Of a stretch of 64,000 bases of DNA, positions 1 to 64,000 are shown one piece after another. The notes under the pieces are model-generated. The model was not told where the DNA came from, did not search any database, and worked only from the letters and a program-made list of their open reading frames with translations. The position numbers and the translations under genes were made by a program. Position 1 is the first letter of the stretch, and the number at the start of each line of letters is the position of its first letter. The stretch comes from an uncultured Bacilli bacterium (GTDB taxonomy: Bacteria > Bacillota_I > Bacilli_A > RF39 > UBA660). The stretch lies in contig CANQDM010000001.1 of assembly GCA_947591505.1 (NCBI GenBank), positions 25,316-89,315 on the forward strand. Reading direction: 5' to 3'.

Positions 1-305
1 AAAAAATTAGTATATTTAAAATATAATAGGCTACTTATAATACCTAGAATGGCAATAATAAAGAAAATTAATTTTATATTTTTTTTATCATTATAATAAT
101 TAATAAATAAACCACAGACATAACTAAACAAAACTGTAAAAAACATTAAAATTATATATTTTGGTTCACCCCAGGCATAAAAAATTAGAGAAAATATTAA
201 AAGTATTATATTTCTAAATTTTATAAATTTTTTGGGTATAATAAAATATATTATTAATAATAATGGTAAAAAAGTAAATAGAAATGTCAAACTACTAAAT
301 AACAT
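1..305 (-). CDS. MBOAT family membrane O-acyltransferase (AlgI/DltB-like), N-terminal 101 codons; gene continues beyond window start
   Basis: Manual minus-strand translation from the ATG at 305-303 is open to position 1: MLFSSLTFLFTFLPLLLIIYFIIPKKFIKFRNIILLIFSLIFYAWGEPKYIILMFFTVLFSYVCGLFINYYNDKKNIKLIFFIIAILGIISSLLYFKYTNF. This matches the typical MBOAT N-terminus (YAWGEP motif). RBS AGGAGGG lies 4 nt upstream. A DHHW gene sits immediately upstream, the usual MBOAT partner. Confidence 0.7.
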   Translation of the reverse strand, partial: MLFSSLTFLFTFLPLLLIIYFIIPKKFIKFRNIILLIFSLIFYAWGEPKYIILMFFTVLFSYVCGLFINYYNDKKNIKLIFFIIAILGIISSLLYFKYTNF

Positions 306-314
306 ATAACCCTC

Positions 315-1451
315 CTATAACATAAAAGCATCTGAAGTAAAATAATCTATATTACCAATAAGTAAAACTTTATCTATATCATTTGCTGTTATAAAATTAT
401 TAAAATCAAATTTATAACCCATTTCTGTTTCAAACTTTCTTAAATCAACATTGTAAGTTTTATTAAAATGAGAACTAATTAAATCATTTATGGCATTATC
501 ATAAGACTCACCAATAATAAGTAAATTCTCTCTTTCTGGGTGATGATAATCAAATTCAATTAAACCGTAATCCATTCCATAAAACTCAGCATAAGTGGTT
601 TTACTAGGATTATTTTTAATTATTTCTTGTTTATTTGTATAACTTTGTTGAAGTTTATCATTAATATATACATCATAATTAAGATTGGCAAAATCATAAT
701 AACAAAGATTTTCTCTAAATATTAAAGAGCCACCAATTAATGTGTTTTTTGAACCACTAACTCTACTATTAAGGCATATTTCTTTTTGATATTTAATTGG
801 CTCTGATAAATTTAATAAATTTACTAAATCTAAATAAGCCTTATAAGATCCTTTATAATTCCAATGATGATCAGTTTTATAAAAATAATCTTGAAATTCC
901 GTAAAATTATTAATTGTAAATTTTTGCGTTTTTATATTAGAATTAATATTATCTTTAATATATTCATAGGCATTTAATTTAGCATTATTAGTAAAATCTA
1001 TATCCGTATCTTTTTCTATATAATATAAATATATATTATTTTTATCTTTTAATATATTGTCATAATTTTCTATTTTAGCATCTAATTTGGCTTTTATATT
1101 ATCAAAAGAATATGTATTATATACTAAATTATTTTTATACAAGTAAATTCCATTATCTAAATAATGATAACCTTGATCTTGAAAACTAAAATAAATATTC
1201 TTTTCTTCTAAAGCAATTGTTTTTTCCACTAACTTCATAATACTTGTAAGTGGTAATTGATCTGCCAATGCTAATTCATAATTATTTTGAAAATCACCAT
1301 TTAAAAAACTTTTAACTGAAAATTGAGGAATTTGATATGCTGTTCTATTCTCCCTATAATTATTTTGATTTTGTGATAGATAAGGCTTAATACCCCCCCC
1401 GAAAATAATTAAGACAAAAATGATTAAAAATAAAATGTTTACTTTTTTCAT
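315..1451 (-). CDS. DHHW family protein (SGNH/AlgX-AlgJ-like O-acyl transfer partner of MBOAT), N-terminal signal anchor
   Basis: 378-aa ORF with N-terminal TM and a DHHW motif (KTDHHWNYKG). Adjacent to an MBOAT gene. Confidence 0.75.
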   Translation of the reverse strand: MKKVNILFLIIFVLIIFGGGIKPYLSQNQNNYRENRTAYQIPQFSVKSFLNGDFQNNYELALADQLPLTSIMKLVEKTIALEEKNIYFSFQDQGYHYLDNGIYLYKNNLVYNTYSFDNIKAKLDAKIENYDNILKDKNNIYLYYIEKDTDIDFTNNAKLNAYEYIKDNINSNIKTQKFTINNFTEFQDYFYKTDHHWNYKGSYKAYLDLVNLLNLSEPIKYQKEICLNSRVSGSKNTLIGGSLIFRENLCYYDFANLNYDVYINDKLQQSYTNKQEIIKNNPSKTTYAEFYGMDYGLIEFDYHHPERENLLIIGESYDNAINDLISSHFNKTYNVDLRKFETEMGYKFDFNNFITANDIDKVLLIGNIDYFTSDAFML

Positions 1452-1475
1452 ATCGATTCTCCTCTATTTTTTGCT

Positions 1476-2585
1476 CTAATTAAAATATTTTATTATGGCA
1501 TCAACTATTCTTTTACTAGCATAACCATCACCATATGGATTAGATGCCTTACTCATTTTTTCATATGCCAATTTATCTTCTAATAATTTTTTGGTTTCTC
1601 TATATATTACTTCTTCATCAGTTCCAACGAGTTTTAATGTTCCTGCTTCAATACCTTCTGGTCTTTCCGTTGTATCTCTTAAAACTAATACTGGTTTACC
1701 TAAAGATGGTGCTTCTTCTTGAATTCCTCCTGAATCACTTAATATTAAATAACTTTTATTTTGAAAATTATGAAAATCAAATACTTCAAGAGGTTCAATT
1801 AAATGTACTCGATTGCAACCTACAAATATTTCATTTGCTACATCTCTAACTTTAGGATTTAAATGAATGGGATAAATAACTTTAACATCAGGAAATTCAT
1901 CTACTACTCTTTTAATTCCTTTAAAAATTCTTCGCATTGGTTCACCTAAGTTTTCTCTTCTGTGAGCAGTTAGTAAAATCATTCTTTCACCATCTTTAAT
2001 CCATTCTAATTCCGGATGAGTATAATTATCAGAAATTGTTGTACTCATCGCATCTATTACCGTATTACCGGTAACATATATTTTATCTTCAAGAATATTT
2101 TCTTTCATTAAATTATCTTTACTCAAATTAGTTGGCGCAAAATACATATCAGTCATGCAATCAACCATTTGCCTGTTCATCTCTTCCGGATAGGGACTAT
2201 ATTTATCATTGGTTCTAAGACCAGCTTCTACATGACCAATAGCAATTTGTTTATAAAATGCTGCAAGTGCTCCTGCAAAAGTTGTTGTTGTATCACCATG
2301 CACTAAAACTATATCTGGCCTACATTCATCAAGCACTTCTTCTAATCCTTTTAATACTTTAGTTGTTATATCACTAAGAGTTTGTCCTTTACTCATAATA
2401 TTTAAATCATAATCGGGTCTTATTTTAAAAGTTTCTAATACTTGATCAAGCATTTCCCGATGTTGAGCGGTAACACAAACAATGCTTTCAATTTCTCGTC
2501 TACTTTCTAACTCTTTTACAAGGGGAGCCATTTTAATAGCCTCAGGTCTTGTTCCAAATATACTCATTACTTTAATTTTTTTCAT
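1476..2585 (-). CDS. wecB: UDP-N-acetylglucosamine 2-epimerase (non-hydrolysing)
   Basis: 369 aa. The N-terminus MKKIKVMSIFGTRPEAIKMAPLV and overall length are typical of WecB/MnaA. Confidence 0.9.
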   Translation of the reverse strand: MKKIKVMSIFGTRPEAIKMAPLVKELESRREIESIVCVTAQHREMLDQVLETFKIRPDYDLNIMSKGQTLSDITTKVLKGLEEVLDECRPDIVLVHGDTTTTFAGALAAFYKQIAIGHVEAGLRTNDKYSPYPEEMNRQMVDCMTDMYFAPTNLSKDNLMKENILEDKIYVTGNTVIDAMSTTISDNYTHPELEWIKDGERMILLTAHRRENLGEPMRRIFKGIKRVVDEFPDVKVIYPIHLNPKVRDVANEIFVGCNRVHLIEPLEVFDFHNFQNKSYLILSDSGGIQEEAPSLGKPVLVLRDTTERPEGIEAGTLKLVGTDEEVIYRETKKLLEDKLAYEKMSKASNPYGDGYASKRIVDAIIKYFN

Positions 2586-2746
2586 AAAAGCCTCTTTTTC
2601 TATTCAAAAAATAAAAATATTTAATATTCTAAAATATGATAAACATCTTTTTATATATGATAACATAAAAATATACAAAAAAATAGTTAAAAAAAGATTG
2701 TCACTAAATTTTAATTTAAGCCACAATCCTTAAAATAATAATTAAT

Positions 2747-4297
2747 TTATGCCTTTTCTTCGTGATATTCTTGTTCCGTATTTACATTCCAAATATTATC
2801 TTTATTCTTTTCTCCATTCAAAATGTTTTTAACTGTTTCAAAAGATGTAACCATTGAATGATCCATATTATTATATCTATGTTGGCCATTTCTACCAACA
2901 CAATAAAGATTATTATAATTATTTAAATAATTAATTAACTTATCAATACTTTGATAGGTATCGAAATATGCTGGATATGCTTTCTTTACTTTTTCGCGGT
3001 GCGCATCTAAAACATCTTTTTCATCAATTATTCCCATTTTTATTAGTTCATTTTTGGCAAATTCAATACATTTTTTATCACTTAAATTCCAAAATTCATC
3101 GCCTTCGTTACAGAAATATTCTAAACCAATCCAGATTGTTTTATCAACATTTTTAACCATATAAGGGCTCCAGTTGTTAAATATTTGAATTCTCCCTAAT
3201 TTAACATCTGGTTCTTGAACATATATCCAACAATCTGGTACTATATTTCCTAATGTTTTAATATCAGTTTCATTTTTTAAATTCAATTTTTTTACTAATA
3301 AACCAACGGTAACAAAATCACGATAAGGAAGGCCAACCGCTATATCATGAATATCTTTTGGCACATCATTCATACCAGCAATTAAATCTTTAAGAGGCAT
3401 ACTAGAAATAAATATATCGCCACTTATTTCTTTTTCTTCATCTCCTACTTTACAAATTACAGATTTAATTCTATTATTCTTTTGCTTAATTTTAATTACT
3501 GAATGATTCTTTAAAAATTCCCCCCCCGATTTTTCAATTTTATCTGCCACAGTTTCCCAAAGCTCTCCTGGGCCATACTTAGGATATTTAAATTCTTCAA
3601 TTAAAGATGTTTCAACATTTTTACTTTTTATGTGAAATACTTTTTTAAACATATCTTTTATTACCGCAGAAATTGATAATCCTTTTACTCTTTGACTACC
3701 CCAATCTGCGGATATTTGCGATGGATGTCGACCCCATAATTTTTCCGTATATTTTTCAAAAAACATACTATATAATTTCTTACCAAAACGATTTATATAA
3801 AAATTTTCTAGAGAATCTTCTTCTTTTTTAATTACTGTACTTTTTAAATAACTACATCCTGCAGTAAAAGTTCTACCTAAGCCCATATTCTTAAAAGTTT
3901 GGAATTTCATACTAATAGGGTAATCAAAGAATTTCTTTAAATAATAAATTCTTGATACCCGATGACGAAGTAACATTACTTGATCTTCTTTTTCGGGATC
4001 TGGTCCACCTTTTACTAAATTCTTCTCTCTTTTTAATTTTTTATCATCATATGATGGCTTACCTTGGGTTGGCATAACTTCTTCCCAAAAATTAATAACA
4101 TCTTGATCTTTAGAAAAGAAACGATGACCACCTATATCCATTCTGTTACCTTTATATCTAACAGTTCGAGAAATACCTCCTACATCTTTAGATTCTTCTA
4201 AAATAACTACTTCATAATCTTTACTTTTTTTAAGTAGTTCATAACCAGCAGTTAAACCTGCTGGACCTGCCCCAATAATTACAACTTTCTTCTTCAT
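2747..4297 (-). CDS. NAD(P)/FAD-dependent oxidoreductase (amine-oxidase/UDP-galactopyranose-mutase-like superfamily)
   Basis: 516 aa. N-terminal Rossmann dinucleotide motif [17 protein letters not shown]...E(x)GG. Embedded in the glycan locus. Confidence 0.6.
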
Positions 4298-4306
4298 AAA
4301 TACCTC

Positions 4307-6280
4307 CTATTTCACCACTTTATAAAGAATTTTTCTTGCGCCAAAATTCCAAATAAATACTAATAATGTCGATATAATCTTACTCAATAAATAATAAATA
4401 CTACATATACTTGTAAATATCCAAATTAGTAAAGTATCAATTCCTAAACCTAACACACCTATTATAGCATAAATAATAAATTCTTTTCTTTTAGTTATAC
4501 TTGTTTTTTCTTGGAAAACAAACTTTTTGCTTAATAGATAATTAACTATTAATCCCAAAGTAAATGCTAAAATATTTGATATTATATAGTGTATCCTAAA
4601 TAAATCAGTAAATACATAAAGCATACCAATATTAACAACTGCAGCTATGCCACCAACAAATATATATCTTATAAATTGAATAAGGGTATTATCTGTTTTA
4701 TCTGTAAAATACTTTTTCATTAATTTTTTCGTTTTTGATTCTTTATTTGATAAATCTTTTGGCATAAAATTAGATAAACTATAAATTAATAATGGTAAAG
4801 CACAAATTGCTTGAGAATATACAAATCTATACTCTTCTCCTGTTATAAGCAACATTATAACTGCCGTATTAGAAAGAACTAAAGCAAAAGGCAATAAATA
4901 TTTAAAATTCAATTTTGCTTTTTTTAATACTAAGGCTAAAGCAAATAAAATTATACATAATCCATCACCAAAGCCATTAAAAATTAATCGCAGAGGACTA
5001 TTAGTAACTAAGTTATTATAATCAATAACATATTGTAAATACTTATTACTTATATCTTCCATAACTCCTTTTTCAGCAATTTCCCCACTATTACTATACA
5101 TTATTAAAGGAAGATTTGGATAACTACGTTCTATTTGCCAAATTGGACTAGTCATATTTAAAAACGATTTTACAAATAATGCCGGTGAATGAATAGATTT
5201 ATTAAACCATATTTTTAAAATATTATTAAAATTTTTTTCAACTGAATGCCGATAATCTTTAGCAGTATATTTTATATTATTAAAATTGCGAGGATTATAT
5301 TCAAGTTTCCAATTTTTTAACGGGGTAATATTATCTAATATTAATAACTCTTTTTCGGAAAAAGATGGTAAATCATTATTGTAATAATATGATATTTGTC
5401 CCATTAAAAGTCCAACCATTTCAGATTTTCCACCCGTTTTATTATCAATGTTAAAATATTTATATACAGGATTAAAAATTATAAAACTACTTATTAATAT
5501 AGCTCCTAAACTTATTAAAGAAAATTTTCTGAATTTCGGATAAAAAATTATAATACCTAAATATAATATAAAGAAAGTTACTATCCCGTTGTGGCGGAAA
5601 AATAATATTGGTAAACTACTAATTATAAACATAATTTTATTTTTATGATTTTTTAACCATTCACCATCACTTATAACAATATTTATCATATATAATGTTG
5701 CTAAAAATATTCCCCAAGAAAAAGTTACATCCTTCCACATATATACACAATATCTTAAAAATAAAGGATTAAGAATTATTAATAATAATATTGCTAAAGT
5801 TTGTCTAAAATTCAAAAAGTTTTTTCTTAAAAAGTGGCAAAAATATAATAATATGCCAAATATGATTAAAGATTGCCAAATAACTGAAGATATTAAACCT
5901 TTATAAAATAATTGGGGCAATTTATACATTACTAAAGTGTGCATTGCGGGATGCCAATTATTATAAGTATTATTCATGGCTTGATTATATTGACCTATTA
6001 CATCAGGAGATATTGCCCCAGGATAATGGGCAATAACTGTAAATGATAATGCTAATAATATTAAACCACCAAAAATAAAATATTCCCGCTTTTTGATTTC
6101 TTTTTTATTGAAATTTATTTTACTGGCAATGCTCCAACCAAAATTAACTAAAATAAAAACAATTATAAAACATATTGCAAAAAGAAAATAATTTATACCA
6201 CTATAACTATTCCAAGTAATAGATAAAGAAAAGAAAAAAGACAATAGTAATTTTAAAAAAAGATCTAATTTATTTTGCAT
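4307..6280 (-). CDS. large polytopic membrane protein (GT-C-like/DUF) fused to a C-terminal GtrA-like domain
   Basis: 657 aa with many predicted TM segments. The last ~120 aa resemble the GtrA family: IRYIFVGGIAAVVNIGMLYVFTD...LSKKFVF. Confidence 0.55.
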   Translation of the reverse strand: MQNKLDLFLKLLLSFFFSLSITWNSYSGINYFLFAICFIIVFILVNFGWSIASKINFNKKEIKKREYFIFGGLILLALSFTVIAHYPGAISPDVIGQYNQAMNNTYNNWHPAMHTLVMYKLPQLFYKGLISSVIWQSLIIFGILLYFCHFLRKNFLNFRQTLAILLLIILNPLFLRYCVYMWKDVTFSWGIFLATLYMINIVISDGEWLKNHKNKIMFIISSLPILFFRHNGIVTFFILYLGIIIFYPKFRKFSLISLGAILISSFIIFNPVYKYFNIDNKTGGKSEMVGLLMGQISYYYNNDLPSFSEKELLILDNITPLKNWKLEYNPRNFNNIKYTAKDYRHSVEKNFNNILKIWFNKSIHSPALFVKSFLNMTSPIWQIERSYPNLPLIMYSNSGEIAEKGVMEDISNKYLQYVIDYNNLVTNSPLRLIFNGFGDGLCIILFALALVLKKAKLNFKYLLPFALVLSNTAVIMLLITGEEYRFVYSQAICALPLLIYSLSNFMPKDLSNKESKTKKLMKKYFTDKTDNTLIQFIRYIFVGGIAAVVNIGMLYVFTDLFRIHYIISNILAFTLGLIVNYLLSKKFVFQEKTSITKRKEFIIYAIIGVLGLGIDTLLIWIFTSICSIYYLLSKIISTLLVFIWNFGARKILYKVVK

Positions 6281-6411
6281 AATTACTCCTTAAAATTATT
6301 ATATAATATAGAATTTTGAAAAGCAATAAATAGCGTAAATAATTTTTTAACATTTAATTCTATATTATTATAAGTTAAATTGCTAAATCTTAAAGTTATA
6401 TTAATTCTAAT

Positions 6412-7404
6412 TTAATTTTTTTTATGATTAAAAGTAAATACTAATTTAGCTATGTATTTATTAAAACTAAGTAAATATATACCCTTTAGACCATTAGAAA
6501 GAAAATATTTATTTTTTCTATAATTAGGAAAATTCTTTTTAACATTATTTATAGCTTCATTAACTGCTTTTATAAAATCTTTTTTTTCTAATAATGCTGC
6601 TTGTTTAATAAAAGTTGCATATAAATACCTTACATAACAATATTCTAATTCTTCAAAATATTCATCATAATAATTATTTTTTTTATAATAATCTATGATT
6701 CCATTCATATTGCTAATATAATCAAATATTTTAACATTTGCTTTTTTAGATATTGTACCTGTTCTTTGCGTATAATTTAAAAAGTAATCTTTTACAACAC
6801 CTAGTTTATTTATTTTAGGTATTAATCTACAAGTAAATTCTACATCTTCAAATAATATGCCTTTTTTAAATCTAAAATTATTAGCAAATATTTCTTTTTT
6901 ATATATTTTATTACAAGCTGAAGGATAGATATTTATTAGTAATTTTTTTATATCTTCTTTATTTTCTATATCTTCTTTAATATTCGAATTAACTAATTCA
7001 ATTTTATTAGTATCTTCATAAATATATTTTAAATTACATACAACAATATCATAATTATTTTCTATTGCTTTGTTATACATTTTAGCAAACATATCTTCAT
7101 CAACATAATCGTCAGAATCAATAAAGGCAATATAATCACCAGTAGCATGTTGAAGGCCATAATTACGAGCATCAGAAAGCCCACCATTTTCTTTAATAAA
7201 CTTTTTTATCTTTTGAGGATATTTTTTAGCGTATTTATCTATAATCTTTTGACTATTATCTGGTGAACCATCATTAACGATTATAATTTCAATTTCTTTT
7301 AAAGTTTGATTTACTAAACTATCTAGGCATATTTCTAAATAATTTTCTACATTATAGACTGGTACTATTATACTAACTTTTTTCTTCATTTTTACAATAT
7401 TCAC
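6412..7404 (-). CDS. family 2 glycosyltransferase
   Basis: VSIIVPVYNVENYLEICLDSLVNQTL...IIIVNDGSPDNS and DSDD motifs. Confidence 0.9.
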   Translation of the reverse strand: MNIVKMKKKVSIIVPVYNVENYLEICLDSLVNQTLKEIEIIIVNDGSPDNSQKIIDKYAKKYPQKIKKFIKENGGLSDARNYGLQHATGDYIAFIDSDDYVDEDMFAKMYNKAIENNYDIVVCNLKYIYEDTNKIELVNSNIKEDIENKEDIKKLLINIYPSACNKIYKKEIFANNFRFKKGILFEDVEFTCRLIPKINKLGVVKDYFLNYTQRTGTISKKANVKIFDYISNMNGIIDYYKKNNYYDEYFEELEYCYVRYLYATFIKQAALLEKKDFIKAVNEAINNVKKNFPNYRKNKYFLSNGLKGIYLLSFNKYIAKLVFTFNHKKN

Positions 7405-7433
7405 TATCTTTTAATATTAAAAGAAGTTCCTCC

Positions 7434-8993
7434 TTACTTTTTATGTTTTTTAGATAATTCTTTAACAAGTTCTTTATTATGTTTATGAGCATTTTGAGGT
7501 CTTACTAATTTACTAGTATATTTACGAGTTCTTAATTTTAAATCTATATCCTCTTTTTTATTAATAAATAGGTAATTACAATGAAAAATAATTGGCAAAT
7601 ATATTATTATTAATGAAGTTTGCAAAAACATATATCCTGTTGTATAAGTTAATAATATAAATAAAGATAAAGAAATTAATAAAATATATTCCTCTTCATA
7701 ATGAAACAATTTTCCTTTAATAAATTGACACGCTAATCTAAAAATAGAAATTAAATAAATAAATAATAATGGTAAATAAAGTATTACAAATGGTATAATT
7801 CCATAATTAAATAATAGAGAAAATATATCATTTTCCATATACAAATTATCTGGTTGATTACAAAAACCAATACCAAATATTTTATATTTCCAATTAATGT
7901 TTAAAAAAATGTTACCATTATATATAATTTCATTATTACGATTATTAAAGCCAGATAAATTATTATTTTTGGTTACTTTTTCTAAATAATCAAGAGAATT
8001 TTTAACCTTATTTAAATAATATTTTTTCTCTTTTGTATATTTTATATTGTTACCTTTTTTGTTTTCTTCCTCTACTTTATTAATAGTTGTATCAACTTTT
8101 TGACTAATTTTACCTTCACTTATTTCTAAATCATCATACATAGAAATAGTATTTTTATAAGAATAAGTATACTTATAACTAAAGAAACAGCCTAATAACA
8201 ATACTATTAGAATTATGATTGAATAAAATTCATTTTTATTTTTAGAAAATATTACTTTTAATAGTTCATAGGCAAATAATAATACTAAGATTATAATAAT
8301 ACTATACGTACTTGATTTAGTACCAATAAATATATAGCATAAACCACACATAACTATAAAAGCACACATCCACCATTTATTATTACTTTTCTTATATTCT
8401 AACCATACTAATGGAATTGTTAAAGCACCCAAATGGTTTATTAAATGTGAAGGAACTAACCAACTTTTAAAACCATAGTTAACACCATTAGAATAAGATA
8501 AAGCACTCGTGTTTGTTATTAGTGATAAAGCAAAAAAGGCATAATATATTATAGCAGATATAGCGATACATTTTATTAATTTATTACTATCAAAATTAAA
8601 ATCTTCTTTATATTTGAACAAAGTAATTAATATTTCCAAGAGCATAGTTATATAGACAATTTGAATTAATTTTTTTACTTCTTCACTAAAAGTACTAACA
8701 GAAAATACAAAAAAGTTATTTTTTATTAAAAGCAAGTGAACAACAGAATAGCCTAAAATTAAAAACATTAATAGTACATATAAATTTTTATCTTTTTTAA
8801 TAAAAATAACATATATCATTAAATATAAATATACAATACCAACAATTAATGGCTTTAATATTGTGCTTAAAGACATATTAAAATTATATTTAACTCGCAT
8901 CAAATATGTTAAAGTATCCAAAAAAGGCGAAATAAGAATAACTAAATATAGTAATTTATAAATATTTTTATTTAATTTGTCAATATTTTTCAT
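7434..8993 (-). CDS. O-antigen polymerase/ligase-like (Wzy-type) polytopic membrane protein
   Basis: 519 aa, >10 hydrophobic segments with one large hydrophilic loop. Lies in the polysaccharide locus next to a Wzx gene. Confidence 0.45.
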   Translation of the reverse strand: MKNIDKLNKNIYKLLYLVILISPFLDTLTYLMRVKYNFNMSLSTILKPLIVGIVYLYLMIYVIFIKKDKNLYVLLMFLILGYSVVHLLLIKNNFFVFSVSTFSEEVKKLIQIVYITMLLEILITLFKYKEDFNFDSNKLIKCIAISAIIYYAFFALSLITNTSALSYSNGVNYGFKSWLVPSHLINHLGALTIPLVWLEYKKSNNKWWMCAFIVMCGLCYIFIGTKSSTYSIIIILVLLFAYELLKVIFSKNKNEFYSIIILIVLLLGCFFSYKYTYSYKNTISMYDDLEISEGKISQKVDTTINKVEEENKKGNNIKYTKEKKYYLNKVKNSLDYLEKVTKNNNLSGFNNRNNEIIYNGNIFLNINWKYKIFGIGFCNQPDNLYMENDIFSLLFNYGIIPFVILYLPLLFIYLISIFRLACQFIKGKLFHYEEEYILLISLSLFILLTYTTGYMFLQTSLIIIYLPIIFHCNYLFINKKEDIDLKLRTRKYTSKLVRPQNAHKHNKELVKELSKKHKK

Positions 8994-8997
8994 AGTT

Positions 8998-10422
8998 TTA
9001 TTCTCCTTCCCTGGTTAAAATTTTTTTCAACATATTTATAATATCATATTTTATGAGTAAATACACAATAAATATGGTACGTATTAAAATTATTATTACA
9101 ACATTATGGAAACAAATTTTAGTAAAAACATAAATAACTAATGCTAAAATTAAATAAATAAATTCACTTTTTAATTTGGTTAACTTATAAACCTTACCTT
9201 TTAAAATATATTTAGAATTACAGTAATGTAATAAGAATAAAACAAAATATGATACTAACGTAGTATAGGCAGCGACTTTATATCCAAATTTTGGGACAAA
9301 AATATAATTTAAAACAATGTTTAATATTGCTGCTAAAATAGTATTTATGGTAATATTAATAGTTTTCTTTCTATAAATGGCATAGTTAACATATAATTGA
9401 TATAAAAATACAAATAAATAACCTAAACATAAAATAGGAATTATTGATAAACTATCGTAAAAATCAGATCCAACAATTAATTTTACAGCGTTCTCTGAAT
9501 AAAAAATTATTATAATACACACAAAAAATATAAATTGAGCATATTTTTTGATAATATTTTCAACTTTTGTATAGTCACCATTATTTTGATAAAAAACTGG
9601 TGCCCAAGAATAATTAAGAGAATTTATTACTAACAATAACACTTCCCCAATTTTAGTGGCTAAACTATACATACCTGTACTTGCTAAATTGCCATATTGA
9701 TTTATTACTAATTTATCAAAATATGTTAACACATAATTTGATAAAGAATGCAATACTAAAGGCAAAGAAAATATTAATGCTACTTTAACATTAGATAATT
9801 TTGCTTTTTCTTTTAATAGTGATTTATTTTTAAAGAATATGTATAATAAAAATAAGAAATTTATTATCATAATAGTAATAATTCTTATAAAACCGCCATT
9901 AGTATTTTTTAACATCAAAATAAGAAATATAGATATAACTGTATTTAATAATAAAGGAATAGTTTTAAAAATCATATGCATTTTGGCATTTTGGGTAGCA
10001 ATTAAATGGGTTTCATAAAAATCTAAAAAAATACCAATATAACTACCTATTATTATTAAATAATATAAAAATATATCTATATTTAAAAAAGATGAAATTT
10101 CTTTAGAGAAAAGCAAAAAGAATGGAAGTAAAATACCATTAAAAATAAATATAAATAAACATATTGACTTAACATAACTTCGATAATTCGTTTGCTTATC
10201 ATAATAATATCTTGAAATTGAAGAAGATATTGATACAGATAATATAATAGTTAACATACTCACTGTTGAGGTATAAAAATTAACTGCTCCATATTCTGTT
10301 GGATTTAATATATAAGTTAATACAGTAACTGATAAAAATGATATTATTAAAGTTATAATGTTAGAAATAGTATAATAAAATGCATTTTTCAGTATCTTTT
10401 TTTCTTCAATTTTTGGCTGCAT
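8998..10422 (-). CDS. Wzx-type oligosaccharide flippase (MOP/polysaccharide biosynthesis protein family)
   Basis: 474 aa, ~12-14 TM, typical Wzx-like N-terminus. Sits in a glycosyltransferase cluster. Confidence 0.7.
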   Translation of the reverse strand: MQPKIEEKKILKNAFYYTISNIITLIISFLSVTVLTYILNPTEYGAVNFYTSTVSMLTIILSVSISSSISRYYYDKQTNYRSYVKSICLFIFIFNGILLPFFLLFSKEISSFLNIDIFLYYLIIIGSYIGIFLDFYETHLIATQNAKMHMIFKTIPLLLNTVISIFLILMLKNTNGGFIRIITIMIINFLFLLYIFFKNKSLLKEKAKLSNVKVALIFSLPLVLHSLSNYVLTYFDKLVINQYGNLASTGMYSLATKIGEVLLLVINSLNYSWAPVFYQNNGDYTKVENIIKKYAQFIFFVCIIIIFYSENAVKLIVGSDFYDSLSIIPILCLGYLFVFLYQLYVNYAIYRKKTINITINTILAAILNIVLNYIFVPKFGYKVAAYTTLVSYFVLFLLHYCNSKYILKGKVYKLTKLKSEFIYLILALVIYVFTKICFHNVVIIILIRTIFIVYLLIKYDIINMLKKILTREGE

Positions 10423-10469
10423 TATAACTCTCCATTCTAATGTATTCGGTTTATTTTTTTAAAAAAATT

Positions 10470-10735
10470 AGTCGTAATGTCTTTCCTCTCTGCCTTTACT
10501 ACAGCATCGTATAAAACGGGGGTCTAATATTACAGTTTCTAAAGAAAGGCTGTTATCTTCTACTATAACATCACAGCAAAATTTTTCAGTAACATTTATT
10601 ATTTCTGTATCATTTGTTGTGACATATAAATCATTTATATATTTACTTTTATGTGCATTATTTATTGCCTAACTTATTATTTTTTTAGGCCTTGATGGTA
10701 TTATTGCTAGAACCTCTATATTACCACCTTTAGGT
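10470..10735 (-). pseudogene. frameshifted/truncated remnant of a CMP-N-acylneuraminate-type cytidylyltransferase (CTP_transf_3; NeuA/PseF/LegF-like)
   Basis: Manual translation of the minus strand gives LPKGGNIEVLAIIPSRPKK, then a frameshift, then AINNAHKSKYINDLYVTTNDTEIINVTEKFCCDVIVEDNSLSLETVILDPRFIRCC, then a stop. Both fragments match conserved N-terminal blocks of acylneuraminate cytidylyltransferases. The region has locally higher GC and no intact ORF. Confidence 0.55.
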
Positions 10736-10797
10736 AATTATAGCATAAAAAGAAAATAATGTAAAACCAGTAAACTGCTCTTATAACCATATTAATA

Positions 10798-11838
10798 TTA
10801 ATGGGCATACTTTAAAAATTTAAAATACTTAGTTTTTTCTAATTTTAAAATAATAAAACTAGCAAGTAAACAACACGTTAAAGTTATAATAAAATTAAAT
10901 ATACCTATCACCATAAAATCACTAGTAAAATGTTTTAAAATATATGCTACTACAGGAGCAACTGAAGCATGAAGAGGAAAAGTTATAGTACTTATATTTC
11001 TAAATATTTTGTTGTGTTTTAAATTAATGCTAATATTCAATAATAATTTAAAAATCATTACACAAATGGGTATTAAAAATAAGTAACAATCATTCGTAAA
11101 CATTCCACTTAAATTATAAACATATTTCCATTCCATATATAAAAGTAAGATAAATATTATTAAACTTAAGCAAAATGTTTTTTTATATTTTATTTTATAA
11201 TTTATTTTTTTATCAGCAAACATTTTACCCATAAAAATCCAAAATAAAGCAACTGGAAAACTAAATACTGGGGAAGAGAAAAACATTGTATAAGTTTGTA
11301 CTATATTATTTATAAATTCATTATTAACATAAAATGTACTATAACTGGATATTAAACAACAAATAATATTAATTAAGAAAAAGATAACAAACAAAATTTT
11401 ATTATTAACTTTTTTAGAAGCATTATAAACAATGAGAGTTGCCCAAATAGATGCAACAATAAACCAGGAGGCAATAAATGTACTAGAAAATAAAGTATTA
11501 GAAAAAATATTGGTAATAATATGAAAAATACTATCAACACCAATAACCCAATCTTTTCTAAAATATATAGTTAATGGTAATAAAACTATGAACCAAAACA
11601 AATATAACTTTAATTGTCTTATAAAATAATTTTTTATAACTTGATCTTTTTGATCTATTGATGAGGCATTTACCCTATCAAATAAAAGAAAAGAAGAAAT
11701 CATAAAAAATAATGGTACAGCAATTCTCAACCATGGAAACAAATAAGTTTGAAATAAAGCAGTATGAATTGCCACTATCATTATTGAAAGAATAAATTTA
11801 GCCAAATCTAAAATATCATATCTTTTTAATTTTTCCAT
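10798..11838 (-). CDS. acyltransferase family 3 membrane protein (OatA/O-acetyltransferase-like)
   Basis: 346 aa, polytopic. N-terminus RYDILDLAKFILSIMIVAIHT is typical of Acyl_transf_3. Confidence 0.7.
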   Translation of the reverse strand: MEKLKRYDILDLAKFILSIMIVAIHTALFQTYLFPWLRIAVPLFFMISSFLLFDRVNASSIDQKDQVIKNYFIRQLKLYLFWFIVLLPLTIYFRKDWVIGVDSIFHIITNIFSNTLFSSTFIASWFIVASIWATLIVYNASKKVNNKILFVIFFLINIICCLISSYSTFYVNNEFINNIVQTYTMFFSSPVFSFPVALFWIFMGKMFADKKINYKIKYKKTFCLSLIIFILLLYMEWKYVYNLSGMFTNDCYLFLIPICVMIFKLLLNISINLKHNKIFRNISTITFPLHASVAPVVAYILKHFTSDFMVIGIFNFIITLTCCLLASFIILKLEKTKYFKFLKYAH

Positions 11839-11859
11839 TAAAAATTTTCTCCTAAAAAA

Positions 11860-13191
11860 TTATGATTTCTTCTTTTCCATTTCTAGTAGTTTTAACAAAA
11901 TTATTACTATGACAAAGCTTAATAACATGCTTACTGCTGGGGCGGTTAAAATATGCCCTGCAATTAATGAAATCATTATTAATAAAGCAAAAACAAAGGC
12001 ATTAGAAACAATATCCCAATTGATTTTTTTCATCTTAATCAGGCGCTTAATAATATTAATAGTAGTTAAAATATATGGTAATAGATATAATATAAAGCCA
12101 ATTATACCACAATGAAAAAATATGTCTAAGAAATCTATTTCAATGGTTTTTTCTATACTTTTATTATTTACTTCCGTGGTATTAATAAAACCTATTCCTA
12201 AAATTTGTGATGATACTCTTGAGTTTGCATATATTTCTTTAGTGTTTAAAAAATAAATTTGTCGACCACTTAATATTATATTTAAAATTCCTTGATAATT
12301 AGCATCAGTATTTTGATTGTTTTGGTAGGTTGCTGGCTTTTTATTAGGCTTTTGAGGAGTAGTTACTAGATTTTTATCATCAGTTAACATTTTGTTAATG
12401 TTACCAATAATAACCCCTTTGAATGTGGCTAATACAGAAAAACAAATTATTACTAGAATAAATATAACATTTTTCCAATTACGACTGATTATCCATCTAA
12501 TTAAATAATATAATAAAACAATAAATAAGCCTAAAAAAGCCACTTTAGTACCAATTAATAACATTAAATAACAGTATATTAAAATTAACCATAGATTTCT
12601 TAATCTGTTATTAACTGCAATATTTAAAAATTCAAAAATTAATATTATGGTAATAGGTCCTAATTCATTAGCGGCATAAAACCAGCCTGTAAAACCATCT
12701 TTTTGATTAAAAAAATATGATGAAAAACCTGTATTAGTTATAAATGGAATAAATAATAAAATTAAATATTCAACAAATAATACGCCAAATATTTTCTCAA
12801 TATCTTTTATTTTAATTTTACTTTCAACAGTATAAATATACAATAATATCGTAACAATAGGAAAATAGAATATTTTAAATACATTTAATAATTCACTAAT
12901 AATATTACTTATCGATAATACACTATATCTATTTAATATAAATAAACCACCCCAAATAAATAACATACCTAAATATATTATAAACAATTTTTTTAATTTA
13001 CTATTTTTAGTTTTAAACAAGAAAAAATAAAGTAAGTAAAGTAAAAAAACACCTTTAAAGATAACTCCAATAGATATGGATATTACAAAATATCTTTGAA
13101 TAAAAGAATTTATAACATCAAGTATTGGACATAAAATCATATATCCAAATAATATATAATAATTTAATCTATCTTTATTAACCTTTTTCAT
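11860..13191 (-). CDS. O-antigen polymerase/ligase family membrane protein (second Wzy-like)
   Basis: 443 aa, polytopic, with a large extracytoplasmic loop before the last TM helices. Confidence 0.45.
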   Translation of the reverse strand: MKKVNKDRLNYYILFGYMILCPILDVINSFIQRYFVISISIGVIFKGVFLLYLLYFFLFKTKNSKLKKLFIIYLGMLFIWGGLFILNRYSVLSISNIISELLNVFKIFYFPIVTILLYIYTVESKIKIKDIEKIFGVLFVEYLILLFIPFITNTGFSSYFFNQKDGFTGWFYAANELGPITIILIFEFLNIAVNNRLRNLWLILIYCYLMLLIGTKVAFLGLFIVLLYYLIRWIISRNWKNVIFILVIICFSVLATFKGVIIGNINKMLTDDKNLVTTPQKPNKKPATYQNNQNTDANYQGILNIILSGRQIYFLNTKEIYANSRVSSQILGIGFINTTEVNNKSIEKTIEIDFLDIFFHCGIIGFILYLLPYILTTINIIKRLIKMKKINWDIVSNAFVFALLIMISLIAGHILTAPAVSMLLSFVIVIILLKLLEMEKKKS

Positions 13192-13220
13192 TTCTTCACC
13201 ACATTTTTTACATTATAACA

Positions 13221-13943
13221 TTATTTAACATTTCGCTTCAACTTTTTAATTTTAAAAATAAATTTTACATTATTTTGGTAAAATCTTTTTATTCTTTTAG
13301 GTTCTACTACTATCCGATATAACCATTCAATATTTAATTTTTGAAACATTTTAGGAGCTCTTTTTTTAACACCACTCATGACATCAAAAGAACCTCCTAC
13401 TCCTACAAATATCCCTTTATTAAAATCGTTTAAATGCTTGTAGATTAATTCCTCTTGTAAAGGCATTCCTAATGCTACTAAACATACATCTGGTTTTTCT
13501 TTTTTGATTTTCTCAAAGAATTCATCTTTATTTTCCACATAGCCATTCATACATGTTCCTAATTTAATTTTTGGATAATCTTTCTTAATTACTTGAATTA
13601 ATTTATTTAATACTTCTTCTTTGGCTCCTAATAAACATAATTTATAATTGTTTTGATTACATATATCTAATAATTTAATTGCTAAATCCACTCCTGTTAT
13701 TCTCTCTTCTACTGCATAGCCTAAAATATTAGCACTCTTTTTAAGACTTATGCCATCGGCAATAATAGTAGTGTTTTTATCAAGCAATAATTTATTGACA
13801 TTTTTTATTTTTTCGCCATAGCAAAAAATTTCTGGATTTGCTGTTACAATAAACATTCTCTTCTTTTTACTTAAATTTTTTTCAACTAAGTTATAAAAAG
13901 ATAAAGTATCTTGCAAATAAATTTTCTCAAAGTAATTTAACAT
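13221..13943 (-). CDS. WecB/TagA/CpsF family (GT26) glycosyltransferase, probable N-acetylmannosamine(uronate) transferase
   Basis: 240 aa. FVGVGGSFDV motif and overall size. A UDP-GlcNAc 2-epimerase is in the same locus. Confidence 0.85.
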   Translation of the reverse strand: MLNYFEKIYLQDTLSFYNLVEKNLSKKKRMFIVTANPEIFCYGEKIKNVNKLLLDKNTTIIADGISLKKSANILGYAVEERITGVDLAIKLLDICNQNNYKLCLLGAKEEVLNKLIQVIKKDYPKIKLGTCMNGYVENKDEFFEKIKKEKPDVCLVALGMPLQEELIYKHLNDFNKGIFVGVGGSFDVMSGVKKRAPKMFQKLNIEWLYRIVVEPKRIKRFYQNNVKFIFKIKKLKRNVK

Positions 13944-13950
13944 ATAAACC

Positions 13951-14925
13951 TCACTTTATTTTTTTCTTTACTACTAATATTATTTTTATTATATTATACC
14001 ATTTTAAATTTAGCAATTTATAAATAATTTTTTTATTAGAACTCATATATTGTAAATAAGAATTGTTTTGATAATTAGGAAAATTATTACTTAAATAATC
14101 CCTAAGTTTATTAATTATCTTTATTTTATTTTTTCTTTTATCTTTAGCAAGTATTACTCTACAAATACCTGCTATGTAGATATGATAAATCGCTAAAAAT
14201 TCTAACTTTTCATAGATATTATCATATATTTTTCGACTTTTAAAATATTTAATCATTTCATCAAACGAAAGTAAAATATCAGTATTCTTAACTATATTAG
14301 AATTATTCATAGTTGAACCTGTACGCAATACATAATTATATAAGGCATCATCTATAAAAGATATTTTGATGTTATCTAGTAATATCTTTACTAAAAAATC
14401 AATATCTTCATACCAAACATTACATCTAAATTGCAAATTATTTTTAATAATTAAATCTTTTTTAAAAATTTTATTACAAACACCCATACTGCCTAATAAA
14501 ATTTTTAAATCTTTATTAGGAAAATTATTATTATCAATACTTATTTTATTAGTTAAAGAAATATTATTCATGCCACAAATTACCACATCACTATCATCTT
14601 CTTTAGCTTTATTATACATTTTAGTAAACATATCTAAATCAATATAATCATCAGAATCAACAAAGGCAATATATTCACCTTGAGCATGTTTTAAACCATA
14701 ATTGCGCGCTGATCCTTGGCCCCCATTTTTTTTATTAAAGGCTTTTATTTTTGCGGGATATTTTTTAACATATTTATCTATTATTTTGGACGAATTATCT
14801 AAACTACCATCATTTACCACAATAATTTCTAATTCTTTTAAGGTTTGATTTACTAAACTATCTAAGCATTTTGCTAAATAATCTGCAACGTTATATACAG
14901 GTACTATTACACTTACTTTTATCAT
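13951..14925 (-). CDS. family 2 glycosyltransferase
   Basis: VSVIVPVYNVADYL...EIIVVNDGSLDNS; DSDD. Confidence 0.9.
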   Translation of the reverse strand: MIKVSVIVPVYNVADYLAKCLDSLVNQTLKELEIIVVNDGSLDNSSKIIDKYVKKYPAKIKAFNKKNGGQGSARNYGLKHAQGEYIAFVDSDDYIDLDMFTKMYNKAKEDDSDVVICGMNNISLTNKISIDNNNFPNKDLKILLGSMGVCNKIFKKDLIIKNNLQFRCNVWYEDIDFLVKILLDNIKISFIDDALYNYVLRTGSTMNNSNIVKNTDILLSFDEMIKYFKSRKIYDNIYEKLEFLAIYHIYIAGICRVILAKDKRKNKIKIINKLRDYLSNNFPNYQNNSYLQYMSSNKKIIYKLLNLKWYNIIKIILVVKKKIK

Positions 14926-16043
14926 TTAAATAAATTCTCCCACTTTTTTACAATATTATCTATCTTATATATTTTGCTTTCTTCATAAGCATTTTTGCTA
15001 AATTCTTTTAATTTATTTTGATTGTTTAATAACTCATTAATTTTTTTAGCCATTTCTTTTACTGATCTATTTTTAATTAAATAACCAGTTTTATTATTTT
15101 TGACAATTTCTTTTGGACCAGTTAATATATCAAAAGATATAACAGGAAGACCACAACTATATGCCTCGACTAAAACCAAGGCAAAAGATTCTCTAAAAGA
15201 ACTCATAACATATAAATCGGATTTAGCCATATATTTATATACTTCTTTAATATTAACAAAACCAGGCATTATAACATTGTTTTTCAAATTATATTCTTTA
15301 ATTTTACTAGTGAGTAATTCTTGCTCTTCTCCACTACCTAATAAATATAATTTAAGAGTGGGATTATCTTTCACTGCTAAATGCATTACTTCAATTAAAC
15401 TAGTAAAATCTTTTATCGGGTCAAATCTACCGACAGCGATAATGGCATTATTATTAAGTTTACTTTTTACCGTTATATTTTCAATACTATTTTCTATTCT
15501 GACAATTTTAACATTACTATTTTTAAACCATTCATTATACATATTTTCTTGATATTTATTAACTACTACTACATAATCTAGATTATGATATCCTTTAGTA
15601 ATTTCTCTTTGATATTTTTTATCATCAAAGAAATTATGCTCTTCAGTAATTTTTAATTTACTTTTATTGCCATATTTACTTAATAATTTAGCATATTCAG
15701 TTCGAGTAGAAAAATAAATATCAGCATCATTTAATAATATTTCTTCTTTCATTAATTTACTTTTTAAATATAATATTTTTATTGCTTTAAGACCTTCTTT
15801 AAAACATTTAAATAAACGCAATTGTTTTAAATATTGCTTAAATTCTTCTCTGTTTGGTTTGCCATTATATAAGTATTTTATTTTAATACGATTGGAAATT
15901 TTATAAGCAGGATTTTTTTCTAACTTATAAAATGATATTATCTCAATATTATATTTATCACACAAATTATTAGCCATTGTAATAGTTTGTTTTTCTACTC
16001 CACCATATCCTAAATGTAACATTAATATTTTAACCTTTTTCAT
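14922..16043 (-). CDS. family 4 (GT-B, GT1/GT4) glycosyltransferase
   Basis: 373 aa. C-terminal GT-B retaining-type region (FVNIKEVYKYMAKSDLYVMSSFRESFALVLVEAYSCGLPVIS). Confidence 0.85.
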   Translation of the reverse strand: MKKVKILMLHLGYGGVEKQTITMANNLCDKYNIEIISFYKLEKNPAYKISNRIKIKYLYNGKPNREEFKQYLKQLRLFKCFKEGLKAIKILYLKSKLMKEEILLNDADIYFSTRTEYAKLLSKYGNKSKLKITEEHNFFDDKKYQREITKGYHNLDYVVVVNKYQENMYNEWFKNSNVKIVRIENSIENITVKSKLNNNAIIAVGRFDPIKDFTSLIEVMHLAVKDNPTLKLYLLGSGEEQELLTSKIKEYNLKNNVIMPGFVNIKEVYKYMAKSDLYVMSSFRESFALVLVEAYSCGLPVISFDILTGPKEIVKNNKTGYLIKNRSVKEMAKKINELLNNQNKLKEFSKNAYEESKIYKIDNIVKKWENLFK

Positions 16044-16055
16044 ATTTTCACCCTG

Positions 16056-17009
16056 CTACTTAGTCTTTAATTTAGATTTAATATTTAATAATAATTTAGA
16101 AATATTAAATAGCCCCCTATAATTTAATTTTGCTATTATTTTGCGATTTCTACTAATTTCTTTATAAAATGGTAATTTCCAATAACTTTTAATATTATTT
16201 TTACAATAATTTTGTAATTGTTTTAACACATCTTTTCTACTTTTACTTTTTTGAAAGTTCACTCTATTTATTGAATCAATTAATATATGTTGAAATATTA
16301 AGAAAGAAATTAAATTATTATCACCAACATTATTTTTCTTTGCATATTTTATTAAATCATCAATAGAAGTGATTATATCTAGATGTTTTAATGAATCATT
16401 GTTATTGGTAATAGACCCAAAATGAACATTACAATTATAAAGGCTTTCACTTATTATAGTAATTTTAGGATTTTTTAGCAATAGTTTAGTAGTAAAATTT
16501 AAATCTTCATACCATATTCCTTCAAGAAACTTAATGTTAGCAATTATATCTTTTTTAAATAATTTATTACATACTGAAGGTGTTACTTCATAAATAGAAT
16601 TATACTTTGTGCAATTTAAATTCACCCTACTACCATTATCATAATTATTACACATATCACAAATAACAATATCGCTTTTATTTTTTTTAGCATTATTATA
16701 CATTTTTTCTAAAGCATCATTCATAAGCCAATCATCAGAATCAACAAAACTTATATATTCACCTTTAGCATATTTTAAACCATAATTACGCGCTGAACTT
16801 AAACCCCCATTAGATTTTGAAAATGATTTAATTTTAGTGGAATATTTTTTTTGATATTTATCTATAATTTTTTGTGAATTATCTGGACTTCCATCATTTA
16901 TAACAATAATTTCAATATCTTTTAAAGTTTGATGCACTAAACTATCTAAACATTTAGTCAAATATTTTTCCACATTATAAACTGGCACTATCACACTTAC
17001 TTTTATCAT
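16056..17009 (-). CDS. family 2 glycosyltransferase
   Basis: VSVIVPVYNVEKYL...EIIVINDGSPDNS; DSDD. Confidence 0.9.
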   Translation of the reverse strand: MIKVSVIVPVYNVEKYLTKCLDSLVHQTLKDIEIIVINDGSPDNSQKIIDKYQKKYSTKIKSFSKSNGGLSSARNYGLKYAKGEYISFVDSDDWLMNDALEKMYNNAKKNKSDIVICDMCNNYDNGSRVNLNCTKYNSIYEVTPSVCNKLFKKDIIANIKFLEGIWYEDLNFTTKLLLKNPKITIISESLYNCNVHFGSITNNNDSLKHLDIITSIDDLIKYAKKNNVGDNNLISFLIFQHILIDSINRVNFQKSKSRKDVLKQLQNYCKNNIKSYWKLPFYKEISRNRKIIAKLNYRGLFNISKLLLNIKSKLKTK

Positions 17010-18748
17010 TTTAAACTCCTAAAATCTTTAATTATTTCTTCATATCTATTTTTAATCATTTTTGTTTCTTTGGCAATATTTATTTTTTTATTTTTAACTA
17101 AATTATGATTTTCTAATCTATCTTTATGCATATCATATACTTCTTTAATATTTACTTCATCATTTAATACTTCCGCAAAAACTTCATAATTATCATTTCT
17201 AATACCTAGTTGAATTGGTCTTCTTTTAATATCTGGACATCCACCACCCATAAATTCTAAAGTAGCATAATCTCTGCCATTAAATTTAAGAAGGGACTCT
17301 CCTTTAAAAAATTTAGGCTTTTTAATACCCGCTAAATCAAGTAAAGTTGCCGGTATATCTTTGGTAGCTAAATATTTCTTAATCATTCTTGGCTTGATGT
17401 TTTTATTATAGACAATAAAAGGTACATTATAATTTTCGCGATAATTACTTATTACATATTTTTCTCTAAGGGGATAAAAATAATAAGAAAAACCATGATC
17501 AGCAGTTATAACTACACTTGTATTATCTAATAAATTACTTTTTTCTAAATATTCAAATATATTTTTTATAATACTATCACAATATAAAAGAGATAAATCA
17601 TAGGAAAGAGTACCACAATAATCTTTAGGTAAATTATGAATATATTCATTAATTTTATTAAACTCTTCTTTAATTATTTTTTTATCATTGGTATCATAAG
17701 AAAAGAAATTTTCTGTATAATGCGCATCATCAATATGGACATAACCCATCCAAGGCTTTTTCTCATCTTTATTTTTCTCTAACCAATCTATTGTTAAATT
17801 AGCCACAGTACGAAAAGACCGTTGGTGTTTAAATAAATCATAATGGTCATTAATACGATTCATGATATCTTTATCAAAAATTAGATTTTTATAAGCCGCT
17901 AGTAAACCTTTTACAATTTCTTTGTTCGTAATATTTCGAAATAATTTCCTATAAGGAAACTTTGCATTTTTTATATTATAATGTTTTTGAATTTTTTCTA
18001 TTTCTATAAATGTATCTTGATAATTTTCATGAAACCATTTTCGAAATTCATCATCATTAACTTTATCAATATAATCATAATTTTTAATTTTAAATAAGCG
18101 ATGTTCTTTTCCCATTTCCATTAACTCTTGCAAATATGAATATTGATTTTTTTGTAATAATTTCAGTTCTTTTTGCACAATCTTAATATTTTCAGTTAAA
18201 TTAGCACTGTCAATACAATCATTTAAAAGGATAGTTTTTTTGTCATTGTTTTTAAATAATGTTAATATTTCAATCCAAGCTTTAAGATTATCCTCTAACA
18301 TATCTAATAACATTTGATTTTCTTGTTCTGTTGTTTTTTTATCTAAAAATAATTTTTGATAATATTCAAAACGATAACTCCATAACTGATTTATATCATA
18401 ATTTTCTATATAATTATATTCTTCTGCATCATAATGAACATAGGAAGGATAAATTGTAGGATAATAATTGGCAAAAAAAGTTTTATAGCCTTTTTGACTA
18501 AATTCTGTCATAACTGATGTTTTATTTTTAAATCTTTGCATATATCCTCCTTTGTCCATTGTATCTAATGAGCCAAGTAAAGACATAAGTGCTGCCTCGG
18601 TGTAGGGAGCCTCAGCATACATTTTATCACCAGAAATAGATTTTTTTCTTAAATTATTTAAAAATGGGGCTTTATTTTTACTCATTGGTGAATTAAATAG
18701 CTGATCATTAGTTATAGAATCTAAAACAATAAATAAAACGTTTTTCAT
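17006..18748 (-). CDS. sulfatase-like hydrolase/transferase (alkaline phosphatase superfamily; LTA-synthase/phospho-transferase-like catalytic domain without TM anchor)
   Basis: 580 aa. The N-terminus VLFIVLDSITNDQLF (metal/nucleophile region) and length fit the sulfatase domain. No N-terminal hydrophobic segments. Confidence 0.6.
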   Translation of the reverse strand: MKNVLFIVLDSITNDQLFNSPMSKNKAPFLNNLRKKSISGDKMYAEAPYTEAALMSLLGSLDTMDKGGYMQRFKNKTSVMTEFSQKGYKTFFANYYPTIYPSYVHYDAEEYNYIENYDINQLWSYRFEYYQKLFLDKKTTEQENQMLLDMLEDNLKAWIEILTLFKNNDKKTILLNDCIDSANLTENIKIVQKELKLLQKNQYSYLQELMEMGKEHRLFKIKNYDYIDKVNDDEFRKWFHENYQDTFIEIEKIQKHYNIKNAKFPYRKLFRNITNKEIVKGLLAAYKNLIFDKDIMNRINDHYDLFKHQRSFRTVANLTIDWLEKNKDEKKPWMGYVHIDDAHYTENFFSYDTNDKKIIKEEFNKINEYIHNLPKDYCGTLSYDLSLLYCDSIIKNIFEYLEKSNLLDNTSVVITADHGFSYYFYPLREKYVISNYRENYNVPFIVYNKNIKPRMIKKYLATKDIPATLLDLAGIKKPKFFKGESLLKFNGRDYATLEFMGGGCPDIKRRPIQLGIRNDNYEVFAEVLNDEVNIKEVYDMHKDRLENHNLVKNKKINIAKETKMIKNRYEEIIKDFRSLK

Positions 18749-18752
18749 ATAC

Positions 18753-20207
18753 TCACCTATTTTTCTTTAAAATCCCCAAAAATTTATTTATTATAATATA
18801 TATATTTTCATCTTTTACTAAAATAAGAACACCACCATATAGTAACATACTAATAGTTATAATTATTAAAATATTTAAATAAAAGCCCAAATTAATAAAT
18901 TTAACTAAAATTGTTATAGGTATAAATAGTAAAGATAAAAATAAATATAATACATTTTGTTTGGAAAAAATATGTAATTTAATTTTTAATTTATTACGAA
19001 CATATCGATTTTGGAAAATTATTATTAATAATTCCGCTATGGTAGTGGTAATCATCGCTGTACTTGGATTAAATACTTTAAGTAGCACTAATAAAGAATT
19101 AAGAACTAAATTAATTACCCCACAAATAAGAGATATTTTTAAAATCCTTTTTTCTTGATTATTGGGATACATTACTAAATTTGTATAAACTGATTCACAG
19201 CTAATAATTATTCGCATAATACAAGCAATAACTAAAGGTAATACACAAGCACTATATTTTTCCCCAGCATAAATAAATATAACTTCATTGGCTAATGCTA
19301 AAACACCAAAACACATAGGAATAATTACAAAAAGTAATGATGAAAATATTTTATTTAATGAATATTCATAATTTTCTTTTGAATCATTAGCAACTTGGTA
19401 AGAAAGTCTTGGAATAGAAATGTTTATTATTGAATAGGGGATTGAAACCAAAGTTCCCATTATATAATATGGAATATAATAATAACTAACAGCCACTCCA
19501 TTTACAAATTTTCCTAACATTATTTTATCTAATTGACTATATAATAAGCCTATATCAGAAATAATTAATATAGTAGCTAAAGGTATAATATATTTTTTTA
19601 ATTTAATTTCTGAAAAATCAAATTTAATATATTTTTTGGCATAGATGAAACTAACAAAATTATTAGCAAAATTAACTAAAGAAACTATTATTGCATATAG
19701 AGGAACATCAGTTGGCTTTCTTAATAGTAAAAAGATTGATATTAAATAAAGAATTTTAATTATAACACTTTTAATTGTAATAAATTTATAATTTTCAACA
19801 GCTTCATTAACAAATTCAATATAAAATATATTGCCGACAAATTGAATTGTCATGATTATATATAATAGTAAAGCTAAACCAGATGAAGTAAAAAAGGCAT
19901 AGATTAAATAAATGGCACAAACTATTACATTTGATAAAATAGAAATAACAAATAAATTAGTAAATAATTTCGACACTTTCTCTTTATTGTCACGTATTTT
20001 ACTTATTTCTCTAATACCAAAAGTATATAAACCAAAAGAGCCAAAAGTTAAAAATACTTGAAATTCGGCAAAAACAGCATTATAAGTTCCATATAATTCG
20101 ACATCAAGTAATCTTACAACAAATGGTCCAACAAATAAAGGAACAACAATATTGACAAAACTTAAAATAGATTTATATATTGTATTTTTAAATAATGACT
20201 TTTTCAT
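18753..20207 (-). CDS. Wzx-type flippase / polysaccharide biosynthesis protein (second copy)
   Basis: 484 aa, polytopic MOP-like. Confidence 0.7.
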   Translation of the reverse strand: MKKSLFKNTIYKSILSFVNIVVPLFVGPFVVRLLDVELYGTYNAVFAEFQVFLTFGSFGLYTFGIREISKIRDNKEKVSKLFTNLFVISILSNVIVCAIYLIYAFFTSSGLALLLYIIMTIQFVGNIFYIEFVNEAVENYKFITIKSVIIKILYLISIFLLLRKPTDVPLYAIIVSLVNFANNFVSFIYAKKYIKFDFSEIKLKKYIIPLATILIISDIGLLYSQLDKIMLGKFVNGVAVSYYYIPYYIMGTLVSIPYSIINISIPRLSYQVANDSKENYEYSLNKIFSSLLFVIIPMCFGVLALANEVIFIYAGEKYSACVLPLVIACIMRIIISCESVYTNLVMYPNNQEKRILKISLICGVINLVLNSLLVLLKVFNPSTAMITTTIAELLIIIFQNRYVRNKLKIKLHIFSKQNVLYLFLSLLFIPITILVKFINLGFYLNILIIITISMLLYGGVLILVKDENIYIIINKFLGILKKNR

Positions 20208-20276
20208 TTTTTATTCCTTTCACTATGATTAAATTATAACATTTATAAGTATAGAATGCTACTTAAAGAGAACTAG

Positions 20277-21140
20277 CTAACAGTCCTTTTTTAAATATTC
20301 AAGATAACTTTTTCTGGTATTTAAATAATAACAATGGGGAGCTACTCTTTTATCTTTAGGCGGAAGCTCCATATAGTTACCATACATATTGTGTAAATAT
20401 GCATCACTATCTATAGGAATATTAGCTTCAATATCTTCAAACTTAGCTAATTTTCCTTTGCCAAAATAGGCAAGCTTTTGAATTTCCCGATTACCATATG
20501 CCCCACAAAAAGAACCAACATATTTGCAACTATCAAAGTCTAATTTTTGAGAAAATTTATTTGCTATCTCTAACATATTACAATTAATATATTGTAGCGA
20601 TAATAAAAAATAATAAAAATATCTTATCTTATTTCTTATTCCCTTAGTTTTTAATTTTTGGTTTTTAAAATTATATATTTCTTTTAATTTAAAAAATTTA
20701 TGTAAATTTTTAATAGCTTGTTTTTCGGTATTTCCCATGCCATCTAGAGGAAAAACATCAATAAATATGCCTTTATTAATATTTAAATTAGTATCATTTT
20801 CTTCTATAAAAGTCGTATTACTATTTCTAATTTTAGCAAAAAGATTATAATAATTTTTTTCGGTTTTAATCGTTTGAACAAATAAATATTTAGGCAATAA
20901 CTTTTGCGCCTTTGCTAAAAATATTTCATAATCTTTTCTAGGCATTGCTACATCAATATCATCATCCCAAGGAATAAAGCCTTGATGTCTAACACATCCT
21001 ATCGCGGTACCCCCAACTAAGTAATAGCGTAAATTTAACTTTTGACAAACTTTAATAAATTCTTTTAAAATATTTAATTCTACATTGTGTAATTCAGTTA
21101 ATTCTTTTTTGCTTATTTTCATATTATTCACTCTTTTCAT
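20277..21140 (-). CDS. licD: LicD family phosphotransferase (CDP-alcohol/phosphocholine-type transferase to glycan)
   Basis: YYLVGGTAIGCVRHQGFIPWDDDIDVAMPRKDY matches the LicD signature. Confidence 0.8.
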   Translation of the reverse strand: MKRVNNMKISKKELTELHNVELNILKEFIKVCQKLNLRYYLVGGTAIGCVRHQGFIPWDDDIDVAMPRKDYEIFLAKAQKLLPKYLFVQTIKTEKNYYNLFAKIRNSNTTFIEENDTNLNINKGIFIDVFPLDGMGNTEKQAIKNLHKFFKLKEIYNFKNQKLKTKGIRNKIRYFYYFLLSLQYINCNMLEIANKFSQKLDFDSCKYVGSFCGAYGNREIQKLAYFGKGKLAKFEDIEANIPIDSDAYLHNMYGNYMELPPKDKRVAPHCYYLNTRKSYLEYLKKDC

Positions 21141-21431
21141 TTGTATTCTTCACATTATAAAAATTGAAAATATTATAATCACTTTTTTTAATATAATAAA
21201 TCGTAACATTAAAGATATATATTAACTCTTGGCGTAATTTTCATTTTAATAGTTGGTGATGAAAATATTCTTTATCAAATGTACTAATAATCCACTTTGA
21301 AGAATTAAAATAGCTATTATCATATCAAAAAAGTGGAATAGCTAAAAAGAAACACTCAACTCATTTATCACACCTATAACATTATAAATGATAAACAAAG
21401 AAAAAGAAAGTATTTTAACTTTCAAAAATTT

Positions 21432-22211
21432 TTATATTGGTAATAGTAATCTTAAAGCAAATTTCCATAAAGGCATTTTTTTAGAAATATTTAATCTAGG
21501 TAATTTTAAATTATCATCTTTAATATCAATTTTGCGATGGTTTTTATCTGGACCAAATGTAAATGCTAATTTAAAGTTATTATCTTTTAAGGCTTTAACA
21601 TAATCATCATTATATGCTCCAAACGGATATGCTAAATATCTAGTTTTATATACTTTATCCATCTTTTTAATATCATTGTTTACTTCTTCATAAGTTTTCT
21701 CGCCACGAATATGTAAATCATAAGTATGAGATGCTATTTCTATATTAGGATATTCTTTTTTTATTTTTTCTATAGTATCCATATTAAAATATTGTTCATT
21801 ATCACCATTTTCAACATATTTGCCAACAACAAAAACCACACCGTTCATATTATATTTCTTTAATATAGCAAAAGCATATTTATAATTATTATAATAACCA
21901 TCATCAAATGTAATTAAAACACTTTTATGACTCTTTTTACATTGTTTATTTTTCCAACAATTTAAATCTTTTAAGGTAAGTGATTTATAGCCCATTTTCT
22001 TTAACAATTTTATTTCCTCTTCAAATTTTTCTAAATCAATAATCATACTATCATTAGTAGCATTTTCTTTTTTTGGCAAAACAGCATGATATCCTAAAAC
22101 AGCAATTTTATTATCATTACCTATATAAATAGATGTTACTATTATACTTAATAATACTAATATAGACATTAAAATTATTATTGTTCTCTTTTTCATTAAT
22201 ACTTTCCTCAT
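21432..22211 (-). CDS. polysaccharide deacetylase (NodB homology domain), membrane anchored
   Basis: N-terminal TM, then the TFDDGY motif and a His-containing NodB block (ASHTYDLH). Confidence 0.8.
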   Translation of the reverse strand: MRKVLMKKRTIIILMSILVLLSIIVTSIYIGNDNKIAVLGYHAVLPKKENATNDSMIIDLEKFEEEIKLLKKMGYKSLTLKDLNCWKNKQCKKSHKSVLITFDDGYYNNYKYAFAILKKYNMNGVVFVVGKYVENGDNEQYFNMDTIEKIKKEYPNIEIASHTYDLHIRGEKTYEEVNNDIKKMDKVYKTRYLAYPFGAYNDDYVKALKDNNFKLAFTFGPDKNHRKIDIKDDNLKLPRLNISKKMPLWKFALRLLLPI

Positions 22212-22217
22212 TTTTTA

Positions 22218-23111
22218 TTACACATCATATATTTTATCTATTTGTTTTAGCTCATTAAAGGTATCTATTTCAATTATATCTTCAAAATGACATTCTCTAA
22301 TAGTAATTTTATAATTATTCTTTTTAACATCTAATTGTACTTGTTCCCAATATTTTTCTTTACCACCAGGAGATAAGTAAACTTCTTCAATATCTTGCGC
22401 TAATTTTTTACCATCTTCTTCATTATAATAAGATATACCTACCATTTGATAGCAGTTAATTCCCCCAATTTTTTCATTTACTATAATGTTATTTTTAACT
22501 TCTACACACCAATCTTCTGTTCTTGCAACTGGTATACCTAAAAAATTACTAGAATATTCATATTTTTGGATTAAATTAGGATTTGATAAATATAAATCGG
22601 ATTCTAAAACATAAGCATTTTCTAATAAATCTTTAGCAAGATAAGCAGATGATATATTATTAGCTTCATTATATTTAACATTTTCGATAAATTTAATATT
22701 AGGGTATTTATGTAATAATATTTCAAATTGTTCTCCTAAATAACCTCTTACAATATAGATTTCTTCAATCCCAGCTTTAACTACAGCATCAAGAAGTGTC
22801 TCAATAATTCTTTTACCATGAACAAGGACTAAAGGCTTGGGAGTATTTAGGGTAATTGGTACCATTCTAGAGCCAAAGCCTGCTGCTAAAAAGATAGCTC
22901 TTTTTACTCTATATGGTTCTAGTACTGCTAAACCTTTTTTAGTAATTGCATTATTTTCATCAATTAATTTTTCATTTAATAATTCATTAATTATTTTATT
23001 TACTAGCCCTACTGATATATTAGTAAAATTGGCAATATCTCTTTGCGATATTTTATTTTTATTTTTTTCAATTGTTACTAAAACATCAAATTGTTTTTTA
23101 GTTAGCTTCAT
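22218..23111 (-). CDS. winged-HTH domain fused to LicC-like sugar/alcohol-phosphate nucleotidyltransferase (CTP:phosphocholine cytidylyltransferase family)
   Basis: Residues 1-65 look like a MarR/wHTH fold (ISQRDIANFTNISVGLVNKIINEL). They are followed by AIFLAAGFGSRMVPITLNTPKPLV, the GxGxR nucleotidyltransferase motif, with a LicC-like remainder. Confidence 0.7.
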   Translation of the reverse strand: MKLTKKQFDVLVTIEKNKNKISQRDIANFTNISVGLVNKIINELLNEKLIDENNAITKKGLAVLEPYRVKRAIFLAAGFGSRMVPITLNTPKPLVLVHGKRIIETLLDAVVKAGIEEIYIVRGYLGEQFEILLHKYPNIKFIENVKYNEANNISSAYLAKDLLENAYVLESDLYLSNPNLIQKYEYSSNFLGIPVARTEDWCVEVKNNIIVNEKIGGINCYQMVGISYYNEEDGKKLAQDIEEVYLSPGGKEKYWEQVQLDVKKNNYKITIRECHFEDIIEIDTFNELKQIDKIYDV

Positions 23112-24687
23112 ACATATACTCCCTTCTATTATCTTTTCTATTTATTAAATATATAACTCCTTTTATTATAATATTAAATATTAAAATGATTAATGATATT
23201 ATTGCTGCTTCTCCTAGCATCATATTACCTTCATAATTATTAATTAATAAAGATAATGGCATTGTTCTTGTATTAAATAAGAAAGTGACTGCCGAAATAG
23301 TTATCATTGAGTTAACAAAGAAATAACTGAGCATTTCTCTAATTGTTTTTTTTGTACACGGAATAATAACATCTTTAATTATTTTAAATAAACTTATATT
23401 ACAAGTTTTAGCTACTACTTCATAATTAGGATTAACTTTTTGCATGGCATTATAGGCCATTAGATAAGGTGTTGCAATAAAGTGAATAATATTAACTAAA
23501 ATAAGAATAGTAAAAGTATTATAAATAAATGTGCCATTAAAACTAATAGTATAAGATAAACCTAAAACTATACCAGGTATAGCTAGAGAACATATAGTAA
23601 GTAAATGTAGTAATTTAACAAATTTATTTTTAACTCTAGCTGTAACATAAGCTGTAAAATAACTAATTATTGTCCCAAATATAGCTACCATTATTGAGAT
23701 AAATAAAGAATTAAAAATATAATCAGTTATACCACTAGCAAATACATAATTAATATGATTAAAAGAAAATCTATTATTTAAAACAACATTATCAACAAAA
23801 GCATAATAAATAAATGAACCAAGTAAAACAGTAATAAAAATTATTACAAAATATAAACCTATTTTAGTAAAAATATCTCGCAATTTATTTTGTCTAACAT
23901 GGTATTTTTTAGTCTCTCCATCACTACTTGTATAATCTTTAAAGAAGGTATCAAATAAGAATGATATTAAAGCTGGTATAAGTAAAAATAAACCAATCAT
24001 TGTTCCCTTAGAATAATTAAGTAGGCCAATTACTTCTTTGTATAGTAATACTGGTAATGTAATAAATTTACCACCAACAGCTAAAGGCACACCATAATCA
24101 GTAAATATCATCGTAAATACGGCAAAAAATGAAGATAATAAAGGTTTCTTTAAATAACATAATGTTACCTTTTTAAATGTTTGCCATTTATTAAGTCCTA
24201 GAATTTCTGCTGTATCATACATATTATTATCAATATAATTATAACCATCATCAATAATTAAAAAGGCAATTGGAAAAGAATAAATAACTGAACCCATAAT
24301 TATACCTAAACTACCAATGATATTAAAATTAAATATTCGAGAAATTATTCCATTAGTACCAAATAAATTTATTAAACCTAGACCATGAGATATTGATGGT
24401 ATTAACATCGGCAGTGTTATTAATAATTTTAAAATCGATTTATGTTTAATATTAGTTCTATTTAAAGTAAAAGATAAAAAGAATGCTAGTAATACTGATA
24501 TAACTGTAGCAATACTAGTTACAAATAATGAATTAAACATAGCTTCTTTAAATGCCCCAGATGTAATTAGATTTTGAAAACTATTATTACTAAAATCAAT
24601 TTGTAATAACATATTTATTAAAGGAAATACTACAGATATTAATAAAAATATAAAAATAAAGATACTTAATTTACTTCTCTTTTGCAT
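23098..24687 (-). CDS. ABC importer permease, fused two-domain type (ThiP/FbpB/PhnUV-like)
   Basis: 529 aa with two EAA-loop-containing ABC TM type-1 halves. Confidence 0.75.
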   Translation of the reverse strand: MQKRSKLSIFIFIFLLISVVFPLINMLLQIDFSNNSFQNLITSGAFKEAMFNSLFVTSIATVISVLLAFFLSFTLNRTNIKHKSILKLLITLPMLIPSISHGLGLINLFGTNGIISRIFNFNIIGSLGIIMGSVIYSFPIAFLIIDDGYNYIDNNMYDTAEILGLNKWQTFKKVTLCYLKKPLLSSFFAVFTMIFTDYGVPLAVGGKFITLPVLLYKEVIGLLNYSKGTMIGLFLLIPALISFLFDTFFKDYTSSDGETKKYHVRQNKLRDIFTKIGLYFVIIFITVLLGSFIYYAFVDNVVLNNRFSFNHINYVFASGITDYIFNSLFISIMVAIFGTIISYFTAYVTARVKNKFVKLLHLLTICSLAIPGIVLGLSYTISFNGTFIYNTFTILILVNIIHFIATPYLMAYNAMQKVNPNYEVVAKTCNISLFKIIKDVIIPCTKKTIREMLSYFFVNSMITISAVTFLFNTRTMPLSLLINNYEGNMMLGEAAIISLIILIFNIIIKGVIYLINRKDNRREYMYEAN

Positions 24688-25448
24688 TATAAATCAATCC
24701 CTGTACATTTTTCTATTGATCTTACTTTTTCGACTAAATGATCTTGAACAAATGATTTAACATAATCATTTATTGGCTTATTAAATATATTATGAGGAGT
24801 ATCTATTTGTTCAATATTTCCCTCTTTCATAATCATAACTCGATCAGATAATGAGAAGGCTTCTTCTTGATCATGGGTAATAAAAATCATCGTAGTATTA
24901 AACTTCTTTTGGATTTCTTTTAATTCTTTTTTCAAGATTAATTTATTATCAGCATCTAATGCCGATAAGGCTTCATCAAATAAAATTATATCAGGATTTA
25001 ATGCGAGCGTTCTTGCAATTGCTACTCTTTGCATTTGACCACCAGAAAGCTCATGGGGATATTTATTTAAATGTTCTTCCATATTTAACATTTTTAAAAT
25101 ATCTAAGCTTTTTTCTTCGGCTTTTTTCTTATTTTTTAATTTTATATTTAAAGCATACATAACATTATTTAAAACTGTCATATTAGGAAATAAAGCATAG
25201 TTTTGAAAAACTATGCCCATATTTCTTTTAGCGGGATCTAATTTATTAATATTCTTACCATTTTTAATAATTTCACCACTATCTAATGTTTCAATACCAA
25301 TAAGTATTTTTAAAAGTGTTGTTTTACCACAGCCAGATGGCCCTAAAATAGATAAGAATTCACCATCATTAACAGTAAAAGAAATATTATTTAGAACAGT
25401 TTTTTTATTGTATGTCTTGCTTAAGTTTTTAACTTCAAGACTAACCAT
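24687..25448 (-). CDS. ABC transporter ATP-binding protein (short PotA/ThiQ-like, no C-terminal regulatory domain)
   Basis: Walker A GPSGCGKTT, signature LSGGQMQR, Walker B ILFDEALSALD; 253 aa. Confidence 0.9.
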   Translation of the reverse strand: MVSLEVKNLSKTYNKKTVLNNISFTVNDGEFLSILGPSGCGKTTLLKILIGIETLDSGEIIKNGKNINKLDPAKRNMGIVFQNYALFPNMTVLNNVMYALNIKLKNKKKAEEKSLDILKMLNMEEHLNKYPHELSGGQMQRVAIARTLALNPDIILFDEALSALDADNKLILKKELKEIQKKFNTTMIFITHDQEEAFSLSDRVMIMKEGNIEQIDTPHNIFNKPINDYVKSFVQDHLVEKVRSIEKCTGIDL

Positions 25449-26421
25449 TTACCTCACTACTCCATTTTTCTGTTAATTCATCTTTTAGTTTGTTATCATC
25501 TATGCCTTTCATATCAGCCATTTTTAAATCAGTTGGATAATTATCAACATTATTTTTTTGATTTTTTAAAATAACATCAGGCATAAAATTTTCTTTATCA
25601 TATTTATTAAAATCATTTAAAATCCATTCAAATACTTCTTTTAAATGTTCTTTATTTTCTCTATTCTTAATAATAGAAATTGATGTTGTATTATAAGGCG
25701 CACCAGTCTTTAAAGTAACAATTTTAAAATCATACCCATCATTAATATCTTTAGCGCCTTGAGATGTCATACCCATCGCAATAGCAATTTCGCCTTGTTT
25801 AAGTAAGTTTGTTGGACCAGATCCTGATGTAGTAAATTCACGAACATTACTTTTTAACTTTTTAAAATAAGCTAAGGCATCTTTTTCACCCATAATATTT
25901 ACGGCATTTAAATAAAAGGCATAACCCGTACCAGAAGTTGATGGATCTGGCATAGAAATTAAATTCTTATAATCTTTTTTTAATAAATCTTCATAAGTTT
26001 CAGGTACATCTAATTTATGTTCTTTAAAATATTTGTTATCTATTATTAGATTCATAGTGTATTTATCCCAAATATAATATTTGTTAGAACTAATAACACC
26101 ATCTTCATAAATATCAGTACTAAAATCTGATAAATCTGCAAAATAATCTTTTAAATTTTCCATATGTGATGTTTCTAAACCTAGTATAATATCAGCCTCA
26201 ATATTTTCTTTTTCATTTTCTATTTTAGCCGCTACATTACCAGTAGCCATTTGTTGAACTACAATGTTCAAATCTGGAAACTTTTCTTTAATTTGTTCTT
26301 TTAAAGCTTGATTCCTTTCTTCTTCCATTGATGAATATATAACTATTGATTCACTCTTACCACAACCAGCTATTAACATTGTTAAAAATAGCCCCATAAT
26401 TATTGCAAACACTTTTTTCAT
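25441..26421 (-). CDS. ABC importer substrate-binding lipoprotein (ThiB/FbpA/PhnS/PotD-like cluster)
   Basis: Lipobox LIAGCGK. IVIYSS...KFPDLNIVV fits the iron/thiamine/aminoethylphosphonate SBP pattern. Confidence 0.75.
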   Translation of the reverse strand: MKKVFAIIMGLFLTMLIAGCGKSESIVIYSSMEEERNQALKEQIKEKFPDLNIVVQQMATGNVAAKIENEKENIEADIILGLETSHMENLKDYFADLSDFSTDIYEDGVISSNKYYIWDKYTMNLIIDNKYFKEHKLDVPETYEDLLKKDYKNLISMPDPSTSGTGYAFYLNAVNIMGEKDALAYFKKLKSNVREFTTSGSGPTNLLKQGEIAIAMGMTSQGAKDINDGYDFKIVTLKTGAPYNTTSISIIKNRENKEHLKEVFEWILNDFNKYDKENFMPDVILKNQKNNVDNYPTDLKMADMKGIDDNKLKDELTEKWSSEVNG

Positions 26422-26446
26422 AGTTCACTCCCCGTTCAATATAACT

Positions 26447-26475
26447 ACTATATCGCAAAAAAATGAACACGTCAA
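26447..26475 (-). promoter_or_regulatory. sigma-A-like promoter of the ABC-LicC-deacetylase operon (-35 TTGACG, 17-nt spacer, -10 TATAGT)
   Basis: Read on the minus strand. Positioned ~25 nt upstream of the RBS GGGGAG of the SBP gene. Confidence 0.45.
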
Positions 26476-26479
26476 CCAT

Positions 26480-26512
26480 TAGATAAAAAAAGAAAGATTT
26501 TTCACTTTCTTT
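26480..26512 (-). terminator. Rho-independent terminator of the cadherin-like protein gene (hairpin AAAGAAAG-loop-CTTTCTTT plus U-tract), overlapping its stop codon
   Basis: Inverted repeat followed by T-run on the minus strand. Confidence 0.5.
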
Positions 26513-27965
26513 TGCGTTTTTTTCTTTTTCTATCCTCTTCTAAAATATTATATTCTTCTTCGTCCTCTTCATCATTAACAACTTCTATTTCGTTAACATC
26601 TTTTTCTTCAACTGCTTCTTCTATTTCTTTCTTTTTATTTTTCTTTTCTTTTGGCTTTTCTTCATCTAATATAGAATCATTTGCCAATTTATTCTTTTTT
26701 CTTTTGTTCATATTTAAAGTAATAATACAAATTAGAGATAAGAATAGACCAACACCAAAGGCAATAATAACATAGAAATATAAATTGTTTTGTTTAAGAA
26801 GAGCATCAGTTAATTCTTGATCATATAATGTAAATGTCTTATTAACTGTATCATAAGTATAAAAATCTTTTTTACCAGTAGCAACATTCATCCCATAAAC
26901 AACATAGAATTTAGAATTATCATTAAGTCTAAATACTTCATAATTTTGACCATCTATTTTAACATTTGCTTTAGTAAGTTTATCTAACTTGCCATCATAA
27001 TTTAAAATGACAATATTTAAACTAGTCCCTACTATTTCTTTATACTTAGTATATTTACCATTATTATAAATAAAGTTTACTATTTTACCTTCGCTATCTT
27101 TTAGTCCTACTAAAGTATAATTTATTTTATCATTATGACATGCGGGAATAGTAAATTCCCCAATTGTAACTTCACTTTCCGCATACAAGGAAGGACAAGT
27201 ATAGTTTTCTCTTAATTTAATTACAGTATAATCTACGCCAGCATCACTTACATTAATGGGATGTTCGTCAATTACATTAACAATTAAATTATAAGTTTTT
27301 TCACTACCATTTTCCGCTCTTACAACAATTTTTATATTATTAGCGCCTTCAACTAATTCAACTTCACCAGCACCACTTACTGATGCTCTGCTATCATTTT
27401 TAGTAGCTTTAATATTTACTGTCTTAGTACCTTCTGGAACCGTTACAGAATAATCTAAAACATCTTTTTTAAACTCTGGTGTTATTTCAAAGCCTTCTAC
27501 TTCTAAACCCTTTAAATTATTATCTTTAGAATAAGATGCTTCTAATTCTTTTTGGGTAATAATTGAAATAGTTTTAGAACCAGGACTTAAAGTTATAGCA
27601 CTTTCATCAGTTGCATATGCTTCATAATTACTTATTTTTAAATTAGTTGAGCCTGATTTTTTTGCTTGAAATGTAAATGTATATTTTTTAGAACTAACTC
27701 CAGTTGCAACTGAATCAACCATTTTATTGCCACCAAATTCAGTTGATGCTGAAGTTAATTGTAAATAATTGCTATCATAATCTAAAGACATTGACCAACT
27801 ACCAATAGATACATCACTAGACAAAGTAACAGTAACTGTTACCTTATTACCAACTACTACTTTATTAGTACTACTAATGGTAACTGATCCTGATGCTGCA
27901 TTTGTTATAAGTGGTAAAGCAAAAGCAGCAATTAATGTCAATAATAATAATCTTATTTTTTTCAT
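26502..27965 (-). CDS. cell-surface protein with cadherin-like beta-sandwich domain(s), C-terminal TM anchor and poly-Lys/Arg tail
   Basis: Signal peptide, Ig-like segments (LKGLEVEGFEITPEFKKDVLDYSVTV...YNLIVNV), C-terminal hydrophobic helix, then a KRKKRKRK tail. Confidence 0.55.
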   Translation of the reverse strand: MKKIRLLLLTLIAAFALPLITNAASGSVTISSTNKVVVGNKVTVTVTLSSDVSIGSWSMSLDYDSNYLQLTSASTEFGGNKMVDSVATGVSSKKYTFTFQAKKSGSTNLKISNYEAYATDESAITLSPGSKTISIITQKELEASYSKDNNLKGLEVEGFEITPEFKKDVLDYSVTVPEGTKTVNIKATKNDSRASVSGAGEVELVEGANNIKIVVRAENGSEKTYNLIVNVIDEHPINVSDAGVDYTVIKLRENYTCPSLYAESEVTIGEFTIPACHNDKINYTLVGLKDSEGKIVNFIYNNGKYTKYKEIVGTSLNIVILNYDGKLDKLTKANVKIDGQNYEVFRLNDNSKFYVVYGMNVATGKKDFYTYDTVNKTFTLYDQELTDALLKQNNLYFYVIIAFGVGLFLSLICIITLNMNKRKKNKLANDSILDEEKPKEKKNKKKEIEEAVEEKDVNEIEVVNDEEDEEEYNILEEDRKRKKRKRK

Positions 27966-27985
27966 AAAATTTCCTTTCTATATTT

Positions 27986-29704
27986 TTATTGATTAATACT
28001 GGAAATACCAGCAATACTTTTTTGAACTTGTAATAAATCTAGGGCATTTATTTTTCCATCTCCTGATGTATCACCAGCTAAAGATTTTGCACCGCTCAAA
28101 GAATAAATGCCAGCAATATTCTTTTGTACTTGTAGTAAATCTAGAGCATTTATTTTTCCATCTCCTGATGTATCACCATGAATTATTACTGTTAAAGTTT
28201 CATTTGTTTCCGCATTTTTTACTGTTATTTTATAACCAGTCCCAATAATACCATCACTAACTGCATTACCATCGACATTTTTTATTGTTACTGAATTTGC
28301 TCCTGCTATACTTTCAATTGTGTTTTTTACATTTTTAATACTCGTATCAGCATTTATGCCAGAAATATATCCACTTGAATATTTATAACCACTACTAACT
28401 ATTATAGTACTTATAGCAAGTTTTGATGGATCAGTACTATCTGGAGTGGAAACAGCGCCACTATTAACTGTATAGTTTGAATTATCCATATTATTATATA
28501 TAGGAATATAGAAAACAAAACTATTAGACAATAATCCAAGTTTACTATATGAATTATAAGTTGATTTAGCTTCACTAGATGGGGCTTGAATATTAGTCAT
28601 ATATTGATGACTATATACATTTCCATTATTTGGAACTACATTATATTTTTGCAAATATCCAGAGTATTGACCAGCTTGAATATATGAAGAATAAATACTA
28701 TCAGCACCGCCTTTTAAAGCATTTTCTAATCCTTTCCAATTATGATTTTTAGCATAAGCTAATCCACATTCCGTTGGACTTTTGCCAGTAGCACATGTAT
28801 CACTAACACCATAATTATAAAAATTATAATAGTCTTCATAACCAGGATATACGCCACTATATAAATTATATTCGCTTGTCTTGGCTCCTAGTTCTTGTAA
28901 TACTCTGCTAGCAATAAAAACAGGGCTTACTTTAGATTTTTTACCAGCATTAACTAAAGCACCACCAAAATCATGATTCAATTCAACATGATATTTATAG
29001 AACGCTGCATGATCTATAACATCTATTGCAGCAGGTTTATAAGCATTTGTCAATTTATCGTTATAACTTAAATGTTCAAATTGAAAAATATATTTTTCAT
29101 TAAGCCAATTACGAGGATCCATATAATAAGCTACTGCAGTTGAAGAGGCTGGATACCAACTTTTAGAATATGGATTTTTACAAGATTTATCAATATTTGA
29201 AGGATCACTATTTTCAATATAACTTGTACCACATTCACTTTCTTTATTAACTGCAGTACTCCAATCAAGGCCAGTTAAAACAGCTTTAAAGTCCCAATTA
29301 GGGTATTTACTTTTAAGTTCACATAATCCTGGCCAATAAGTGGCAGGAAATCCAGCAATTGAAAATTCTTTTTCACAATTAGTAGTTGGATTTACATTAT
29401 ATACCAATTCTTTTTTTTCAACATATTTACTACAAACATAACCTGAAGCACTTGCCTCATAATAAATTTTATACCATCCACCACTGCAACCTTTTTCATC
29501 TTTATATAATTCATCACTAACCATATTATATTCAGCATTTTTTACTAAAGTTTTTACACTACTATAATTAGTTCCGGGACCTTGTCTTAAATAAACCCCT
29601 GAACCAGTTATTTTTGCGCGATAAGACATAGCATAACTAATATTTACATTAATCATAAACAAAATAGCAAATAAACAAATATACTTTAAATACTTCTTTT
29701 GCAT
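27986..29704 (-). CDS. secreted SH3b-domain cell-wall hydrolase-like protein (glucosaminidase-like core) with C-terminal tandem dockerin-type Ca-binding repeats
   Basis: Signal peptide, then an SH3b-like block (YRAKITGSGVYLRQGPGTNYSS...GWYKIYY). Central domain contains ASRVLQELGA. The C-terminus has two copies of GDTSGDGKINALDLLQVQK(N/S)IAGI, matching the dockerin D-x-x-x-D-G-x-I-N-x-x-D loop plus helix. Confidence 0.55.
   Translation of the reverse strand: MQKKYLKYICLFAILFMINVNISYAMSYRAKITGSGVYLRQGPGTNYSSVKTLVKNAEYNMVSDELYKDEKGCSGGWYKIYYEASASGYVCSKYVEKKELVYNVNPTTNCEKEFSIAGFPATYWPGLCELKSKYPNWDFKAVLTGLDWSTAVNKESECGTSYIENSDPSNIDKSCKNPYSKSWYPASSTAVAYYMDPRNWLNEKYIFQFEHLSYNDKLTNAYKPAAIDVIDHAAFYKYHVELNHDFGGALVNAGKKSKVSPVFIASRVLQELGAKTSEYNLYSGVYPGYEDYYNFYNYGVSDTCATGKSPTECGLAYAKNHNWKGLENALKGGADSIYSSYIQAGQYSGYLQKYNVVPNNGNVYSHQYMTNIQAPSSEAKSTYNSYSKLGLLSNSFVFYIPIYNNMDNSNYTVNSGAVSTPDSTDPSKLAISTIIVSSGYKYSSGYISGINADTSIKNVKNTIESIAGANSVTIKNVDGNAVSDGIIGTGYKITVKNAETNETLTVIIHGDTSGDGKINALDLLQVQKNIAGIYSLSGAKSLAGDTSGDGKINALDLLQVQKSIAGISSINQ
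28040..28200. repeat. near-identical tandem DNA duplication (~70-bp unit) encoding the two dockerin segments
   Basis: ...gtaataaatctagggcatttatttttccatctcctgatgtatcacca... recurs as ...gtagtaaatctagagcatttatttttccatctcctgatgtatcacca... Confidence 0.7.
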
Positions 29705-29867
29705 ATTCTATGCCTACTTTCTTATATTATTTTACCATAAATTTTGATGTATTTTGTCAATTTGCAATAATTATTGTCAAATCTTTTCATAATATTGACA
29801 TATTTACTCTATATTTTTTATATATTTTATATTATAATAGCATTATTAAAAGAAAAGGGAGATAGTT

Positions 29868-30209
29868 ATGGGCAAAACATTTGATGGTATTGATATATTT
29901 TTCATTGTACTTATTTCCATTTATCTAATTGTTCTCGTTTTATTTATTACAATCTTTATATGCAATTATTATGAAGTTAAAATCAATTTAAAACCAACTA
30001 AGAATAAAAACAATAAAGCAAAAAATAATGCCAAGCAAACTAAAAAAAGTAGTAAAACATCTAATAATAAAAAAGCTACTTCTACTAATAAAAAGAAAAA
30101 AAATAATAAAAAAACTACCAAGACTACCAATAAAAAGAAAAATTATAAAGCTAATGTTTCTTATGTTAAAAATAATCCAAAAAAGAAAGAGAGAAAAACA
30201 ACTAAATAG
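29868..30209 (+). CDS. small membrane-anchored lysine/asparagine-rich protein (hypothetical)
   Basis: 113 aa. Strong RBS AAGGGAG, N-terminal TM helix, K/N/T-rich tail. Confidence 0.4.
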   Translation: MGKTFDGIDIFFIVLISIYLIVLVLFITIFICNYYEVKINLKPTKNKNNKAKNNAKQTKKSSKTSNNKKATSTNKKKKNNKKTTKTTNKKKNYKANVSYVKNNPKKKERKTTK

Positions 30210-30834
30210 TTTTCTCTCTTTTTATCTCTTTAGTTTCTCTATTTAATGCTTTGGCTAAATACTCACCATTAACACTAAAATGAATTAATAAATCTAATAT
30301 ATCTTCTCTATCTTTTACTAGAGGAATAACTTTTTCTAATGGTAAAGTATTAATTAACATTAAATAATATATTATTTCTTGAACAAGTTTTATACCATTC
30401 TCATCAATAAAAGTATTTTCTAAATATTCTTGCCATTCAGGTAGTAATTCCATTTTTACCCCTATATGAGAATTCACTAATAATATATTATCAATAGTAT
30501 TGTTTACTTCTTTACTACTACTAGTTTTTTTAACAATTTCTAATTGTGGTTCTTTTTCTTCAACTTTTTCTGAAACCATTTTATTATTAATTGGATATTC
30601 TTCTAAATCAGCTAATTTTTTATCACAAATCATAGGAATAAAAATTAAACCATTCATACCTACAGCAAATGCTATAGGAAATCCCAAAACATTAAGAATA
30701 TTTAAACCATTTACTCCGCTATAATTTCCTAAACTAATTCCACAACCAACTATAGAACAAAATATTAAAAAGCCATTACAAAATGCACTACTCTTAATAA
30801 TATTCAATATTTTCTTTTTTTTCTCTTTATTCAT
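30202..30834 (-). CDS. hypothetical membrane protein
   Basis: 210 aa. RBS AAGGGGGA 7 nt upstream. Two N-terminal TM segments. Confidence 0.5.
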   Translation of the reverse strand: MNKEKKKKILNIIKSSAFCNGFLIFCSIVGCGISLGNYSGVNGLNILNVLGFPIAFAVGMNGLIFIPMICDKKLADLEEYPINNKMVSEKVEEKEPQLEIVKKTSSSKEVNNTIDNILLVNSHIGVKMELLPEWQEYLENTFIDENGIKLVQEIIYYLMLINTLPLEKVIPLVKDREDILDLLIHFSVNGEYLAKALNRETKEIKREKTI

Positions 30835-30907
30835 AAAAAAATCCCCCTTTGGAATTAGGAGTTATTATAGCACAATCAAATATTTTGTCAATTTTATTTG
30901 TTACCAA

Positions 30908-32539
30908 GATGTAGTAAACTAGATGTGGGAAAATAAATTTTTTCTAAAATAAAAGAGAAAACACTCAAAATTTTAAAAACAGTTATATAATTAAATTATC
31001 AAAAATAAATATACTGACCTTGATACGAACTCGAAGTTCAAAGGTTTTAAGGAGTTGTTTTCTCAATGAATATATTAACACTTTTTAATTCATTTGTTAA
31101 CCATTTATCAAATATTTTAGATAATAATTTATTCCTGCATGAATTAGAACATAATCTTTCTGATTCAACTAATTCTTTAAATCTTGATATTTTAAAACAA
31201 ATTTTGGAATATTTAGATTTAGAATATAAAAATTCTAAAGAAAGAAAGGAGAAGTATTATGTCCAGCAAACTAGAGAAAGAACTTTAATCACTTCCTTAG
31301 GTATTGTTACCTTTAATAAAACTTATTACAAATCTAAAAAGAAAATTAATGGTAAATACCAATATTATAGTTATTTAGAAGATTATATTGGCATTGATAA
31401 ATGGGCTAAACTTTCTTTATCTGCTGAAGTTGCTTTAATAAACAACGCTTTAGATAATGGGTGTTCTTGGGCTTCTAAAAATTCTATCCCTAATTATATT
31501 GTTTCCAGACAAACCATTTCTCAAAAAATTAAAAATATTAACTATAATTATGTCGAACCTCTTAAGAAAAGAAACACCCCTTCAACTATTTATATTGAAG
31601 CTGATGAAGTTCATGCCAATCTTCAATTTAAACATTCCAATTTCAAAAAGAATAAAATTGTTCCTGTTATTCTTACTCACGAAGGGCATCTTGAAGACTT
31701 TGCTAAGAAAAAACAACTTAAAAATACTCATTATATCGCTTCTTCTATTTTGAAAACTAATCTTCTTTGGAATGAAACATATAATTATCTTGATTCTATT
31801 TATAATCTTGACGAAGTTAATACTATATTTATTTCTGGTGATGGTGGTGCTTGGATTAAAGGTTATGATGAAGCTTTTCCTAATGCTATTTATGTCCTTG
31901 ATAAATTTCATTATCGTAAAGCTTTAAATTCTATCTTTAAAAGACAATCTCCTTTAACTGAAATTGCTGATGAATATCTTCACAGTAATATGATTGATGA
32001 ATTTAAAATCCTTGTTAAATCTCAAATTGAACTTTTCCCTGATCAAAAGGATTTATTTCTTAAAAATCAAAAATATCTTTTAAATAATATTGAAGGTATT
32101 ATTAATCAACATCATCCTTTATACAACTGTCCTTGTTCTATGGAAGGTCATATCTCTAACAAATATGCTAAATTTATTACTTCTAGACCTCATTCTTATT
32201 CTTCTGATGGTCTGGAAAATACTATTCAACTTCTTACTATGAAAGCTAACAACATTTCCCTTAATGAACAAATTTATCACAATTTTAAATATGGTTCCTC
32301 TTTTTACAAAAAACTTAATCTTCAAAAATTTATTTCTAATTTTAGATTACAATCTAATCACCATTTTGATAATCTTCAAAAATATAATATTGAACATTCC
32401 ATTGATAATTCTTCTTTCTCTCTAAAAGATAACTATCGACTTGATTATTTTCTTTCTAAAAGAAATTAAAAAAATACAAATTTAATTATATAACTTGTAT
32501 TTTTTCTCTTATTTTTTCCAACATTTACTTTACATCACC
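30908..32539 (+). mobile_element. insertion sequence, ISLre2/ISL3-like (1632 bp) with imperfect terminal IRs and a 9-bp direct repeat TGTTACCAA (30899-30907 / 32540-32548)
   Basis: Single 467-aa transposase ORF. Left end GATGTAGTAAACTAGATG compares with the reverse complement of the right end GGTGATGTAAAGTAAATG. Identical 9-bp flanking repeat. Confidence 0.5.
31066..32469 (+). CDS. DDE transposase (ISLre2/UPF0236- or ISL3-like)
   Basis: 467 aa with IYIEADEVH..., FISGDGGAWIKG, and AIYVLDKFHYRKALN (the D-x-FH block seen in ISL3/ISLre2 transposases). Confidence 0.5.
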   Translation: MNILTLFNSFVNHLSNILDNNLFLHELEHNLSDSTNSLNLDILKQILEYLDLEYKNSKERKEKYYVQQTRERTLITSLGIVTFNKTYYKSKKKINGKYQYYSYLEDYIGIDKWAKLSLSAEVALINNALDNGCSWASKNSIPNYIVSRQTISQKIKNINYNYVEPLKKRNTPSTIYIEADEVHANLQFKHSNFKKNKIVPVILTHEGHLEDFAKKKQLKNTHYIASSILKTNLLWNETYNYLDSIYNLDEVNTIFISGDGGAWIKGYDEAFPNAIYVLDKFHYRKALNSIFKRQSPLTEIADEYLHSNMIDEFKILVKSQIELFPDQKDLFLKNQKYLLNNIEGIINQHHPLYNCPCSMEGHISNKYAKFITSRPHSYSSDGLENTIQLLTMKANNISLNEQIYHNFKYGSSFYKKLNLQKFISNFRLQSNHHFDNLQKYNIEHSIDNSSFSLKDNYRLDYFLSKRN

Positions 32540-32613
32540 TGTTACCAAAAAGAAAGATTTCTCTCTAATGAATTAGATTGTATTATACTAGTGTTGATGA
32601 GAGAAACCTAACA

Positions 32614-33207
32614 TTAATTTTCTTGTTCACTATCACTATCTGGCAAAGTGCCATGAATTACTGTATATAGTTCATCTAAAGCACATTGAACATCAGTACA
32701 ATTAGTATATGATACTTCTGTACATTGATCACCAGTACAATTTGGCGGAATTTTTATAATATTATTATAAATTAATAAATCAGCAGATGGATAATCATAA
32801 TATAGTGTACAATATACTTCTTTGTTAGTTTTAATATTAACACCTATTTTCCCTCTAGATATAGCATTTGCTACAGCTTGACCATTTTTATCAATACAAT
32901 AGCTTTTGGTAAGATTTAAAGCATATCCTTTAGGAAAACTATTTTTGTCTTGCGCTATATGAGTATCACTTGCTTCTATTCCAGTATATGCTTTATAACC
33001 ACCTTTATCATCTGGAACCATTATGGCAAGCATACCTTTATTTTGCATTTCTCTCAATCTTACTTCAGGTAGGTTACTTATTTTATTTAATAATTTTGGC
33101 ACAAAAAGTACTGTTACAAATACAAGTAATAAAGCTACGATAATAGCTATTTCTTTTTTATTTAGTTTTTTTATTTCTTCTAATAATTTATTAATTTTCT
33201 TTTTCAT
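32614..33207 (-). CDS. hypothetical membrane-anchored, Cys-containing extracytoplasmic protein
   Basis: 197 aa. N-terminal TM IAIIVALLLVFVTVLFV. Confidence 0.4.
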   Translation of the reverse strand: MKKKINKLLEEIKKLNKKEIAIIVALLLVFVTVLFVPKLLNKISNLPEVRLREMQNKGMLAIMVPDDKGGYKAYTGIEASDTHIAQDKNSFPKGYALNLTKSYCIDKNGQAVANAISRGKIGVNIKTNKEVYCTLYYDYPSADLLIYNNIIKIPPNCTGDQCTEVSYTNCTDVQCALDELYTVIHGTLPDSDSEQEN

Positions 33208-33304
33208 CTACTAGTCTCTTTTCTACTATATATTCATTATAACATTAATTATGGTAATTTAATACATATTTTTAGCAAAAAAATAAGAGTTGTGTAAACC
33301 CTTA

Positions 33305-33853
33305 TTAATTTAAATCATAATTATATACACCATGTATCTTTAATAAATCATCTTCCGTAGGTTGTTCAACCACATATTTATCATCTTCTTTAGTTACTGT
33401 AAATATAATCGTATATTCAACTCTTTCAGTAGTATCTTTCATTTTATCTAGTTTATAATCCGTATATTTTTCGGGATCATATTCACCTTTATCATTATTA
33501 AACTCATCACGATTATTTTCTAAATATATGGAAGCATCATCTTGAGCTTTATATAAATCATATACTTCTATTTTAACTGTTACATAACTTACTTCATTAT
33601 CATATTCTTCTTCTAATATTTCATAAGATAAATCTTTATATTGTTTTTTTAAGATATCTCGATATTTTTCTTTTTGCTTTTCCGTTAAATCTTCTTTTTC
33701 GACTTGACTTTCTAAGTCTATTAAAACTTCACTATCTAGTGTTTTATATTGTTTTAAATAATTTTCGGTAGCCATTCTCGCATTACTTTCACCACAAGCA
33801 GTAAGTAATAAAATCATTAATAATAAAGGTAGTATTTTTTTCAAACTAATCAC
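33305..33853 (-). CDS. lipoprotein (hypothetical)
   Basis: Lipobox LLTACGE; acidic 182-aa protein. Confidence 0.5.
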   Translation of the reverse strand: MISLKKILPLLLMILLLTACGESNARMATENYLKQYKTLDSEVLIDLESQVEKEDLTEKQKEKYRDILKKQYKDLSYEILEEEYDNEVSYVTVKIEVYDLYKAQDDASIYLENNRDEFNNDKGEYDPEKYTDYKLDKMKDTTERVEYTIIFTVTKEDDKYVVEQPTEDDLLKIHGVYNYDLN

Positions 33854-33886
33854 ATCCTAACTTTATTATTAACTAACTAATTATTT

Positions 33887-34519
33887 TTATACATTATTAT
33901 AAGACATCTTAATTAAGTCATAAATATGATATTCCTTTTTAGTTAAATTACCATCTAACTTATGAAGCATTTTATTTTTCATTTCTATTACATTATCATT
34001 TAGTTCATTAAACCATTCTAAATAAATATATTTAAGTTTACTATAATTTTTATTTTTATAAATACTTTCTATTTCCGTTTTAATTAATTTTTTTACTTTT
34101 AACTCTTGTCTAGTATCTTTTAATATTTTATCTTTTTTGATTACTTCGTAATCTAGTTTACTAACAGATATATTATACATAAATTCATTAATACTAATTT
34201 CATCATCTAAAAATATACTGCTTTTACTAGTTACTATTCCTTCATCATTAAACTCTATTGCTATATTATTTTTGCCATCACTAAATATGGAGGCATATTT
34301 TAAAGTATTATTTTGTTTTAATTTTGTTTTATCCAAAATAGTTTTTAAAAATTCTTTCGTTACTTTAACAATATCAAAAAGTAAATGATGCATTGTTTTA
34401 CCATCAACATGAATAATAGGAATCTTTTTAATATATTCTACGGCATCATTTTCATCCCATTCATAAAACATATAAAAACTATCTTGAAAATTTAATAAAA
34501 TATCATAGTAATAATCCAT
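33887..34519 (-). CDS. hypothetical protein
   Basis: 210-aa ORF, no recognisable motif. Confidence 0.4.
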   Translation of the reverse strand: MDYYYDILLNFQDSFYMFYEWDENDAVEYIKKIPIIHVDGKTMHHLLFDIVKVTKEFLKTILDKTKLKQNNTLKYASIFSDGKNNIAIEFNDEGIVTSKSSIFLDDEISINEFMYNISVSKLDYEVIKKDKILKDTRQELKVKKLIKTEIESIYKNKNYSKLKYIYLEWFNELNDNVIEMKNKMLHKLDGNLTKKEYHIYDLIKMSYNNV

Positions 34520-34718
34520 TTTGTTTATTCCTTCCTAAAGATAAAATAATTAAAATTATACCAATAAAAAACAAATCGCAATAAATACTTCTAATAATAA
34601 AATAAACAAATTCGAAAAAACTATACCCTACAATTAACAAATTTAAGTAAAGAGTAATAAAAAATAAGCCAACTGTAGCTAAAATAAAACCAATCATAAA
34701 TAAACAAATATTAAACAT
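34503..34718 (-). CDS. small two-TM membrane protein (hypothetical)
   Basis: 71 aa, hydrophobic, overlaps the downstream gene start. Confidence 0.3.
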   Translation of the reverse strand: MFNICLFMIGFILATVGLFFITLYLNLLIVGYSFFEFVYFIIRSIYCDLFFIGIILIILSLGRNKQNGLLL

Positions 34719-34782
34719 ACTATCTATAATATTCTATTTCTATTTTAGAAAAAATATTATATAATTAATTAAGGTGATAACA

Positions 34783-35592
34783 ATGGATTATTTGAAATAT
34801 ATTATTTTAGGCTTTATTCAAGGTATAACGGAACCACTACCAATATCTTCTAGTGGACATATCTTTTTATTTAAAAATTTATTTAATACAGATATCTTTC
34901 AAAATTCCTTTAGTTTTGAAATAATATCTAACTTTGGTTCATTTTTGGCTATTCTATTTATTTTTAGAAAAGAAATAATAGAACTTATTAAAAATTTCTT
35001 TGGCTTTTTATTTAGTAAAAAGAATAAGGAAGAAAATAAAGAAGGTTTTATCTATATAATGAAATTAGTAGTATCTACTATTCCTGTAGGTATTGCCGGA
35101 TTTTTACTTAATGATTATTTAGAGAGTCATTTTAATTCTTTAAAAATTTTAGGTTTTACTTTTTTATTTACAGCTTTAATGCTTTATTTAGTCAGAAATA
35201 TTAATGGTAAAAAAACAAGTAAAGATATTACTTGGAAAGACGCCATTATTATTGGTTTATTTCAAATGGTTACCATAATACCTGGTATATCAAGAAGCGG
35301 CACCGTTTTAGTGGCTTGTTTAATTTGTAAGTTAAAAAGAGATGATGCCCTAAAATATACTTTCTTGTTATATTTTCCAGTAAGTGTTGGAACAATGCTT
35401 CTTAAAGTTCCTGATTTACTTGAAACTAGCACATCTCTATTATTACCATATCTAAGCGGTATGTTAGTGGCTTTAGTAATAACATATCTATCTTACAAAT
35501 GGCTTAGCAATATTGTTAAAAATGGTAAATTATGGCATTTCTCTATTTATTGTATGTGCCTTGCTTTATTTATCTTTATATATTTTAGATAA
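34783..35592 (+). CDS. uppP: undecaprenyl-diphosphate phosphatase
   Basis: ISRSGTVL motif plus SSGH motif. RBS AAGGTGA 5 nt before the ATG at 34783. The ORF track begins at GTG 34774. Confidence 0.85.
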   Translation: MDYLKYIILGFIQGITEPLPISSSGHIFLFKNLFNTDIFQNSFSFEIISNFGSFLAILFIFRKEIIELIKNFFGFLFSKKNKEENKEGFIYIMKLVVSTIPVGIAGFLLNDYLESHFNSLKILGFTFLFTALMLYLVRNINGKKTSKDITWKDAIIIGLFQMVTIIPGISRSGTVLVACLICKLKRDDALKYTFLLYFPVSVGTMLLKVPDLLETSTSLLLPYLSGMLVALVITYLSYKWLSNIVKNGKLWHFSIYCMCLALFIFIYFR

Positions 35593-35683
35593 TTATTTAA
35601 TATAAAAGATTGGCTTAAATACTAGTCAATCTTTTATATTAATTTTATATAGTTTAATACAAAAATAGGAGTCTCAATTAAAC

Positions 35684-37873
35684 TTAATTCTTTTTTCTTA
35701 ATGTTCTTTTTAAAGTGTTTTTATTGACATAATTTTGAAGAGGTAAAGAAAGGGAACCTTCATAATTTATATATACTTCATGCATAGCCCTTGTAATAGC
35801 AACATAAAGTAATTTTAAATCAATATTAGATAGACCATATGTAACATCATTACCATTAGCAATAATTACTGCATCAAATTCTAATCCTTTGGCTAAGTAA
35901 GAAGGAACTATGCATAATCCTCCTTTATATTCTGTATTTTGTTCAGTAATTAAAGCAATATCTAAACCATATTTTTGCAATTTGGTATAAATATCTTTTC
36001 CTGATTTTAAATCTTTTGTAATAATAGCTATAGTAAGATAATCTTTATCTAATAAGTGTTTAATTTCCATAATTAAAGTAGGAATACTATTATTTTTGGT
36101 AATTTCATTTATTTTTATTTCTTCTTTACTTCGAGCAATACATAGAGCTTCCATATATCCTAATTCTTTTAAAACTTCATTAGCTAAATCCGAAATTTCC
36201 GTAGTAATTCTATAACTTTTATTAAGAACTAATAAATTAGCTTCTTGATTAAAGACTAAATCATTTAAAACTTTCCAATTCTTAATAGATGTATAATCAT
36301 AAATAGATTGATTAATATCTCCAAAAACATCAAAATAGGATTTAGGAAAAATCTTTTTTAACACATAATATTGGGCCAAACTTAAATCTTGACCTTCATC
36401 AATAACTAGGTGTTGGTAGTTTTTGAATTTACCACTACCATTTAATAAAAAACTAATTAAAGCCAAAGGGGCCAAATCATCATAACTTACTTTTTTACCA
36501 TTAAGATTGCTATTTATTTCCTCTTTTAATTCTTGATTATTTAAATTATTTATAAATTCTTCATATAAAGTTAATGGTTTTATTTTTAAAAAGGAAAAAT
36601 ATTCTTTTAAAGTATTAGGACAACCTTTTTTTATTTCTTGACTCATCCTATCATGATATGCCAATATTTCTTTTCTTCTTTCACTATCCTTTGGCAAAGA
36701 TAAATACTCATCTCGATAACGAAGCCATAAATCATGAATTAAATCATCAGCATTATCTTTTATTTCCTTTGTTAAATTTTTAATAAAGATGCTGACTTTT
36801 TCATTATAGCTTAAAGATGTATTTAAAAATTTATTATAAATTATTTGTAATTTTTCTTTATTTACTAAAGTTAATCCTTCATAAGTAATATCTTTTTGTA
36901 AATGATGAATGACATAATTTTCAATATAATTTTCAAGTAAATGTAAAAATTCTAAAGAGTTTTTATACTTAATAATATTTAAATCACTTTTATTATTTAA
37001 AACATTTTCTAAAGTTACATTTCTACTAGTAAACCGTACATTACCAATTAAACTAGTAGCAATTTCTTCAAAAGTATACTCACATACATTTTTTATATCT
37101 AAATCAGGTAATAAGTCCGCAATAAAATTTAAAAAATATTTATTAGGACCAATAATCATAAATTCTTCATCTTTAATATTCCGTTCATTATTATATAAAA
37201 GATACGCTATTCGATGTAAAGCAACCGTTGTTTTACCTGAACCTGCCACTCCTTCAATAATATTATGTTCCATTAATGGTCTTCTAATAATTTGGTTTTG
37301 CTCTTTTTGAATAGTGGCAATAATGCTTTTTAATCTAGCATCTAAATTTTCTTCTAAATATTCAACTAAAATATTATCATCAGATAAAACATCTTCTTCT
37401 GCCACTTTTTTTAATATGCCATCTTTAATAATAATTTGTCTTTTACTTAAAATATCGCCCTTATATTTTTGATTGTTAAAATCATATTCGCATGGTCCAA
37501 TACTATAATCGTAATATAAAGAACATATAGGGCTACGCCAATCATAACAAATGCTTTCATTATCCGAAGAAGTAATAGATTTTTTACCAATATAAATTAA
37601 ATTAAATTCACCTGTATCTTTACTTTTAAATTCAAAACGGCCAAAATAAGGATTATTTAAAACACTTTTAAGTCTACTTACTTCAGTAGCATACATACTC
37701 ATTAAAGCTTGTCTATTAAATTGGGTTCCTCTTTGTCCCTCTTTAAAACCAATTTTAAAATTCTCTTGCTTTTTAAAATTTTCTTCTGCTATAGTAATTT
37801 TTTCTTGAATTAAAGAAATAACTTCTTTTAATTTTTTTTCTTCATATGCAAATATATCTTCATTCATAACCAT
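35684..37873 (-). CDS. helD: HelD-type (helicase IV-like) UvrD-family ATPase
   Basis: 729 aa. Walker A GVAGSGKTTVALHRIAYLLY; UvrD-like C-terminus. Confidence 0.75.
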   Translation of the reverse strand: MVMNEDIFAYEEKKLKEVISLIQEKITIAEENFKKQENFKIGFKEGQRGTQFNRQALMSMYATEVSRLKSVLNNPYFGRFEFKSKDTGEFNLIYIGKKSITSSDNESICYDWRSPICSLYYDYSIGPCEYDFNNQKYKGDILSKRQIIIKDGILKKVAEEDVLSDDNILVEYLEENLDARLKSIIATIQKEQNQIIRRPLMEHNIIEGVAGSGKTTVALHRIAYLLYNNERNIKDEEFMIIGPNKYFLNFIADLLPDLDIKNVCEYTFEEIATSLIGNVRFTSRNVTLENVLNNKSDLNIIKYKNSLEFLHLLENYIENYVIHHLQKDITYEGLTLVNKEKLQIIYNKFLNTSLSYNEKVSIFIKNLTKEIKDNADDLIHDLWLRYRDEYLSLPKDSERRKEILAYHDRMSQEIKKGCPNTLKEYFSFLKIKPLTLYEEFINNLNNQELKEEINSNLNGKKVSYDDLAPLALISFLLNGSGKFKNYQHLVIDEGQDLSLAQYYVLKKIFPKSYFDVFGDINQSIYDYTSIKNWKVLNDLVFNQEANLLVLNKSYRITTEISDLANEVLKELGYMEALCIARSKEEIKINEITKNNSIPTLIMEIKHLLDKDYLTIAIITKDLKSGKDIYTKLQKYGLDIALITEQNTEYKGGLCIVPSYLAKGLEFDAVIIANGNDVTYGLSNIDLKLLYVAITRAMHEVYINYEGSLSLPLQNYVNKNTLKRTLRKKN

Positions 37874-37886
37874 TCCCCCTCAATTA

Positions 37887-38504
37887 TTAATCTAGATATT
37901 TATTTATTTCTTCTAAATCTTCAATTGTTTCGATATCTTCTTCTTTTTTAGTAGTAAACAATAAAGAATGCCAACCATATAATCTTGGTTTTACATAATC
38001 ACTATTTAAATTATCCCCAATATGAATAAATTCAGCACTTTTACAGTTTAATTTCTTTTCAATTACGCGATAACTTTCCTCATCACTTTTTGTATAGCCC
38101 ATTTCATAAGAATAAAAAATATCATCGACAACATCTTTTAAACAATCAATACTTGTTTTTTGTAAATTACTCGTGTTAGAAAATAAAATTACTTTATATC
38201 CTCTTTTTTTAAAGTCTTTAATAACTTCTATATCATGAGAACTAACTTTTTCTTTGGAATCACAATATTTATTTTTAATAAACTCTACTATATCATTATT
38301 AGAAGTGATATCTAAATTAACACAAAATTTATTAACTAATTCTTCTAAAGAACCTTTTTGTTTTTGAAAAACATCTTTAAAACTTTTTCGAACTAAATCA
38401 AGATCTTTATTTACTAATTTGGCTAATTCTTTAATACTATGATCTTTATCATAATTACCTTTAAGTAAAGTTCCCCCTATATCAAGAGATATTACCTTTA
38501 TCAT
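37887..38504 (-). CDS. HAD-superfamily hydrolase
   Basis: Motif I LDIGGTL, motif II SNTSN, motif IV GDNLNSD. Confidence 0.7.
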   Translation of the reverse strand: MIKVISLDIGGTLLKGNYDKDHSIKELAKLVNKDLDLVRKSFKDVFQKQKGSLEELVNKFCVNLDITSNNDIVEFIKNKYCDSKEKVSSHDIEVIKDFKKRGYKVILFSNTSNLQKTSIDCLKDVVDDIFYSYEMGYTKSDEESYRVIEKKLNCKSAEFIHIGDNLNSDYVKPRLYGWHSLLFTTKKEEDIETIEDLEEINKYLD

Positions 38505-39021
38505 ATTCTTCCCATCCCTTTTTAATTACTTCGGTAATAAAATCATTTTTACCTTTAGTATATTTAGGTCTTTCGTCTTTATATAATTTAGCTAATTCTT
38601 TTTTTAAATCGGCATATTTTTGAATATATTCAGGATGTTCAATTAAATATTTTTTAAAGATTATTTGATCATAATATGTTTTACTACCTTTTTCTGTAAA
38701 ATGTAGATAATGAGTTCTTGCATCTTCTGGTCCTTTAGCAAAGAACATCCGATCTTCAACTCCTTGAGGGCCTCTATTTTCATAATCGTAATTTTTTAAA
38801 ATATCCTCTATTTTGGGAATATCTTTTAAACTTTTAATAACCACTAAAATATCAATAACTGGTTTAGCACATAAACCTTTAATAGATGTACTACCTACAT
38901 GATGAATTTCCAAAATGTAATCTTTCAAAACTTCTTTTAATAATTTTTCTTCTTGTTCATATTCTTGAGCCCAATTATCATCAAATGGAACTAATTCCAC
39001 AATTCCTCTTTTTAACGCCAT
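38482..39021 (-). CDS. GrpB family protein (nucleotidyltransferase-fold)
   Basis: HHVGSTSI...PVIDILV and overall ~180-aa GrpB pattern. Confidence 0.65.
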   Translation of the reverse strand: MALKRGIVELVPFDDNWAQEYEQEEKLLKEVLKDYILEIHHVGSTSIKGLCAKPVIDILVVIKSLKDIPKIEDILKNYDYENRGPQGVEDRMFFAKGPEDARTHYLHFTEKGSKTYYDQIIFKKYLIEHPEYIQKYADLKKELAKLYKDERPKYTKGKNDFITEVIKKGWEEYDKGNIS

Positions 39022-39066
39022 AAATAACCCTTCTTTCTAAAAAAATTATAACATGTTCCTCTTAAT

Positions 39067-39900
39067 TTAACAATTATTATGTCTTTCACCTATTTTTAAC
39101 TTTAATTTTTTATAAATTTCTCTATCATCTTCTAAACCAATTTTATCAGTCCTTGGATCGTGAAAATCTGATCCCTTAGTAATTAATAAATTATTTTTTA
39201 AACAAAAGAGAGCTAAATCATTAGAATAAGCTAAATTCATTTTTAAGTTCTCTACTTCAACTCCCATTAATCCTAAATCTTTCAAATCTAAAATTGTACT
39301 TTTTAAATCTTGAATAGATAAATTTAAAATATTGGGATGAGCAAGAATGCTTACACCTTTATACCGATTAATAAGTCTTATAACTTCTTGCGGTTTAATT
39401 TTTTTATTAGGAACATAATATTTTTGTCCTAGGCCAATTAAATTTTGATAAGCACTTAAAACATCCGAAACATAATGTTTATAAATCAAATATTTTACTA
39501 ATTTTCTTTTATCTAATATATTATAATTAAAATTATTTTCCGCTAAATATTTGATAACTTTATATTCACTGATATCATAACCATCATTTTGTAATAAATT
39601 AATAACTTTTAAGGTCACTAATTCATTTTGAAATTTAATCCTTTTTAAAAAATAATTTAATTCTTGAGGATTCAAAATACCATATCCTAAAATATGCATA
39701 TTGGTAACTGTTGTATTAAATTCAATACCATTAATTATCTCTATATCGCTATTATTTTCTTGAATTTCTGAAGAAGCAAAGTCATGATCTGTTATGGCAA
39801 TTGCAGAACAATTATTTTGTAAAGCCAATGATATCACTTCTTTATTAGATAAAGAACCATCAGAATTATTCGTATGTAAATGTAAATCAATTTTTCCCAT
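39067..39900 (-). CDS. PHP-domain phosphoesterase
   Basis: IDLHLHTNNSDGSLS N-terminus, with HD/His clusters downstream. Confidence 0.8.
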   Translation of the reverse strand: MGKIDLHLHTNNSDGSLSNKEVISLALQNNCSAIAITDHDFASSEIQENNSDIEIINGIEFNTTVTNMHILGYGILNPQELNYFLKRIKFQNELVTLKVINLLQNDGYDISEYKVIKYLAENNFNYNILDKRKLVKYLIYKHYVSDVLSAYQNLIGLGQKYYVPNKKIKPQEVIRLINRYKGVSILAHPNILNLSIQDLKSTILDLKDLGLMGVEVENLKMNLAYSNDLALFCLKNNLLITKGSDFHDPRTDKIGLEDDREIYKKLKLKIGERHNNC

Positions 39901-39918
39901 ATTTCCCCCTTTAGACTT

Positions 39919-41016
39919 CTATTCAATAATTTTCTTAAAGTCTTCTGAATCTATTTTAAAAAATTGACAATCTTCATAAAATTTTAAAGTACTATCATGA
40001 CTATCAGAGCCAATCGTTTTTAATAATTTTTTTTGCTCTAATAGATGATAAAAATTACTACGATCATTATAAGGACTACGAATATTTAATTCTAATCCTC
40101 TAATATGAGGATTTTCGGTAATTAATTTAGATACAACTGCTAATTTGTTTTCTGAAGGATGAGCAAAATAAGTAGGATAATATTTATTTAACTCATTAAT
40201 TTTTAGCTGCCCATAAGAATTAACTGATAAACTACCGCACTTTGGCATAGGCCACCAATCATCATCAACTTCTCTTACAGCTAACATTGAAAGTAAAAAT
40301 CTAACTTTGTATTGATTTTCAGGAATATCTAAATATTTTTCTCTTAATTCTTGATAACGCTTAGCTTTATATAATTTTCGATCCTCATAAATATCTATAG
40401 CATTATATTTTTCTAATAATTTTAAAATTTTAAAATTAGTAATCTTTTGCGGTTCAAATTTGGAAATAAGATAAGAACATATCGTATCATATTCTGGAAA
40501 CAAAGAAAATTCTTGTAAATATTTTAAATATTCTTCATAAGATATTTTTAAATTATTATTTTTTAAAACTTCTTGAATAGCTAAATTAGCTTCTAATCTT
40601 TGAAATTGAATTTTACTTCTATTAAATGAAGCATCATAATTGGTTTTAATATCTTTTTTTATTCTTTCATCTGCTGGATTAACAAATAATTGTAAGATAT
40701 GACATTGATTCCCGTATTCTCTATTATCAATCGTAAATTCTACCCCAGGAATTATTAAAGGATCAGTAAAATCTTTTTTTAATATTCCTTTTAATTCTTC
40801 ATAAGAATCTAGGGAATCATGATCTGTTATACTAATAACATCAAAGCCTTTTTTCTTAGTGGTTTTTAATATTTCTTTTATACTTTGCTTGCCATCGGCA
40901 CTATAATTAGAATGAATATGTAAATCAATTTGAAGTTCTTTCTTAGTTAAAGTAAGCTCTTTTAATTTTATTTTTAAATTTTTTAAATAAACATCCCAAA
41001 ATTCATAATCACTCAT
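39919..41016 (-). CDS. PHP-domain phosphoesterase (larger paralogue)
   Basis: IDLHIHSNYSADGKQS; ...ISITDHD.... Confidence 0.8.
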   Translation of the reverse strand: MSDYEFWDVYLKNLKIKLKELTLTKKELQIDLHIHSNYSADGKQSIKEILKTTKKKGFDVISITDHDSLDSYEELKGILKKDFTDPLIIPGVEFTIDNREYGNQCHILQLFVNPADERIKKDIKTNYDASFNRSKIQFQRLEANLAIQEVLKNNNLKISYEEYLKYLQEFSLFPEYDTICSYLISKFEPQKITNFKILKLLEKYNAIDIYEDRKLYKAKRYQELREKYLDIPENQYKVRFLLSMLAVREVDDDWWPMPKCGSLSVNSYGQLKINELNKYYPTYFAHPSENKLAVVSKLITENPHIRGLELNIRSPYNDRSNFYHLLEQKKLLKTIGSDSHDSTLKFYEDCQFFKIDSEDFKKIIE

Positions 41017-42970
41017 TTTTTACTCTCCTTAACTTTAGACCTTTTTTATCCTCTATCTTTAAATTACATAAATCTATTATATCATTTAAACTTTGTCCAT
41101 TCACTAGAAAATTTTCATTCTTACCATGAAGAGATAAATTATCATGATAACCTAAAACAGTTACATCACTTAATCGCTCTTTTAATAAGGCAGAAATAAC
41201 TAAAGGATAACCCATAAACAAATAAATTATGGGAATATTTTCGGGGAAAAAATAAGCAAATTCTTCATCATCTAATGCTTTTCTACTTGTCTTATCTAAT
41301 ATTTTCGGTTCAGAGACATAAACTACTTTTAAATTATATTCTTTTTCTAAATATTCATAAGCCGACATGCCTAAATCTAACATATAATCACCAGTAGCTA
41401 CTAATATTAAATCAGGATTAGCATTATCTTTGACAGTAGCAATTTTTGCATCTTTAAGAGAAGGATAAGTTTTTTGATGCCTTTTAGAAGATATAAATAT
41501 ATTAACAATATCTTTTTTATTTTTTTCTTTTTCGATATCTAATATCAGACTTTCTTCATCAGCTGGATAAAAAATATTATAAAAATTATCATCTCTTAAT
41601 AAAAAATCATTAACAAAAGAAGGATTTTGATGTGAATAAGTATTTTCTAAATAAGTAGAAGTTAATAAATAATTCATACTAGGAATTTCTTTAGGTGTTT
41701 TAAAAAATAATTTTTGTCTTAAATATTTATCATATTGCATAAGCATACTACTAATAAGAGGCATAAAACCTTCATAAGCAATATACATGCCAAAATTACC
41801 AGCCATAGTATAGCCAAAATATAAAGCTTGTAAAACGTTTTCTGACAAAAGTTCAATAGTATATTTTGATAAAGATCCTAATTGATTAGAAAATATTTCA
41901 TCAGGTGAAAAAATTATGCCATTGTTATTTTGCATTAAATTGGTTAAATATTCCGGCAATTTCGTTTTTTCTTTTAAAATATTATTCTTTACTTCTTTGG
42001 GATTTAAAATAGGACTGGCAGTAGCAAATAAGGAAAACTCTTTACATAATTTATCATTTTGATCAAATATTTCTCCCTCATAATGAGACCATAACTTTTT
42101 TATAGCTTCTCTTTTTAAATTTTCTTCTAAGTTTTTAAAAGGATCTTTATGAACATTAATATTACCTTCTAAAGGTTTACCGAAAACACTAGGTAAAGTA
42201 AAACCTTTTGATGATTTAAAAATTATTAGTGGTGCATCTTCTTTTAAAGTGCTTTCTAAACTATTTTGAAAATCTTTAACATTTTCTAAAAGATTAGGAT
42301 TATCAATGGCATCAACAAAATGAACTTGATAACCAAAAGTTTGAAAATAATTAATTAATTCTGAGTCATTTAATCGACTTAAAAATGATGCCGACCCCAT
42401 TTTTAAACCATTTAAATTAATAATTGGTAAAACTTTAGCTGTAGTTTTAATTAATTTATTAAGTTGCCAAGAAGCACTAAGAGTTCCCGTTTCAGCTTCA
42501 CCATCACCAATAATACAAGGAACTATTTGAACCTCTTTATTATTTAAAGCATAGCCATAAGAAGTAGCAAGGGAATAACCAAGTTCTCCGCCATCATAAA
42601 TAGTTTCTGGATAACCTGGATTTATTTCTGAACGCACTAATCCACCAAAAGATGCAATTAAATTATTTAGTCCTTTTCTATCTAAAGAATAATTAGAATC
42701 ATATCTATTAAGTGTATTATTAAGCCATAAATTAGTAATCAAAGAAAGACCTGCATGGCCAGGACCTATGACTATTTGATTTTTTAAATTTTGATGATTT
42801 AAAAAATAATAAAGATTAGCTAAAATAAAATTCATAGACATACAAGTACCTAAATGACCAGATGCATAATTTTTTAAAGTAAAATCTCCATATTTAGATA
42901 AATACATTAAACTAATAGCCACTTTATTAGAAGCATAAAAATATTTTTTAATTATTTCTTCTTTTATCAT
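41009..42970 (-). CDS. phosphoketolase-family TPP enzyme, short form (653 aa)
   Basis: Blocks GHLGTCMSMNFILANLYYF, VIGPGHAGLSL, DGGELGYSL, GDGEAETG and LPIINLNGLKM align with conserved Xfp phosphoketolase motifs. Confidence 0.75.
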   Translation of the reverse strand: MIKEEIIKKYFYASNKVAISLMYLSKYGDFTLKNYASGHLGTCMSMNFILANLYYFLNHQNLKNQIVIGPGHAGLSLITNLWLNNTLNRYDSNYSLDRKGLNNLIASFGGLVRSEINPGYPETIYDGGELGYSLATSYGYALNNKEVQIVPCIIGDGEAETGTLSASWQLNKLIKTTAKVLPIINLNGLKMGSASFLSRLNDSELINYFQTFGYQVHFVDAIDNPNLLENVKDFQNSLESTLKEDAPLIIFKSSKGFTLPSVFGKPLEGNINVHKDPFKNLEENLKREAIKKLWSHYEGEIFDQNDKLCKEFSLFATASPILNPKEVKNNILKEKTKLPEYLTNLMQNNNGIIFSPDEIFSNQLGSLSKYTIELLSENVLQALYFGYTMAGNFGMYIAYEGFMPLISSMLMQYDKYLRQKLFFKTPKEIPSMNYLLTSTYLENTYSHQNPSFVNDFLLRDDNFYNIFYPADEESLILDIEKEKNKKDIVNIFISSKRHQKTYPSLKDAKIATVKDNANPDLILVATGDYMLDLGMSAYEYLEKEYNLKVVYVSEPKILDKTSRKALDDEEFAYFFPENIPIIYLFMGYPLVISALLKERLSDVTVLGYHDNLSLHGKNENFLVNGQSLNDIIDLCNLKIEDKKGLKLRRVKNE

Positions 42971-42971
42971 T

Positions 42972-44024
42972 TTAAATCTTTCTAACCTTTTTATCAGCTA
43001 CATATAAACTTCGAAAATTTTCCCAATCTTTAGGTCTTAAATTAGAACTCTCAAAAATAGCATTTAACATTGCTTTTGCTTTTAAATAATACTCAATATC
43101 TTTAGCTTCCTTAACACGATAGGCTTCTTGTTCTAAAGTATAATCTTGAAATACTTGAACAATCGGAAATTTATTAATACTATCTTTAAAATAATTAAAG
43201 TATTTAGCTACAACTTCTAAATTTTCCAAACCTAATATATATAAAAAGGTAGCGGTAACATTTAAAGATTTAGCATATTCTAATAAACATTTCGCTTTTT
43301 CTAAAGTGAGTTTTGCTTTCTCTGGACGCATAAATTTTTCTCTTTCTAAAAATTTTTCAATGGTTAAAAAAAGGCCAAAATTAGGAATGTTTTGCGTTAA
43401 ATCCTTAATTTTAGCATAAGTGGTTAATTGCGAACCAATATAATTTAAATTACCAGTAAATCCCATTTCTTGAAAAGACTCATTAAGCATTAACAAATGA
43501 TTTATTAATTCATCTTCGTTAAGGAAACAACCAGTACAAATCGTAATATCTTTAATTTTTCCTAAAGAGGCAATATTATTTTCTTTTAAAAGATTTTCAA
43601 AATATTCTTGAACATTATCTTTTTTTTGAAAATCATAATTATCATCTTCAGTTAAACTATAAGTACCACAAAATTTACAACCGGCACATTTGCTACGAGA
43701 ATTAGAATTAAAAGTTATTGCTTGATAGTTATTGCGAAAATAAGTTGATGTACATGTATCTTTTTCAATATTTTGAACTTGACCTACTAATGTGTCTTCT
43801 AAATATAAATTATCATTTTCTAAAGTAAAAGGTGAGTTAGGATAAGTATTTACACAAACTGCAAAATAATAGGTTTGCGATGAATTTAACATTTTTAAAT
43901 TAAATCTAATTCGGTTATCTGAAGTCTTAGCATATTTAATTCCATATCTATTTAAAGCAATAGCTAAAACATTTTCTAAAGATACATCGTATTTTAAAGC
44001 TAAACTTTGATAATATTCCAACAT
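42972..44024 (-). CDS. hypothetical protein with CxxCxxC cysteine cluster (possible Fe-S protein)
   Basis: 350 aa; SRSKCAGCKFCG plus ICTGC further on. Confidence 0.35.
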   Translation of the reverse strand: MLEYYQSLALKYDVSLENVLAIALNRYGIKYAKTSDNRIRFNLKMLNSSQTYYFAVCVNTYPNSPFTLENDNLYLEDTLVGQVQNIEKDTCTSTYFRNNYQAITFNSNSRSKCAGCKFCGTYSLTEDDNYDFQKKDNVQEYFENLLKENNIASLGKIKDITICTGCFLNEDELINHLLMLNESFQEMGFTGNLNYIGSQLTTYAKIKDLTQNIPNFGLFLTIEKFLEREKFMRPEKAKLTLEKAKCLLEYAKSLNVTATFLYILGLENLEVVAKYFNYFKDSINKFPIVQVFQDYTLEQEAYRVKEAKDIEYYLKAKAMLNAIFESSNLRPKDWENFRSLYVADKKVRKI

Positions 44025-44103
44025 TTTCTCACACTATCTTTCTCAAATAAAATATAGCAAGAAAAAGATTAATTGTACAATATATTATTTTAATAACCCC
44101 TAT

Positions 44104-44979
44104 TTATATTATTAATAACGATTTTAATATTTCAATAAATTTTTTAATAGTTTTATTGATATTTTTAGAGTTATAAATAATTGTAATATTATCGGTAGGT
44201 AAATTTTCAAATTTATTAAGAATAATAATTTCCCTATTCTCTATTTCTGAAGCCACAAATTTTTGGTTAATATAGCCAATTCCTATTCCTTTTAAGATTA
44301 ATTTTTTTAATAAAAGCGAATTAGGAAGTTCCATTACGATATTATGCTTAACATTTTTACTAATTAAATAGTCATCAATTATTCTTCTTTTTTCGGATTT
44401 ATTAGGTAAAATTAACGGATAAGTATATGTTTCATCTTGAAAGCTATCTTTATTTTTTAAATAAAATTCTTGGGAACAAGCTAAAACATTTTTAACTTCT
44501 ACAATTTTTTCGACAATTATTTGTTTGTCAAATTTATAAAATAAAGGATAACGACAAATTATTATATCCAACTCTCCTTTTTTTAATTTTTGAAAAAGTT
44601 CCGTATCCGCTGAAAAGTCTAACTTTAAATTTATATTGGGATATATACTTTTAAATTTATAAATTACTTCTTCTAAATAATTATCGGCAATAAAACGTAG
44701 ACAACCAATATTTATTTCTTCTTTTTCCATTTCACCCGTTAAAATATAAATGATATCTTTTAATTTTAAATATAATTCTTGTCCTTTATTAGTAAGTTTA
44801 ATCTCATTATTTAATCTAATAAATAATGGAGTATCTAATTCATTTTCTAATTTTTGAACACTTATACTTAAAGCCGATTGGGAAATTTTAACATGTTCAC
44901 TTGCTTTGGTAAAGCTTTCATATTTAGCCACATAGTAAAAATTGCGATATAAATTTAAATTAATATTAAAATTATCCAT
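44104..44979 (-). CDS. LysR-family transcriptional regulator
   Basis: N-terminal HTH (FTKASEHVKISQSALSISVQKLENEL) and a LysR substrate-binding-domain-sized C-terminus. Confidence 0.85.
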   Translation of the reverse strand: MDNFNINLNLYRNFYYVAKYESFTKASEHVKISQSALSISVQKLENELDTPLFIRLNNEIKLTNKGQELYLKLKDIIYILTGEMEKEEINIGCLRFIADNYLEEVIYKFKSIYPNINLKLDFSADTELFQKLKKGELDIIICRYPLFYKFDKQIIVEKIVEVKNVLACSQEFYLKNKDSFQDETYTYPLILPNKSEKRRIIDDYLISKNVKHNIVMELPNSLLLKKLILKGIGIGYINQKFVASEIENREIIILNKFENLPTDNITIIYNSKNINKTIKKFIEILKSLLII

Positions 44980-45138
44980 ATATCCTCCCTTTTTAATTAA
45001 GTAATATTATACTAAATATTTTTAAAAACGCCAAACATTCTGAGATTACCTCCCCGAAATTTCAGATTTTTGGTAATGTCTAACACAACATTCATAAGCA
45101 TCTATTATAAATAGATCTTTTTATTTGTTTATACATTC

Positions 45139-45163
45139 AAAAAAGAGAAAATCAATTTCTCTT
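45139..45163 (-). terminator. Rho-independent terminator after tyrS (AGAGAAA-loop-TTTCTCT plus U6)
   Basis: Inverted repeat plus T-tract immediately 3' of the tyrS stop codon on the minus strand. Confidence 0.55.
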
Positions 45164-46390
45164 CTAAGCAAATATACCTAAATAATATTTCTTTTTACCT
45201 TTTTTTATTAAGTATACTTTATTATCAATAGCTGAATCTTTTGTAACCATATACATATTATCAGTTATTTTTTTATTATTTAAACTAATGGCATTACCAC
45301 TGATGAGTTCTCTTGCTTCTCTTTTAGATGAACAAATACTACTACTAACTAGTAAGTCTTCTAAAGGTAATTCTTCTTTGATAGCAATTTGTTCCATATC
45401 TTTAAAATTATCTAAAATATCACTTGCTGATAACTTAGTTATATCTTCACTAAATAAGGCTTTACTCATCATTTTGGCTTTATTAAATTCTTCTTCGCCA
45501 TGTAAGAAAGTAATTATTTCCCTGGCAAGTGACTCTTGGGCTATTCTTAGTTCTGGCTTTTCTTTATGCTTATGTTCTATTTCTTCAATTTCTTCTTTAG
45601 ATAAGAATGTCAATCTCTTTAAATAGTCAATTACTATTTCATCACTAGTATTAATTAAAAATTGATATAATTCATAACTAGATGTTTTATTTTTATCAAG
45701 CCATAGAGCATTACCTTCGGTTTTACCAAATTTAACGCCACTCGCATCAAGGACTAAAGGCATTGTCATACCATATAATTCTACGTCTTCTTTTTTTCTG
45801 GCTAGTTCTATTCCCGTTGTAATATTTCCCCATTGATCAGAACCTGCGACTTGTAAAGTTACCCCCTTATCTTTATATAAATGAACAAAATCCATTCCTT
45901 GTAAAATTGTATAAGCAAATTCACAGAAAGTTATACCTGAGTCTAATCTTCTATTAATAATATCTTTATCAAGCATATAATTAACATTGATATATTTACC
46001 ATAATCTCTTAAAAAATCGAGAATACTTAAATCTTTAGTCCAGTCATAATTGTTAACTACTTCAAAGCCAAATATTTCTTTAGCTTGTTTAGATAAACAT
46101 GCAACGTTTTCTAATACTTGTTCTTTAGAAATCATTTGTCTTTCATTTGATGGTTTAGGATCGCCAATTAAACCAGTAGCTCCTCCAATAAGAAGGATTG
46201 GCTTATGACCATATTTAGCAAGTCTAGTCGCAATCAAAAATGAGGAAAAGTGGCCAATATGCATTGAATCAGCAGTTGGATCAGTACCAATGTAAAAAGT
46301 TAATTTCTCTTCATTTAATTTTTTTTCTAACTCGGGACTACTAATATCTTTGATAAGTCCTCGCCATTTTAAATCTTCAAAACAATTCAT
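45164..46390 (-). CDS. tyrS: tyrosine--tRNA ligase
   Basis: HIGH motif (ADSMHIGHF), KMSKS-type KFGKT, C-terminal S4-like domain; 408 aa. Confidence 0.95.
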   Translation of the reverse strand: MNCFEDLKWRGLIKDISSPELEKKLNEEKLTFYIGTDPTADSMHIGHFSSFLIATRLAKYGHKPILLIGGATGLIGDPKPSNERQMISKEQVLENVACLSKQAKEIFGFEVVNNYDWTKDLSILDFLRDYGKYINVNYMLDKDIINRRLDSGITFCEFAYTILQGMDFVHLYKDKGVTLQVAGSDQWGNITTGIELARKKEDVELYGMTMPLVLDASGVKFGKTEGNALWLDKNKTSSYELYQFLINTSDEIVIDYLKRLTFLSKEEIEEIEHKHKEKPELRIAQESLAREIITFLHGEEEFNKAKMMSKALFSEDITKLSASDILDNFKDMEQIAIKEELPLEDLLVSSSICSSKREARELISGNAISLNNKKITDNMYMVTKDSAIDNKVYLIKKGKKKYYLGIFA

Positions 46391-46550
46391 AACTCATCTC
46401 TCCTTTAAATAAAAAAATTCAAAAATTAAGATTTAAGGACGAATTATTAATCCGCGGTACCACCTTAATTTATGAATTATCATACACTTTATACTTATAA
46501 CGTAAGTAAACGATTTAGCTCCAGAGTTGTAAATTCCTTCATCACTAACA
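46391..46550 (-). promoter_or_regulatory. T-box leader upstream of tyrS (T-box AAUUAAGGUGGUACCGCGG at 46452-46470; candidate UAC specifier in ...CGUUUACUUACG...)
   Basis: Near-consensus T-box sequence (plus-strand ccgcggtaccacc at 46452-46464), a GA/K-turn-like UGAUGAAGG block, and a UAC-containing loop. A sigma-A-like promoter (-35 TTGCTA, -10 TATAAT) lies at 46556-46584. Confidence 0.75.
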
Positions 46551-46634
46551 ATTCAATTATAAAATAATTTCTTTAATTTAGCAAATTATTTTTAATATTT
46601 AAGGCATTATTGACATATACCTTCTAAATTTTAT

Positions 46635-47114
46635 TCATTTTTTACAAATTAATTCTTGCTTCATTATTTTTTCAATATAATCAATATTAGTAAAAAATAA
46701 ATCGAATCCCTTACTTTTTAATATTAATAATTCTTTTAAATTACTTTTAATTTCTTTTTTGACTGAACTAACAGCTGCTGTTGGTATATTCTTTTGCATA
46801 TGTATATGATCAATATATTTTTCTATAATAGGGAAAGCATTTTGAAGTAATACTGCCTGATATTTGCCACCAATTTTCCTTATCAGTATACTCTTACATT
46901 TACCATATTTTTTTATCTTTTGATTTATGATTTTTTGATATTTACTTATTTTAGAACTTAGAGGTACTAGCCATAGTATTTCATTATTTTTTAATGCTAA
47001 ATACATTGGTCTTGTATTATCAAAATGATTTTTAAGCAATGTATTATCATTTGCAACTATAAAAAAATCTTCTTTAATATGATATAAATAGCCCTCTTTA
47101 ATTATTATTATCAC
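46635..47114 (-). CDS. ToxN/AbiQ-family type III toxin (endoribonuclease)-like protein
   Basis: ~160-167 aa. Blocks NTRPMYLAL, WLVPLSS and NAFPIIEKY resemble ToxN/AbiQ (TRPYVGIL, YLAPLTS/FAPLSS, MIPIIE). The ORF track starts at TTG 47138, which abuts the terminator hairpin. GTG 47114 is the more plausible start. Confidence 0.6.
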   Translation of the reverse strand: MIIIIKEGYLYHIKEDFFIVANDNTLLKNHFDNTRPMYLALKNNEILWLVPLSSKISKYQKIINQKIKKYGKCKSILIRKIGGKYQAVLLQNAFPIIEKYIDHIHMQKNIPTAAVSSVKKEIKSNLKELLILKSKGFDLFFTNIDYIEKIMKQELICKK

Positions 47115-47124
47115 CTCGCTTTCT

Positions 47125-47156
47125 ATTAAAAACAACAAAAAAAGGATATATCCTTA
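47125..47156 (-). terminator. Rho-independent terminator between antitoxin repeats and toxin (perfect palindrome AAGGATA/TATCCTT plus UUUUUUUGUUGUUUUU)
   Basis: 14-nt perfect palindrome at 47141-47154 followed (minus strand) by a U-rich tract. Confidence 0.65.
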
Positions 47157-47162
47157 AAATAT

Positions 47163-47274
47163 ATCCCTTTTACAACCGGATTAATTTATTACTCGCGCCA
47201 TCCGGTAGCGAGAAACATTTGACAATCGGAATAATTTATTACTCGCACCATCCGAGAGCGAGAAACATAAACAC
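47163..47274 (-). ncRNA. candidate type III antitoxin RNA: ~2.2 tandem direct repeats of ~50 nt
   Basis: 47176-47225 ccggattaatttattactcgcgccatccggtagcgagaaacatttgacaa versus 47226-47274 tcggaataatttattactcgcaccatccgagagcgagaaacataaacac (~88% identity), plus a partial copy at 47165-47175. Non-coding, sitting between a promoter and a terminator. Confidence 0.6.
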
Positions 47275-47289
47275 ATTCATTGAATGTAT

Positions 47290-47325
47290 TTAAAGTATAT
47301 TACATAATTATCTATTTTACAAGTA
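47290..47325 (-). promoter_or_regulatory. sigma-A-like promoter for the repeat RNA/toxin transcript (-35 TTGTAA, 17 nt, -10 TATACT), followed by the palindrome ACATTCA/TGAATGT
   Basis: Read on the minus strand upstream of the repeats. Confidence 0.35.
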
Positions 47326-47330
47326 TTTTA

Positions 47331-48053
47331 TTACATTTCTATATCAACGTTATGATATATTTCAGTTACATCATCAATATCATCTAACATTTTATAAAGC
47401 TTCTTAAAGTTTTCCGTATCTTCTTCATTTAATGTAACTTTATCTTTAGAAAACATACCTACTTGATCAATTTCATAGTCAACATCAGGAATAATACTTT
47501 CCACAACATCTTTTACTCTATCATGATCATTGGGTTTCATCGTAATAGTTATTTCGCCATCTTCATCTTCATAATCAATAATTTCAATACCTTCATTTAA
47601 TAACTTTTCAAATATTTCTTCACTATTTTGTGATTTAAATGTTAGTACCCCAATATAATCATAATTATAAGATACTGAATTTGTTACTCCTAGACTTTTA
47701 CCTACTTTATTAAAAGCTGTTCTTACCTCACCAACAGTACGATTAACATTATCTGTTAAAGTTTTAACAATTAAAGTAGATGCACCAGGGCCAAAACCTT
47801 CGTATACTACTTCAGAATAATCTTCGCCCCCTACACCTTTGGCTTTTTCTACTGCTCTATTGATAATATCACTAGGTACTTGACTCTTTTTGGCCTTTTC
47901 AATAATTCTTTTTAAAGTAATATTAACATCAGGATCTGGTAATCCTTTTTTGGCTGCTAGATAAATTTCTTTAGCAAAAGTTGTATAAATTTTACCTCTA
48001 GCTGCTCCCGTTTTTTGAATACTATATTTTCTAACTTCATATGCTCTTCCCAT
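47331..48053 (-). CDS. yebC: YebC/PmpR family DNA-binding transcriptional regulator
   Basis: MGRAYEVRKYSIQKTGAARGKIYT... is a highly conserved YebC N-terminus; 240 aa. Confidence 0.9.
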   Translation of the reverse strand: MGRAYEVRKYSIQKTGAARGKIYTTFAKEIYLAAKKGLPDPDVNITLKRIIEKAKKSQVPSDIINRAVEKAKGVGGEDYSEVVYEGFGPGASTLIVKTLTDNVNRTVGEVRTAFNKVGKSLGVTNSVSYNYDYIGVLTFKSQNSEEIFEKLLNEGIEIIDYEDEDGEITITMKPNDHDRVKDVVESIIPDVDYEIDQVGMFSKDKVTLNEEDTENFKKLYKMLDDIDDVTEIYHNVDIEM

Positions 48054-48063
48054 AAATTACCTC

Positions 48064-49107
48064 CTAAAAAATTTTTAAACTACGCACAAATTCATAAATA
48101 AAATGTTTCTTGTTTAAATTTTTTTTCACATATTTTATTTCTTTTAACACTTTATAAACATTAAAGTAAGTAGCACCTTCCTTTATCATAATATATTCTA
48201 AAGCTTTTAAAATTAATTCTTTATTATCTTTAGCTTTAAAATACCTTTTAACTTTTTTATATAAATCACTATTTACTTTGCGTGCCAACATATTATACAA
48301 CAACATACCATGTTTTTGAAAGAGAAAATTATAACCATCATAATTTTTTAATACTTTTAAAGTATCATAATAACCTAATTTAATATTTTCTCGTATTCTA
48401 TTTTTATTAACACTTAACATACTGCCCAGAAACCTAGATGGGCTTAATGTAACAACTTTACTTTTATCTTTTACTTTTCTACTTAAACCAATTCCTTGAA
48501 CTTCAATGACATATACTTTATCATACCCTTTATTAAGCAACATATTAACAGGTTTATTATCATAAAATCCCCCATCAATATAATACTTTTCATCGATTAA
48601 TTTACCCATTTTAAAGACTGGTAAATTACAACTAGCTAAGATATATTCAGGTATTTTTCCTTCTTTCATATCTTCTTTAAATAAATATAAAGGTTTTAAG
48701 TCGTTAGTTCTAACAGTAACGAGGCCATAATCCATATGACTTTTTCTAATTAGTTTTTCATCAATCATTTCATCTAAAATTTTTTTTAAATTACTATTAT
48801 CAATTCCTTTATTTTTAACAATTAAAGTCATTTCTTCAATGCCATAGATAAGTTCTTTAAATAAATTTTTATTATTAACACTATCTATGTATTTAGAATT
48901 AAAATTAAGTAAAGCACCGACATCAACATTTTGCCAAAATTCATACAACTCAGCTTCCTTACCGCTTACTATCATTGCCGCATTAAAAGAGCCAATTGAT
49001 GTACCTACTACTCCATCTAATTTAATTTTGCATTTTTTAAATGCGAGAAAGGCTCCAACTTGGTAAGCACCCTTAACTCCACCACCTGCTAGTACTAATC
49101 CTGTCAT
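48064..49107 (-). CDS. patatin-like phospholipase
   Basis: Oxyanion GGGVKG and nucleophile GTSIGS (GxSxG); DGG later. Confidence 0.8.
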   Translation of the reverse strand: MTGLVLAGGGVKGAYQVGAFLAFKKCKIKLDGVVGTSIGSFNAAMIVSGKEAELYEFWQNVDVGALLNFNSKYIDSVNNKNLFKELIYGIEEMTLIVKNKGIDNSNLKKILDEMIDEKLIRKSHMDYGLVTVRTNDLKPLYLFKEDMKEGKIPEYILASCNLPVFKMGKLIDEKYYIDGGFYDNKPVNMLLNKGYDKVYVIEVQGIGLSRKVKDKSKVVTLSPSRFLGSMLSVNKNRIRENIKLGYYDTLKVLKNYDGYNFLFQKHGMLLYNMLARKVNSDLYKKVKRYFKAKDNKELILKALEYIMIKEGATYFNVYKVLKEIKYVKKNLNKKHFIYEFVRSLKIF

Positions 49108-49118
49108 ATAATCATTCC

Positions 49119-50048
49119 TTATTTACTTCTTTTTAATAATACTAATGGTTTCGCAATAATTTTTTGAAATCCACGATATTTTCCTTTAGTTTTTAGCCTT
49201 TTATAATAGTTATAAAGTGAATCATGTCGATAATGAATAATATTATCTAATTCATCACTATCAGTGAGTACAGGGCTTTTATAAGTTTTGCCTAAAAATA
49301 TTCTAGATAGAATATAACGCATGCTTAAACCATAATTATTTAATATATTTTTTAGAATTTCATTATAAATTACTCTTCCTTCTTCACCCATGCCAATATT
49401 ATATGTTTTCTTATTTACTTCTTTTACATGATCTATTACTTTAACAAAAGCATAAGCTGCATCAATATTAGTTGTTACCTCAACCACCAAATTTTTCTTA
49501 ACATTATAAATAAATGGTTCTCCAGTTAAATTATTTAAAACAAGTGGAACTCTTAAAATAGTATAATTTTTAAGTTTACTAGTAATTAATTTTTCACAAT
49601 TGTATTTAATATAACTAAAATTAGTTAATTCTGATTCTTTAATAGCCTCTTTAACACTAGCGCTTAAAGTATTGTCATAAATAGACGTACTGGAAGCATA
49701 AATTAAATGACAACCTTTATTTTCTTTATTAATAACATCAATAATATAACTTAGGGCATCATATTCTATAAATTCTCCAAGATTTTTATTAAAATCACTA
49801 AGTGGTGGTAATACAGATGCTAAATAAATAATATAATCATGACCCTTAACTAAACTATACATAAGTATTTCATCATTAACATCGCCATATACTACATTAA
49901 TTCTATTTTTATACTTTTTTAAATTTTTTATAGATTTTTTGTTATTTAAATCTAGAGCTGTTATTTCATATTTTCCTTCACTAAGTAAATATTTTATAAC
50001 ATTTAAACCTATACTACCAGCAGCCCCAGTTACTAATACTTTCTTCAT
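49119..50048 (-). CDS. NAD-dependent epimerase/dehydratase family (SDR) protein
   Basis: VLVTGAAGSIGLNVIKYLL Rossmann motif; 309 aa. Confidence 0.75.
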   Translation of the reverse strand: MKKVLVTGAAGSIGLNVIKYLLSEGKYEITALDLNNKKSIKNLKKYKNRINVVYGDVNDEILMYSLVKGHDYIIYLASVLPPLSDFNKNLGEFIEYDALSYIIDVINKENKGCHLIYASSTSIYDNTLSASVKEAIKESELTNFSYIKYNCEKLITSKLKNYTILRVPLVLNNLTGEPFIYNVKKNLVVEVTTNIDAAYAFVKVIDHVKEVNKKTYNIGMGEEGRVIYNEILKNILNNYGLSMRYILSRIFLGKTYKSPVLTDSDELDNIIHYRHDSLYNYYKRLKTKGKYRGFQKIIAKPLVLLKRSK

Positions 50049-50061
50049 AATACATATCCCC

Positions 50062-50787
50062 TTACATTAAATAGGTAATTATTAATATAACCATCCCTAT
50101 AATTATACCATAAATAACTTCTTTTTTCCTTAAATACTCCTTAATTTCATTAAATAATTCAAAAATTAAAATATACAAAAGCATACCAAAAGTAAGAGAT
50201 AAGAATATATTTGTTAGCATACTACTTAAATTACCAAATATTAATATTATTAATGCTCCGATTAGAGAACTAGAACATAAAAGCATAACTAATAAAATAT
50301 TATTTTTATTTTTTGATAAAGAATTTCCTATTTGAAATCCTAGTGGTATATTATGAAGAGCAATACTAATCATCATTAAAATACCAGATTTTAAATCATT
50401 TAAAGTAATGCTATATAAAGTTAATCCTTCAATCATGTTATGAATAGCCAAAGAAATTATGGTAATCATGCCAATATGTTGTAAATGCAAATTATGATCT
50501 TTTTTATCATCATTTATATCATGATGCTCATGATGATGATGGGGAATTAATATATCTAAAATTATTAAAAGAGCAAAACCTAATATAGCAAATAATAAAG
50601 TATAAATATTAAATTCATCTAATAATTCTGGTAATAAATCAAAAAATAATAAACCAATTAACACAATAAATGCTAAAGAGGTTGTAAATAAAGACATTTT
50701 TTCTTTATTTTTTACTTTTTCAAAGAAAATAATACCAATTAGAAAAAATAAGCCAATTAAAATTGTTAAAATTATGCCATATAACAT
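50062..50787 (-). CDS. ZIP-family metal (zinc) transporter
   Basis: His-rich loop HHHHEHHD and HNxxEG motifs (IHNMIEGL, LHNIPLGF), ~8 TM, 241 aa. Confidence 0.75.
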   Translation of the reverse strand: MLYGIILTILIGLFFLIGIIFFEKVKNKEKMSLFTTSLAFIVLIGLLFFDLLPELLDEFNIYTLLFAILGFALLIILDILIPHHHHEHHDINDDKKDHNLHLQHIGMITIISLAIHNMIEGLTLYSITLNDLKSGILMMISIALHNIPLGFQIGNSLSKNKNNILLVMLLCSSSLIGALIILIFGNLSSMLTNIFLSLTFGMLLYILIFELFNEIKEYLRKKEVIYGIIIGMVILIITYLM

Positions 50788-50910
50788 AAAATCACCAATT
50801 AAATTTTATCATTAATTAGTATTAATTAAAAGATATAAAAGTTCGTTATTATTTACATCCTACATATAATAATGTATAATAAGGATACTTAAAGAAAGGA
50901 GGAAAAAACA

Positions 50911-52059
50911 ATGAAAAAATTAGCGATTAAAGCTATTTCTGGTTTATTTTTAGCTACTGGAGTTGTTACTGCTGGTATTTATGGTATTTCTAAAATAGAT
51001 AATAAAAGTTTATCTTATGAAGTAAATAGTAAAGAGGCTTTAAAATATAATCAAAATAATATTGTTGAAAATAATTTAGAAACTGAAACAAAAAATAATG
51101 TTACTGAAACTAAAGCTGCAGAAGAAAAAGTAGAAACAGCAATTCAAGAATATGAAAAAGCAGTTGAAGCTAAAAAAGCTTGTGAAGAAGAATTAAAAAA
51201 TGTTACAAATGCTGAAGATAAAGCCAAATTTGAAGAAAAATTAAAAGTTTTAGAAGAAAAAGTTAAAAAAACTGAAACTGTAAAGAAAGAAGCAGAAAAA
51301 ACTTTAGAGGAAGTTAAAAATGTTGAAGAAACTGAAGAAGTAAAAGAAAATAATAGCAATAAGACTTCTAATAATACAACTACTATAGAAATTCCTAGTC
51401 AAAATACAAATGATTTAGAAACAGTTCAAACTGCCGTAGAAAAAACAATAAATGCTAAAAATATGACAGTTAATAACAATATTGAAAAATCAACTAGAAA
51501 ATTTGATAAAACAACAGGAAACGAATATGCTGAATATCGTAAAAGTTTTAGTATTACAGAAAAAGCTGGTACTCTATACTCATATAAAATGAATAGTACT
51601 AAAACTATTTCTTTATTTAAAGAAAGTGGTACTAGTGAATGGAAAATGGTATTTAGTGGTAAAAGATCTCTAGGAGTTATTGAATTAGAATTACTTAAAA
51701 ACATTAAAAGTGTAGAAAAAAATAATGATGTTTATAACGTAACTATTTCACACAAAAATGCTAAAACGTGGTTATCTACTTATTATGGAAAATCATTATC
51801 TAAAACTAATGATATAACTATAGCTGTTAAAATTAATAATGGTTATGTACAATCTATAGAAGGTAATGTTGATATTGAAATTGATTTAGATTTAAGCAAT
51901 ATCAATTCTACTAATATCCCAACTAGAAATAGTATTGGCATTGATGATAGTACAATCGAAGCATTAGAGACTGAATATCAAGCAAAGAAAGATTGTGAAC
52001 GTGAAAATGATTATTGGGTTTGTGGCCCTCATAAACATGTAAATCAATATAATTTCTAA
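50911..52059 (+). CDS. secreted coiled-coil protein (hypothetical), signal peptide
   Basis: RBS AAGGAGG. Signal peptide, K/E-rich heptad region, then a Ser/Thr/Asn-rich C-terminal half. Confidence 0.55.
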   Translation: MKKLAIKAISGLFLATGVVTAGIYGISKIDNKSLSYEVNSKEALKYNQNNIVENNLETETKNNVTETKAAEEKVETAIQEYEKAVEAKKACEEELKNVTNAEDKAKFEEKLKVLEEKVKKTETVKKEAEKTLEEVKNVEETEEVKENNSNKTSNNTTTIEIPSQNTNDLETVQTAVEKTINAKNMTVNNNIEKSTRKFDKTTGNEYAEYRKSFSITEKAGTLYSYKMNSTKTISLFKESGTSEWKMVFSGKRSLGVIELELLKNIKSVEKNNDVYNVTISHKNAKTWLSTYYGKSLSKTNDITIAVKINNGYVQSIEGNVDIEIDLDLSNINSTNIPTRNSIGIDDSTIEALETEYQAKKDCERENDYWVCGPHKHVNQYNF

Positions 52060-52075
52060 ATGAATATAACAAATT

Positions 52076-52108
52076 AAAAATCCACCCCTAAAAGAGGTGG
52101 ATTTTCTC
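52076..52108 (+). terminator. Rho-independent terminator (TCCACC-loop-GGTGGA plus T-tract)
   Basis: Hairpin 52081-52101 followed by TTTTC, 20 nt after the stop of the 50911..52059 gene. Confidence 0.6.
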
Positions 52109-52109
52109 A

Positions 52110-52850
52110 ATGGCCTATAAGGCCTGTTACTGGCTGCCACCATTTGGTGGCTTTTTTAGTCTGCCAATCGCCTTTGTCACTCTTACTTACCCGTAAACGG
52201 GTCTTTATATTCCTTCAGACTTCTCTTGTCTTGCAATCTGTCTTCTTCCTCTTGGTTTTGAATATATTTCTTTATTGTTGCTTTATTTAATCCTACTGTA
52301 CTCACATAATATCCTTCTGACCAAAAATGTCTATTTCCATAGTTGTATTTCAAATTTGCATGCTCTTCAAATATCATCAAACTACTTTTTCCCTTTAAAT
52401 ATCCCATAAATGATGATACACTTATTTTTGGTGGTATCTTCACCAACATGTGGATATGATCTGAACATGCATTTGCTTCGACTATCTCTACTCCTTTATA
52501 TTCACATAATCGTCTTAAATATCGTCCTATATCTCTCCTTAATTTTCCATATATTGCTTTTCTTCTATATTTTGGCGAAAATATGATATGATATGAACAA
52601 TTCCATTTTGTATGTGACAACGTACTTTCTTCATCATTTCTCCTCATCTTCATTAAAATATCACTCCTTCTGATTTTTGGCTTGGTTGGCAGACCTAAGT
52701 CTATTATATCAGAAGGAGTGATATTTTTTTCTCATCGCTATCGCTTCTTCATGTCTCACCCGCATAGCGGGTGGATTTATTCCACGACCTTTCTGGTCGT
52801 GGCAATTCTGATGAATTGCTTATTAAAAAAAGATGGCGCCAAACCATCTT
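52110..52850 (-). mobile_element. IS200/IS605-family element (TnpA only), approximate boundaries, with subterminal hairpins
   Basis: Y1 HUH transposase ORF plus flanking GC-rich hairpins (GCCACC-ATTT-GGTGGC at 52136-52151, CCACGACC-TTTC-TGGTCGTGG at 52785-52805, CACCCGC-ATAGC-GGGTGG). No IR/TSD is expected for this family. Confidence 0.55.
52183..52653 (-). CDS. tnpA: IS200/IS605 family transposase TnpA (HUH Y1)
   Basis: 156 aa; HIHMLVKIPPK (HxH) and SEGYYVSTVG (catalytic Tyr region). Confidence 0.9.
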   Translation of the reverse strand: MKMRRNDEESTLSHTKWNCSYHIIFSPKYRRKAIYGKLRRDIGRYLRRLCEYKGVEIVEANACSDHIHMLVKIPPKISVSSFMGYLKGKSSLMIFEEHANLKYNYGNRHFWSEGYYVSTVGLNKATIKKYIQNQEEEDRLQDKRSLKEYKDPFTGK

Positions 52851-52851
52851 T
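52825..52851 (-). terminator. bidirectional hairpin terminator (AAAGATGG-loop-CCATCTTT flanked by A/T runs) directly after the stop of the giant repeat protein gene
   Basis: Inverted repeat with U-tracts on both strands. Confidence 0.5.
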
Positions 52852-55518
52852 TTATTTACTTCTAATGCATCCTTTGGATTGAAATATAAGTTCTCCTTCT
52901 ACTCTTTTATTAACATTATTTATTTGGTCATAATCACGATAATTTCTAAATATTAATGATATATCCCAACGGTGTTCAGACATAGTATTTGTAGATGCAT
53001 CATTAGAAATTGTAACTTCACCAATTTTATAATCTTTTCCTTTAATATTTACTAAATCAATATTATAAGGTTGTAAATTATTCGTATCACTACTACCTTC
53101 TAATCTTAATATAAGTTGTTCATTTAAATCATATAATTTACCATTCTTAGTATATTTATTTGTAAAGGTATTCTTTTGAGTTTTAAAGATAATATCATAG
53201 GTACATGTTGTAATATCCTCATAAGATTTCAAATAAACAGTCGAATATGCTTTATCACTTGAAATTTCTATATAATTAGCCATACTTGCTGAAGGTTTAT
53301 GCATTTGCTCAGCAGTAACAGATAAGTTAATATCTTTAGGCTCCATTATTGTAAATAATGCATTTGGTTCATCATCTTCATCATCACAATATTTATCGCA
53401 TATACCATCACCATTAGTATCACAGTACTTATCACATTTATCGTCATCATTATTATCACAGTTTAAATCGCACTTACCATCTTTATTGGTATCACAGTTT
53501 AAATCACATTTGCCATCTTTATTGGTGTCACAATTTAAATCACATTTGTCATCTTTATTGGTATCACAGTTTAAGTCACATTTTCCATCTTTATCGGTAT
53601 CACAGTTTAAGTCACATTTACCATCTTTGTCATTATCACAATTGTAATCGCATTTGCCATCTTTATTGGTATCGCAATTTAAATCACATTTGCCATCTTT
53701 ATTGGTGTCACAATTTAAATCACATTTGCCATCTTTATCATTATCACAATTATAATCACATACATGGTCTTTATTTATATCACAATTGTAATCACATCGG
53801 CCATCTTTATCATTATCACAGTTGTAATCACATTTATCATCACCATCGGTATCACAATTCCAATCGCATTTACTGTCCTTATCGGTATCACAATTATAAT
53901 CGCATTTTCCATCTTTATTAGAATCACAATTTAAATCGCATTTTCCATCCCTATTGGTATCACAGTTTAAATCGCATTTTCCATCACCATCGGTATCACA
54001 ATTAATTGGACAAGTAAATTCACAATAGGTGTCACATTTTCCATCACCATCATCATCACAGAACAAATCACAAACTTTATCATTATTCGTGTCACAATTT
54101 AAATCACATTTACCATCTTTATCGGTATCACAATTTAAATCACATTTATTATCGCCATTTGTATCAATATTTAAATCAGGATCTTTATCACCATCGACAT
54201 CTATATTAATGTCAGGGTATCCATCTTTATCAATATCACAATTTAAGTCGCATTTTCCATCACCATCGGTATCTTGATTCATTGGATTTCGATCAGGATT
54301 ACCATCCGTTTCAGCCTCTACATCTGGTTTTTTATCACGGTTAGTATCAATTTCAATATTCTCTTCAACATGAGTATCACAATTGACATCACATTTACCA
54401 TCTTTATCAATATCAAGGTTAGTATCTGGTACACCATTACCATCGGTATCAATATTTAAATCAGGTTTCATATTATCATTAGTATCAATATTAACATCTG
54501 GTTTACCATCACCATTAATATCAACATTAACATCTGGATAGCCATCTTTATTAACATCACAGTTTAAATCGCATTTTCCATCGTTATCTAAATCTTGATT
54601 AGTTGAATTTTGATTTGGCTTACCATCAGTTTCAGCTTCAATATCTGGATCTTTATCTCGATCAGTATCAACCCACATATTTTTTTCAACATGAGTATCA
54701 CAATTGATATCGCATTTTCCATCTTTATCAAAATCTATATTAGTATCTGGTACACCATTACCATCAGTATCAATATTTATATCTGGTTTCTTGTTATCGT
54801 TAGTATCAATATTAACATCTGGTTTACCATCACCATCTATATCGATATTATAATCTGGATAATGGTCATCATTAATATCACAGTTTAAATCGCATTTACC
54901 ATCGTTATCTAAATCTTGATTAAGTAAATTTCGATCTGGATGATTATCAGTTTCGGCATCCACATCAGGATCTTTATCGCCATCAGTATCAATTGGTGTT
55001 TTTTTATCAACATCATCATCAATATTTATATCGGGTTCATTATCACCATTTATATCGATATTGACGTCTGGTTTACCATCGCCATCGGTATCAATGTTTA
55101 AATCTGGCATTTCATTATCATTTGCATCAATATTTATATCTGGTTTACCATCACCATCTAAATCAATATTATAATCTGGATGATTATCACCATCAACATC
55201 ACAATTTAAATCACACTTACCATCGCCATCTAAATCTTGATTAATAAAGTTTTTATCTGGTTTACCATCGTTATCTACATCAATATTAAAAAATGCTTTA
55301 TTTTTAATATTACCATAAGTAATATTAATGTCTGGTAAACCATCACCATCGGTATCACGATTTAACAAAACATTACCGCTACCACCAAAATTACTACCGC
55401 CAAAAAATTCAAGAGTAAAAGTAGTAATAATTAAAATCAAACACAAAATCATTATAATCATCATTATAACTAGTGCCATTAATTTTTTCTTCTTTAATTC
55501 ATCATCTTGAACAAACAT
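52852..55518 (-). CDS. 888-aa secreted/anchored Asp-rich calcium-binding repeat protein: thrombospondin type-3-like repeats, then ~25 Cys-containing 12-residue repeats (CDxNCDxxKDGK), then a unique ~200-aa C-terminal domain
   Basis: Start reassigned to the ATG at 55518 (RBS AGGGGG 9 nt upstream). The ORF-track start at 55596 would overlap the upstream gene. N-terminal TM LMALVIMMIIMILCLILIITTF. First half repeats DxDGDGKPDxNID. Second half is near-perfect CDLNCDTNKDGK units. Confidence 0.8.
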   Translation of the reverse strand: MFVQDDELKKKKLMALVIMMIIMILCLILIITTFTLEFFGGSNFGGSGNVLLNRDTDGDGLPDINITYGNIKNKAFFNIDVDNDGKPDKNFINQDLDGDGKCDLNCDVDGDNHPDYNIDLDGDGKPDINIDANDNEMPDLNIDTDGDGKPDVNIDINGDNEPDINIDDDVDKKTPIDTDGDKDPDVDAETDNHPDRNLLNQDLDNDGKCDLNCDINDDHYPDYNIDIDGDGKPDVNIDTNDNKKPDINIDTDGNGVPDTNIDFDKDGKCDINCDTHVEKNMWVDTDRDKDPDIEAETDGKPNQNSTNQDLDNDGKCDLNCDVNKDGYPDVNVDINGDGKPDVNIDTNDNMKPDLNIDTDGNGVPDTNLDIDKDGKCDVNCDTHVEENIEIDTNRDKKPDVEAETDGNPDRNPMNQDTDGDGKCDLNCDIDKDGYPDINIDVDGDKDPDLNIDTNGDNKCDLNCDTDKDGKCDLNCDTNNDKVCDLFCDDDGDGKCDTYCEFTCPINCDTDGDGKCDLNCDTNRDGKCDLNCDSNKDGKCDYNCDTDKDSKCDWNCDTDGDDKCDYNCDNDKDGRCDYNCDINKDHVCDYNCDNDKDGKCDLNCDTNKDGKCDLNCDTNKDGKCDYNCDNDKDGKCDLNCDTDKDGKCDLNCDTNKDDKCDLNCDTNKDGKCDLNCDTNKDGKCDLNCDNNDDDKCDKYCDTNGDGICDKYCDDEDDEPNALFTIMEPKDINLSVTAEQMHKPSASMANYIEISSDKAYSTVYLKSYEDITTCTYDIIFKTQKNTFTNKYTKNGKLYDLNEQLILRLEGSSDTNNLQPYNIDLVNIKGKDYKIGEVTISNDASTNTMSEHRWDISLIFRNYRDYDQINNVNKRVEGELIFQSKGCIRSK
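53390..54100. repeat. tandem 36-bp coding repeat array (near-identical units, e.g. gtcacaatttaaatcacatttgccatctttattggt), part of a larger degenerate repeat region extending to ~55300
   Basis: Many consecutive 36-bp units with 0-4 mismatches are visible directly in the sequence between ~53440 and ~53800. Confidence 0.8.
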
Positions 55519-55531
55519 AAAACACTGCCCC

Positions 55532-56245
55532 CTAACCTTCATTATTAATTTGAATTTGTTGCTCATTTTGACCTTCAACAGGCATACTTTGAACATTCAA
55601 TTTCAAATACATTAACTTTCCTATTTCCGTTGCTGGTGTGGTATCAGCTAACCAAACATAAACTTTTAAGACTCTTGTTGTAGGCTCAGTTCCTGATTCA
55701 TTTATTGTTGCTTTATTTATTCGACTTTTTAAAATAGGATAAACATCTTGCCCACTAGAAACAAATTGCGTAATTTTCATATTATATGCTGGCTCTCCTG
55801 TTTCATCAGGATTTAAATTTAACCATCCTGAATTATCTAGGCTTTCTTCATAAATGCCAATGATTAAATTATCAAAAGAAACTAATCCTACATCTTTACT
55901 TTCGGGAGGAATATTATCTTCATCATAACTTATTGAAACAATAAAATTAGCATCTATATTGCCATTATTGGAAATAGTTAACGTAGCACAATCTTTTTCC
56001 TCATTATTTAAAATAGATTCAGGGGATGTTGGTAATGTTTCTTCTGTAGGGAAAACTTCAGTCTTGGCCATTGATGTAGCAGATGCTGAAACATTTAAAG
56101 TTCCTGTTGATATTGCTTGAACTGTTGACTTTGATTCAATCGAAAAAAATGCTGAATATGAGTAACTCAACGAAATAATTGTAAGTACGAGAACAGATAA
56201 TATAATAAATTTTGTATTACGTTTTACCTTTTTATCCGACTTCAC
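55532..56245 (-). CDS. TasA/CalY/camelysin-family protein (peptidase M73-like) with SipW-cognate-type signal peptide
   Basis: GTG start with RBS AAGGTGA. The N-terminus KFIILSVLVLTIISLSYSYSAFFSIESKSTVQAISTGTLNV matches the TasA-type pattern (h-region, AFF(S/N)D, xSGTLxL). 237 aa. Confidence 0.65.
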   Translation of the reverse strand: MKSDKKVKRNTKFIILSVLVLTIISLSYSYSAFFSIESKSTVQAISTGTLNVSASATSMAKTEVFPTEETLPTSPESILNNEEKDCATLTISNNGNIDANFIVSISYDEDNIPPESKDVGLVSFDNLIIGIYEESLDNSGWLNLNPDETGEPAYNMKITQFVSSGQDVYPILKSRINKATINESGTEPTTRVLKVYVWLADTTPATEIGKLMYLKLNVQSMPVEGQNEQQIQINNEG

Positions 56246-56375
56246 TATTATTCACCTTATTTTAATATTAACACATTATCTTAAATCAAACAACATTAAA
56301 TTTAAATTTTGTAACAATTTATTTGATTTTAACCTTTCGTAATGCTATAATTATTTAGTTTGTAGGTGATTTTGT

Positions 56376-58184
56376 ATGGAAATTAGAAATGTTGCAATTA
56401 TTGCCCATGTTGACCATGGTAAAACGGCATTAGTTGATGAAATATTAAAATATGTTGGTACATTTAGAGAAAATCAAGATGCTGCTAATTTTTCAATGGA
56501 TTCTAATCAAATTGAAAAGGAACGTGGTATCACTATTTTAGCTAAAACCACATCTATTATATATAATAATGTTAAGATTAATATCTTGGATACCCCAGGA
56601 CATGCTGACTTTGGCGGCGAAGTTGAGCGTATTATGAAAATGGTTGATGGTGTTATTCTTGTTGTTGATGCTTATGAAGGGCCAATGCCTCAAACAAGAT
56701 TTGTGTTAAAGAAAGCTATTGAAGCCGGCGTTAAACCTATTGTTGTTATTAATAAAGTTGATAAACCAACAGCAAGAATTAAAGATGTTAATGATGAAGT
56801 ATTAGGATTATTCCTAGATTTAGGTGCTTCAGATGAACAATTAGATTTCAAAGTTGCTTATGCATCAGCTCTAAATGGTACATCAAGTTTAGATCCAGAT
56901 ATTAATACGCAAGAAAAATCATTTAAATGTATTCTTGATTTAATAGTAAATGAAATAAAAGCTCCAGAAGGTGATGTTAATAAAGCATTCCAATTTCAAC
57001 CAGCTCTTTTAGATTACAATGATTATGTTGGTCGTATTGCCATAGGTCGCATTTTCAATGGTAAAGTTAAAGTTGGCCAAATGGTTAACTGTTTAAGACT
57101 TGATGGCACAGAAAAACAATTTAGAGTCCAAAAATTATTTGGGTTTACTGCTCTATCTAAAGTTGAAGTTGAAGAAGTTACTGCAGGTGATATTTGTGCT
57201 ATTGCGGGTCTTGAAGATATTTCTGTTGGTGAAACTTTAACAGAAGTTGGCAATCATGAAAGACTTCCTATAATTCATATTGATGAGCCAACCTTGCAAA
57301 TGACTTTTGGGGTAAATACTTCCCCATTCTCTGGTAATGATGGTAAACTTCTTACATCAAGAAAAATTGAAGAAAGACTAATGAAAGAAACACAAAAAGA
57401 TGTTTCCTTAAAAGTTGAACAATTAGATTCGGAAAATTTCTTAGTATCTGGTCGTGGTGAGCTTCATCTATCTATATTAATTGAAAATATGCGCAGGGAA
57501 GGATTTGAATTACAAGTATCTAAACCTAAAGTTATTTTAAAAGAAATTGATGGTAAAATTTGTGAACCATATGAAGAATTACAAATTGAAGTTGATGATG
57601 AATATATGGGCGGCGTTATTGAAGAATTAAGCTCTCGTGGTGCTGTAATGAATGATATGAATCATATAGGTTCTCTAACTAGAATTAATTACACTATTCC
57701 ATCTCGTGGTTTAATTGGTTTTGCGACTAACTTTATGACTCTTACTAAAGGATATGGTATTATGAATCATACTTTTAAAGAATATGGTCCAAAAGCTAGT
57801 GTTGAACTTGGCGAAAGAAAATTAGGTGTTCTTGTATCTAGTGAAACTGGTAAATCAACTGCCTATGGTATTGGTCAACTTGAAGATCGTGGTGTTATGT
57901 TTATTGAACCAAATACTGAAGTTTATGAAGGCATGATTGTTGGTGAATGTAATCGTGATAATGACCTTGCAATCAATGTTGTTAAAGGTAAAGAGCTTAC
58001 TAATACCAGAGCTGCTTTCTCTGATAAAACTGTTGTCTTAAAAAGACCTAGACCTATTACCCTAGAATATGCGCTAGATTATATTAACCAAGATGAACTA
58101 GTTGAAGTTACTCCAAACTTTATAAGACTTAGAAAAGTTATACTTAATACTGAACTTAGAAAAAAAGCTGATGCTAAAAAATAG
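56376..58184 (+). CDS. typA: translational GTPase TypA/BipA
   Basis: [38 protein letters not shown] and NKVDKP G-motifs; 602 aa. Confidence 0.95.
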
Positions 58185-58208
58185 TATCAGTTTTTCATTT
58201 TTATAATA

Positions 58209-59258
58209 TTATACCACTGGATCTTGAATTTGATTATTTCCTAGTTTATTAGTCTCCTTTATATTAATAAGTTCAGATTTCTCAAAAATAGATGCAATAG
58301 AATCTTCATCAATATTATATAAACTATTTTGAAATGTAAATTCATATAAATGATTTAGTAATAACTTTTCGGGCGTTTTAATCATAACTGTTTTTTTATC
58401 TGTTTGATATAAAGACAATGTAACATAATAAATATTTTCTTCTTCGCCTTGCATTAAATCTTCCACCATATAAGTTTTAGTAAAACTTTTCTTATTAGAA
58501 ATATTACCACATACACCATTATTATAAGATTTTGAAGTTGCCATATCATTTGGACCGATATAGATATCATTATTATCATCTAAAGTATGGCATTTAATAA
58601 TAGTTATTTCATTATTACGATACTCAGTTGTGCCACCGTCCCACAAAACGTATTTATTAACATTATTCATTTTGCTAATTATTTTATCTAAACCATCATC
58701 AATGTTCTTACCGGATTTTTTAATATAATTTTTTAAATTTATATTATCATTAATAGATAAATCATCTAAACAATAATAATAAATTGTTTTATCTTTACTT
58801 GTATAATATTTAGTAATTTTCCCCGTACAATTTGGTGTTATTTTAGTATTAAAATGTACTTTGTCGTTATAAAGTTTAATATTTTTTCCATAATAATAAC
58901 CACCTAAAAATAATAAAGTTAAAATAATAGAAATACCAATAATAATTATTATAATACTTAATATTTTTTGCTTTGTTTCATATTTTTTAAATAAACCAAA
59001 TATATTAAAAAAGTTCTCTTCGGCATTTTTCGAATAATCTTTATTTTTTATCTTTTCACCACTTAATAATTCATTAACGTTAATATCTAATATTTCACAA
59101 ATTGGTTTTAAAAGTGCCATATCCATAAGACATATCCCTCGTTCCCATTTTGATACAGCATTTATACTTACACCAAGTTTATTTGAAAGATCTTCTTGAG
59201 TTAATTTTTTATCTTTACGACATTCTGAAATAAATTTACCAATACGCTCTTGATTCAT
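58209..59258 (-). CDS. XRE-family HTH transcriptional regulator with a single TM helix and extracytoplasmic C-terminal domain
   Basis: HTH LTQEDLSNKLGVSINAVSKWERG, TM ILSIIIIIIGISIILTLLFLGG, ~200-aa C-terminal domain. Confidence 0.7.
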   Translation of the reverse strand: MNQERIGKFISECRKDKKLTQEDLSNKLGVSINAVSKWERGICLMDMALLKPICEILDINVNELLSGEKIKNKDYSKNAEENFFNIFGLFKKYETKQKILSIIIIIIGISIILTLLFLGGYYYGKNIKLYNDKVHFNTKITPNCTGKITKYYTSKDKTIYYYCLDDLSINDNINLKNYIKKSGKNIDDGLDKIISKMNNVNKYVLWDGGTTEYRNNEITIIKCHTLDDNNDIYIGPNDMATSKSYNNGVCGNISNKKSFTKTYMVEDLMQGEEENIYYVTLSLYQTDKKTVMIKTPEKLLLNHLYEFTFQNSLYNIDEDSIASIFEKSELINIKETNKLGNNQIQDPVV

Positions 59259-59354
59259 ATCATCACCTCTTATTTAAAAGATAACACTTTTTTTATGCAT
59301 TTAACACACACCTATGGTTGAATTAAAAAAAGTCTTTAAAAGACTTAATAACTA

Positions 59355-59431
59355 TGGTAACCCGTACGGGGTTCGAACCCGTGAATGCTGCGCTGAGAAC
59401 GCAGTGTGTTAAGCCACTTCACCAACGGGCT
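59355..59431 (-). tRNA. tRNA-Glu, anticodon CUC
   Basis: Minus-strand sequence AGCCCGTTGGTGAAGTGGCTTAACACACTGCGTTCTCAGCGCAGCATTCACGGGTTCGAACCCCGTACGGGTTACCA. The 7-bp acceptor includes G2-U71. T-arm ACGGG/TTCGAAC/CCCGT. Anticodon stem CTGCG/CGCAG with loop TTCTCAG, so anticodon CTC. The acceptor and T-arm closely resemble Bacillus tRNA-Glu. A CCA end is encoded. Confidence 0.75.
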
Positions 59432-59496
59432 AAAAATGACTAAATTAATATTAACATAAACTACTCATTTAAGCAAATATTTCTTTAATTTTTTTG

Positions 59497-59525
59497 TTGA
59501 TTAGCGAACATATATTTGATATAAT
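59497..59525 (+). promoter_or_regulatory. strong sigma-A-type promoter (-35 TTGATT, 17 nt, extended -10 TGaTATAAT)
   Basis: Consensus-like hexamers with a TG extension, 60 nt upstream of a small ORF. Confidence 0.5.
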
Positions 59526-59585
59526 TATTATGGAACACTTGGTAGTTGGGTGATGCCAAACTTCAAATTGAAGGGAGGCGGTAAA

Positions 59586-59669
59586 ATGAGTAAAAAAGAT
59601 TTTTTAATCGCAACTTTATTCATTCTTATTTTCTTATTAGTGTTATTACTATTTATAGTTTTAATATGA
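59586..59669 (+). CDS. 27-aa hydrophobic peptide (MSKKDFLIATLFILIFLLVLLLFIVLI), candidate small membrane protein/type-I-toxin-like
   Basis: RBS AAGGGAGG 7 nt upstream, own promoter, followed by two hairpins (59676-59702 and 59721-59747 plus T6). Confidence 0.4.
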   Translation: MSKKDFLIATLFILIFLLVLLLFIVLI

Positions 59670-59719
59670 AAAGAGTCACCTAACTCAGCAATGAATTAGG
59701 TGAACCATATTTATTGGCA

Positions 59720-59757
59720 ACACTCAACACGTTCAAACTGAGTGTTCCTTTTTTATT
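59720..59757 (+). terminator. Rho-independent terminator (ACACTCA-12 nt loop-TGAGTGT plus TCCTTTTTT)
   Basis: Inverted repeat followed by a T-tract downstream of the small ORF. Confidence 0.55.
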
Positions 59758-59831
59758 TTATGCAAATTGCTTTGCTATATTCATTTTAACACAAATGCTT
59801 ATCAATTACAAGATTGCAAACATTTTCTTAT

Positions 59832-61092
59832 GGCAATCGCATAAAAAAATAATGTAAAATTATGGTACAATTACTTTTTATAATAAAAAAAATCATGTAT
59901 TCTTATAATAGGGACGGTGTAAGAATATATGAAATCATTAATTAATCATTTTGAAATATTAGAAGATCCAAGAGATATAAGAGGAAAAAAACATAATTTA
60001 GCAAATATATTAGTAATGACTGTATATGGTATTTTATGTGGATATACAGATTTTGAAAATATGGCTGATTTTTTAGAAGTCCATGAAGATTATTTTACTA
60101 ATCTTTTATCATTAGAAAATGGTATTCCATCTCATGATACTTTTTCTAGAGTCTTTTCTCTAATTGATAGTAAAAATTTTTTGAATATATTTATTGATTG
60201 GATAAAAGAAATTGTAGATAAAAACGGACAACATTTATGTATTGATGGTAAAGCAATAAAAAGTGCTAGAGATGCCATAAATGGTGGTAATACTCCTTAT
60301 ATAGTTTCAGGTTTTCTTGCTGATATAGGTATATCTATTGGTCAAGTTAAAGTAAATGATAAATCTAATGAAATTACTGCTATACCTGATTTAATTAATC
60401 TTTTAGATATTGAAGGTAAAATTATTACAATTGATGCCATCGGTACTCAAGAAGATATTTGCAATTTAATTACTAGTAAAGATAAAAAAGGAGATTATAT
60501 TTTAAAAGTTAAAGATAATCAAAAAGACTTAAAAGATGATATTAAAACTTATTTCGATTTAGGACTTAAAAGAGATGATACTGATATTATTATTTGGGAT
60601 ACTGATTATGAAAAAGATCATGGAAGAATAGAAAAAAGAATGTATTATCTATCATATAATATTGATTGTATAACTGACAAAAATAAATGGAAATCTGTAA
60701 AAGCAATTGGTAGAATTGATGTTTATCGTGAAGAAAATGGACAAGTTAAAACAACAAAACATTATTATATTTTAAGTAATACATTTGATATTAATACATT
60801 CATAAAAACATCTAGAGAACATTGGAATATAGAATGTTCCTTACATTGGCGATTAGATGTAATTATGGATGAAGATCATTCTAGGAATAGAATTGGATAT
60901 TCTATCGATAATTTATCTTTAATTCGTAAAATTGTCTTTAATCTTGCTAGACTTGATAATTCTATGGGAAAACTTACATTAAAGAAAAAAATGACTCGAT
61001 ATATAAGCGATTTCAATAATATTGAAAATCTTATATTCAATGTCATTCCTTCTTTGTAATTCTACTTTACGTTAAATTTTTATGCGATTGCC
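59832..61092 (+). mobile_element. ISAs1-family insertion sequence (~1261 bp) with 16-bp perfect terminal inverted repeats GGCAATCGCATAAAAA
   Basis: Left 59832-59847 ggcaatcgcataaaaa; right 61077-61092 tttttatgcgattgcc (exact reverse complement). One transposase ORF. Confidence 0.7.
59929..61059 (+). CDS. ISAs1-family transposase (H-repeat-associated protein-like)
   Basis: The N-terminus FEILEDPRDIRGKKHNLANILVMTVYGILCG matches the ISAs1 signature DPR..RGK.H.L.DIL; 376 aa; DDE-like blocks. Confidence 0.75.
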   Translation: MKSLINHFEILEDPRDIRGKKHNLANILVMTVYGILCGYTDFENMADFLEVHEDYFTNLLSLENGIPSHDTFSRVFSLIDSKNFLNIFIDWIKEIVDKNGQHLCIDGKAIKSARDAINGGNTPYIVSGFLADIGISIGQVKVNDKSNEITAIPDLINLLDIEGKIITIDAIGTQEDICNLITSKDKKGDYILKVKDNQKDLKDDIKTYFDLGLKRDDTDIIIWDTDYEKDHGRIEKRMYYLSYNIDCITDKNKWKSVKAIGRIDVYREENGQVKTTKHYYILSNTFDINTFIKTSREHWNIECSLHWRLDVIMDEDHSRNRIGYSIDNLSLIRKIVFNLARLDNSMGKLTLKKKMTRYISDFNNIENLIFNVIPSL

Positions 61093-61097
61093 TTATT

Positions 61098-63737
61098 TTA
61101 AATATTCTCATTTCTAATTGTTTCAATGGTATTTTGTTTATTTATTTTACTCATTGAGTATTTCATAATACAAGTAATAAGTAAGAATACAAAGATAATC
61201 GTAATTAGTATGGCCTTTATTGGAATGTTATAAATACCAGTTTCATCTTTTAAAGCCATAAATATTAAATATGATAATATTAGACCAATTGGAATACCAA
61301 ACAATAATGATTTTAAGCCCATAAAGATACTTTCTAATCTAACCATGCGATTAAATTCTCTTTTAGTCATGCCAATTGACTTTAACATCGCAAATTCTTG
61401 TCTTCTTAATTCCATACTAGTAGTAATAGTATTAAAGATATTCGTAATACCAATTAGAGATATAACAATGATAAAACCATATAAGAAAATACCTATTAAA
61501 GTAAATAAATTATGCATCATATTATAATCTTCTTCGGTATTATTTAAATAATACTCGTCATCTTTTAATATTTCATCAATATTATCTTGTAATTTAGAAG
61601 CATCATTTGATTTAATATAAAGATATCCTTGATCATCTTTTTCAAAATATTTATCCCATAATTCATCACTAACAATAACAATACTTTCATATTCTCTTGT
61701 ACTTAAACTAAATGGATTTTCATCTGTTACTAAGGCAACTTTTAAATCAAAATTTTTATCATTGCCAATAAATGAAATAACATCATTTTTCTGATAGTCA
61801 TACATTCTGTAACGATAATCTTTATTATTTAAAGAATATAATACTCTATCTAGTAAGATACCTTTATCTTTAACATCGTCATATTTTAAGCCTAATTTTT
61901 TAAGATATTTTTGATATGCATCATTTCCTATGGCCATAATTCTGATATTTTGATAAGTATCATTATTATAGCCTGTTAAATCTTGATGCTTTTTATTAAT
62001 TTTAACATTTTTAATTTCGGCTTGATATTCTCTTTGAATAGCATAATCTTCGATAGTATCTAAACTAGTTATTTCGGAAATTTTTTTAACTGCTTCATTA
62101 TTTTCTAAGTAAACATAAATATTATAATCTTCATCTTTAAATTGATTTTTAACTGTATCAAATGCCATATTCATAAATGAAGATAAGGCAATAAAAGTAG
62201 CAACTGATACCACAATTGAAATTACGGTAGTGCGATATTTTCTTTTATTTCGCTTTAAATTTTTATAAGATATTTCTCCTCCTATGCCAAATAAGTTCTT
62301 AATAATTTTAGGACATTTTATCTTTTTTGCTTTTATTTTAATATCAGCACTATTTCTAATTGACTCTATTGGTGATACTTTGGCAGCCTTTTGAGCACTT
62401 CTAATAGCAGATAAATAAATAGTTATAATACCAATGATAATAGCTATAATAATGGCTATAATTGAGAATGAAAAGTTGAGCATTTCACCATTAATTGCAG
62501 TAGAAAGGAAATAATTGGAAACAATAATTAGGATGTAGGATGCAAAGAGACCTGCTAAAATACCTAAAGGAATACCTATAATACCTAAAATAGTGGCTTC
62601 ATAAAAGACATTTTTCTTAATTTGTTTTTTAGTTGCTCCAATACTTCGAAGCATGCCGTATTGTTTCGTTTTCTCAGATACACTAATATCAAAACTGTTT
62701 TTAATACAAAAGACAGAAGTCACAACAATAATTAAACAAACAATGAATACTACTACACCTAAACCACTTATACTAGAATCTTTAATCGGATTGTTTTCGA
62801 GTTTAATTAAATAATTGTTTTCTTGAAATTTGTATTTTACATGATCTAATTCATAAAGTATATGATCACTTTCTGATTCTGATAATACTTCACCACTATG
62901 ATAAAGAATAAATAAATCTTCATCAAAACCTAAAATACCAGCGGTAATCTTTAAATTATTTTTAATTCCACTTTTAGTATATCTAGCATAAACATCAACA
63001 GTACTATTAAATTCATTATCTTTTTCAAAAGTAATAAAAGTATAGCCTGGCGCAGAATAACTTTCAACATTATAAGGAGGTCTTTCAATAATACCTACTA
63101 TTTTATAAGTAATGCTTTTCGTATTAGTAATATTTTCAATACTTTTATTATAATCATTACTTTCTAATATTTTACCATTGACATCTGCTATAACCTCCGT
63201 TGAATCATCTGGTATGTAAGGATCGTTTTGCGTTAATATAGTGCCATCACTTGATACTCTGTCACCCACATTTAAAGTAATAGTATCTCCTATATTATAA
63301 GTTACTCTACCATTAGTTTTAAGATGGGTTGGAATTACTATTTCATTTTCATTCTCTGGTAGTTTCCCATCAACTAATTTAACCCCTAAATTTTCTAATG
63401 ATTTTTGGGAAAATCCTTTAATAAAAATATAAGGTTTATTGGGATTTTTCGAATTATCAAGTTTAGCATAACCAATATTTTTGGTTAAAAATATTTCTTC
63501 AATACTCCGATTATTTTGAAAATTCTTTAAATCATTTACTGGAACATCATAATATGCCACATGAAAGTTTCCTTGTTCACTTGTTTCAAATGAAATTAAA
63601 GAGTTAATTAAACTAACATATAGAGATGATACTGCCGTTATAAGAGATACTGATAAAATAATCCCAATAATGGTGACAATAGTTCTCTTCTTATTTAAAA
63701 GAAGATTTTTCTTAGTTAATTTTTTTAACAAATTCAT
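61098..63737 (-). CDS. ABC transporter permease, FtsX-like (MacB-type, two FtsX domains with large extracytoplasmic loops)
   Basis: 879 aa; two 4-TM FtsX-like modules. An ABC ATPase gene follows 19 nt upstream in operon orientation. Confidence 0.8.
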   Translation of the reverse strand: MNLLKKLTKKNLLLNKKRTIVTIIGIILSVSLITAVSSLYVSLINSLISFETSEQGNFHVAYYDVPVNDLKNFQNNRSIEEIFLTKNIGYAKLDNSKNPNKPYIFIKGFSQKSLENLGVKLVDGKLPENENEIVIPTHLKTNGRVTYNIGDTITLNVGDRVSSDGTILTQNDPYIPDDSTEVIADVNGKILESNDYNKSIENITNTKSITYKIVGIIERPPYNVESYSAPGYTFITFEKDNEFNSTVDVYARYTKSGIKNNLKITAGILGFDEDLFILYHSGEVLSESESDHILYELDHVKYKFQENNYLIKLENNPIKDSSISGLGVVVFIVCLIIVVTSVFCIKNSFDISVSEKTKQYGMLRSIGATKKQIKKNVFYEATILGIIGIPLGILAGLFASYILIIVSNYFLSTAINGEMLNFSFSIIAIIIAIIIGIITIYLSAIRSAQKAAKVSPIESIRNSADIKIKAKKIKCPKIIKNLFGIGGEISYKNLKRNKRKYRTTVISIVVSVATFIALSSFMNMAFDTVKNQFKDEDYNIYVYLENNEAVKKISEITSLDTIEDYAIQREYQAEIKNVKINKKHQDLTGYNNDTYQNIRIMAIGNDAYQKYLKKLGLKYDDVKDKGILLDRVLYSLNNKDYRYRMYDYQKNDVISFIGNDKNFDLKVALVTDENPFSLSTREYESIVIVSDELWDKYFEKDDQGYLYIKSNDASKLQDNIDEILKDDEYYLNNTEEDYNMMHNLFTLIGIFLYGFIIVISLIGITNIFNTITTSMELRRQEFAMLKSIGMTKREFNRMVRLESIFMGLKSLLFGIPIGLILSYLIFMALKDETGIYNIPIKAILITIIFVFLLITCIMKYSMSKINKQNTIETIRNENI

Positions 63738-63756
63738 CTATTTTCACCCCTTAGAC

Positions 63757-64000
63757 TATTTTGCCATCTTCTAGTTTTATAATCCGATCGGCATATTTAG
63801 CAATTTCCATATTATGGGTAATCATAATAATGGTTTGTTTTAACTCTTTATTAGATTTTTGCAAAAGCTTAACAATTTCATCACTTGCTTTAGAATCTAG
63901 GTTACCAGTTGGTTCATCTGCTAAAATAATGGTTGGATTAGTAATTAAAGCCCTTCCAATACTAGTTCTTTGTTGTTGTCCACCAGAAAGTTCATTAGGT
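63757..64000 (-). CDS. ABC transporter ATP-binding protein (MacB/LolD-like), C-terminal part; gene continues beyond window end
   Basis: Minus-strand translation ...[81 protein letters not shown] shows the ABC signature, Walker B and H-loop. Confidence 0.85.

Follow-up and report, generated by a model that had tools for sequence, protein, structure and literature searches.

The window, by which we mean the entire 64-kb stretch of DNA analysed here, opens with ~22 kb that constitute a surface or cell-wall glycopolymer locus. This locus encodes two Wzx-type flippases, two O-antigen-ligase-like proteins, WecG/TagA and transferases of the GT2 and GT4 families, together with LicD, a sulfatase-family (alkaline-phosphatase-like) enzyme, an Acyl_transf_3 protein and a polysaccharide deacetylase. 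Two of the minus-strand genes at its beginning each contain an uninterrupted run of eight G in the coding sense, and the two runs, referred to as tract 1 and tract 2, are separated by 2.1 kb. The features of this region are as follows.

1..305, minus strand: 5′ part (101 codons) of a gene for a putative MBOAT (PatA1-like) partner protein, which continues beyond the window; assigned from its sequence and from the overlapping contig L001.
315..1451, minus strand: predicted extracytoplasmic O-acetyltransferase of polysaccharides, from the PatB1-like DHHW family (SGNH-like), 378 aa and anchored by an N-terminal signal sequence; assigned from homologs, motifs and profile.
1393..1400, minus strand: G8 homopolymer, tract 1 (C8 on the plus strand), at codons 18–20 (GGG GGG GGt) of the DHHW gene.
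1452..1475, minus strand: short spacer with the DHHW ribosome-binding site (AGAGGAGAA); a strain-variable junction by contig comparison.
1476..2585, minus strand: UDP-GlcNAc 2-epimerase (WecB-like); PF02350, E=8e-125.
2747..4297, minus strand: FAD/NAD(P)-binding oxidoreductase of the PRK07208 family, 516 aa; Pfam Amino_oxidase and NAD_binding_8, and NF005549.
3520..3527, minus strand: G8 homopolymer, tract 2 (C8 on the plus strand), in the middle of the flavoenzyme gene at codons 257–260.
4307..6280, minus strand: fused membrane protein with a DUF6020 (polytopic, glycosyltransferase-like) N-part and a C-terminal GtrA domain; Pfam.

The O-acetylation genes and the flavoenzyme gene

The protein encoded by the ORF 315..1451(-), whose N-terminus reads MKKVNILFLIIFVLIIFGGGIKPYL, has 653 homologs, many of them with PF14286, and this domain is carried by homologs that are 42–50% identical to it. 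A direct Pfam scan of the protein itself left PF14286 unmatched and returned only ALGX at E=0.0034, which is below the cutoff, and an NCBIfam scan found no match; its membership in the family therefore rests on transitive evidence, viz., the PF14286-carrying homologs and a profile match to PatB1. The latter was obtained in a profile search against the PDB, where the DHHW family profile matched B. cereus PatB1 (PDB identifier 5V8D) over nearly its full length with an E-value of 4.3e-22. An alignment of 34 sequences reveals three invariant blocks, TDHHWN, G-E-S-Y-D-N and D-L-R. The first of these is contained in the Block V stretch of the window protein (KTDHHWNYKG), where D194, H195, H196 and W197 are invariant in the 34 homologs and align to the DHHW motif of PatB1, and the other two, G314-E-S316-Y-D-N and D336-L-R338, align to VLKDSFANAI and LDLRHY of PatB1, respectively. 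Catalytic roles have been ascribed to Ser337, Asp357 and Arg359 of PatB1 (PMC9487903), and these residues likely correspond to the aligned blocks of the window protein. By motif and profile criteria, the predicted product of the tract-1 gene is a PatB1/DHHW-type O-acetyltransferase. Position 340 of the protein is F in the window and Y in at least 90% of the homologs.

PatB1, the founding DHHW enzyme, is an extracytoplasmic SGNH-like O-acetyltransferase of the secondary cell-wall polysaccharide, and its partner is the MBOAT protein PatA1 (PMC9487903; also PMC7710045). In the window, the gene next downstream of the DHHW gene encodes an MBOAT protein, with its ATG about 10 nt past the DHHW stop and its ribosome-binding site (GGAGGG) within the DHHW 3′ end. 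The complete gene is found on contig L001 (1172–2590), which matches the window at 100% identity wherever the two overlap, and encodes a protein of 472 aa with PF03062. The arrangement resembles the PatA1-PatB1 system of B. cereus and B. anthracis in that an MBOAT gene adjoins that of a DHHW-family SGNH-like transferase and in that the DHHW, Ser and DxR blocks are conserved, but it differs from that system in the order of the genes (DHHW, then MBOAT) and in that the protein is too divergent for a direct match to PF14286. A review of PatB1 makes no mention of phase variation (PMC9487903). On the other side of the DHHW gene, the WecB-like gene ends 24 nt upstream of the DHHW ATG, and the spacer between them is a strain-variable junction: contig L085 departs from the window right past the wecB stop, and contig L001 begins exactly there. 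A scan of positions 1–7000 for promoters and terminators gave promoter-like counts at the level of shuffled sequence (59 versus 60.6) and four weak terminator-like matches against 1.2 expected, and is considered uninformative in AT-rich DNA.

Tract 1 can be read directly from the plus strand, where positions 1391–1400 are 'tacccccccc' and thus place a C8 at exactly 1393–1400. Its codons, TTC GGG GGG GGT, specify F17-G18-G19-G20, and the run occupies nt 51–58 after the DHHW ATG, where the N-terminal membrane anchor ends. A sequence-only reading of this DNA had placed such a G8 in a minus-strand DHHW gene, had described the latter as an O-acylation gene of a surface-polysaccharide locus and had named the MBOAT protein as its partner; all of this agrees with the direct reading, the PatB1 profile match, the ~22-kb glycopolymer locus and the 472-aa PF03062 gene immediately downstream.

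Tract 2 lies in the ORF 2747..4297(-), where the codons tcG GGG GGG Gaa encode S-G-G-E. The flavoenzyme encoded by this ORF scores 805 bits against NF005549 in the NCBIfam scan (cutoff 587) and stays below the UGM equivalog TIGR00031 (33.7 bits versus a cutoff of 303.75). It also matches UGM chains of the PDB with an E-value of about 5e-14, these matches being partial and confined to residues 154–386, and so it has no full-length similarity to solved UGMs. It thus appears to be a UGM-like member of the PRK07208 family that is distantly related to eukaryotic-type UDP-galactopyranose mutases. Its function is inferred only; it may help to make a furanose-type side chain or to attach it. The DUF6020-GtrA gene immediately precedes the flavoenzyme gene, and two related loci (L086 and L088) keep this pair.

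Run lengths, codon usage and the equivalent sites in relatives

The GC content of the window is 24.8%. Over its 64 kb, the C runs on the plus strand comprise 13 of length 5, none of length 6 or 7 and two of length 8; G runs on this strand reach 5 at most, and the G/C runs of length 5 total 14. In 50 window ORFs, GGG makes up 6.8% of the Gly codons and TCG 2.6% of the Ser codons, and a GGG-GGG pair encodes just two of the 51 Gly-Gly dipeptides, namely those of tracts 1 and 2. As a null model, the synonymous codons of the 50 ORFs were resampled 1000 times according to the window's own usage, which yielded a mean of 0.02 G/C runs of at least 8 per window and never (0/1000) two or more such runs. 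The chance of obtaining the codon set of S-G-G-E at tract 2 is about 1e-4. It is very unlikely that chance accounts for the two G8 tracts. The sequence-only reading had called a run of this length unexpected in a genome of ~25% GC and had counted only two such tracts in the 64 kb, both in this locus, and on both points the resampling and the run census are in agreement with it.

Runs of this length are also rare in related DNA. Across 39 related loci of low GC content (<30%), together 632 kb, we counted 101 runs of length 5, ten of length 6 and a single one of length 7; just one run, a G9, reached 8 or more. A further 80 metagenome loci with flavoenzyme homologs were found to contain no run of at least 8, and among 80 GTDB loci with DHHW homologs, a set that left out the window's own genome, the low-GC relatives have no runs of at least 7 with the exception of a G7 in L035.

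The glycines encoded by the tracts recur in homologs, with other codons. At the DHHW site, G19 is present in at least 90% of the homologs and the family consensus is G-G-F, and the low-GC homologs use interrupted codons there (GGA GGT, GGT GGA, GGT GGC and similar). Position 20, Phe in the consensus, is Gly (GGT) in the window, and this extends the run from G6 to G8. At the flavoenzyme site, relatives with 84–85% identity have GGA GGT or GGT GGA, and the codon before these is ATG or TTA.

The sole run of at least 8 in the 632 kb of low-GC relatives is the G9 at positions 5254–5262 of L088, a locus from a rabbit-gut MAG (GCA_947626215.1, contig CANQRJ010000011.1) whose flavoenzyme is 84% identical to that of the window. 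The homologous flavoenzyme gene is 2 kb away from this G9, which splits a membrane-protein gene (~500 aa) into overlapping ORFs of 317 and 188 aa. Adding one G in silico fuses both ORFs into one of 501 aa, and the repaired protein, for which a Pfam scan found no family, aligns end to end with intact homologs of 492 and 500 aa at 57–58% identity. In these intact homologs, the junction is encoded as TGG GGA GGA (W-G-G) or TGG GGT AAT (W-G-N). L088 therefore has a poly-G tract of similar construction, which covers a Gly-Gly pair in a gene of a polysaccharide locus and is in a frameshifted state. This is a precedent in the lineage and lends indirect support to switching, but the run of nine may be a consensus error or mark a fixed pseudogene instead of a reversible OFF state. 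Of the related low-GC loci, which number roughly 40, only two have a tract of this kind, and such tracts are thus not a general property of the lineage.

Predicted effect of slippage and tract length in assemblies

Changing tract 1 in silico to G7 truncates the DHHW protein to 49 aa, and changing it to G9 truncates it to 21 aa; the flavoenzyme is likewise cut to 261 aa by a G7 and to 268 aa by a G9 at tract 2. The shifted frames reach stop codons within 1–29 codons and encode nothing conserved. The next in-frame starts of the DHHW gene, L62 and M72, would give products that lack the N-terminal anchor. Since tract 1 lies at the 5′ end of the gene, its OFF state would be a clean null, and in silico the same outcome follows in both genes from either change by one nucleotide, which a further change by one nucleotide reverses. 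The prediction that gain or loss of a single nucleotide turns the DHHW gene OFF, made in the sequence-only reading, is in this way confirmed in silico as far as truncation is concerned.

Same-species sequences are available from five separately assembled ENA contigs (L001–L004 and L085), which represent four samples, have 1.8–7x coverage and are 99.3–100% identical to the window. Judging by their consecutive ERZ accessions, they probably come from one study, and given this apparent single source, the near-identity of the strain and the low coverage, the sample is small and not independent. Tract 1 is a G8 in four of the four assemblies that contain it (the window, L001, L002 and L003) and tract 2 in three of three (the window, L004 and L085), these assemblies being few, low in coverage and near-clonal. 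All assemblies examined are ON/ON, and consensus assemblies hide minority alleles. Searches for alleles of other lengths gave a similar picture. Exact look-ups of the ORFs expected of OFF states (C-terminal DHHW fragments of 307 and 317 aa and a flavoenzyme fragment of 217 aa) found none in a collection of 5.8 billion proteins, and an exact look-up of the WecB protein, which is irrespective of tract state, found nothing on record. The list of DHHW homologs has no entry between 100% and 57% identity, and JGI metagenome contigs scanned with the flanks of tract 1 and a variable gap of 5–12 nt gave 0 matches.

With regard to the proposal of the sequence-only reading that tract 1 is a phase-variation switch, the rare-codon make-up of the tracts at sites where relatives use GGA/GGT and the frameshifted G9 of a relative speak for it indirectly, which supports it in part, but length heterogeneity was not seen, all four and all three assemblies being G8. 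The comparison of orthologous loci that it had suggested is divided in the same manner: the relatives use GGA/GGT at these sites and one of them has a G9 frameshift, but the same-species tracts are all G8.

An alternative to which we give a real but minority credence is that the tracts are genuine and incidental, having been produced by neutral or mutation-driven codon changes in constitutive genes from which frameshifts are purged, so that they are fragile sites and not switches. This would fit the invariance of G8 in all same-species assemblies and the absence of OFF fragments from the records, as well as the shortness of a G8, which is at the short end of tracts that phase-vary, and the lack of a tract in most related loci; the G9 of L088 may equally be a dead gene. 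It is harder to reconcile with the occurrence of two rare-codon runs within 2.1 kb, for which no resampling out of 1000 gave two or more and the S-G-G-E codon set has a chance of about 1e-4, and with the bimodal distribution of run lengths, which has none of 6 or 7. Furthermore, essential coding sequence is normally kept free of long G runs by purifying selection, as is seen in the 632-kb background, and both tracts are situated in exactly the class of genes that has contingency tracts elsewhere.

A role at the level of RNA or translation, in which the rare GGG codons would slow the ribosome at insertion of the anchor or in which transcriptional or ribosomal slippage would give alternative products, is in our view quite improbable. 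Tract 1 is indeed found where the hydrophobic N-terminal anchor ends, a place for which pausing has sometimes been proposed, and GGG is a rare codon here. Against this, tract 2 is in the middle of the gene of a soluble flavoenzyme, for which no comparable rationale exists, relatives use the common codons GGA/GGT at both sites, and the shifted frames, with their stops within 1–29 codons, offer nothing conserved as an alternative product. Programmed slippage, moreover, typically takes place at A/T runs or heptanucleotide slippery sites and not at a G8.

That the tracts are sequencing or assembly artefacts, such as the poly-G known as an artefact class of two-colour Illumina instruments or homopolymer miscalls, is hardly credible in spite of the low coverage of the ENA contigs, since artefactual poly-G sits at the ends of reads or contigs and would not keep two reading frames, whereas these tracts are internal and in frame, and the five contigs of the four ENA samples match the window there exactly, with perfect flanks. 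The sequence-only reading had named an artefact as something that would overturn it, and the recurrence of the same in-frame G8 in separately assembled contigs speaks against one. Horizontal transfer from a GC-richer donor was rejected, as the flavoenzyme is 84–85% identical to those of low-GC relatives and the local GC content is 23–28%.

Candidate contingency loci for glycopolymer decoration

Both tracts have a length at which G/C runs can slip (about 7–8 or more), lie inside ORFs, are over-represented and lead to truncation upon a change of one nucleotide. Their placement 2.1 kb apart in genes for surface-polysaccharide modification fits, by analogy, the classical pattern. We consider it somewhat probable that both G8 tracts are simple-sequence contingency loci, i.e., slipped-strand phase-variation switches, that act on two decoration functions of the glycopolymer. 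Because every available assembly is at the ON length (G8), switching is not demonstrated; we infer phase variation from the features of the tracts, which are good candidate contingency loci.

In such a mechanism, the nascent or the template strand would misalign in the G run during replication and give rise to G7 or G9 far more often than bases are substituted. At tract 1, either allele would turn the extracytoplasmic acetyl transfer OFF, so that the polymer would lose its O-acetyl groups, and perhaps also lower the expression of the MBOAT gene through lost translational coupling. Tract 2 would independently turn OFF a furanose-type or similar side-chain function, and in either gene a second slip would restore the G8. 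As the two tracts would switch independently, a clonal population would hold up to four surface states, which may be useful against phages, antibodies or lectins that recognize the polymer.

If the tracts do slip, O-acetylation of wall polysaccharides by MBOAT/DHHW (PatA1/PatB1-type) systems can be a stochastic ON/OFF trait, with a bearing on phage receptor recognition and on host antibody and lectin binding, and the tracts would serve as a marker of surface phase variation, readable from sequence, in barely known uncultured gut Firmicutes. Surface diversification by means of invertible promoters is known in other gut commensals, and commensal Gram-positive gut bacteria would then diversify their surfaces through phase variation by simple sequence repeats as well. 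We are aware of no other phase-variable PatB1/DHHW system, so that this one would be the first. Slippage as such is textbook knowledge, and the value of the finding would therefore lie in its wider range and not in new biology. The reading of MAGs would be affected too, since apparent pseudogenes with a frameshift in a G run may be genes in the OFF state.

A close parallel is that of the AT-rich Campylobacter jejuni NCTC11168, which has 29 polyG/C tracts of at least 7, mostly in genes for the modification of LOS, flagella and capsule, and for which the mutation rates of G8 tracts have been measured (PMC4965091). In both organisms, G/C runs of 7–8 or more stand out from an AT-rich genome and are found inside the ORFs of surface-glycan-modifying enzymes, with several in a polysaccharide locus, and the ON/OFF switching that slippage by one nucleotide brings about in C. 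jejuni is what we predict here. C. jejuni, however, belongs to the Gram-negative epsilonproteobacteria, carries dozens of tracts in each genome and has been demonstrated by experiment to switch, whereas the window comes from an uncultured Bacilli-class gut bacterium and has two tracts in 64 kb, which are of minimum length and with no length variation observed. In a literature search, which was not exhaustive, we found no description of contingency loci made of poly-G for uncultured gut Bacilli of low GC content. Tentatively, and stopping just short of calling it probable, we suggest that a very low-GC lineage of gut Bacilli independently evolved Campylobacter-style poly-G loci by recoding Gly-Gly into G8–G9, and thereby varies the O-acetylation and a furanose-type side chain of its polymer.

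Switching of glycan O-acetylation in particular has precedents in Neisseria. Two homopolymeric tracts in meningococcal oatC, which encodes the capsule O-acetyltransferase of serogroup C, switch capsule O-acetylation (PMC2413038), and the glycan O-acetyltransferase gene pglI of N. meningitidis showed a phase-variation change in 41% of paired carriage isolates (PMC5445459). Like the DHHW gene, these genes have homopolymeric tracts within the ORF of an acetyltransferase that acts on a surface glycan; the tract of the window differs in being in the extracytoplasmic transferase partner and not in a single-protein acetyltransferase. The OatC and PglI enzymes, as far as we know, belong to families unrelated to the two-component MBOAT and DHHW system. 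Among Firmicutes, slipped-strand mispairing at a tetranucleotide repeat inside the icaC ORF of S. aureus reversibly controls an exopolysaccharide phenotype (PMC7911514). As predicted for the window, slippage in this case occurs inside a gene of an exopolysaccharide operon or locus, but the repeat is tetranucleotide, the protein family is another one, and what is controlled is the production of PNAG/PIA rather than its decoration only.

The wecB/DHHW junction in other contigs

Window 1475/1476; L085 3334-3366; L001 position 1: junction after the stop codon of wecB (UDP-GlcNAc 2-epimerase gene)

In L085, a same-species contig from sample ERZ27249370, the wecB stop codon is followed by TTTGTACATATACTTTTTTAGGTGAAAATATGA, a stretch of 33 nt at 1.8x coverage that is wholly unlike the leader of DHHW in the window, and the contig L001, which comes from another sample, starts exactly at the wecB/DHHW junction. 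Thus, the divergent sequence of L085 and the start point of L001 suggest, with only 33 nt at 1.8x coverage to read in the former, that strains may differ in having or lacking the DHHW-MBOAT module, or in carrying a different gene downstream of wecB.

L085 differs from the window at two further places, both again read at 1.8x coverage. Its wecB lacks 21 nt (seven codons) in frame, corresponding to window 2041-2061, and the 3' end of its flavoenzyme gene has three substitutions near the stop codon (window 2748, 2757 and 2769); the stop codon is lost through substitutions and the product is lengthened to 528 aa. Given this coverage, the wecB deletion and the flavoenzyme substitutions could be either true strain variation or error.

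A second acyltransferase and a G9 tract in a relative

Window 10798-11838 (-): O-acyltransferase of the Acyl_transf_3 family, 346 aa, in the same glycopolymer locus as the DHHW gene
L088 5254-5262 (GCA_947626215.1, contig CANQRJ010000011.1): G9 tract inside a membrane-protein gene of a polysaccharide locus

The Acyl_transf_3 gene is unrelated to the DHHW O-acetyltransferase and has no homopolymer tract, and therefore the glycopolymer locus encodes at least two acylation routes, only one of which carries a tract. In L088, a locus from a related rabbit-gut MAG, a membrane-protein gene of about 500 aa is broken at the G9 tract into ORFs of 317 aa and 188 aa; with one G added, the restored protein can be aligned over its whole length with unbroken homologs of 492 aa and 500 aa. 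The split gene has the appearance of one that is either switched to phase OFF or a pseudogene, in an organism related to that of the window.

Other features of the window

Window 46432-46551 (-): T-box leader preceding the gene for tyrosyl-tRNA synthetase (45164..46390)
Window 46635..47138: putative ORF of 167 aa, farther upstream
Window 47168-47268: direct repeat, two copies of 50 nt, farther upstream
Window 52852-55596 (-): ORF of 914 aa, mostly 12-residue Asp-rich repeats
Window 26502-29704 (-): gene for a cadherin-like-domain protein and adjoining gene with SH3_3 and type I dockerin domains

The T-box leader scores 65 bits (E=1e-13) against an Rfam gathering score of 93, and was missed by the default Rfam scan because it falls under that score.

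The minus strand holds 46 of the 52 ORFs of at least 120 aa in window 1-64000, and GC skew is below zero nearly throughout (cumulative -5.9); together, these are consistent with the entire window lying on a single replichore, with gene direction following that of replication.

The 914-aa ORF has no match in Pfam. Its repeats, for example DTDGDGKPDINI and NCDTNKDGKCDL, recur in dozens of copies with a period of 36 nt and are similar to calcium-binding thrombospondin-type-3-like repeats; the product is probably a surface or secreted protein. The cadherin-like and dockerin genes hint at cohesin-dockerin-type surface assemblies in the window's small low-GC gut bacterium.

Follow-up and report, generated by a model that had tools for sequence, protein, structure and literature searches.

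The Lic1 phosphocholine pathway of S. pneumoniae and H. influenzae relies on the LicA kinase, the LicB permease, LicC and LicD. The phosphonyl-tailoring (Pnt) pathway combines Ppm, Ppd and AEPT with PntC and a LicD-like transferase (Rice et al. 2019, PMC6697681; Li & Horsman 2022, PMC8942020), and LicD-like transferases have been reported from Ppm/PntC clusters (PMC6697681). Text searches of both papers turned up nothing relevant on a module linked to a transporter, to salvage or uptake, or to an HTH domain. Here we analyzed a 64-kb stretch of DNA (the window; 24% GC), in which an earlier note had proposed an uptake-driven, kinase-free route for a phosphocholine or 2-aminoethylphosphonate (AEP) head group. 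Judging from sequence comparisons, we consider it probable that this locus encodes a salvage version of the Pnt pathway in a gut bacterium. If true, this adds an import-fed version to the Pnt pathway, all known forms of which have been tied to de novo phosphonate synthesis.

Gene content of the locus

Five closely spaced minus-strand open reading frames (21432-26421) were recovered with unchanged coordinates in our ORF check, which together with Pfam scans corroborated the gene order of substrate-binding protein (SBP), ATPase, permease, nucleotidyltransferase and deacetylase, followed by LicD and glycan genes (Table 1). The junctions from SBP to transferase overlap by 8, 1 and 14 nt, which suggests translational coupling, and 6 nt separate the transferase and deacetylase genes. 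LicD lies 291 bp downstream of the deacetylase gene, with glycan-assembly genes (13221-20207, minus strand) downstream of it.

Table 1 Features of the locus and its surroundings (window coordinates).
Feature	Position	Strand	Evidence or detail
Candidate palindromic operator, TGTTCA-N25-TGAACG	26433-26469	.	Spans operon promoter
Promoter-like site: -35 TTGACG, 17-nt spacer, -10 TATAGT	26475-26470 (-35); 26452-26447 (-10)	-	Consensus scan
Lipoprotein SBP, 326 aa, cluster-D/SBP_bac_6 type; predicted ligand AEP	25441-26421	-	PhnS2 match
ABC ATPase, 253 aa	24687-25448	-	PhnT2 E 1.1e-92; PF00005
Fused two-domain ABC permease, 529 aa	23098-24687	-	Two BPD_transp_1 halves; PhnU2
Winged helix (residues 1-~64) + LicC-fold cytidylyltransferase (65-297), 297 aa	22218-23111	-	Pfam
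Membrane-anchored NodB/PgaB/IcaB-type polysaccharide de-N-acetylase, 259 aa	21432-22211	-	PF01522 E 1e-22
LicD-family phosphotransferase, 287 aa	20277-21140	-	PF04991 E 1.3e-52
Wzx flippase	18753-20207	-	Pfam scan
Cytoplasmic sulfatase-superfamily protein	17006-18748	-	Pfam scan
GT2	16056-17009	-	Pfam scan
GT4	14922-16043	-	Pfam scan
Second GT2	13951-14925	-	Pfam scan
TagA/WecG	13221-13943	-	Pfam scan

Pfam scans of each window ORF of at least 120 aa revealed no Choline_kinase/APH, EamA or PEP_mutase domain, and PepM, Ppd, AEPT and kinase queries gave no tblastn match within the 64 kb. The search for licA, pepM and ppd that had been suggested earlier thus returned none in the window, and neither a choline kinase, a LicB nor a PEP mutase gene lies within it. 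The proposed lack of LicA and LicB at the locus is borne out by these scans and by the 80 related loci described below, none of which has a kinase beside the transferase.

The deacetylase has an N-terminal transmembrane anchor and weak PgaB/IcaB-type matches. Apart from the window and contigs identical to it, only the closest relative (L013) has this gene; L006-L010, L014-L019 and the remaining relatives examined lack it. Its membership of the operon, as described in the earlier note, therefore holds here and in L013 but not in the other relatives; the deacetylase is an accessory rather than a core, conserved part of the module.

Importer and cytidylyltransferase

The SBP carries a signal peptide and a lipobox (LIAGC20), with C20 invariant in 42 homologues, and belongs to the thiamine/Fe3+/AEP cluster to which it had been assigned. 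The best NCBIfam matches of all three transporter subunits were PhnS2, PhnT2 and PhnU2, the subunits of a putative AEP importer. Since the scores of the SBP (E 3.6e-49, 168 bits; cut-off 393), the ATPase (311 bits; cut-off 458) and the permease (E 1.6e-108 over its full length, 364 bits; cut-off 593) are well below the equivalog cut-offs, the transporter represents a sister family and could have a different ligand. Of the 353 positions of the PhnT2 model, the ATPase matches only 4-237; it thus lacks the C-terminal regulatory domain.

The closest solved structures of the SBP (AF2 model pLDDT 86.9), AfuA, VcA0625 and P5PA, are all organophosphate binders. Six phosphate-coordinating residues (T60, G61, S163, G164, T165 and G200; cf. 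AfuA and P5PA) are conserved even in the 40%-identical SBP of L018, while the AfuA sugar ligands are not. This conservation argues against a transporter for unphosphorylated choline or ethanolamine. The predicted binding of some organophosphate would also suit phosphocholine; however, no conserved aromatic cage remained in the SBP once the L018 sequence was added to the comparison.

Pfam assigns residues 3-51 of the transferase to HTH_24/MarR_2 and the part from residue 72 onward to NTP_transferase. Over its full length the protein shares 35% identity with S. pneumoniae LicC (PDB 1JYK; E 1.3e-28), and NCBI names members of the family "phosphocholine cytidylyltransferase family protein". Its active-site signature, AEDYWYWEED, shares nine of ten residues with that of all 17 PepM-linked orthologues (AEDLWYWEED), compared with YDDYWYWDED in LicC. 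Glutamate occupies both sites corresponding to E104 and E196 of Tde-PntC (D105 and D192 in LicC), positions which in Tde-PntC contact the AEP amine (Rice et al. 2019, PMC6697681). At the second position, ABC-linked members vary between Glu and Asp, and at the first, Glu is common in relatives fused to a kinase too, so that this residue signature is only weakly diagnostic. The full aromatic box of LicC (W136, Y190 and W191) is kept as W201, Y254 and W255, and would suit phosphocholine as well. An AEP-preferring PntC from A. rimae likewise keeps aromatic residues (Rice et al. 2019, PMC6697681), and the box therefore does not discriminate between the two substrates. We predict that the protein is a PntC-type CTP:AEP cytidylyltransferase and an autoregulator.

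Related loci and the predicted head group

We compared the locus with those of 80 full-length transferase relatives (56-74% identical to the window transferase). The transferase adjoins an ABC transporter of this kind in 28 of them, genes for AEP synthesis (counted as the transaminase AEPT, the PEP mutase PepM and the phosphonopyruvate decarboxylase Ppd) in 22, and both in one; seven long loci have neither transporter nor PepM nearby. The SBP-ATPase-permease-transferase block is present in all near relatives and in 29/80 more distant loci (GC 24-55%); the SBPs of loci that keep it range in identity from 92% to about 36-40% (lowest 36%). Permease and transferase form a single polypeptide in L018/L019 (858 aa, two independent assemblies) and in L107 (831 aa), fusions that arose in two unrelated lineages. 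In L010, L063 and L095 there is an additional AEPT-like aminotransferase as well as a second small transferase.

These data bear on the possibility that the transporter imports choline or ethanolamine, or that its adjacency is meaningless, the transferase being supplied by a kinase or PEP mutase from another part of the genome. The analysis covered 64 kb of the genome, and ppm or licA could be encoded outside it; the same rabbit-gut samples also contain relatives with a kinase (L024/L025), and in the seven loci the transferase has neither partner nearby. However, the L024 kinase fusion stems from an organism with 32% GC, against 24% in the window. Together with the phosphate site and the gene overlaps, the recurrence of the adjacency across wide divergence, the two independent fusions and the shared operator (see below) make this explanation very unlikely.

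As to the head group, transferase orthologues of 59-64% identity head AEPT-PepM-Ppd operons. The trio of L039 passes the NCBIfam equivalog cut-offs (PhnW-AepZ, 445 vs 360.8 bits; PEP mutase, 416 vs 320; phosphonopyruvate decarboxylase, 463 vs 312), and L107 carries both the importer and the AEP synthesis operon. In the transferase phylogeny called for by the earlier note, a single clade contains the ABC-linked and the PepM-linked enzymes, interleaved with each other; kinase-linked or kinase-fused relatives branch outside it, as does pneumococcal LicC. The kinase-fused relatives (36-52% identity) are paired with EamA or EutH carriers and lack an ABC transporter.

A salvage of phosphocholine, in which the compound, released from host or dietary lipids, is imported, converted to CDP-choline by a true LicC and used by LicD to decorate the glycan, would fit the resemblance to LicC and its retained aromatic box. 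It would also fit L020, where a box-containing wHTH-transferase-kinase fusion lies beside LicD and an EamA (LicB-like) carrier and a box-less transferase-kinase fusion beside EutH. We nevertheless regard it as unlikely, given the orthologues in AEP operons, the greater distance of the choline-type relatives and the AEP importer as the transporter's best family match. The head group might instead be phosphoethanolamine or a different small amino-alkyl compound with a phosphate or phosphonate group, for instance 1-hydroxy-AEP or N-methyl-AEP: phosphoethanolamine closely resembles AEP, transferase relatives are fused to choline/ethanolamine kinases and stand beside EutH, the transporter scores fall short of the AEP cut-offs, and the additional enzymes of L010, L063 and L095 hint at further tailoring. 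The closest functional anchor is the core AEP trio, beside which no extra tailoring enzymes are conserved, and such a head group appears quite improbable. Of the two head groups originally proposed, AEP is thus favored and phosphocholine demoted, because transferase orthologues head AEP-biosynthesis operons and the best family of the transporter is a putative AEP importer.

Import of AEP as a phosphorus or nitrogen source would accord with the characterised relatives PhnSTUV and AepXVW, which serve AEP catabolism (Murphy et al. 2021, PMC8316502). Yet neither in the window nor in ABC-type loci does the module have a phnW/X/A/Y/Z-type catabolic gene beside it. The module is coupled or fused to a cytidylyltransferase and, here and in many relatives, sits within a LicD/TagA/Wzx glycan locus, rendering catabolism highly improbable. 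The distance between LicD and the module is no more than 10 kb in L006-L009, L017, L033, L034, L037, L053 and L105; LicD sequences are 25-35% identical, a divergence that prevents the donor from being inferred from LicD.

According to the AEP salvage model, the SBP, the short ATPase and the fused permease would import AEP from the gut lumen, and the PntC orthologue would condense it with CTP to CMP-AEP. No kinase would be needed, as AEP already carries phosphorus. LicD would then transfer the aminoethylphosphonyl group from CMP-AEP onto a cell-wall glycan repeat unit, presumably built by the adjacent TagA, GT2 and GT4 enzymes and flipped by Wzx, and the deacetylase may de-N-acetylate the exported glycan as a lineage-specific add-on. 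Overall, the proposal of a kinase-free, uptake-driven head-group route is supported by synteny, fusions, the kinase-free loci and the organophosphate-binding site of the SBP.

Candidate operator and comparison with known systems

Sigma-type promoter matches in this AT-rich window are not above chance (53 found vs 60 expected). However, for the promoter proposed at 26447-26475, six relatives, among them L006, L013, L014, L015 and L017, have a -35 and a -10-like box conserved at the corresponding site ahead of the SBP gene. In the candidate operator, the left arm adjoins the -35 box, the spacer contains the -10 box and the right arm directly precedes the RBS. The motif GTTCA-N20-30-TGAAC has a single match in the 64 kb, at the operon promoter (0.29 expected). 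In 1.37 Mb of related loci we found 54 distinct instances, compared with 3 in reversed-sequence controls; 42 of the 54 precede the start of an SBP, transferase, AEP-transaminase or ATPase gene by no more than 300 bp, and in L107 one operator stands before the importer and another before the synthesis operon. The recognition helix of the winged helix is conserved. The recurrence of the operator (consensus YGTTCA-N22-28-TGAACR) upstream of import, synthesis and transferase genes suggests that the winged-helix domain autoregulates AEP supply; the transferase would probably bind the palindrome spanning its own promoter and tune supply to the state of the enzyme.

Such an arrangement would resemble BirA (HTH + biotin ligase) and NadR (HTH + NMN adenylyltransferase), in which an N-terminal HTH is likewise joined to a nucleotidyl-transferring enzyme and a palindromic operator overlaps the promoter of genes supplying its substrate. 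The window protein, by contrast, has no sequence relationship to either, and the arms of the candidate operator that it is predicted to bind are ~31 bp apart (centre to centre).

Among solved structures, nearest to the SBP by sequence and fold are those of the AfuABC sugar-phosphate importer and the pyridoxal-phosphate binder P5PA (PDB 4R73, 8X1A, 6WCE), which share its Ser/Thr-Gly phosphate-binding loops at ~20-23% identity; H205, D206 and E229 of AfuA are replaced by S220, Q221 and N244. With the AEP importers PhnS2T2U2 (TIGR03261/03265/03262) and AepXVW/PhnSTUV (PMC8316502), the window transporter has in common an SBP of the SBP_bac_6 family and, with PhnU2, a single fused two-domain permease. 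It differs in its shortened ATPase, its sub-cut-off scores and its genetic coupling with a cytidylyltransferase and a glycan locus in place of phosphonate catabolic genes.

As in Lic1, a LicC-fold transferase is combined with a LicD-family transferase, and a small zwitterionic phosphorus head group is predicted on a cell-wall glycan. In contrast to Lic1, the window and the 80 related loci lack LicA and LicB/EamA, uptake would proceed through a binding-protein-dependent ABC system, and AEP, rather than choline, is what the nearest functional anchors indicate. The locus shares with the Pnt pathway a LicC-fold cytidylyltransferase with Glu at both amine-contacting positions, orthologues that head AEPT-PepM-Ppd operons, and LicD and glycan-assembly genes near the transferase. 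It differs in having an ABC importer in place of Ppm, Ppd and AEPT, and a transferase with an N-terminal winged helix and a candidate cognate palindromic operator.

Operon layout and its surroundings

The window is strongly AT-rich (GC ~23-25%). Within it, five minus-strand ORFs encode the substrate-binding lipoprotein (SBP), ATPase and permease of an ABC importer, a LicC-like nucleotidyltransferase with a fused winged helix (wHTH-NT, or NT) and a deacetylase, with overlaps of 8, 1 and 14 nt at the first three junctions and a 6-nt gap at the last. The five-gene operon, its promoter and a LicD gene following after a gap, as described in the earlier note, were all recovered (see table). The promoter-like sequence TTGACG-17-TATAGT belongs to a consensus whose matches are not enriched in window DNA, and relatives keep the same -35/-10 arrangement ahead of their SBP genes. 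A terminator scan detected no intrinsic terminator in the gap before LicD, nor did an Rfam scan of 19500-27500 give any RNA element, riboswitches included. LicD is followed by Wzx, a sulfatase-superfamily protein, GT2, GT4, GT2, TagA and more glycan genes.

A genome-contig search with the SBP as single query gave five uncultured Bacilli MAGs labelled 'Lapin', which we read as rabbit gut, as the closest genomes. The NT gene recurs in identical form on short contigs of the ENA/Logan samples ERR10663694-6; a kinase-fusion gene from this sample series comes from an organism of 32% GC, compared with 24% for the window.

Several neighbouring features were recorded on their own account. The sulfatase-superfamily protein has weak choline-sulfatase/arylsulfatase-type matches and, by eye, no obvious signal peptide or TM segment. 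With two Wzx-type flippases and two O-antigen-ligase-like proteins, the glycan locus is double, which suggests two polymers, or one polymer and a side-chain system. Of the two surface proteins encoded directly upstream of the operon, one is cadherin-like with a C-terminal TM segment and a Lys/Glu-rich tail, and its partner has SH3 and type-I dockerin domains; a similar pair lies upstream of the importer-NT module in L010 (L-handles denote related loci from other contigs, with their own coordinates).

Positions of features in the window and in related loci
Locus	Feature	Position	Strand	Remarks
Window	SBP lipoprotein	25441-26421	-	
Window	ABC ATPase	24687-25448	-	253 aa
Window	Fused two-domain permease	23098-24687	-	529 aa
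Window	wHTH-NT	22218-23111	-	297 aa; N-terminal wHTH and LicC-like NT domain (Pfam)
Window	Membrane-anchored Polysacc_deac_1 deacetylase	21432-22211	-	NodB/PgaB-type; PF01522, E 1.1e-22
Window	LicD	20277-21140		PF04991, E 1.3e-52; 291 bp past deacetylase
Window	Promoter-like sequence	26475-26447		
Window	Palindrome (candidate operator)	26433-26469		Spans operon promoter
Window	Sulfatase/alkaline-phosphatase-superfamily protein	17006-18748		580 aa; between Wzx and glycosyltransferases
Window	Glycan locus	1476-13943		Also Acyl_transf_3 acyltransferase, GtrA/DUF6020 protein, UDP-GlcNAc 2-epimerase
Window	Wzx-type flippases	8998-10422; 18753-20207		
Window	O-antigen-ligase-like proteins	7434-8993; 11860-13191		
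Window	Flavin amine-oxidase-like protein	2747-4297		In glycan locus
Window	Two surface protein genes	26502-29704		
Window	UPF0236-family transposase	31066-32469		Mobile element
Window	IS200-like Y1 transposase	52183-52653		Mobile element
Window	DDE transposase	59929-61059		Mobile element
Window	LysR-type regulator gene, then cluster	39067-44979		Includes XFP phosphoketolase-like protein, two PHP-domain proteins and a 350-aa protein whose sole match, to radical SAM, is faint
L018	Single-ORF permease-wHTH-NT fusion	8001-10577		
L107	Single-ORF permease-wHTH-NT fusion	8402-10897		
L006	Operator copy	6649-6684		
L013	Operator copy	3871-3907		
L020	Operator copies	7955-7990; 11557-11592		
L024	Operator copy	1820-1857		
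L107	Operator copies	6550; 14567		
L024	Multi-domain relative	1924-4602		
L020	Multi-domain relatives	8001-9746; 11624-13381		
L021	Multi-domain relative	5025-7891		
L010	Aminotransferase and second LicC-like transferase	18358-20114		Pair also in L063, L095
L039	PEP mutase with fused N-terminal PF01467 domain	12177-13472		
L043	PEP mutase with fused N-terminal PF01467 domain	12038-13348		

Genomic neighbourhoods of the transferase

All near relatives with enough flanking DNA, L006-L010 and L013-L017, have the SBP-ATPase-permease-NT block intact, with SBP identities of 64-92%. The deacetylase, which the earlier note had placed in the operon, does lie there but is accessory, because only L013 shares it with the window. 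With the catalytic domain as query, we also searched a set of 1.84 billion representative proteins, followed by Pfam scans. An 858-aa permease::NT fusion is present in two independent assemblies (L018/L019), with SBP and ATPase genes directly upstream, and L107 carries a second, independent fusion of the permease with the wHTH-NT (831 aa); in L026, whose NT is 62% identical, the permease gene is immediately upstream. The L018 fusion adjoins DegV and dap genes, and its surroundings lack LicD and glycan genes.

A metagenome scan with a 15-sequence wHTH-NT alignment returned 80 loci, in which the NT is full length, wHTH included, and 56-74% identical to that of the window. Neighbours were classed by local tblastn for all loci and for the subset of 38 with 4 kb or more of flanking sequence on either side. 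An ABC module accompanied the NT in 28/80 loci (17/38), while a class-V aminotransferase, PEP mutase and TPP decarboxylase did so in 22/80 (13/38). Both suppliers occurred together in L107 (1/80; 1/38) and neither in 29/80 (7/38), 22 of these 29 on short contigs; a kinase occurred in none (0/80; 0/38). Seven kinase-domain queries gave no tblastn match to a choline kinase in the 80 metagenome loci, and neither the window nor any locus gave a kinase match to four of the seven. The only EamA domain was that of L020, a kinase-type relative. Together with the conserved importer block and the permease-NT fusions, the lack of a kinase across the 80 loci supports the kinase-free uptake route put forward in the earlier note. 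Its statement that kinase and LicB are absent also held for the window: Pfam scans of ORFs of at least 120 aa detected no choline kinase/APH (PF01633/PF01636), EamA (LicB) or PEP mutase in the 64 kb.

In L039, a locus of the synthesis type, the three neighbour genes matched 2-aminoethylphosphonate (AEP) aminotransferase (AEPT; 445 bits, equivalog cut-off 361), PEP mutase (Ppm or PepM; 416 bits, cut-off 320) and phosphonopyruvate decarboxylase (Ppd; 463 bits, cut-off 312), and by these scores are the canonical AEP-biosynthesis trio. The window itself is without Ppm-Ppd-AEPT beside its NT and has the ABC importer in their place. Importer and AEP-synthesis genes would hence be alternative, occasionally joint, suppliers of the same substrate in the NT group.

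Additional enzymes were seen in both types. The PEP mutase of L039 and L043 bears a cytidylyltransferase-like PF01467 domain, which gives these operons a second putative phosphonate cytidylyltransferase of a different type, a situation also reported for some clusters (PMC8942020). The ABC-type loci L010, L063 and L095 have a conserved gene pair. One member encodes a class-V aminotransferase distantly resembling AEPT (131 bits to PhnW-AepZ, short of the cut-off), the other a second LicC-like transferase of 234 aa without wHTH; the pair could provide a further tailoring step on imported AEP.

Head group and predicted ligand

The earlier note had left phosphocholine and AEP as candidate head groups. 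Phosphocholine, salvaged through the ABC importer, a LicC-type transferase and LicD, was the likely choice from the likeness to S. pneumoniae LicC (PDB 1JYK; 35% identity over 224 aligned positions, E 1.3e-28, aromatic box kept) and from distant relatives (36-52% identity) fused to choline/ethanolamine kinases in several arrangements. These kinase-fused relatives adjoin EamA, EutH or CDP-alcohol phosphatidyltransferase, never an ABC system, and the 80-locus scan displaced phosphocholine, which we now consider unlikely. The W/Y/W aromatic box, taken from L020 as a mark of choline, lost weight as PepM-linked NTs have the same box; it is also kept in A. rimae PntC, the CTP:AEP cytidylyltransferase of the phosphonyl-tailoring pathway (Rice et al., PMC6697681). 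The LicD sequences are too divergent for inferring the donor.

The multi-domain relatives in L020, L021 and L024 are of the types wHTH-NT-choline kinase-NT, wHTH-NT-kinase and NT-kinase, next to CDP-alcohol phosphatidyltransferase, or LicD and EamA, or EutH. In double-domain proteins the N-terminal transferase domain is without the LicC aromatic box, which suggests two head-group specificities in one protein.

A neighbour-joining tree interleaved ABC-linked and PepM-linked NTs in one clade, with kinase-linked relatives and LicC outside. The active-site signature AEDLWYWEED is present in 17/17 distinct PepM-linked NTs, and reads AEDYWYWEED in the window and YDDYWYWDED in LicC. Given the AEP-trio neighbours of its relatives, the interleaved tree and the closely matching signature, the window NT is, as judged from sequence, a member of an orthologue group with PntC as its anchored function. 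Residues E170 and E256 of the window NT, both Asp in LicC, match E104 and E196, with which T. denticola PntC contacts the AEP amine (PMC6697681). The Asp-to-Glu change at LicC D105/D192 was rejected as sufficient proof of AEP specificity, because the states vary across the survey: among 150 representatives Glu is the majority at the first position, kinase-fused enzymes included, and the second varies, being D or E within the clade of the window NT. The Glu pair is thus weakly diagnostic and serves as supporting evidence beside the signature common to all 17 PepM-linked NTs. Overall, a kinase-free, uptake-driven route with AEP as the favoured head group seems to us rather probable.

The importer, with an SBP_bac_6 binding protein, one ATPase and one fused two-domain permease, has the layout of PhnS2T2U2/AepXVW. 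All three subunits found their best NCBIfam match in PhnS2/T2/U2, a putative AEP importer, with scores below the equivalog cut-offs (SBP, 168 vs 392.75 bits; ATPase, 311 vs 457.7; permease, 364 vs 593.25). Since the scores fall short, the ligand could instead be a close AEP analogue, e.g. phosphoethanolamine or a substituted aminophosphonate.

By sequence and fold (AF2 model, pLDDT 86.9), the closest solved structures to the SBP are AfuA (ligands glucose-6-phosphate and fructose-6-phosphate), VcA0625 (glucose-6-phosphate) and P5PA (pyridoxal phosphate), all formerly annotated as iron binders. The AfuA phosphate ligands S37, G38, S148, G149, T150 and G185 (PMC4546632, PMC8427247) align with T60, G61, S163, G164, T165 and G200 of the window SBP; these six residues vary little or not at all among 42 homologues and are also kept in the 40%-identical L018 SBP. 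The AfuA sugar ligands H205, D206 and E229 are replaced by S220, Q221 and N244. Because the phosphate loops are kept and the sugar ligands have changed, a phosphate ester or phosphonate is very probably what the importer takes up, rather than thiamine, iron or free choline. The aromatic-cage candidates W118, Y121 and Y243 are not kept in the L018 SBP.

Candidate operator and comparison with described systems

The palindrome TGTTCA-N25-TGAACG at the operon promoter is matched nowhere else in the window. Its general form, YGTTCA-N22-28-TGAACR, overlaps promoters of operons that encode the wHTH-NT or feed it with substrate, and occurred in 54 distinct instances in 1.37 Mb of related loci, compared with 3 in reversed-sequence controls; 42 of these instances fall in the 300 bp ahead of a gene start (SBP 21, wHTH-NT 12, AEP aminotransferase 7, ATPase 2). 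L107 has one copy ahead of its importer operon and one ahead of its synthesis operon, which runs in the opposite orientation; copies also precede the kinase-fused genes in L020 and L024. The wHTH has Pfam matches in the window NT, and a putative recognition helix (~SQR...S-L-G-T-V-N) is kept across all NT classes. The palindrome is probably the operator of this domain; on the simplest view, the wHTH-NT would bind it and thereby control the supply of its own substrate, much like BirA and NadR.

Taken together, these observations suggest, tentatively, that genome-reduced gut Bacilli may salvage AEP for wall-glycan decoration. AEP would come from other gut organisms or the diet, not being self-made, and a dedicated ABC importer, in some lineages physically fused to PntC, would hand it to that enzyme. 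Through its wHTH and one operator, PntC would act as both sensor and regulator of AEP import or de novo synthesis, depending on lineage.

Surface phosphonates and phosphocholine shape bacterial interaction with the host and phages. If true, the proposed pathway would be a phosphonate-salvage route for surface decoration of a kind not described before in bacteria, and would add a new enzyme-repressor family. The predicted wHTH-PntC/operator pair would offer a compact regulatory system, for which nature supplies 54 operator variants and a choice of two target operons. The cytidylyltransferase of phosphonate decoration has been recognised through its association with PEP mutase clusters (PMC6697681, PMC8942020); if AEP is salvaged, genome surveys using the ppm marker would miss phosphonate-decorated bacteria, phosphonates would be a cross-fed public good in gut communities, and the label 'phosphocholine cytidylyltransferase family', given to many proteins of these uncultured Bacilli, would be a misannotation.

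Full-text literature searches brought up no route by which bacteria salvage phosphocholine or AEP to decorate glycans, and nothing relevant on a bacterial phosphocholine transporter. PntC and LicD-like transferases have been described inside Ppm-encoding clusters, in two papers whose text, when searched, said nothing of an importer, of salvage or of a helix/DNA-binding domain of PntC (PMC6697681, PMC8942020).

Compared with the Lic1 pathway, the window has a LicC-fold transferase and LicD, whereas LicA and LicB (EamA) were not found in it. With AfuA/P5PA the SBP has the phosphate loops in common, but not the AfuA sugar ligands. As in BirA and NadR, a DNA-binding domain sits on an enzyme and a conserved operator at supply-gene promoters, here as predicted from sequence. 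With the Pnt pathway the locus would have the activation and transfer chemistry in common and would differ in its phosphonate source, import, and in the added regulatory domain; as the known AEP importers PhnSTUV and AepXVW serve catabolism (PMC8316502), we consider the window locus a putative salvage variant of the Pnt pathway.

What the first reader, a model, noticed from the sequence alone, without database searches (positions are those of the whole stretch)
37887..44979. LysR-headed operon: short phosphoketolase homologue + CxxCxxC protein + two PHP phosphoesterases + GrpB + HAD phosphatase
A 653-aa protein retains the TPP-binding signature blocks of Xfp phosphoketolases but is ~140 aa shorter than canonical enzymes. 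It is translationally coupled (overlapping starts) to a PHP-domain phosphoesterase, followed by a second PHP protein, GrpB and a HAD hydrolase. Just upstream are a 350-aa Cys-cluster protein and a same-strand LysR regulator. I do not know this gene set as a known pathway. It may be a regulated catabolic or salvage route for a phosphorylated sugar or related compound.
Basis: inference. Interest (0 to 1): 0.55.

Follow-up and report, generated by a model that had tools for sequence, protein, structure and literature searches.

The report
Unknown radical-SAM plus phosphoketolase-like operon
A seven-gene operon that pairs an unusual iron-sulfur (radical-SAM-like) enzyme with a re-tooled phosphoketolase and nucleotide-type phosphoesterases is real and conserved from gut Bacilli to a Clostridium perfringens toxin plasmid, and I found no description of its pathway.

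Summary
All seven ORFs lie on the minus strand at the stated coordinates and are tightly packed or overlapping.

- **"Short phosphoketolase" (PK*).** It is a genuine family, not a mis-called start. It keeps every ThDP and phosphoketolase catalytic residue. It always carries H142E, Q321K and a deletion of Q546-H548 (B. longum numbering).
- **"CxxCxxC protein" (rSAM*).** It is a small orphan family with a radical-SAM-like fold and a deviant CX2CX2C motif.
- **PHP proteins.** Both belong to the TrpH/YciV (pAp-phosphatase/RNase AM) branch.
- **HAD.** It lacks the Asp+2 general acid, so "phosphatase" is uncertain.

rSAM* and PK* co-occur in 28 of 40 species-level loci. GrpB::rSAM* fusions exist, and one PK*::PHP fusion was seen.

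The same core sits in biosynthesis-like clusters that carry exporters and tailoring enzymes:
- the "putative metabolic genes" of C. perfringens plasmid pCPF5603;
- a Salmonella island;
- Actinobacteria plasmids.

In CPR bacteria and archaea, a phosphonopyruvate-decarboxylase-like ThDP enzyme replaces PK*.

Best reading: an undescribed radical/ThDP pathway acting on a nucleotide-linked or phosphorylated precursor. It is more likely biosynthetic than sugar catabolism. Substrate and product remain unknown.

The parts
44104..44979 (-). LysR-type transcriptional regulator (291 aa), same strand, upstream of the enzyme genes
   Evidence: Pfam HTH_1 (57 bits) + LysR_substrate (85 bits). No NCBIfam equivalog cut-off is reached. 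A LysR gene is adjacent in 20 of 40 species-level loci. It is on the same strand in most Bacilli loci and divergent in Clostridia.
44025..44103 (-). 79-nt spacer between LysR and the first enzyme gene; candidate promoter/operator of the enzyme genes (inferred)
   Evidence: Sequence read. The promoter scan is uninformative in this AT-rich DNA: 87 sites found against 85 expected.
42972..44024 (-). rSAM*: radical-SAM-fold Fe-S protein (350 aa). N-terminal domain of about 105 aa (two helices followed by beta-strands) plus a partial TIM barrel. CX2CX2C at C113/C116/C119.
   Evidence: AF2 pLDDT 86.7. Foldseek best hits are LipA, AprD4, MqnE, HydG and viperin (E 1e-5 to 1e-3, TM about 0.45-0.55). Pfam Radical_SAM scores only 17 bits against a cut-off of 29.5. 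There is no NCBIfam hit and no significant PDB sequence hit. Only 319 clusters among 1.84 billion representatives match. C113/C116/C119 are kept in 81 of 83 diverse members.
41009..42970 (-). PK*: phosphoketolase-family ThDP enzyme (653 aa) with a remodelled substrate pocket (E115, K275, deletion after residue 442)
   Evidence: XFP_N, XFP and XFP_C all hit. NCBIfam phosphoketolase scores 377 bits against a cut-off of 777. PDB phosphoketolases match at E 6e-70 to 2e-50.
39919..41016 (-). PHPa: PHP-family metal phosphoesterase (365 aa) with a large helical insertion and a DDDWW motif; start overlaps the PK* stop
   Evidence: Invariant H33, H35, D41, H66, E93, H106, H286, D338 and H340. AF2 pLDDT 93.6. 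Foldseek best hits are RNase AM 9etk (E 1.2e-11), BAD_1165 and Cv1693 2yb1. It is fused to PK* in P0015 at 57% identity over its full length.
39067..39900 (-). PHPb: TrpH/YciV-type PHP phosphoesterase (277 aa)
   Evidence: PDB sequence hits are 9etk, 2yb1 (pAp phosphatase Cv1693) and 7ug9 (RNase AM), at E about 1e-15. NCBIfam RNase RNM scores 106 bits and 3',5'-nucleoside bisphosphate phosphatase 99 bits, both far below their cut-offs. PHP motifs are at residues 5, 36, 58, 68, 186 and 243.
38482..39021 (-). GrpB-family protein (179 aa; nucleotidyltransferase fold by prior knowledge)
   Evidence: Pfam GrpB 161.7 bits. PDB 2nrk at E 4e-29. It is fused N-terminally to rSAM* in P0251 and P0264 (Pfam). 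P0262 has the same length and layout. P0264 is 38% identical to the window GrpB.
37887..38504 (-). HAD-fold hydrolase (205 aa) with motif I D8-I-G-G-T, lacking the Asp+2 general acid/base
   Evidence: Pfam Hydrolase 47 bits. The best NCBIfam hit is DREG-2-like at 54.7 bits against a cut-off of 155. Motif I D-x-G-[GNK]-[TV] is found in 27 of 27 cassette HADs from all lineages.

Best explanation
The seven genes form one LysR-headed operon for a self-contained small-molecule pathway that has not been described.

Its invariant core is:
- a divergent radical-SAM-fold [4Fe-4S] enzyme (rSAM*, CX2CX2C motif);
- an immediately following specialised phosphoketolase paralogue (PK*);
- an atypical HAD hydrolase.

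In this lineage the core is joined by a GrpB nucleotidyltransferase-fold protein and two TrpH/YciV-type PHP nucleotide phosphoesterases.

Proposed working (inferred):
1. A nucleotide, or a nucleotidylated or phosphorylated sugar-like precursor, is bound or made by GrpB.
2. rSAM* uses its site-differentiated cluster, probably with SAM, for a radical step that creates an alpha-hydroxy-keto (or alpha-keto) function.
3. PK* adds ThDP to that carbonyl and cleaves the adjacent C-C bond. It then eliminates the beta substituent and releases an acyl phosphate by phosphorolysis.
4. PHPa, PHPb and the HAD remove nucleotide or phosphate groups, or handle the acyl phosphate.

The route is more likely biosynthetic, or a conversion of an internal metabolite, than catabolism of an imported sugar.

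Shown here: operon conservation, gene fusions, retained and changed active-site residues, folds, and genomic contexts.
Inferred: reaction order, SAM use, substrate class and product.
For: 1. Unit of selection.
- rSAM* is found in 40 species-level loci, and 28 of them carry PK* within the fetched DNA.
- Fifteen loci carry all six enzyme genes, with unrelated flanks and two different gene orders.

2. Fusions.
- GrpB::rSAM* occurs in separate 50%-identity clusters (P0251 and P0264 by Pfam, P0262 by layout).
- PK*::PHPa occurs once.
- A DAC-like domain is fused to a methyltransferase in Saccharibacteria.

3. PK* active site.
- Kept in 120/120 members and in distant Salmonella, C. perfringens, Streptomyces and Nocardia forms: H64, H97, G155, H320, E437, S440, E479, Y501, N549, H553, K605 and the GDG..N motif.
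- Changed in all of them: H142E, Q321K and deletion of Q546-H548. R442 is variable. The residue list comes from PMC10547157.
- So phosphoketolase-type chemistry is kept and specificity is altered.

4. rSAM*.
- Radical-SAM-like fold.
- Only three universally conserved Cys, which fits a cluster with one open iron.
- Many conserved Arg, Lys and Asn residues.

5. Nucleotide theme.
- Both PHPs fall in the pAp-phosphatase/RNase AM branch.
- Other variants carry GrpB, a DAC-like protein (7/7 sub-threshold hits to one profile region), GGDEF-like and NTP_transf_2-like proteins, NTP_transf_5, a dTMP-kinase-like protein, and nucleoside hydrolase plus pyrF.

6. Biosynthetic contexts.
- pCPF5603-type plasmids: ABC exporters, BtrH-N, adenylation enzymes, ACP and a methyltransferase.
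- Salmonella island: methyltransferase and MFS transporter.
- Sellimonas: DegT, GT1 and ACP-FkbH.
- L027 and L031: ABC exporters, GT1, APH.

7. No transporter is conserved next to the window-type operon.

8. In CPR bacteria and archaea, rSAM* is followed by a phosphonopyruvate/sulfopyruvate-decarboxylase-like ThDP enzyme, a methyltransferase and usually a HAD. The rSAM*-then-ThDP-enzyme logic is therefore older than PK* itself.
Against: - No substrate, product or activity is known for any component.
- rSAM* lacks the canonical CX3CX2C motif and fails the Pfam cut-off. SAM binding was not tested, and the cluster loop is modelled at low confidence (pLDDT <50 for residues 111-115).
- The window-type operon has no exporter or tailoring enzyme, so its end use may differ from that of the plasmid clusters.
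- A LysR activator and an acetyl-phosphate-yielding enzyme would also suit catabolism.
- The PK*::PHPa fusion rests on a single contig. Because the two ORFs overlap, it could be a frameshift artefact.
- The DAC-like, GGDEF-like and NTP_transf_2-like assignments are all sub-threshold.
- The HAD lacks Asp+2, so its role as a phosphatase is doubtful.
Confidence: 0.4

Rival explanations
1. This is the first reader's view: a LysR-induced catabolic or salvage route. A phosphorylated sugar or nucleotide-derived ketose, possibly an endogenous by-product such as a 5'-deoxyadenosine-derived sugar, is trimmed by the phosphoesterases. PK* then splits it into acetyl phosphate (for ATP) and an aldehyde.
For: - PK* keeps the complete phosphorolysis machinery, so an acyl phosphate is the likely product.
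- LysR regulators commonly activate catabolic operons (established knowledge).
- The window-type operon has no exporter or tailoring genes.
- Salvage of an internal metabolite needs no transporter.
Against: - No uptake system, kinase, isomerase or dehydrogenase of the kind typical of sugar catabolism is conserved with it.
- A dedicated radical-SAM-fold enzyme and a GrpB fused to it are unusual for such routes.
- The same core lies inside clusters with adenylation/ACP enzymes, glycosyl- and methyltransferases and exporters.
- A canonical PK coexists with PK* in one MAG.
Confidence: 0.25
2. The pathway is the same, but the Cys protein is not a SAM-cleaving radical enzyme. It would be a radical-SAM-fold Fe-S protein that uses its open iron as a Lewis acid or for redox. 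Examples are a dehydratase or reductive dehydroxylase in the manner of aconitase, NadA, IspG or IspH.
For: - The motif is CX2CX2C, not CX3CX2C.
- Pfam Radical_SAM is below its cut-off.
- A profile search does not merge the family with the bulk of radical SAM proteins.
- Profile comparison with two canonical radical SAM proteins was not significant.
- C166 in the T-G-C-F segment is conserved in 62 of 83 members and could be a fourth ligand.
Against: - The best structural neighbours are all SAM-cleaving enzymes.
- The Phe between the second and third Cys (C-x-F-C) matches the usual aromatic position of radical SAM motifs (established knowledge).
- Only three Cys are universal.
- Deviant spacings are known in genuine radical SAM enzymes, for example ThiC and HmdB (own knowledge).
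Confidence: 0.2
3. This is an anti-phage or other conflict system that makes a modified nucleotide (viperin-like), with the phosphoesterases processing the product.
For: - Viperins are among the structural neighbours of rSAM*.
- The distribution is patchy and prone to horizontal transfer, including a Salmonella island flanked by IS elements and an integrase, and conjugative plasmids.
- In L001 the neighbours include Abi_2 and nSTAND3-like genes.
- A UvrD/GajB-like helicase lies 13 nt downstream in the window.
Against: - None of the seven proteins hits PADLOC.
- No relative was found in IMG/VR viral contigs.
- The LysR control, ThDP enzyme, ACP/adenylation enzymes, glycosyltransferases and exporters fit metabolism better.
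- The helicase and Abi neighbours are not conserved across loci.
Confidence: 0.05
4. The finding is an artefact: an ordinary Xfp with a mis-called start, next to unrelated genes by chance.
For: None found.
Against: - The upstream gene ends 1 nt before the PK* ATG.
- More than 120 homologues share the length.
- The active-site signature is invariant.
- The gene set is conserved across phyla, and fusions exist.
Confidence: 0.01

Closest known systems
Xfp phosphoketolase (Bifidobacterium longum/breve; PDB 3AI7, 3AHC)
   Same: Three-domain XFP architecture, ThDP motif, Glu479, and the His64/His97/His320/His553/Tyr501/Asn549/Lys605 catalytic set. PK* therefore probably works like a phosphoketolase: ThDP adduct, C-C cleavage, beta-elimination and phosphorolysis to an acyl phosphate.
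   Different: - H142E, Q321K, deletion of Q546-H548, and a variable R442.
- 26-36% identity at most to canonical or distant forms.
- NCBIfam score is half the cut-off or less.
- It is always next to rSAM*.
- It coexists with a canonical PK in L012.
Radical SAM enzymes with a partial TIM barrel (LipA 5EXJ, viperin 6Q2P, MqnE 6XIG, AprD4 6FD2, HydG 4WCX)
   Same: Predicted fold of residues about 105-345. Three-Cys motif on the first loop with an aromatic residue before the last Cys.
   Different: CX2CX2C spacing, an extra N-terminal domain of about 105 aa (two helices followed by beta-strands), a T-G-C-F segment where GGE is expected, and no significant sequence match to Pfam, NCBIfam or PDB.
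TrpH/YciV PHP phosphoesterases (Cv1693 3',5'-adenosine bisphosphate phosphatase 2YB1; RNase AM 9ETK/7UG9)
   Same: Metal-ligand set and fold for both PHPa and PHPb.
   Different: Both score far below the equivalog cut-offs. PHPa has a much larger helical insertion and a family-specific DDDWW motif.
"Cluster of putative metabolic genes" of Clostridium perfringens enterotoxin plasmid pCPF5603 (NC_007773.1)
   Same: It contains rSAM*, PK* and PHPa in the same order, plus the same atypical HAD. The literature describes it only as putative metabolic genes (PMC4810218).
   Different: About 36-39% identity. It is embedded among ABC exporter, BtrH-N, adenylate-forming, ACP, A-domain and methyltransferase genes. 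It has no GrpB, PHPb or LysR.
Fosfomycin pathway logic: Fom1 cytidylyltransferase domain, Fom2 phosphonopyruvate decarboxylase, Fom3 radical SAM, FomD diesterase (own knowledge, a lead only)
   Same: The combination of a nucleotidyl-handle enzyme, a radical SAM enzyme, a ThDP enzyme and a phosphoesterase. Archaeal and CPR variants carry a Ppd-like enzyme next to rSAM*.
   Different: No PEP mutase was found among the flanking ORFs that were scanned. rSAM* is not a B12-type radical SAM enzyme. PK* replaces Ppd in the window.

Membership tests
Xfp phosphoketolase (EC 4.1.2.9/4.1.2.22) | XFP_N/XFP/XFP_C architecture with the ThDP-binding GDG..N motif and Glu479 | tested here: met
   Pfam hits to all three domains. 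D156, N187 and E377 are invariant.
Xfp phosphoketolase (EC 4.1.2.9/4.1.2.22) | Catalytic residues His64, His97, His320, His553, Tyr501, Asn549 and Lys605 | tested here: met
   H39, H72, H274, H447, Y399, N443 and K496 are invariant in 120/120 members and in distant forms.
Xfp phosphoketolase (EC 4.1.2.9/4.1.2.22) | Substrate-pocket residues His142, Gln321, Gln546 and His548 | tested here: not met
   E115, K275 and a deletion, in every member examined. The residue list is from PMC10547157.
Xfp phosphoketolase (EC 4.1.2.9/4.1.2.22) | Score above the curated NCBIfam phosphoketolase cut-offs | tested here: not met
   The best score is 377 bits against a cut-off of 777.
Xfp phosphoketolase (EC 4.1.2.9/4.1.2.22) | X5P/F6P + Pi -> acetyl phosphate activity | not testable with these tools
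   Needs an enzyme assay.
Radical SAM superfamily | CX3CX2C cluster motif | tested here: not met
   The motif is C113-x2-C116-x2-C119, conserved in 81/83 members.
Radical SAM superfamily | Partial/full (beta-alpha) TIM-barrel core fold | tested here: met
   AF2 model with pLDDT 86.7. Foldseek probability is 1.00 to LipA, MqnE, viperin, HydG and AprD4, but TM is only 0.38-0.55.
Radical SAM superfamily | Pfam PF04055 gathering score | tested here: not met
   17 bits against 29.5 for the window protein. Relatives score 20-24 bits.
Radical SAM superfamily | [4Fe-4S]-dependent reductive cleavage of SAM | not testable with these tools
   Needs anaerobic biochemistry.
PHP phosphoesterases, TrpH/YciV branch | His/Asp/Glu ligands of the trinuclear metal site | tested here: met
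   PHPa invariants are H33, H35, D41, H66, E93, H106, H286, D338 and H340. PHPb motifs are present.
PHP phosphoesterases, TrpH/YciV branch | Equivalog-level match to RNase RNM or to 3',5'-nucleoside bisphosphate phosphatase | tested here: not met
   PHPb scores 106 and 99 bits against cut-offs of 375 and 400. PHPa scores 46 and 42 bits.
GrpB (PF04229) | Pfam gathering score over the full domain | tested here: met
   161.7 bits against 25.5, covering profile positions 2-159 of 159. PDB 2nrk at E 4e-29.
HAD phosphatases | Motif I DxDx(T/V) with the Asp+2 general acid/base | tested here: not met
   The motif is D8-I-G10-G-T, and Gly occupies Asp+2 in 27/27 cassette HADs. The nucleophile Asp, motif II (FSNTS) and motif IV (GDNLNSD) are present.
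Known anti-phage defence systems (PADLOC) | Match of any component to a defence-system model | tested here: not met
   No hits for the seven proteins. Only the non-conserved downstream helicase matches GajB models.

The most novel reading that the evidence does not exclude
The cassette encodes a previously unknown radical-SAM/ThDP pathway. In it, a phosphoketolase-family enzyme acts on a nucleotide-derived or otherwise non-sugar-phosphate ketone made by an orphan CX2CX2C radical enzyme. It releases a non-standard acyl phosphate, or the matching aldehyde in lineages with the Ppd-like enzyme, as an activated building block. The product would be a new small molecule made by gut Bacilli and Clostridia, by CPR and DPANN organisms, and by the C. 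perfringens enterotoxin plasmid pCPF5603.
Probability: 0.3. Interest if true: 0.8.

Novelty: new variant of a known kind. Interest (0 to 1): 0.62.

Why it matters
- It defines two enzyme families with no assigned chemistry. One is an orphan radical-SAM-fold family with a deviant cluster motif. The other is a phosphoketolase subfamily with a fixed E/K/deletion signature. The two are genetically locked together across Firmicutes, Actinobacteria, Proteobacteria, CPR bacteria and archaea.
- Phosphoketolases are known almost only as central-carbon enzymes. A biosynthetic or nucleotide-linked role would widen what the family does.
- The link to pCPF5603 gives a testable handle on the plasmid's "putative metabolic genes".
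- The operon's presence in many uncultured gut Bacilli and in episymbiotic CPR/DPANN lineages suggests an unrecognised metabolite in those communities.

Tried and rejected
- **Exact-sequence look-up of PK*.** Not on record.
- **Mis-called start or a missing domain.** Rejected.
- **Defence system.** No PADLOC hits, and no relatives in IMG/VR.
- **E. coli genomes.** No match to the Salmonella-island version.
- **Phosphonate pathway (PEP mutase + Ppd).** Ppd-like enzymes flank rSAM* in archaea and CPR bacteria. No PEP mutase turned up among the flanking ORFs I scanned. The HAD is not a PhnX match. I kept this only as an analogy.
- **PDB 9CD3, the best hit for PK*.** It is an ordinary phosphoketolase used in a synthetic pathway, so it says nothing about PK*.
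- **FliB and CX2CX2C literature.** Unrelated.
- **Profile comparison of rSAM* with two canonical radical SAM proteins.** Not significant (probability <1%). The local alignment does place CX2CX2C on CX3CX2C with a one-residue gap.
- **Promoter scan.** No better than shuffled sequence.
- **Literature searches.** Searches for phosphoketolase + radical SAM + PHP/GrpB/nucleoside found nothing relevant. The original pCPF5603 paper is not held.
- **Specific chemical schemes.** I considered 5'-deoxyadenosyl addition to PEP, a 3'-keto nucleotide, sulfo-sugar cleavage and inositol phosphate degradation. None could be tested, and none is claimed.

Full report
**1. What is in the window**

The window is uniformly AT-rich, about 24% GC. 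Between 37887 and 44979, seven minus-strand ORFs are packed head to tail:

| Gene | Coordinates | Length |
|---|---|---|
| LysR | 44104-44979 | 291 aa |
| Cys-rich protein (rSAM*) | 42972-44024 | 350 aa |
| Phosphoketolase homologue (PK*) | 41009-42970 | 653 aa |
| PHP protein (PHPa) | 39919-41016 | 365 aa |
| PHP protein (PHPb) | 39067-39900 | 277 aa |
| GrpB | 38482-39021 | 179 aa |
| HAD hydrolase | 37887-38504 | 205 aa |

- The rSAM* stop is 1 nt from the PK* ATG.
- The PK* stop overlaps the PHPa ATG by 8 nt, behind an AAGGAG site.
- GrpB and HAD overlap by 23 nt.
- A 79-nt spacer separates LysR from rSAM*.
- Promoter scanning is no better than shuffled sequence in this DNA. The only terminator-like hairpin, at 35597-35642, lies beyond the next gene.
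- The flanking genes are TyrRS and a UvrD/HelD-like helicase. Neither is conserved with the set elsewhere.

**2. The gene set is a conserved unit**

- PK* has more than 120 homologues of 620-692 aa at 44-60% identity. Nearly all come from uncultured Bacilli.
- Four contigs carrying such homologues show the same seven genes in the same order with unrelated flanks.
- A scan of one genome per GTDB species with the rSAM* profile found 40 loci.
- By tblastn, 28 of the 40 carry PK* within the fetched DNA. Fifteen carry all six enzyme genes. Most of the rest are short contigs, or are archaeal or CPR loci.
- In four Clostridia loci the same genes are split into two divergent transcription units around the LysR gene.
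- Fusions tie the parts together. GrpB::rSAM* occurs in separate 50%-identity clusters (P0251 and P0264 by Pfam; P0262 has the same layout).
- PK*::PHPa occurs once, as P0015. It comes from a single contig and could be a frameshift across the overlapping ORFs.

**3. The phosphoketolase homologue**

No N-terminal extension is possible. I aligned PK* to a canonical 775-aa phosphoketolase. That enzyme lies 5 kb from a PK* gene in one Bacilli MAG, which shows the two are paralogues. The length deficit is spread over nine or so loop, linker and C-tail deletions. No whole domain is missing.

I used the published active-site list for the Bifidobacterium enzyme (PMC10547157) and the HMMER alignments to PDB chains.

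- Kept in all 120 short homologues: H64, H97, G155, H320, E437, S440, E479, Y501, N549, H553, K605 and the GDG..N ThDP motif.
- Changed in all of them: E for H142, K for Q321, and loss of Q546-H548. R442 varies.
- The same signature holds in 667-746-aa relatives from Sellimonas, Salmonella, C. perfringens, Streptomyces and Nocardia, at 26-36% identity.

The defining trait is therefore the pocket signature, not the length. It argues for retained phosphoketolase chemistry on a different substrate.

By analogy with transketolase (own knowledge, a lead only), H142 sits near the donor C1 substituent, and the H548 region sits near the distal phosphate.

**4. The Cys protein**

- It has no NCBIfam match and no significant PDB sequence match. 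Its Pfam Radical_SAM hit is sub-threshold.
- A profile search of 1.84 billion representatives found only 319 relatives, so the family is small and isolated.
- An AlphaFold model (pLDDT 86.7) shows an N-terminal domain of about 105 residues, two helices followed by beta-strands, and a (beta-alpha) barrel-like domain.
- The best Foldseek hits are all radical SAM enzymes: LipA, AprD4, MqnE, HydG, viperin and BioB. TM-scores are modest.
- Across 83 diverse members, only C113, C116 and C119 are universal (81/83). C166 is kept in 62/83, C91 in 41/83 and C163 in 21/83.
- Three universal cysteines fit a cluster with one open iron, as radical SAM chemistry requires.
- However, the spacing is CX2CX2C rather than CX3CX2C, and SAM binding is untested.
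- Comparison with two canonical radical SAM proteins was not significant. The local alignment does place the motifs on each other with a one-residue gap.

**5. The accessory enzymes point to nucleotides**

- PHPb matches Cv1693 (pAp phosphatase) and RNase AM at E about 1e-15.
- PHPa keeps all PHP metal ligands. It models at pLDDT 93.6 and is closest to the same branch, with RNase AM at E 1.2e-11. It has an enlarged helical insertion.
- GrpB is a clear family member. I found no assigned activity for it.
- The HAD has D-x-G-[GNK]-[TV] as motif I in 27 of 27 cassette copies from every lineage. It therefore lacks the Asp+2 general acid of ordinary phosphatases.
- That arrangement is known from dehalogenases, phosphonatase and P-type ATPases (own knowledge). 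The "phosphatase" label is uncertain.

**6. Relatives in other contexts**

| Context | Genes found with rSAM* and the ThDP enzyme |
|---|---|
| Sellimonas, other Clostridia | PK*, HAD, a GT1 glycosyltransferase, and variously ABC exporters, an APH-like kinase, NTP_transf_5, methyltransferase, DegT aminotransferase, ACP-FkbH, a dTMP-kinase-like protein |
| Salmonella enterica assembly contig (GCA_007336665.1; I did not check that the contig is Salmonella DNA), island flanked by IS elements and an integrase | Methyltransferase, PK*, HAD, rSAM*, GrpB, MFS transporter |
| Thirty C. perfringens cpe+cpb2 conjugative plasmids of about 75 kb, including pCPF5603 (NC_007773.1) | rSAM*-PK*-PHPa in the window's order, the same atypical HAD, ABC exporter, BtrH-N, adenylate-forming, ACP, A-domain and methyltransferase genes |
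| Streptomyces and Nocardia plasmids | Enolase-superfamily enzymes, methyltransferases, nucleoside hydrolase, a pyrF copy, a GGDEF-like protein, two canonical radical SAM proteins |
| Saccharibacteria, Methanosarcinales, Woesearchaeota | A phosphonopyruvate/sulfopyruvate-decarboxylase-like ThDP enzyme (262-282 bits, cut-off 312) in place of PK*, plus methyltransferases and usually the HAD |

- In the Clostridia and Salmonella variants, rSAM* is preceded by a protein of about 155 aa. In all seven members tested, its only consistent Pfam hit is the DAC (diadenylate cyclase) domain. The hits are sub-threshold but fall on the same profile region.
- The pCPF5603 cluster is what reviews call the plasmid family's "cluster of putative metabolic genes" (PMC4810218).
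- In two Saccharibacteria loci the DAC-like domain is fused to a methyltransferase.
- Related loci from Falkowbacteria, Nanoarchaeota and Parvarchaeota look similar in ORF layout, but I did not scan their proteins.
- No PEP mutase turned up among the flanking ORFs that were scanned in the CPR and archaeal loci.

The ancient core is therefore rSAM*, then a ThDP enzyme, plus the atypical HAD. Lineage-specific small nucleotidyl-transfer-fold proteins (GrpB, DAC-like, GGDEF-like, NTP_transf_2-like) and phosphohydrolases (PHP, HD, metallophosphatase) join it.

**7. How it most likely works**

Shown:
- the operon is a unit;
- PK* keeps phosphoketolase catalytic residues with a changed pocket;
- rSAM* has a radical-SAM-like fold with three conserved cysteines;
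- both PHPs are of the nucleotide-phosphoesterase type;
- related cassettes sit in clusters with exporters and tailoring enzymes.

Inferred:
- A nucleotide or nucleotidylated/phosphorylated precursor is handled by GrpB.
- rSAM* performs a radical step that creates an alpha-hydroxy-keto or alpha-keto group.
- PK* cleaves it through ThDP and releases an acyl phosphate. The Ppd-like variants would release an aldehyde.
- PHPa, PHPb and the HAD remove nucleotide or phosphate groups, or handle the acyl phosphate.

The window-type operon never has a transporter, whereas relatives carry exporters, ACP/adenylation enzymes and glycosyl- or methyltransferases. I therefore rate biosynthesis, or conversion of an internal metabolite, above catabolism of an imported sugar. 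Confidence in this general scheme is about 0.4. The substrate and product are unknown.

Rivals:
- catabolic or salvage route: 0.25;
- same pathway with a non-radical Fe-S enzyme: 0.2;
- defence system: 0.05, given no PADLOC hits and no viral relatives;
- artefact: 0.01.

**8. Comparison with known systems and novelty**

- PK* works like, but fails the membership test for, Xfp. Its pocket residues differ and it scores below the curated cut-offs.
- rSAM* has the radical SAM fold but fails the motif and Pfam criteria.
- PHPa and PHPb are PHP enzymes of the TrpH/YciV branch but are not equivalogs of the characterised members.
- The nearest pathway logic I know is fosfomycin biosynthesis: a nucleotidyl handle, a radical SAM enzyme, a ThDP decarboxylase and a diesterase (own knowledge). 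The enzymes here are different, and no PEP mutase was seen.
- Six full-text searches found no description of this gene set.

I rate it a new variant of a known kind: a metabolic or biosynthetic operon built from known superfamilies, with two uncharacterised subfamilies and an unknown product. Interest is 0.62.

Noticed in passing
window 35684-37873 (-) and 35597-35642: A 729-aa UvrD/HelD-like helicase starts 13 nt after the HAD stop. It has GajB-like PADLOC hits. The only terminator-like hairpin in the region follows it, so it may be co-transcribed with the operon here. It is not conserved next to the operon in other loci.
   Followed up: partly
window 27986-29704 (-): A 572-aa protein with an SH3_3 domain and a C-terminal type I dockerin domain. 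This is unexpected in a very low-GC Bacilli-like genome.
   Followed up: no
window about 2700-20200 (-): A surface-polysaccharide or teichoic-acid-type locus. It has two Polysacc_synt flippases, an O-antigen-ligase-like protein, a GtrA/DUF6020 protein, an LtaS-like sulfatase-family protein and a flavin amine-oxidoreductase-like protein. The organism is therefore walled, and no ORF suggests an alternative genetic code.
   Followed up: no
window 52852-55596 (-): A 914-aa ORF with no Pfam hit at E <= 1e-5.
   Followed up: no
L012 1924-4251: A canonical 775-aa phosphoketolase lies about 5 kb upstream of the PK* operon in the same Bacilli MAG. The two are therefore paralogues with separate roles.
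   Followed up: yes
L049 (NZ_CP075954.1 46529-71572); NC_007773.1 (pCPF5603): The uncharacterised "putative metabolic gene cluster" of C. perfringens cpe/cpb2 plasmids contains rSAM*-PK*-PHPa-methyltransferase. It also holds a HAD, adenylation enzymes, ACPs, a BtrH-N protein and an ABC exporter. It looks like a small-molecule biosynthetic cluster on a toxin plasmid.
   Followed up: partly
L046/L047 5755-13167 (Salmonella enterica GCA_007336665.1): An island flanked by IS elements and an integrase carries methyltransferase, PK*, HAD, DAC-like protein, rSAM*, GrpB and an MFS transporter. It has no counterpart in 5,426 complete E. coli genomes.
   Followed up: partly
L029 7509-7967; L027 7465-7938; L031 7490-7981; L033 7457-7936; L046 9541-10011; L035 10115-10600; L036 2613-3728; L038 2289-2738: A family of about 155-aa proteins sits directly upstream of rSAM* in non-Bacilli variants. 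It has conserved motifs LHDGFH and HGVRxHS. It appears to be a divergent diadenylate-cyclase-like (DAC) domain, and in Saccharibacteria it is fused to a SAM methyltransferase.
   Followed up: partly
window 37887-38504 and 26 homologues in the loci: The cassette's HAD always has Gly at the Asp+2 position of motif I (D-x-G-G/N-T). It may not be an ordinary phosphomonoesterase.
   Followed up: partly
L004 1-5257: Upstream of one PK* operon lies a separate cluster. It holds a radical SAM protein, a CoaE::radical-SAM fusion, DUF3419, an ATP-grasp-like protein and a methyltransferase.
   Followed up: no
L039 2503-6578: Three consecutive Ser/Thr protein-kinase-domain genes lie upstream of the rSAM*/Ppd-like pair in a Methanosarcinales MAG.
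   Followed up: no

Follow-up and report, generated by a model that had tools for sequence, protein, structure and literature searches.

Results

A module of about 700 bp lies between yebC and tyrS

In the window (the whole stretch of DNA that was analysed, 64 kb), a chromosomal module of about 700 bp occupies the intergenic region between yebC and tyrS. Read along the minus strand, it consists of a promoter-like site, a palindrome, two tandem 50-nt repeats, a hairpin with a U-tract and an ORF of about 160 aa. The first-pass annotation had listed all of these elements, which we found at or near the positions that it gave, and it had correctly placed them between tyrS and yebC with no obvious mobile element. 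The features are given below; all are on the minus strand, and S1, S2 and L2 denote the stems and a loop of the predicted pseudoknot.

47294-47322, minus: probable cptI-cptN promoter, with -35 TTGTAA (47322-47317), a 17-nt spacer and -10 TATACT (47299-47294)
47268-47292, minus: 5' leader hairpin with core palindrome ACATTCAaTGAATGT (47287-47273), at the predicted transcription start or directly downstream of it
47221-47270, minus: predicted CptI antitoxin unit 1, 50 nt (TRF, profile search)
47262-47258 with 47246-47242, minus: S1 of unit 1 (covariation)
47255-47251 (UCGGA) with 47230-47226 (UCCGA), minus: S2 of unit 1 (covariation)
47241-47231, minus: A-rich L2 of unit 1
47171-47220, minus: predicted CptI antitoxin unit 2, 50 nt (TRF, profile search, CptI alignment)
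47212-47208 with 47196-47192, minus: S1 of unit 2 (covariation)
47206-47201 (ACCGGA) with 47180-47175 (UCCGGU), minus: S2 of unit 2 (covariation)
47200-47197, minus: junction UGGC of unit 2
47191-47181, minus: L2 of unit 2
47137-47171, minus: intrinsic terminator in the antitoxin/toxin gap, with A-tract, hairpin and U7 (47143-47137)
46635-47114, minus: cptN toxin gene, 159 aa from a probable GTG start at 47114, predicted endoribonuclease

The mechanically called ORF (46635-47138, minus strand) has 167 aa and begins with a TTG at 47138, inside the U-tract of the terminator. Because the N-termini of homologues align to residues 11-13 of this ORF, the GTG at 47114 appears the likelier start of cptN, and proteins of 159 aa are present among the cluster members. 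The gene does not begin with ATG; where homologues start it has an ATA codon, and the Shine-Dalgarno sequence upstream of the GTG is weak. Compared with its 95%-identical orthologue in the genome L001, cptN is under purifying selection, with a dN/dS of 0.135 (12 synonymous and 8 non-synonymous changes).

The toxin matches CptN in sequence and predicted fold

The ORF product matched the NCBIfam equivalog NF047359 ('CptIN family toxin') over 150/150 profile positions, with an E-value of 3.6e-39 and 134 bits against a cutoff of 90, and phmmer aligned its residues 14-158 with the CptN toxin of PDB 4RMO_A (E 8.7e-15). The first-pass annotation had reported blocks shared with ToxN/AbiQ, called the toxin ToxN/AbiQ-type, and proposed a PF13958 search and a structural comparison as checks. 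The profile search reduced these blocks to a sub-threshold match to Pfam PF13958 (ToxN_toxin; E 0.022, 15.4 bits, cutoff 25), whereas the ToxN of the relative L086, our positive control, scored 158 bits. In the structural comparison, the AlphaFold model of the toxin (pLDDT 85.9) had 4RMO_A as its best Foldseek match (E 1.4e-9, TM 0.77/0.82, rmsd 2.6, 154 columns) and MazF/CcdB as runners-up (E ~2e-3, TMt ~0.6), and neither ToxN nor AbiQ was among the top 50 fold matches. The predicted model has the Kid-like features of the CptN fold, namely a twisted beta-sheet core, four helices and a short unkinked helix. Sequence and model together indicate that the toxin is a CptN of the described CptIN family and not a ToxN/AbiQ protein.

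A PLSS(K/R) motif of the toxin aligned to the catalytic Ser51-Ser52-Arg53 of CptN, here S61-S62-K63 in the numbering of the 167-aa ORF, and S61 and K63 are invariant in an alignment of 25 homologues. Judged by sequence alignment only, Arg53 and Tyr104 of the E. rectale protein (CptN_Er) are replaced by the clade-invariant Lys63 and His113, and Asp81 and Ser85 by G91 and a gap in a variable loop; several CptN_Er residues named as base-specifying have no identical counterparts in the window protein. The latter is a full-length frame that keeps all 41 clade-invariant residues and deviates at many sites that are nearly invariant in the clade; outside its own species group, its identity to relatives does not exceed 56%. 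We found 419 relatives of the toxin among species-representative genomes, only five on plasmids (30-33% identity), and none in the phage genomes searched.

Promoter, leader hairpin and terminator are conserved in related loci

Because the DNA is AT-rich, a sigma-70 scan is uninformative alone: the promoter-like site exists with 9/12 matches, yet by itself it is no better than chance (10 sites found vs 10.1 expected). Its position is conserved across homologous arrays, most of the 73 carrying a stronger TTGAC(T/A)-17-TATATT at the equivalent place, with 22-33 nt from the promoter end to the first unit (23 nt in the window and L001).

The palindrome that follows is real and its hairpin is kept in related loci. 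The minimum-free-energy fold of the leader is an 11-bp stem, and 66 distinct leaders had a mean dG of -6.1, compared with -1.9 in shuffles and -2.5 in control DNA (median z -2.7). Across the clade, the leader is conserved as a hairpin rather than as a sequence, its letters varying between loci.

The hairpin terminator and U-tract reported before the ORF were confirmed. In the short form, the palindrome AAGGATATATCCTT / AAGGAUAUAUCCUU (47155-47142) is followed by T7 (47143-47137); folding preferred a long form with a 15-bp hairpin (47171-47139, -12.6 kcal/mol). A simple terminator scan, which demands at least three G-C pairs, passed over it. In L001 and in the sister genome L002, the stem is AAGGGTATATCCCTT, an A-U pair being changed to G-C with compensation, and a hairpin with a T-run was found 30-44 nt past the last unit in 75/75 distinct homologous arrays (median dG -13.8).

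Covariation supports an H-type pseudoknot in the repeat units

TRF reported one array at 47168-47268 with a period of 50, 2.0 copies, 88% matches and a score of 160, and a second repeat search returned the same pair. The two copies of ~50 nt, 88% identical, had thus been described correctly, but their number is 2.0-2.1 and not ~2.2, the partial copy being only ~3 nt (AAA, 47170-47168). A profile of homologous units gave two matches only in the 64-kb window, at 47268-47223 (E 7e-16) and 47220-47172 (E 8e-15), and an Rfam search with the E limit relaxed to 10 gave no family on the repeats. Between unit 1 and unit 2, a U-A pair of S2 becomes C-G, and including this compensated change both units have intact S2 (5/5 pairs) and S1 (5/5 pairs). 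Unit 1 is flanked on its 5' side by UUAUG in place of the conserved AAAUG of the other junctions, so its 5' end may escape processing.

A homologous unit lies upstream of a toxin relative in 79/81 loci, and the arrays, whose periods are 48-51 nt, have exactly 2 units in 80/90 cases. TRF alone missed ~40% of the homologous arrays, because the units of a pair often match each other at less than 80%; the profile search recovered them. We judged S2 pairing per unit, since the TRF consensus mixes two different units and wrongly suggests that S2 is unpaired in many loci. The pseudoknot that the first-pass annotation had proposed to look for was evaluated by covariation in 116 distinct units from 79 related loci. 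The results showed that 85.9% of pseudoknot cells were paired, compared with 29-52% in slid controls, and that 184 cells carried double changes, compared with 67.5 in shuffles (0/500 shuffles reached the observed value); the covarying pairs were UA85/CG30, CG75/UA37, GC96/AU18, AU72/GC43 and CG59/UA29. These compensatory changes strongly support an H-type pseudoknot as the predicted fold of the repeat RNA.

In this fold, S1 (CUCGC/GCGAG) has 4-5 pairs, S2 has 5-6 freely covarying pairs, L1 spans 1-2 nt, the junction is a conserved UGGY, and the A-rich L2 is UAAUAAAUUA(A/U). S2 and the outer S1 pairs vary as long as pairing is kept, while the CGC/GCG core of S1, the UGG junction, the AUAAAU of L2 and the AAUG junction are fixed. 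The two units of one array usually have different, self-compensated S2 helices.

We also compared the units with the crystallised E. rectale CptI (CptI_Er), whose sequence was taken from primer CptI-WT in PMC4627078. Global alignment scored 34 for unit 2 of the window and 36 for the clade consensus, compared with 10.7 +/- 5.7 for shuffles, none of 1000 reaching these values; the relationship is visible only in this global comparison, nhmmer with the clade profile leaving CptI_Er undetected. In both, the elements follow one another as 5' tail, S1a, short L1, S2a, short junction, S1b, L2, S2b and tail, with AUAAAU within an A-rich L2 and a UUG(N)A tail. On this alignment evidence the window repeat is homologous to CptI. 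Where CptI_Er has G44-A45, the units have a conserved G and then variable bases, so the predicted cleavage site can be named only as the (A/C)AAAUG junction.

The CptI repeat is 45 nt in E. rectale and 40-48 nt across 33 loci (PMC3401426). Set against ToxI (36 nt) and AntiQ (35 nt), the ~50-nt unit had been taken by the first-pass annotation as the mark of a possible separate subfamily. The proper comparator is CptI: uncultured gut Bacilli of this clade regularly have periods of 48-51 nt, and 50 nt is just outside the 2012 range.

The yebC-tyrS slot varies between relatives

The slot holds a CptIN module in the window and in L001, is empty in two close relatives with the same flanking genes (L085 and L087), and is filled in L086 by a ToxIN module with 35-nt repeats. 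With the slot empty or ToxIN-filled in relatives, the inserted CptIN module is accessory. Direct or inverted repeats that would mark a mobile element were sought in its flanks, and none was convincing. In the sister genome L002, the module is in the slot with cptN split by an IS605/TnpB insertion, so cptN is dispensable and may be under pressure for loss. Truncated toxin products of 123 aa occur on 9 contigs, and L039 has a degenerate module with a 55-aa toxin fragment.

Two further ideas are offered as speculation that we hold to be unlikely, although not negligible. Type III toxin-antitoxin cassettes could be exchanged at this slot, in which case whole promoter-repeat-terminator-toxin cassettes would move by an unrecognised mechanism that leaves neither an integrase nor flanking repeats. 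Or the two units, whose differing, self-compensated S2 helices are kept from locus to locus, could be non-equivalent, position-specific partners; they could then contribute the two different RNA chains of a single 2:2 complex or, alternatively, prevent mis-pairing inside the precursor.

Discussion

Proposed mechanism and competing explanations

The region is very probably a chromosomal type III toxin-antitoxin module of the CptIN family in the yebC-tyrS gap that would work as follows. A single promoter (47322-47294) would give a transcript with the leader hairpin and then two 50-nt CptI units. The terminator (47171-47137) would stop most transcripts and so provide a large excess of antitoxin RNA, and occasional read-through would transcribe cptN (47114-46635), whose start is weak and non-ATG. 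[quoted passage not shown] The processed RNA would remain bound to the toxin and block its active site, probably in a closed ring of 2 RNA and 2 protein chains as in E. rectale CptIN. If transcription of the locus stopped or the locus were lost, the labile RNA would decay, and free CptN would cut cellular (or phage) RNA and arrest growth. Processing, neutralisation, stoichiometry, trigger and role (addiction or stabilisation vs phage defence) are drawn here from the known members of the family.

The first-pass annotation proposed instead a ToxIN/AbiQ-type abortive-infection module of a new subfamily whose hallmark would be the unusual length (~50 nt) of its repeat. The gene order does fit the generic type III architecture, and a weak Pfam ToxN match exists, but that match falls short of its cutoff while the genuine ToxN in the same slot of a relative scores 158 bits, the NCBIfam CptIN equivalog cutoff is passed, and CptN is the best solved structure by sequence as well as by fold. 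The repeat aligns with CptI and not with ToxI, and its 50-nt period differs from the 34-36 nt of ToxI-like repeats; it exceeds the published cptIN range by 2 nt and lies within the overall type III range. With the Pfam ToxN match sub-threshold and PADLOC returning no matching model (0 families), we moved away from ToxN/AbiQ, a reading that we now consider very improbable. The label of abortive infection is likewise unwarranted, since two CptIN systems gave no phage resistance in E. coli, only plasmid stabilisation (PMC3401426; PMC4627078, >200 coliphages).

A decaying or inactive relic, with repeats and ORF still recognisable but a toxin no longer made or active and no current function, is somewhat less improbable, though still improbable. 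Consistent with decay are the non-ATG start, which adjoins or overlaps a Shine-Dalgarno-like GAGGTGA, the altered processing motif 5' of unit 1, the interrupted and truncated cptN genes, and degenerate modules with toxin fragments elsewhere, including short toxins in PMC3401426. Against it stand the full-length frame with its invariant residues, the low dN/dS, the fully paired stems of both units and the compensated terminator stem between genomes.

The first-pass annotation was half right: the promoter-repeats-terminator-toxin architecture and the class, a toxin with a repeat RNA antitoxin, were confirmed, and the family is corrected from ToxN/AbiQ to CptIN. As type III families are defined by toxin sequence, the module belongs to the already described CptIN family and is not a new ToxN/AbiQ-like subfamily, and it leaves the general picture of type III systems as it was. 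For annotation, a 'hypothetical protein' and unannotated repeats become a named system. A large uncharacterised clade of CptIN modules is widespread in uncultured gut Bacilli, and the 116 natural RNA units are a mutational map of CptI that could guide experiments on RNA-toxin recognition.

Comparison with known systems

The core fold of the window toxin is in common with the type II toxins MazF, Kid and CcdB, as is that of CptN (PMC4627078), but those toxins are paired with a protein antitoxin, lack RNA repeats and are not significantly similar in sequence to the window toxin. TenpIN (Photorhabdus luminescens) has the same type III architecture, with ~2 copies of repeats of 39-57 nt, a range that includes 50, and non-identical repeats with an A-rich stretch have been reported (PMC12283969); its toxin family is different, and CptIN is the only curated family matched by the window toxin. 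ToxIN (Pectobacterium atrosepticum pECA1039; Bacillus thuringiensis pAW63) and AbiQ/antiQ (Lactococcus) share with the window the type III class and locus grammar and, as predicted for the window, an endoribonuclease toxin that is broadly alike in fold and processes the RNA of its own repeats, and a pseudoknot antitoxin. They differ in having 2.8-5.5 copies of 34-36-nt repeats, and the window toxin fails PF13958; a triplex pseudoknot core and a 3:3 triangular assembly are features of ToxIN/AbiQ, and ToxIN_Pa and AbiQ are proven abortive-infection systems, a role never demonstrated for CptIN.

The CptIN family was described by Blower et al. in 2012 (PMC3401426) and the E. rectale complex by Rao et al. 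in 2015 (PDB 4RMO; PMC4627078), covering architecture, processing, the 2:2 complex, kill/rescue and plasmid stabilisation (PMC3401426; PMC4627078). The window toxin is only ~27% identical to CptN_Er, whose active site consists of a Ser-Ser-Arg triad with Asp81, Ser85 and Tyr104; Lys replaces Arg in the triad, His replaces Tyr104, and Asp81 and Ser85 are unconserved. The window unit is 50 nt and not 45 nt, with a longer 5' tail, a 4-nt UGGY junction (UAU in E. rectale), an L2 of 11 nt (9 in E. rectale) and, in its clade, an S1 of 4-5 pairs, and its two units are not near-identical, differing mainly by compensated S2 changes. Like E. rectale CptIN, it is chromosomal, has two tandem repeats followed by an intrinsic terminator and the toxin, encodes a homologous toxin with the PLSS+basic active-site motif, and has an alignable unit whose predicted fold is an H-type pseudoknot in which L1 is very short and L2 is long and A-rich, with AUAAAU inside it.

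The toxin is a CptN protein

The module had been proposed in the first-pass annotation as an abortive-infection system of the ToxN/AbiQ type. The Pfam ToxN profile PF13958 scored 15.4 bits (E 0.022) against the window toxin, below its cutoff of 25 bits, and a PADLOC scan of the module gave no match. The toxin matched the whole of NCBIfam profile NF047359, an equivalog for the 'type III toxin-antitoxin system CptIN family toxin', at 134 bits (cutoff 90), and with this model NCBI annotation would already give the toxin a name. In a phmmer search of all PDB chains, the one significant match was 4RMO_A, the CptN toxin of Eubacterium rectale (CptN_Er; E 8.7e-15). We built an AlphaFold model of the toxin from an alignment of 25 homologues (pLDDT 85.9), and found by Foldseek that 4RMO_A was also its only strong PDB fold match (E 1.4e-9, TM 0.77/0.82, rmsd 2.6 A). 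Next came chains of MazF and CcdB (E about 2e-3), and no ToxN/AbiQ chain was among the top 50 matches. This order agrees with the published resemblance of CptN to Kid, to which CptN is closer than ToxN is (PMC4627078). These results indicate that the type III class was correctly recognized, whereas the family was not: the module is a further member of the already described CptIN family.

Residues of CptN_Er were numbered from the primer TRB273 and the phmmer alignment. Its catalytic Ser51-Ser52-Arg53 aligned with Ser61-Ser62-Lys63 of the window toxin, of which S61 and K63 were invariant in 25 relatives. Tyr104 of CptN_Er corresponded to His113, likewise invariant, and Asp81 and Ser85 mapped in the sequence alignment to a variable loop. 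The specificity residues thus differ from those of CptN_Er, as co-evolution of enzyme and RNA within the family would lead one to expect. Compared with L001, its 95%-identical orthologue, cptN of the window carried 12 synonymous and 8 non-synonymous differences (dN/dS 0.135), and the gene is under purifying selection. In the same pair, dS was lower in cptN (46635-47114; 0.15) than in the adjacent yebC (47331-48053; 0.375), the counts being small; the lower value could stem from constraints on composition or from the module having been exchanged more recently.

Organization of the locus

All of the elements originally listed were found on the minus strand between yebC and tyrS.

Features of the module and its surroundings in the window
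47331-48053: yebC, flanking the module
47322-47294, minus strand: promoter-like site TTGTAA-17-TATACT, first element in minus-strand order
47268-47292: leader hairpin, conserved across the clade in structure, not in sequence
47287-47273, minus strand: palindrome ACATTCAaTGAATGT, after the promoter-like site
Between palindrome and ORF, minus strand: two 50-nt direct repeats, then a hairpin and seven T
Ending at 46635, minus strand: ORF, last element
46584-46556, minus strand: promoter of the T-box leader, TTGCTA-17-TATAAT
46432-46551, minus strand: T-box leader of tyrS (RF00230, 65 bits, E 2.3e-13; gathering score of 93 not reached), between cptN and tyrS and outside the toxin-antitoxin module
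45164-46390: tyrS, flanking the module

Tandem Repeats Finder placed the repeats at 47168-47268 (period 50, 2.0 copies, 88% matches), and a second repeat search of the window recovered that pair too, so that the tandem repeats of about 50 nt stood while the claimed 2.2 copies came down to 2.0-2.1. The mechanical ORF of 167 aa begins at a TTG at 47138 that lies within the U-tract. Because of this position, and because homologues start at residues 11-13 of this ORF and 159-aa versions occur within the same 90% cluster, the sequence favors GTG at 47114 as the likelier start of cptN. Contrary to what had been supposed, the ORF does not adjoin the terminator.

The promoter-like site of the window is weak and alone not significant; in most homologous loci, a good TTGAC(T/A)-17-TATATT precedes the first unit, from which its end lies 22-33 nt away. 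A small hairpin of varying sequence followed the -10 element, ahead of the first unit, at nearly every locus, and the palindrome of the window proved to be this clade-conserved leader hairpin. The mean dG of 66 distinct leaders from the toxin-relative loci (L001-L080) was -6.1, compared with -1.9 in shuffles and -2.5 in control DNA 200 nt upstream. By analogy with RNA in Firmicutes generally, we infer that this hairpin, as a 5'-terminal stem, may protect the precursor from 5'-end-dependent decay. A hairpin with a T-run followed within 30-44 nt of the array in all 75 distinct arrays. The window terminator folded at -12.6 kcal/mol, and in L001 and L002 its stem carried G-C in place of an A-U pair of the window.

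The repeats form a covarying pseudoknot

With each species represented by one genome, a scan yielded 419 toxin relatives, of which the best 80 came almost all from uncultured gut 'Bacilli', 'Tenericutes' or Erysipelotrichaceae MAGs. Of 81 loci searched with a profile of the repeat unit, 79 carried the unit ahead of the toxin gene. Exactly two units were present in 80 of 90 arrays, and since array periods ran from 48 to 51 nt, most often 50, the 50-nt period is typical of this gut-Bacilli clade. It lies barely beyond the 40-48 nt of the 33 loci on which cptIN was founded, is within the overall type III range (PMC3401426), and so does not mark the separate subfamily that had been suggested.

We tested an H-type pseudoknot of stems S1 and S2 on an alignment of 116 distinct units. 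Paired cells amounted to 85.9%, falling to 29-52% when the 3' partners were slid by 1 to 3 columns. Both-side changes occurred in 184 cells against 67.5 in shuffles, none of 500 reaching 184. The covarying pairs were UA 85/CG 30 (1 unpaired), CG 75/UA 37, GC 96/AU 18, GC 108/AU 8, AU 72/GC 43 and CG 59/UA 29. S1 was constant at its three inner pairs (CGC/GCG), and near-invariance extended to the UGG junction, to AUAAAU in the A-rich long loop and to the AAUG where units meet. The covariation supports the pseudoknot.

The two units of the window differ at eight positions, among them a compensated replacement of U-A by C-G in S2 and two changes that extend S2 pairing at its ends in unit 2. Different, self-compensated S2 helices were found in 56 of 65 distinct two-unit arrays (L001-L080 and the window). 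Cognate S2 pairing reached 4.7-4.8 of 5 pairs and cross-unit pairing 3.8, and the ten S2 columns held 46% of between-unit differences. Since S2 differs between units and unit-1/unit-2 combinations recur at several loci (for example, CCGGA/UCCGG then UCGGG/CCCGA in L005, L007, L008, L018 and L020), the alignments suggest that the units are position-specific rather than homogenized copies. In the literature, toxIN and cptIN repeats are described as nearly identical.

The module occupies a variable slot

The order patatin-yebC-cptIN-tyrS was found only in L001 and L002, the other 77 loci lying in different contexts. In the sister MAG L002 (1404-3432, equivalent to window 47059-47067), a 1.38-kb insertion interrupts cptN after about codon 24; it encodes a 394-aa TnpB (IS605 OrfB; PF07282, PF01385, PF12323) and leaves repeats and terminator intact. 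The truncated product, of 123 aa, occurred on 9 contigs.

Using YebC as query, we obtained three metagenomic contigs with patatin-yebC-...-tyrS. The yebC-tyrS gap was just 199 nt in L085 (4212-4410), with a promoter and T-box leader, and 17 nt in L087 (4212-4228), where tyrS lacks the T-box leader. In L086 (4247-4958), the gap held a different type III module: a genuine ToxN (PF13958, 158 bits), upstream of which lie 2.2 copies of a 35-nt repeat (4286-4363). This module has a promoter, a leader palindrome and a hairpin of its own. Its leader hairpin reads ACATAAACAAATTGTTTATGT. Because the slot is near-empty in two relatives and holds ToxIN in the third, the window module, of about 700 bp, is an accessory insertion into a slot of variable content, and this gap resembles a site of repeated type III module insertion.

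Neither an integrase nor flanking repeats were visible at the window module, and no toxin relatives were found in phage genomes. On plasmids (NZ_CP048628.1, AP012045.1, NZ_CP075965.1, NZ_CP017963.1 and NZ_CP075963.1), there were only five distant relatives of 30-33% identity, annotated as hypothetical proteins; plasmid-borne cptIN was not found in a 2012 survey (PMC3401426). Tandem cptIN modules occur in some genomes (L025, L039, L040, L044, L048, L049, L073, L080). L025 (2821-4339) carries two modules, both complete, of which the second has four repeat units, and in L039 (2288-3501) a degenerate module of two units and a 55-aa toxin fragment lies immediately upstream of an intact one.

Proposed mechanism and comparison with known systems

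The analyses establish the family and fold of the toxin, the kinship of the repeats with CptI, the pseudoknot, the regulatory layout and the selection on cptN. By homology with the E. rectale system CptIN_Er (PMC3401426, PMC4627078), processing, neutralization, stoichiometry and trigger can be proposed for the window module. The promoter would give mostly a short transcript of leader and two units ending at the terminator, and read-through would yield small amounts of cptN mRNA, whose start codon is poor. CptN would cut the precursor at the A-rich junctions and stay attached to these units in their pseudoknotted form, probably in a 2:2 ring, and loss of transcription would free the toxin. Phage-caused transcription shut-off as the type III trigger is a model from ToxIN work. 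The two tested CptIN systems stabilized plasmids, and phage resistance was not seen in E. coli (PMC3401426; PMC4627078); the abortive-infection label is not supported.

Comparatively new, in a modest way, are a large gut-Bacilli clade with 48-51-nt units, arrays whose units usually have different self-compensated S2 helices, the conserved leader hairpin, and one slot with two type III families in close relatives.

The 45-nt antitoxin RNA of E. rectale (CptI_Er) was read from the primer CptI-WT in PMC4627078 as AAGUUUACCACUGACCGAUAUGUGGUAUAUAAAUGGUCGGGUUGA, its G13, U30, G44 and A45 being consistent with the text of that paper. In global alignment, it scored 34 with window unit 2 and 36 with the clade consensus, against 10.7 +/- 5.7 in shuffles (0 of 1000 reaching these scores), and S1a, S2a, S1b, L2 and S2b were superposed; the repeats of the window are CptI. 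The window unit differs from CptI_Er in a longer 5' tail, in a 4-nt UGGC junction in place of UAU, and in an L2 loop of 11 nt instead of 9 nt.
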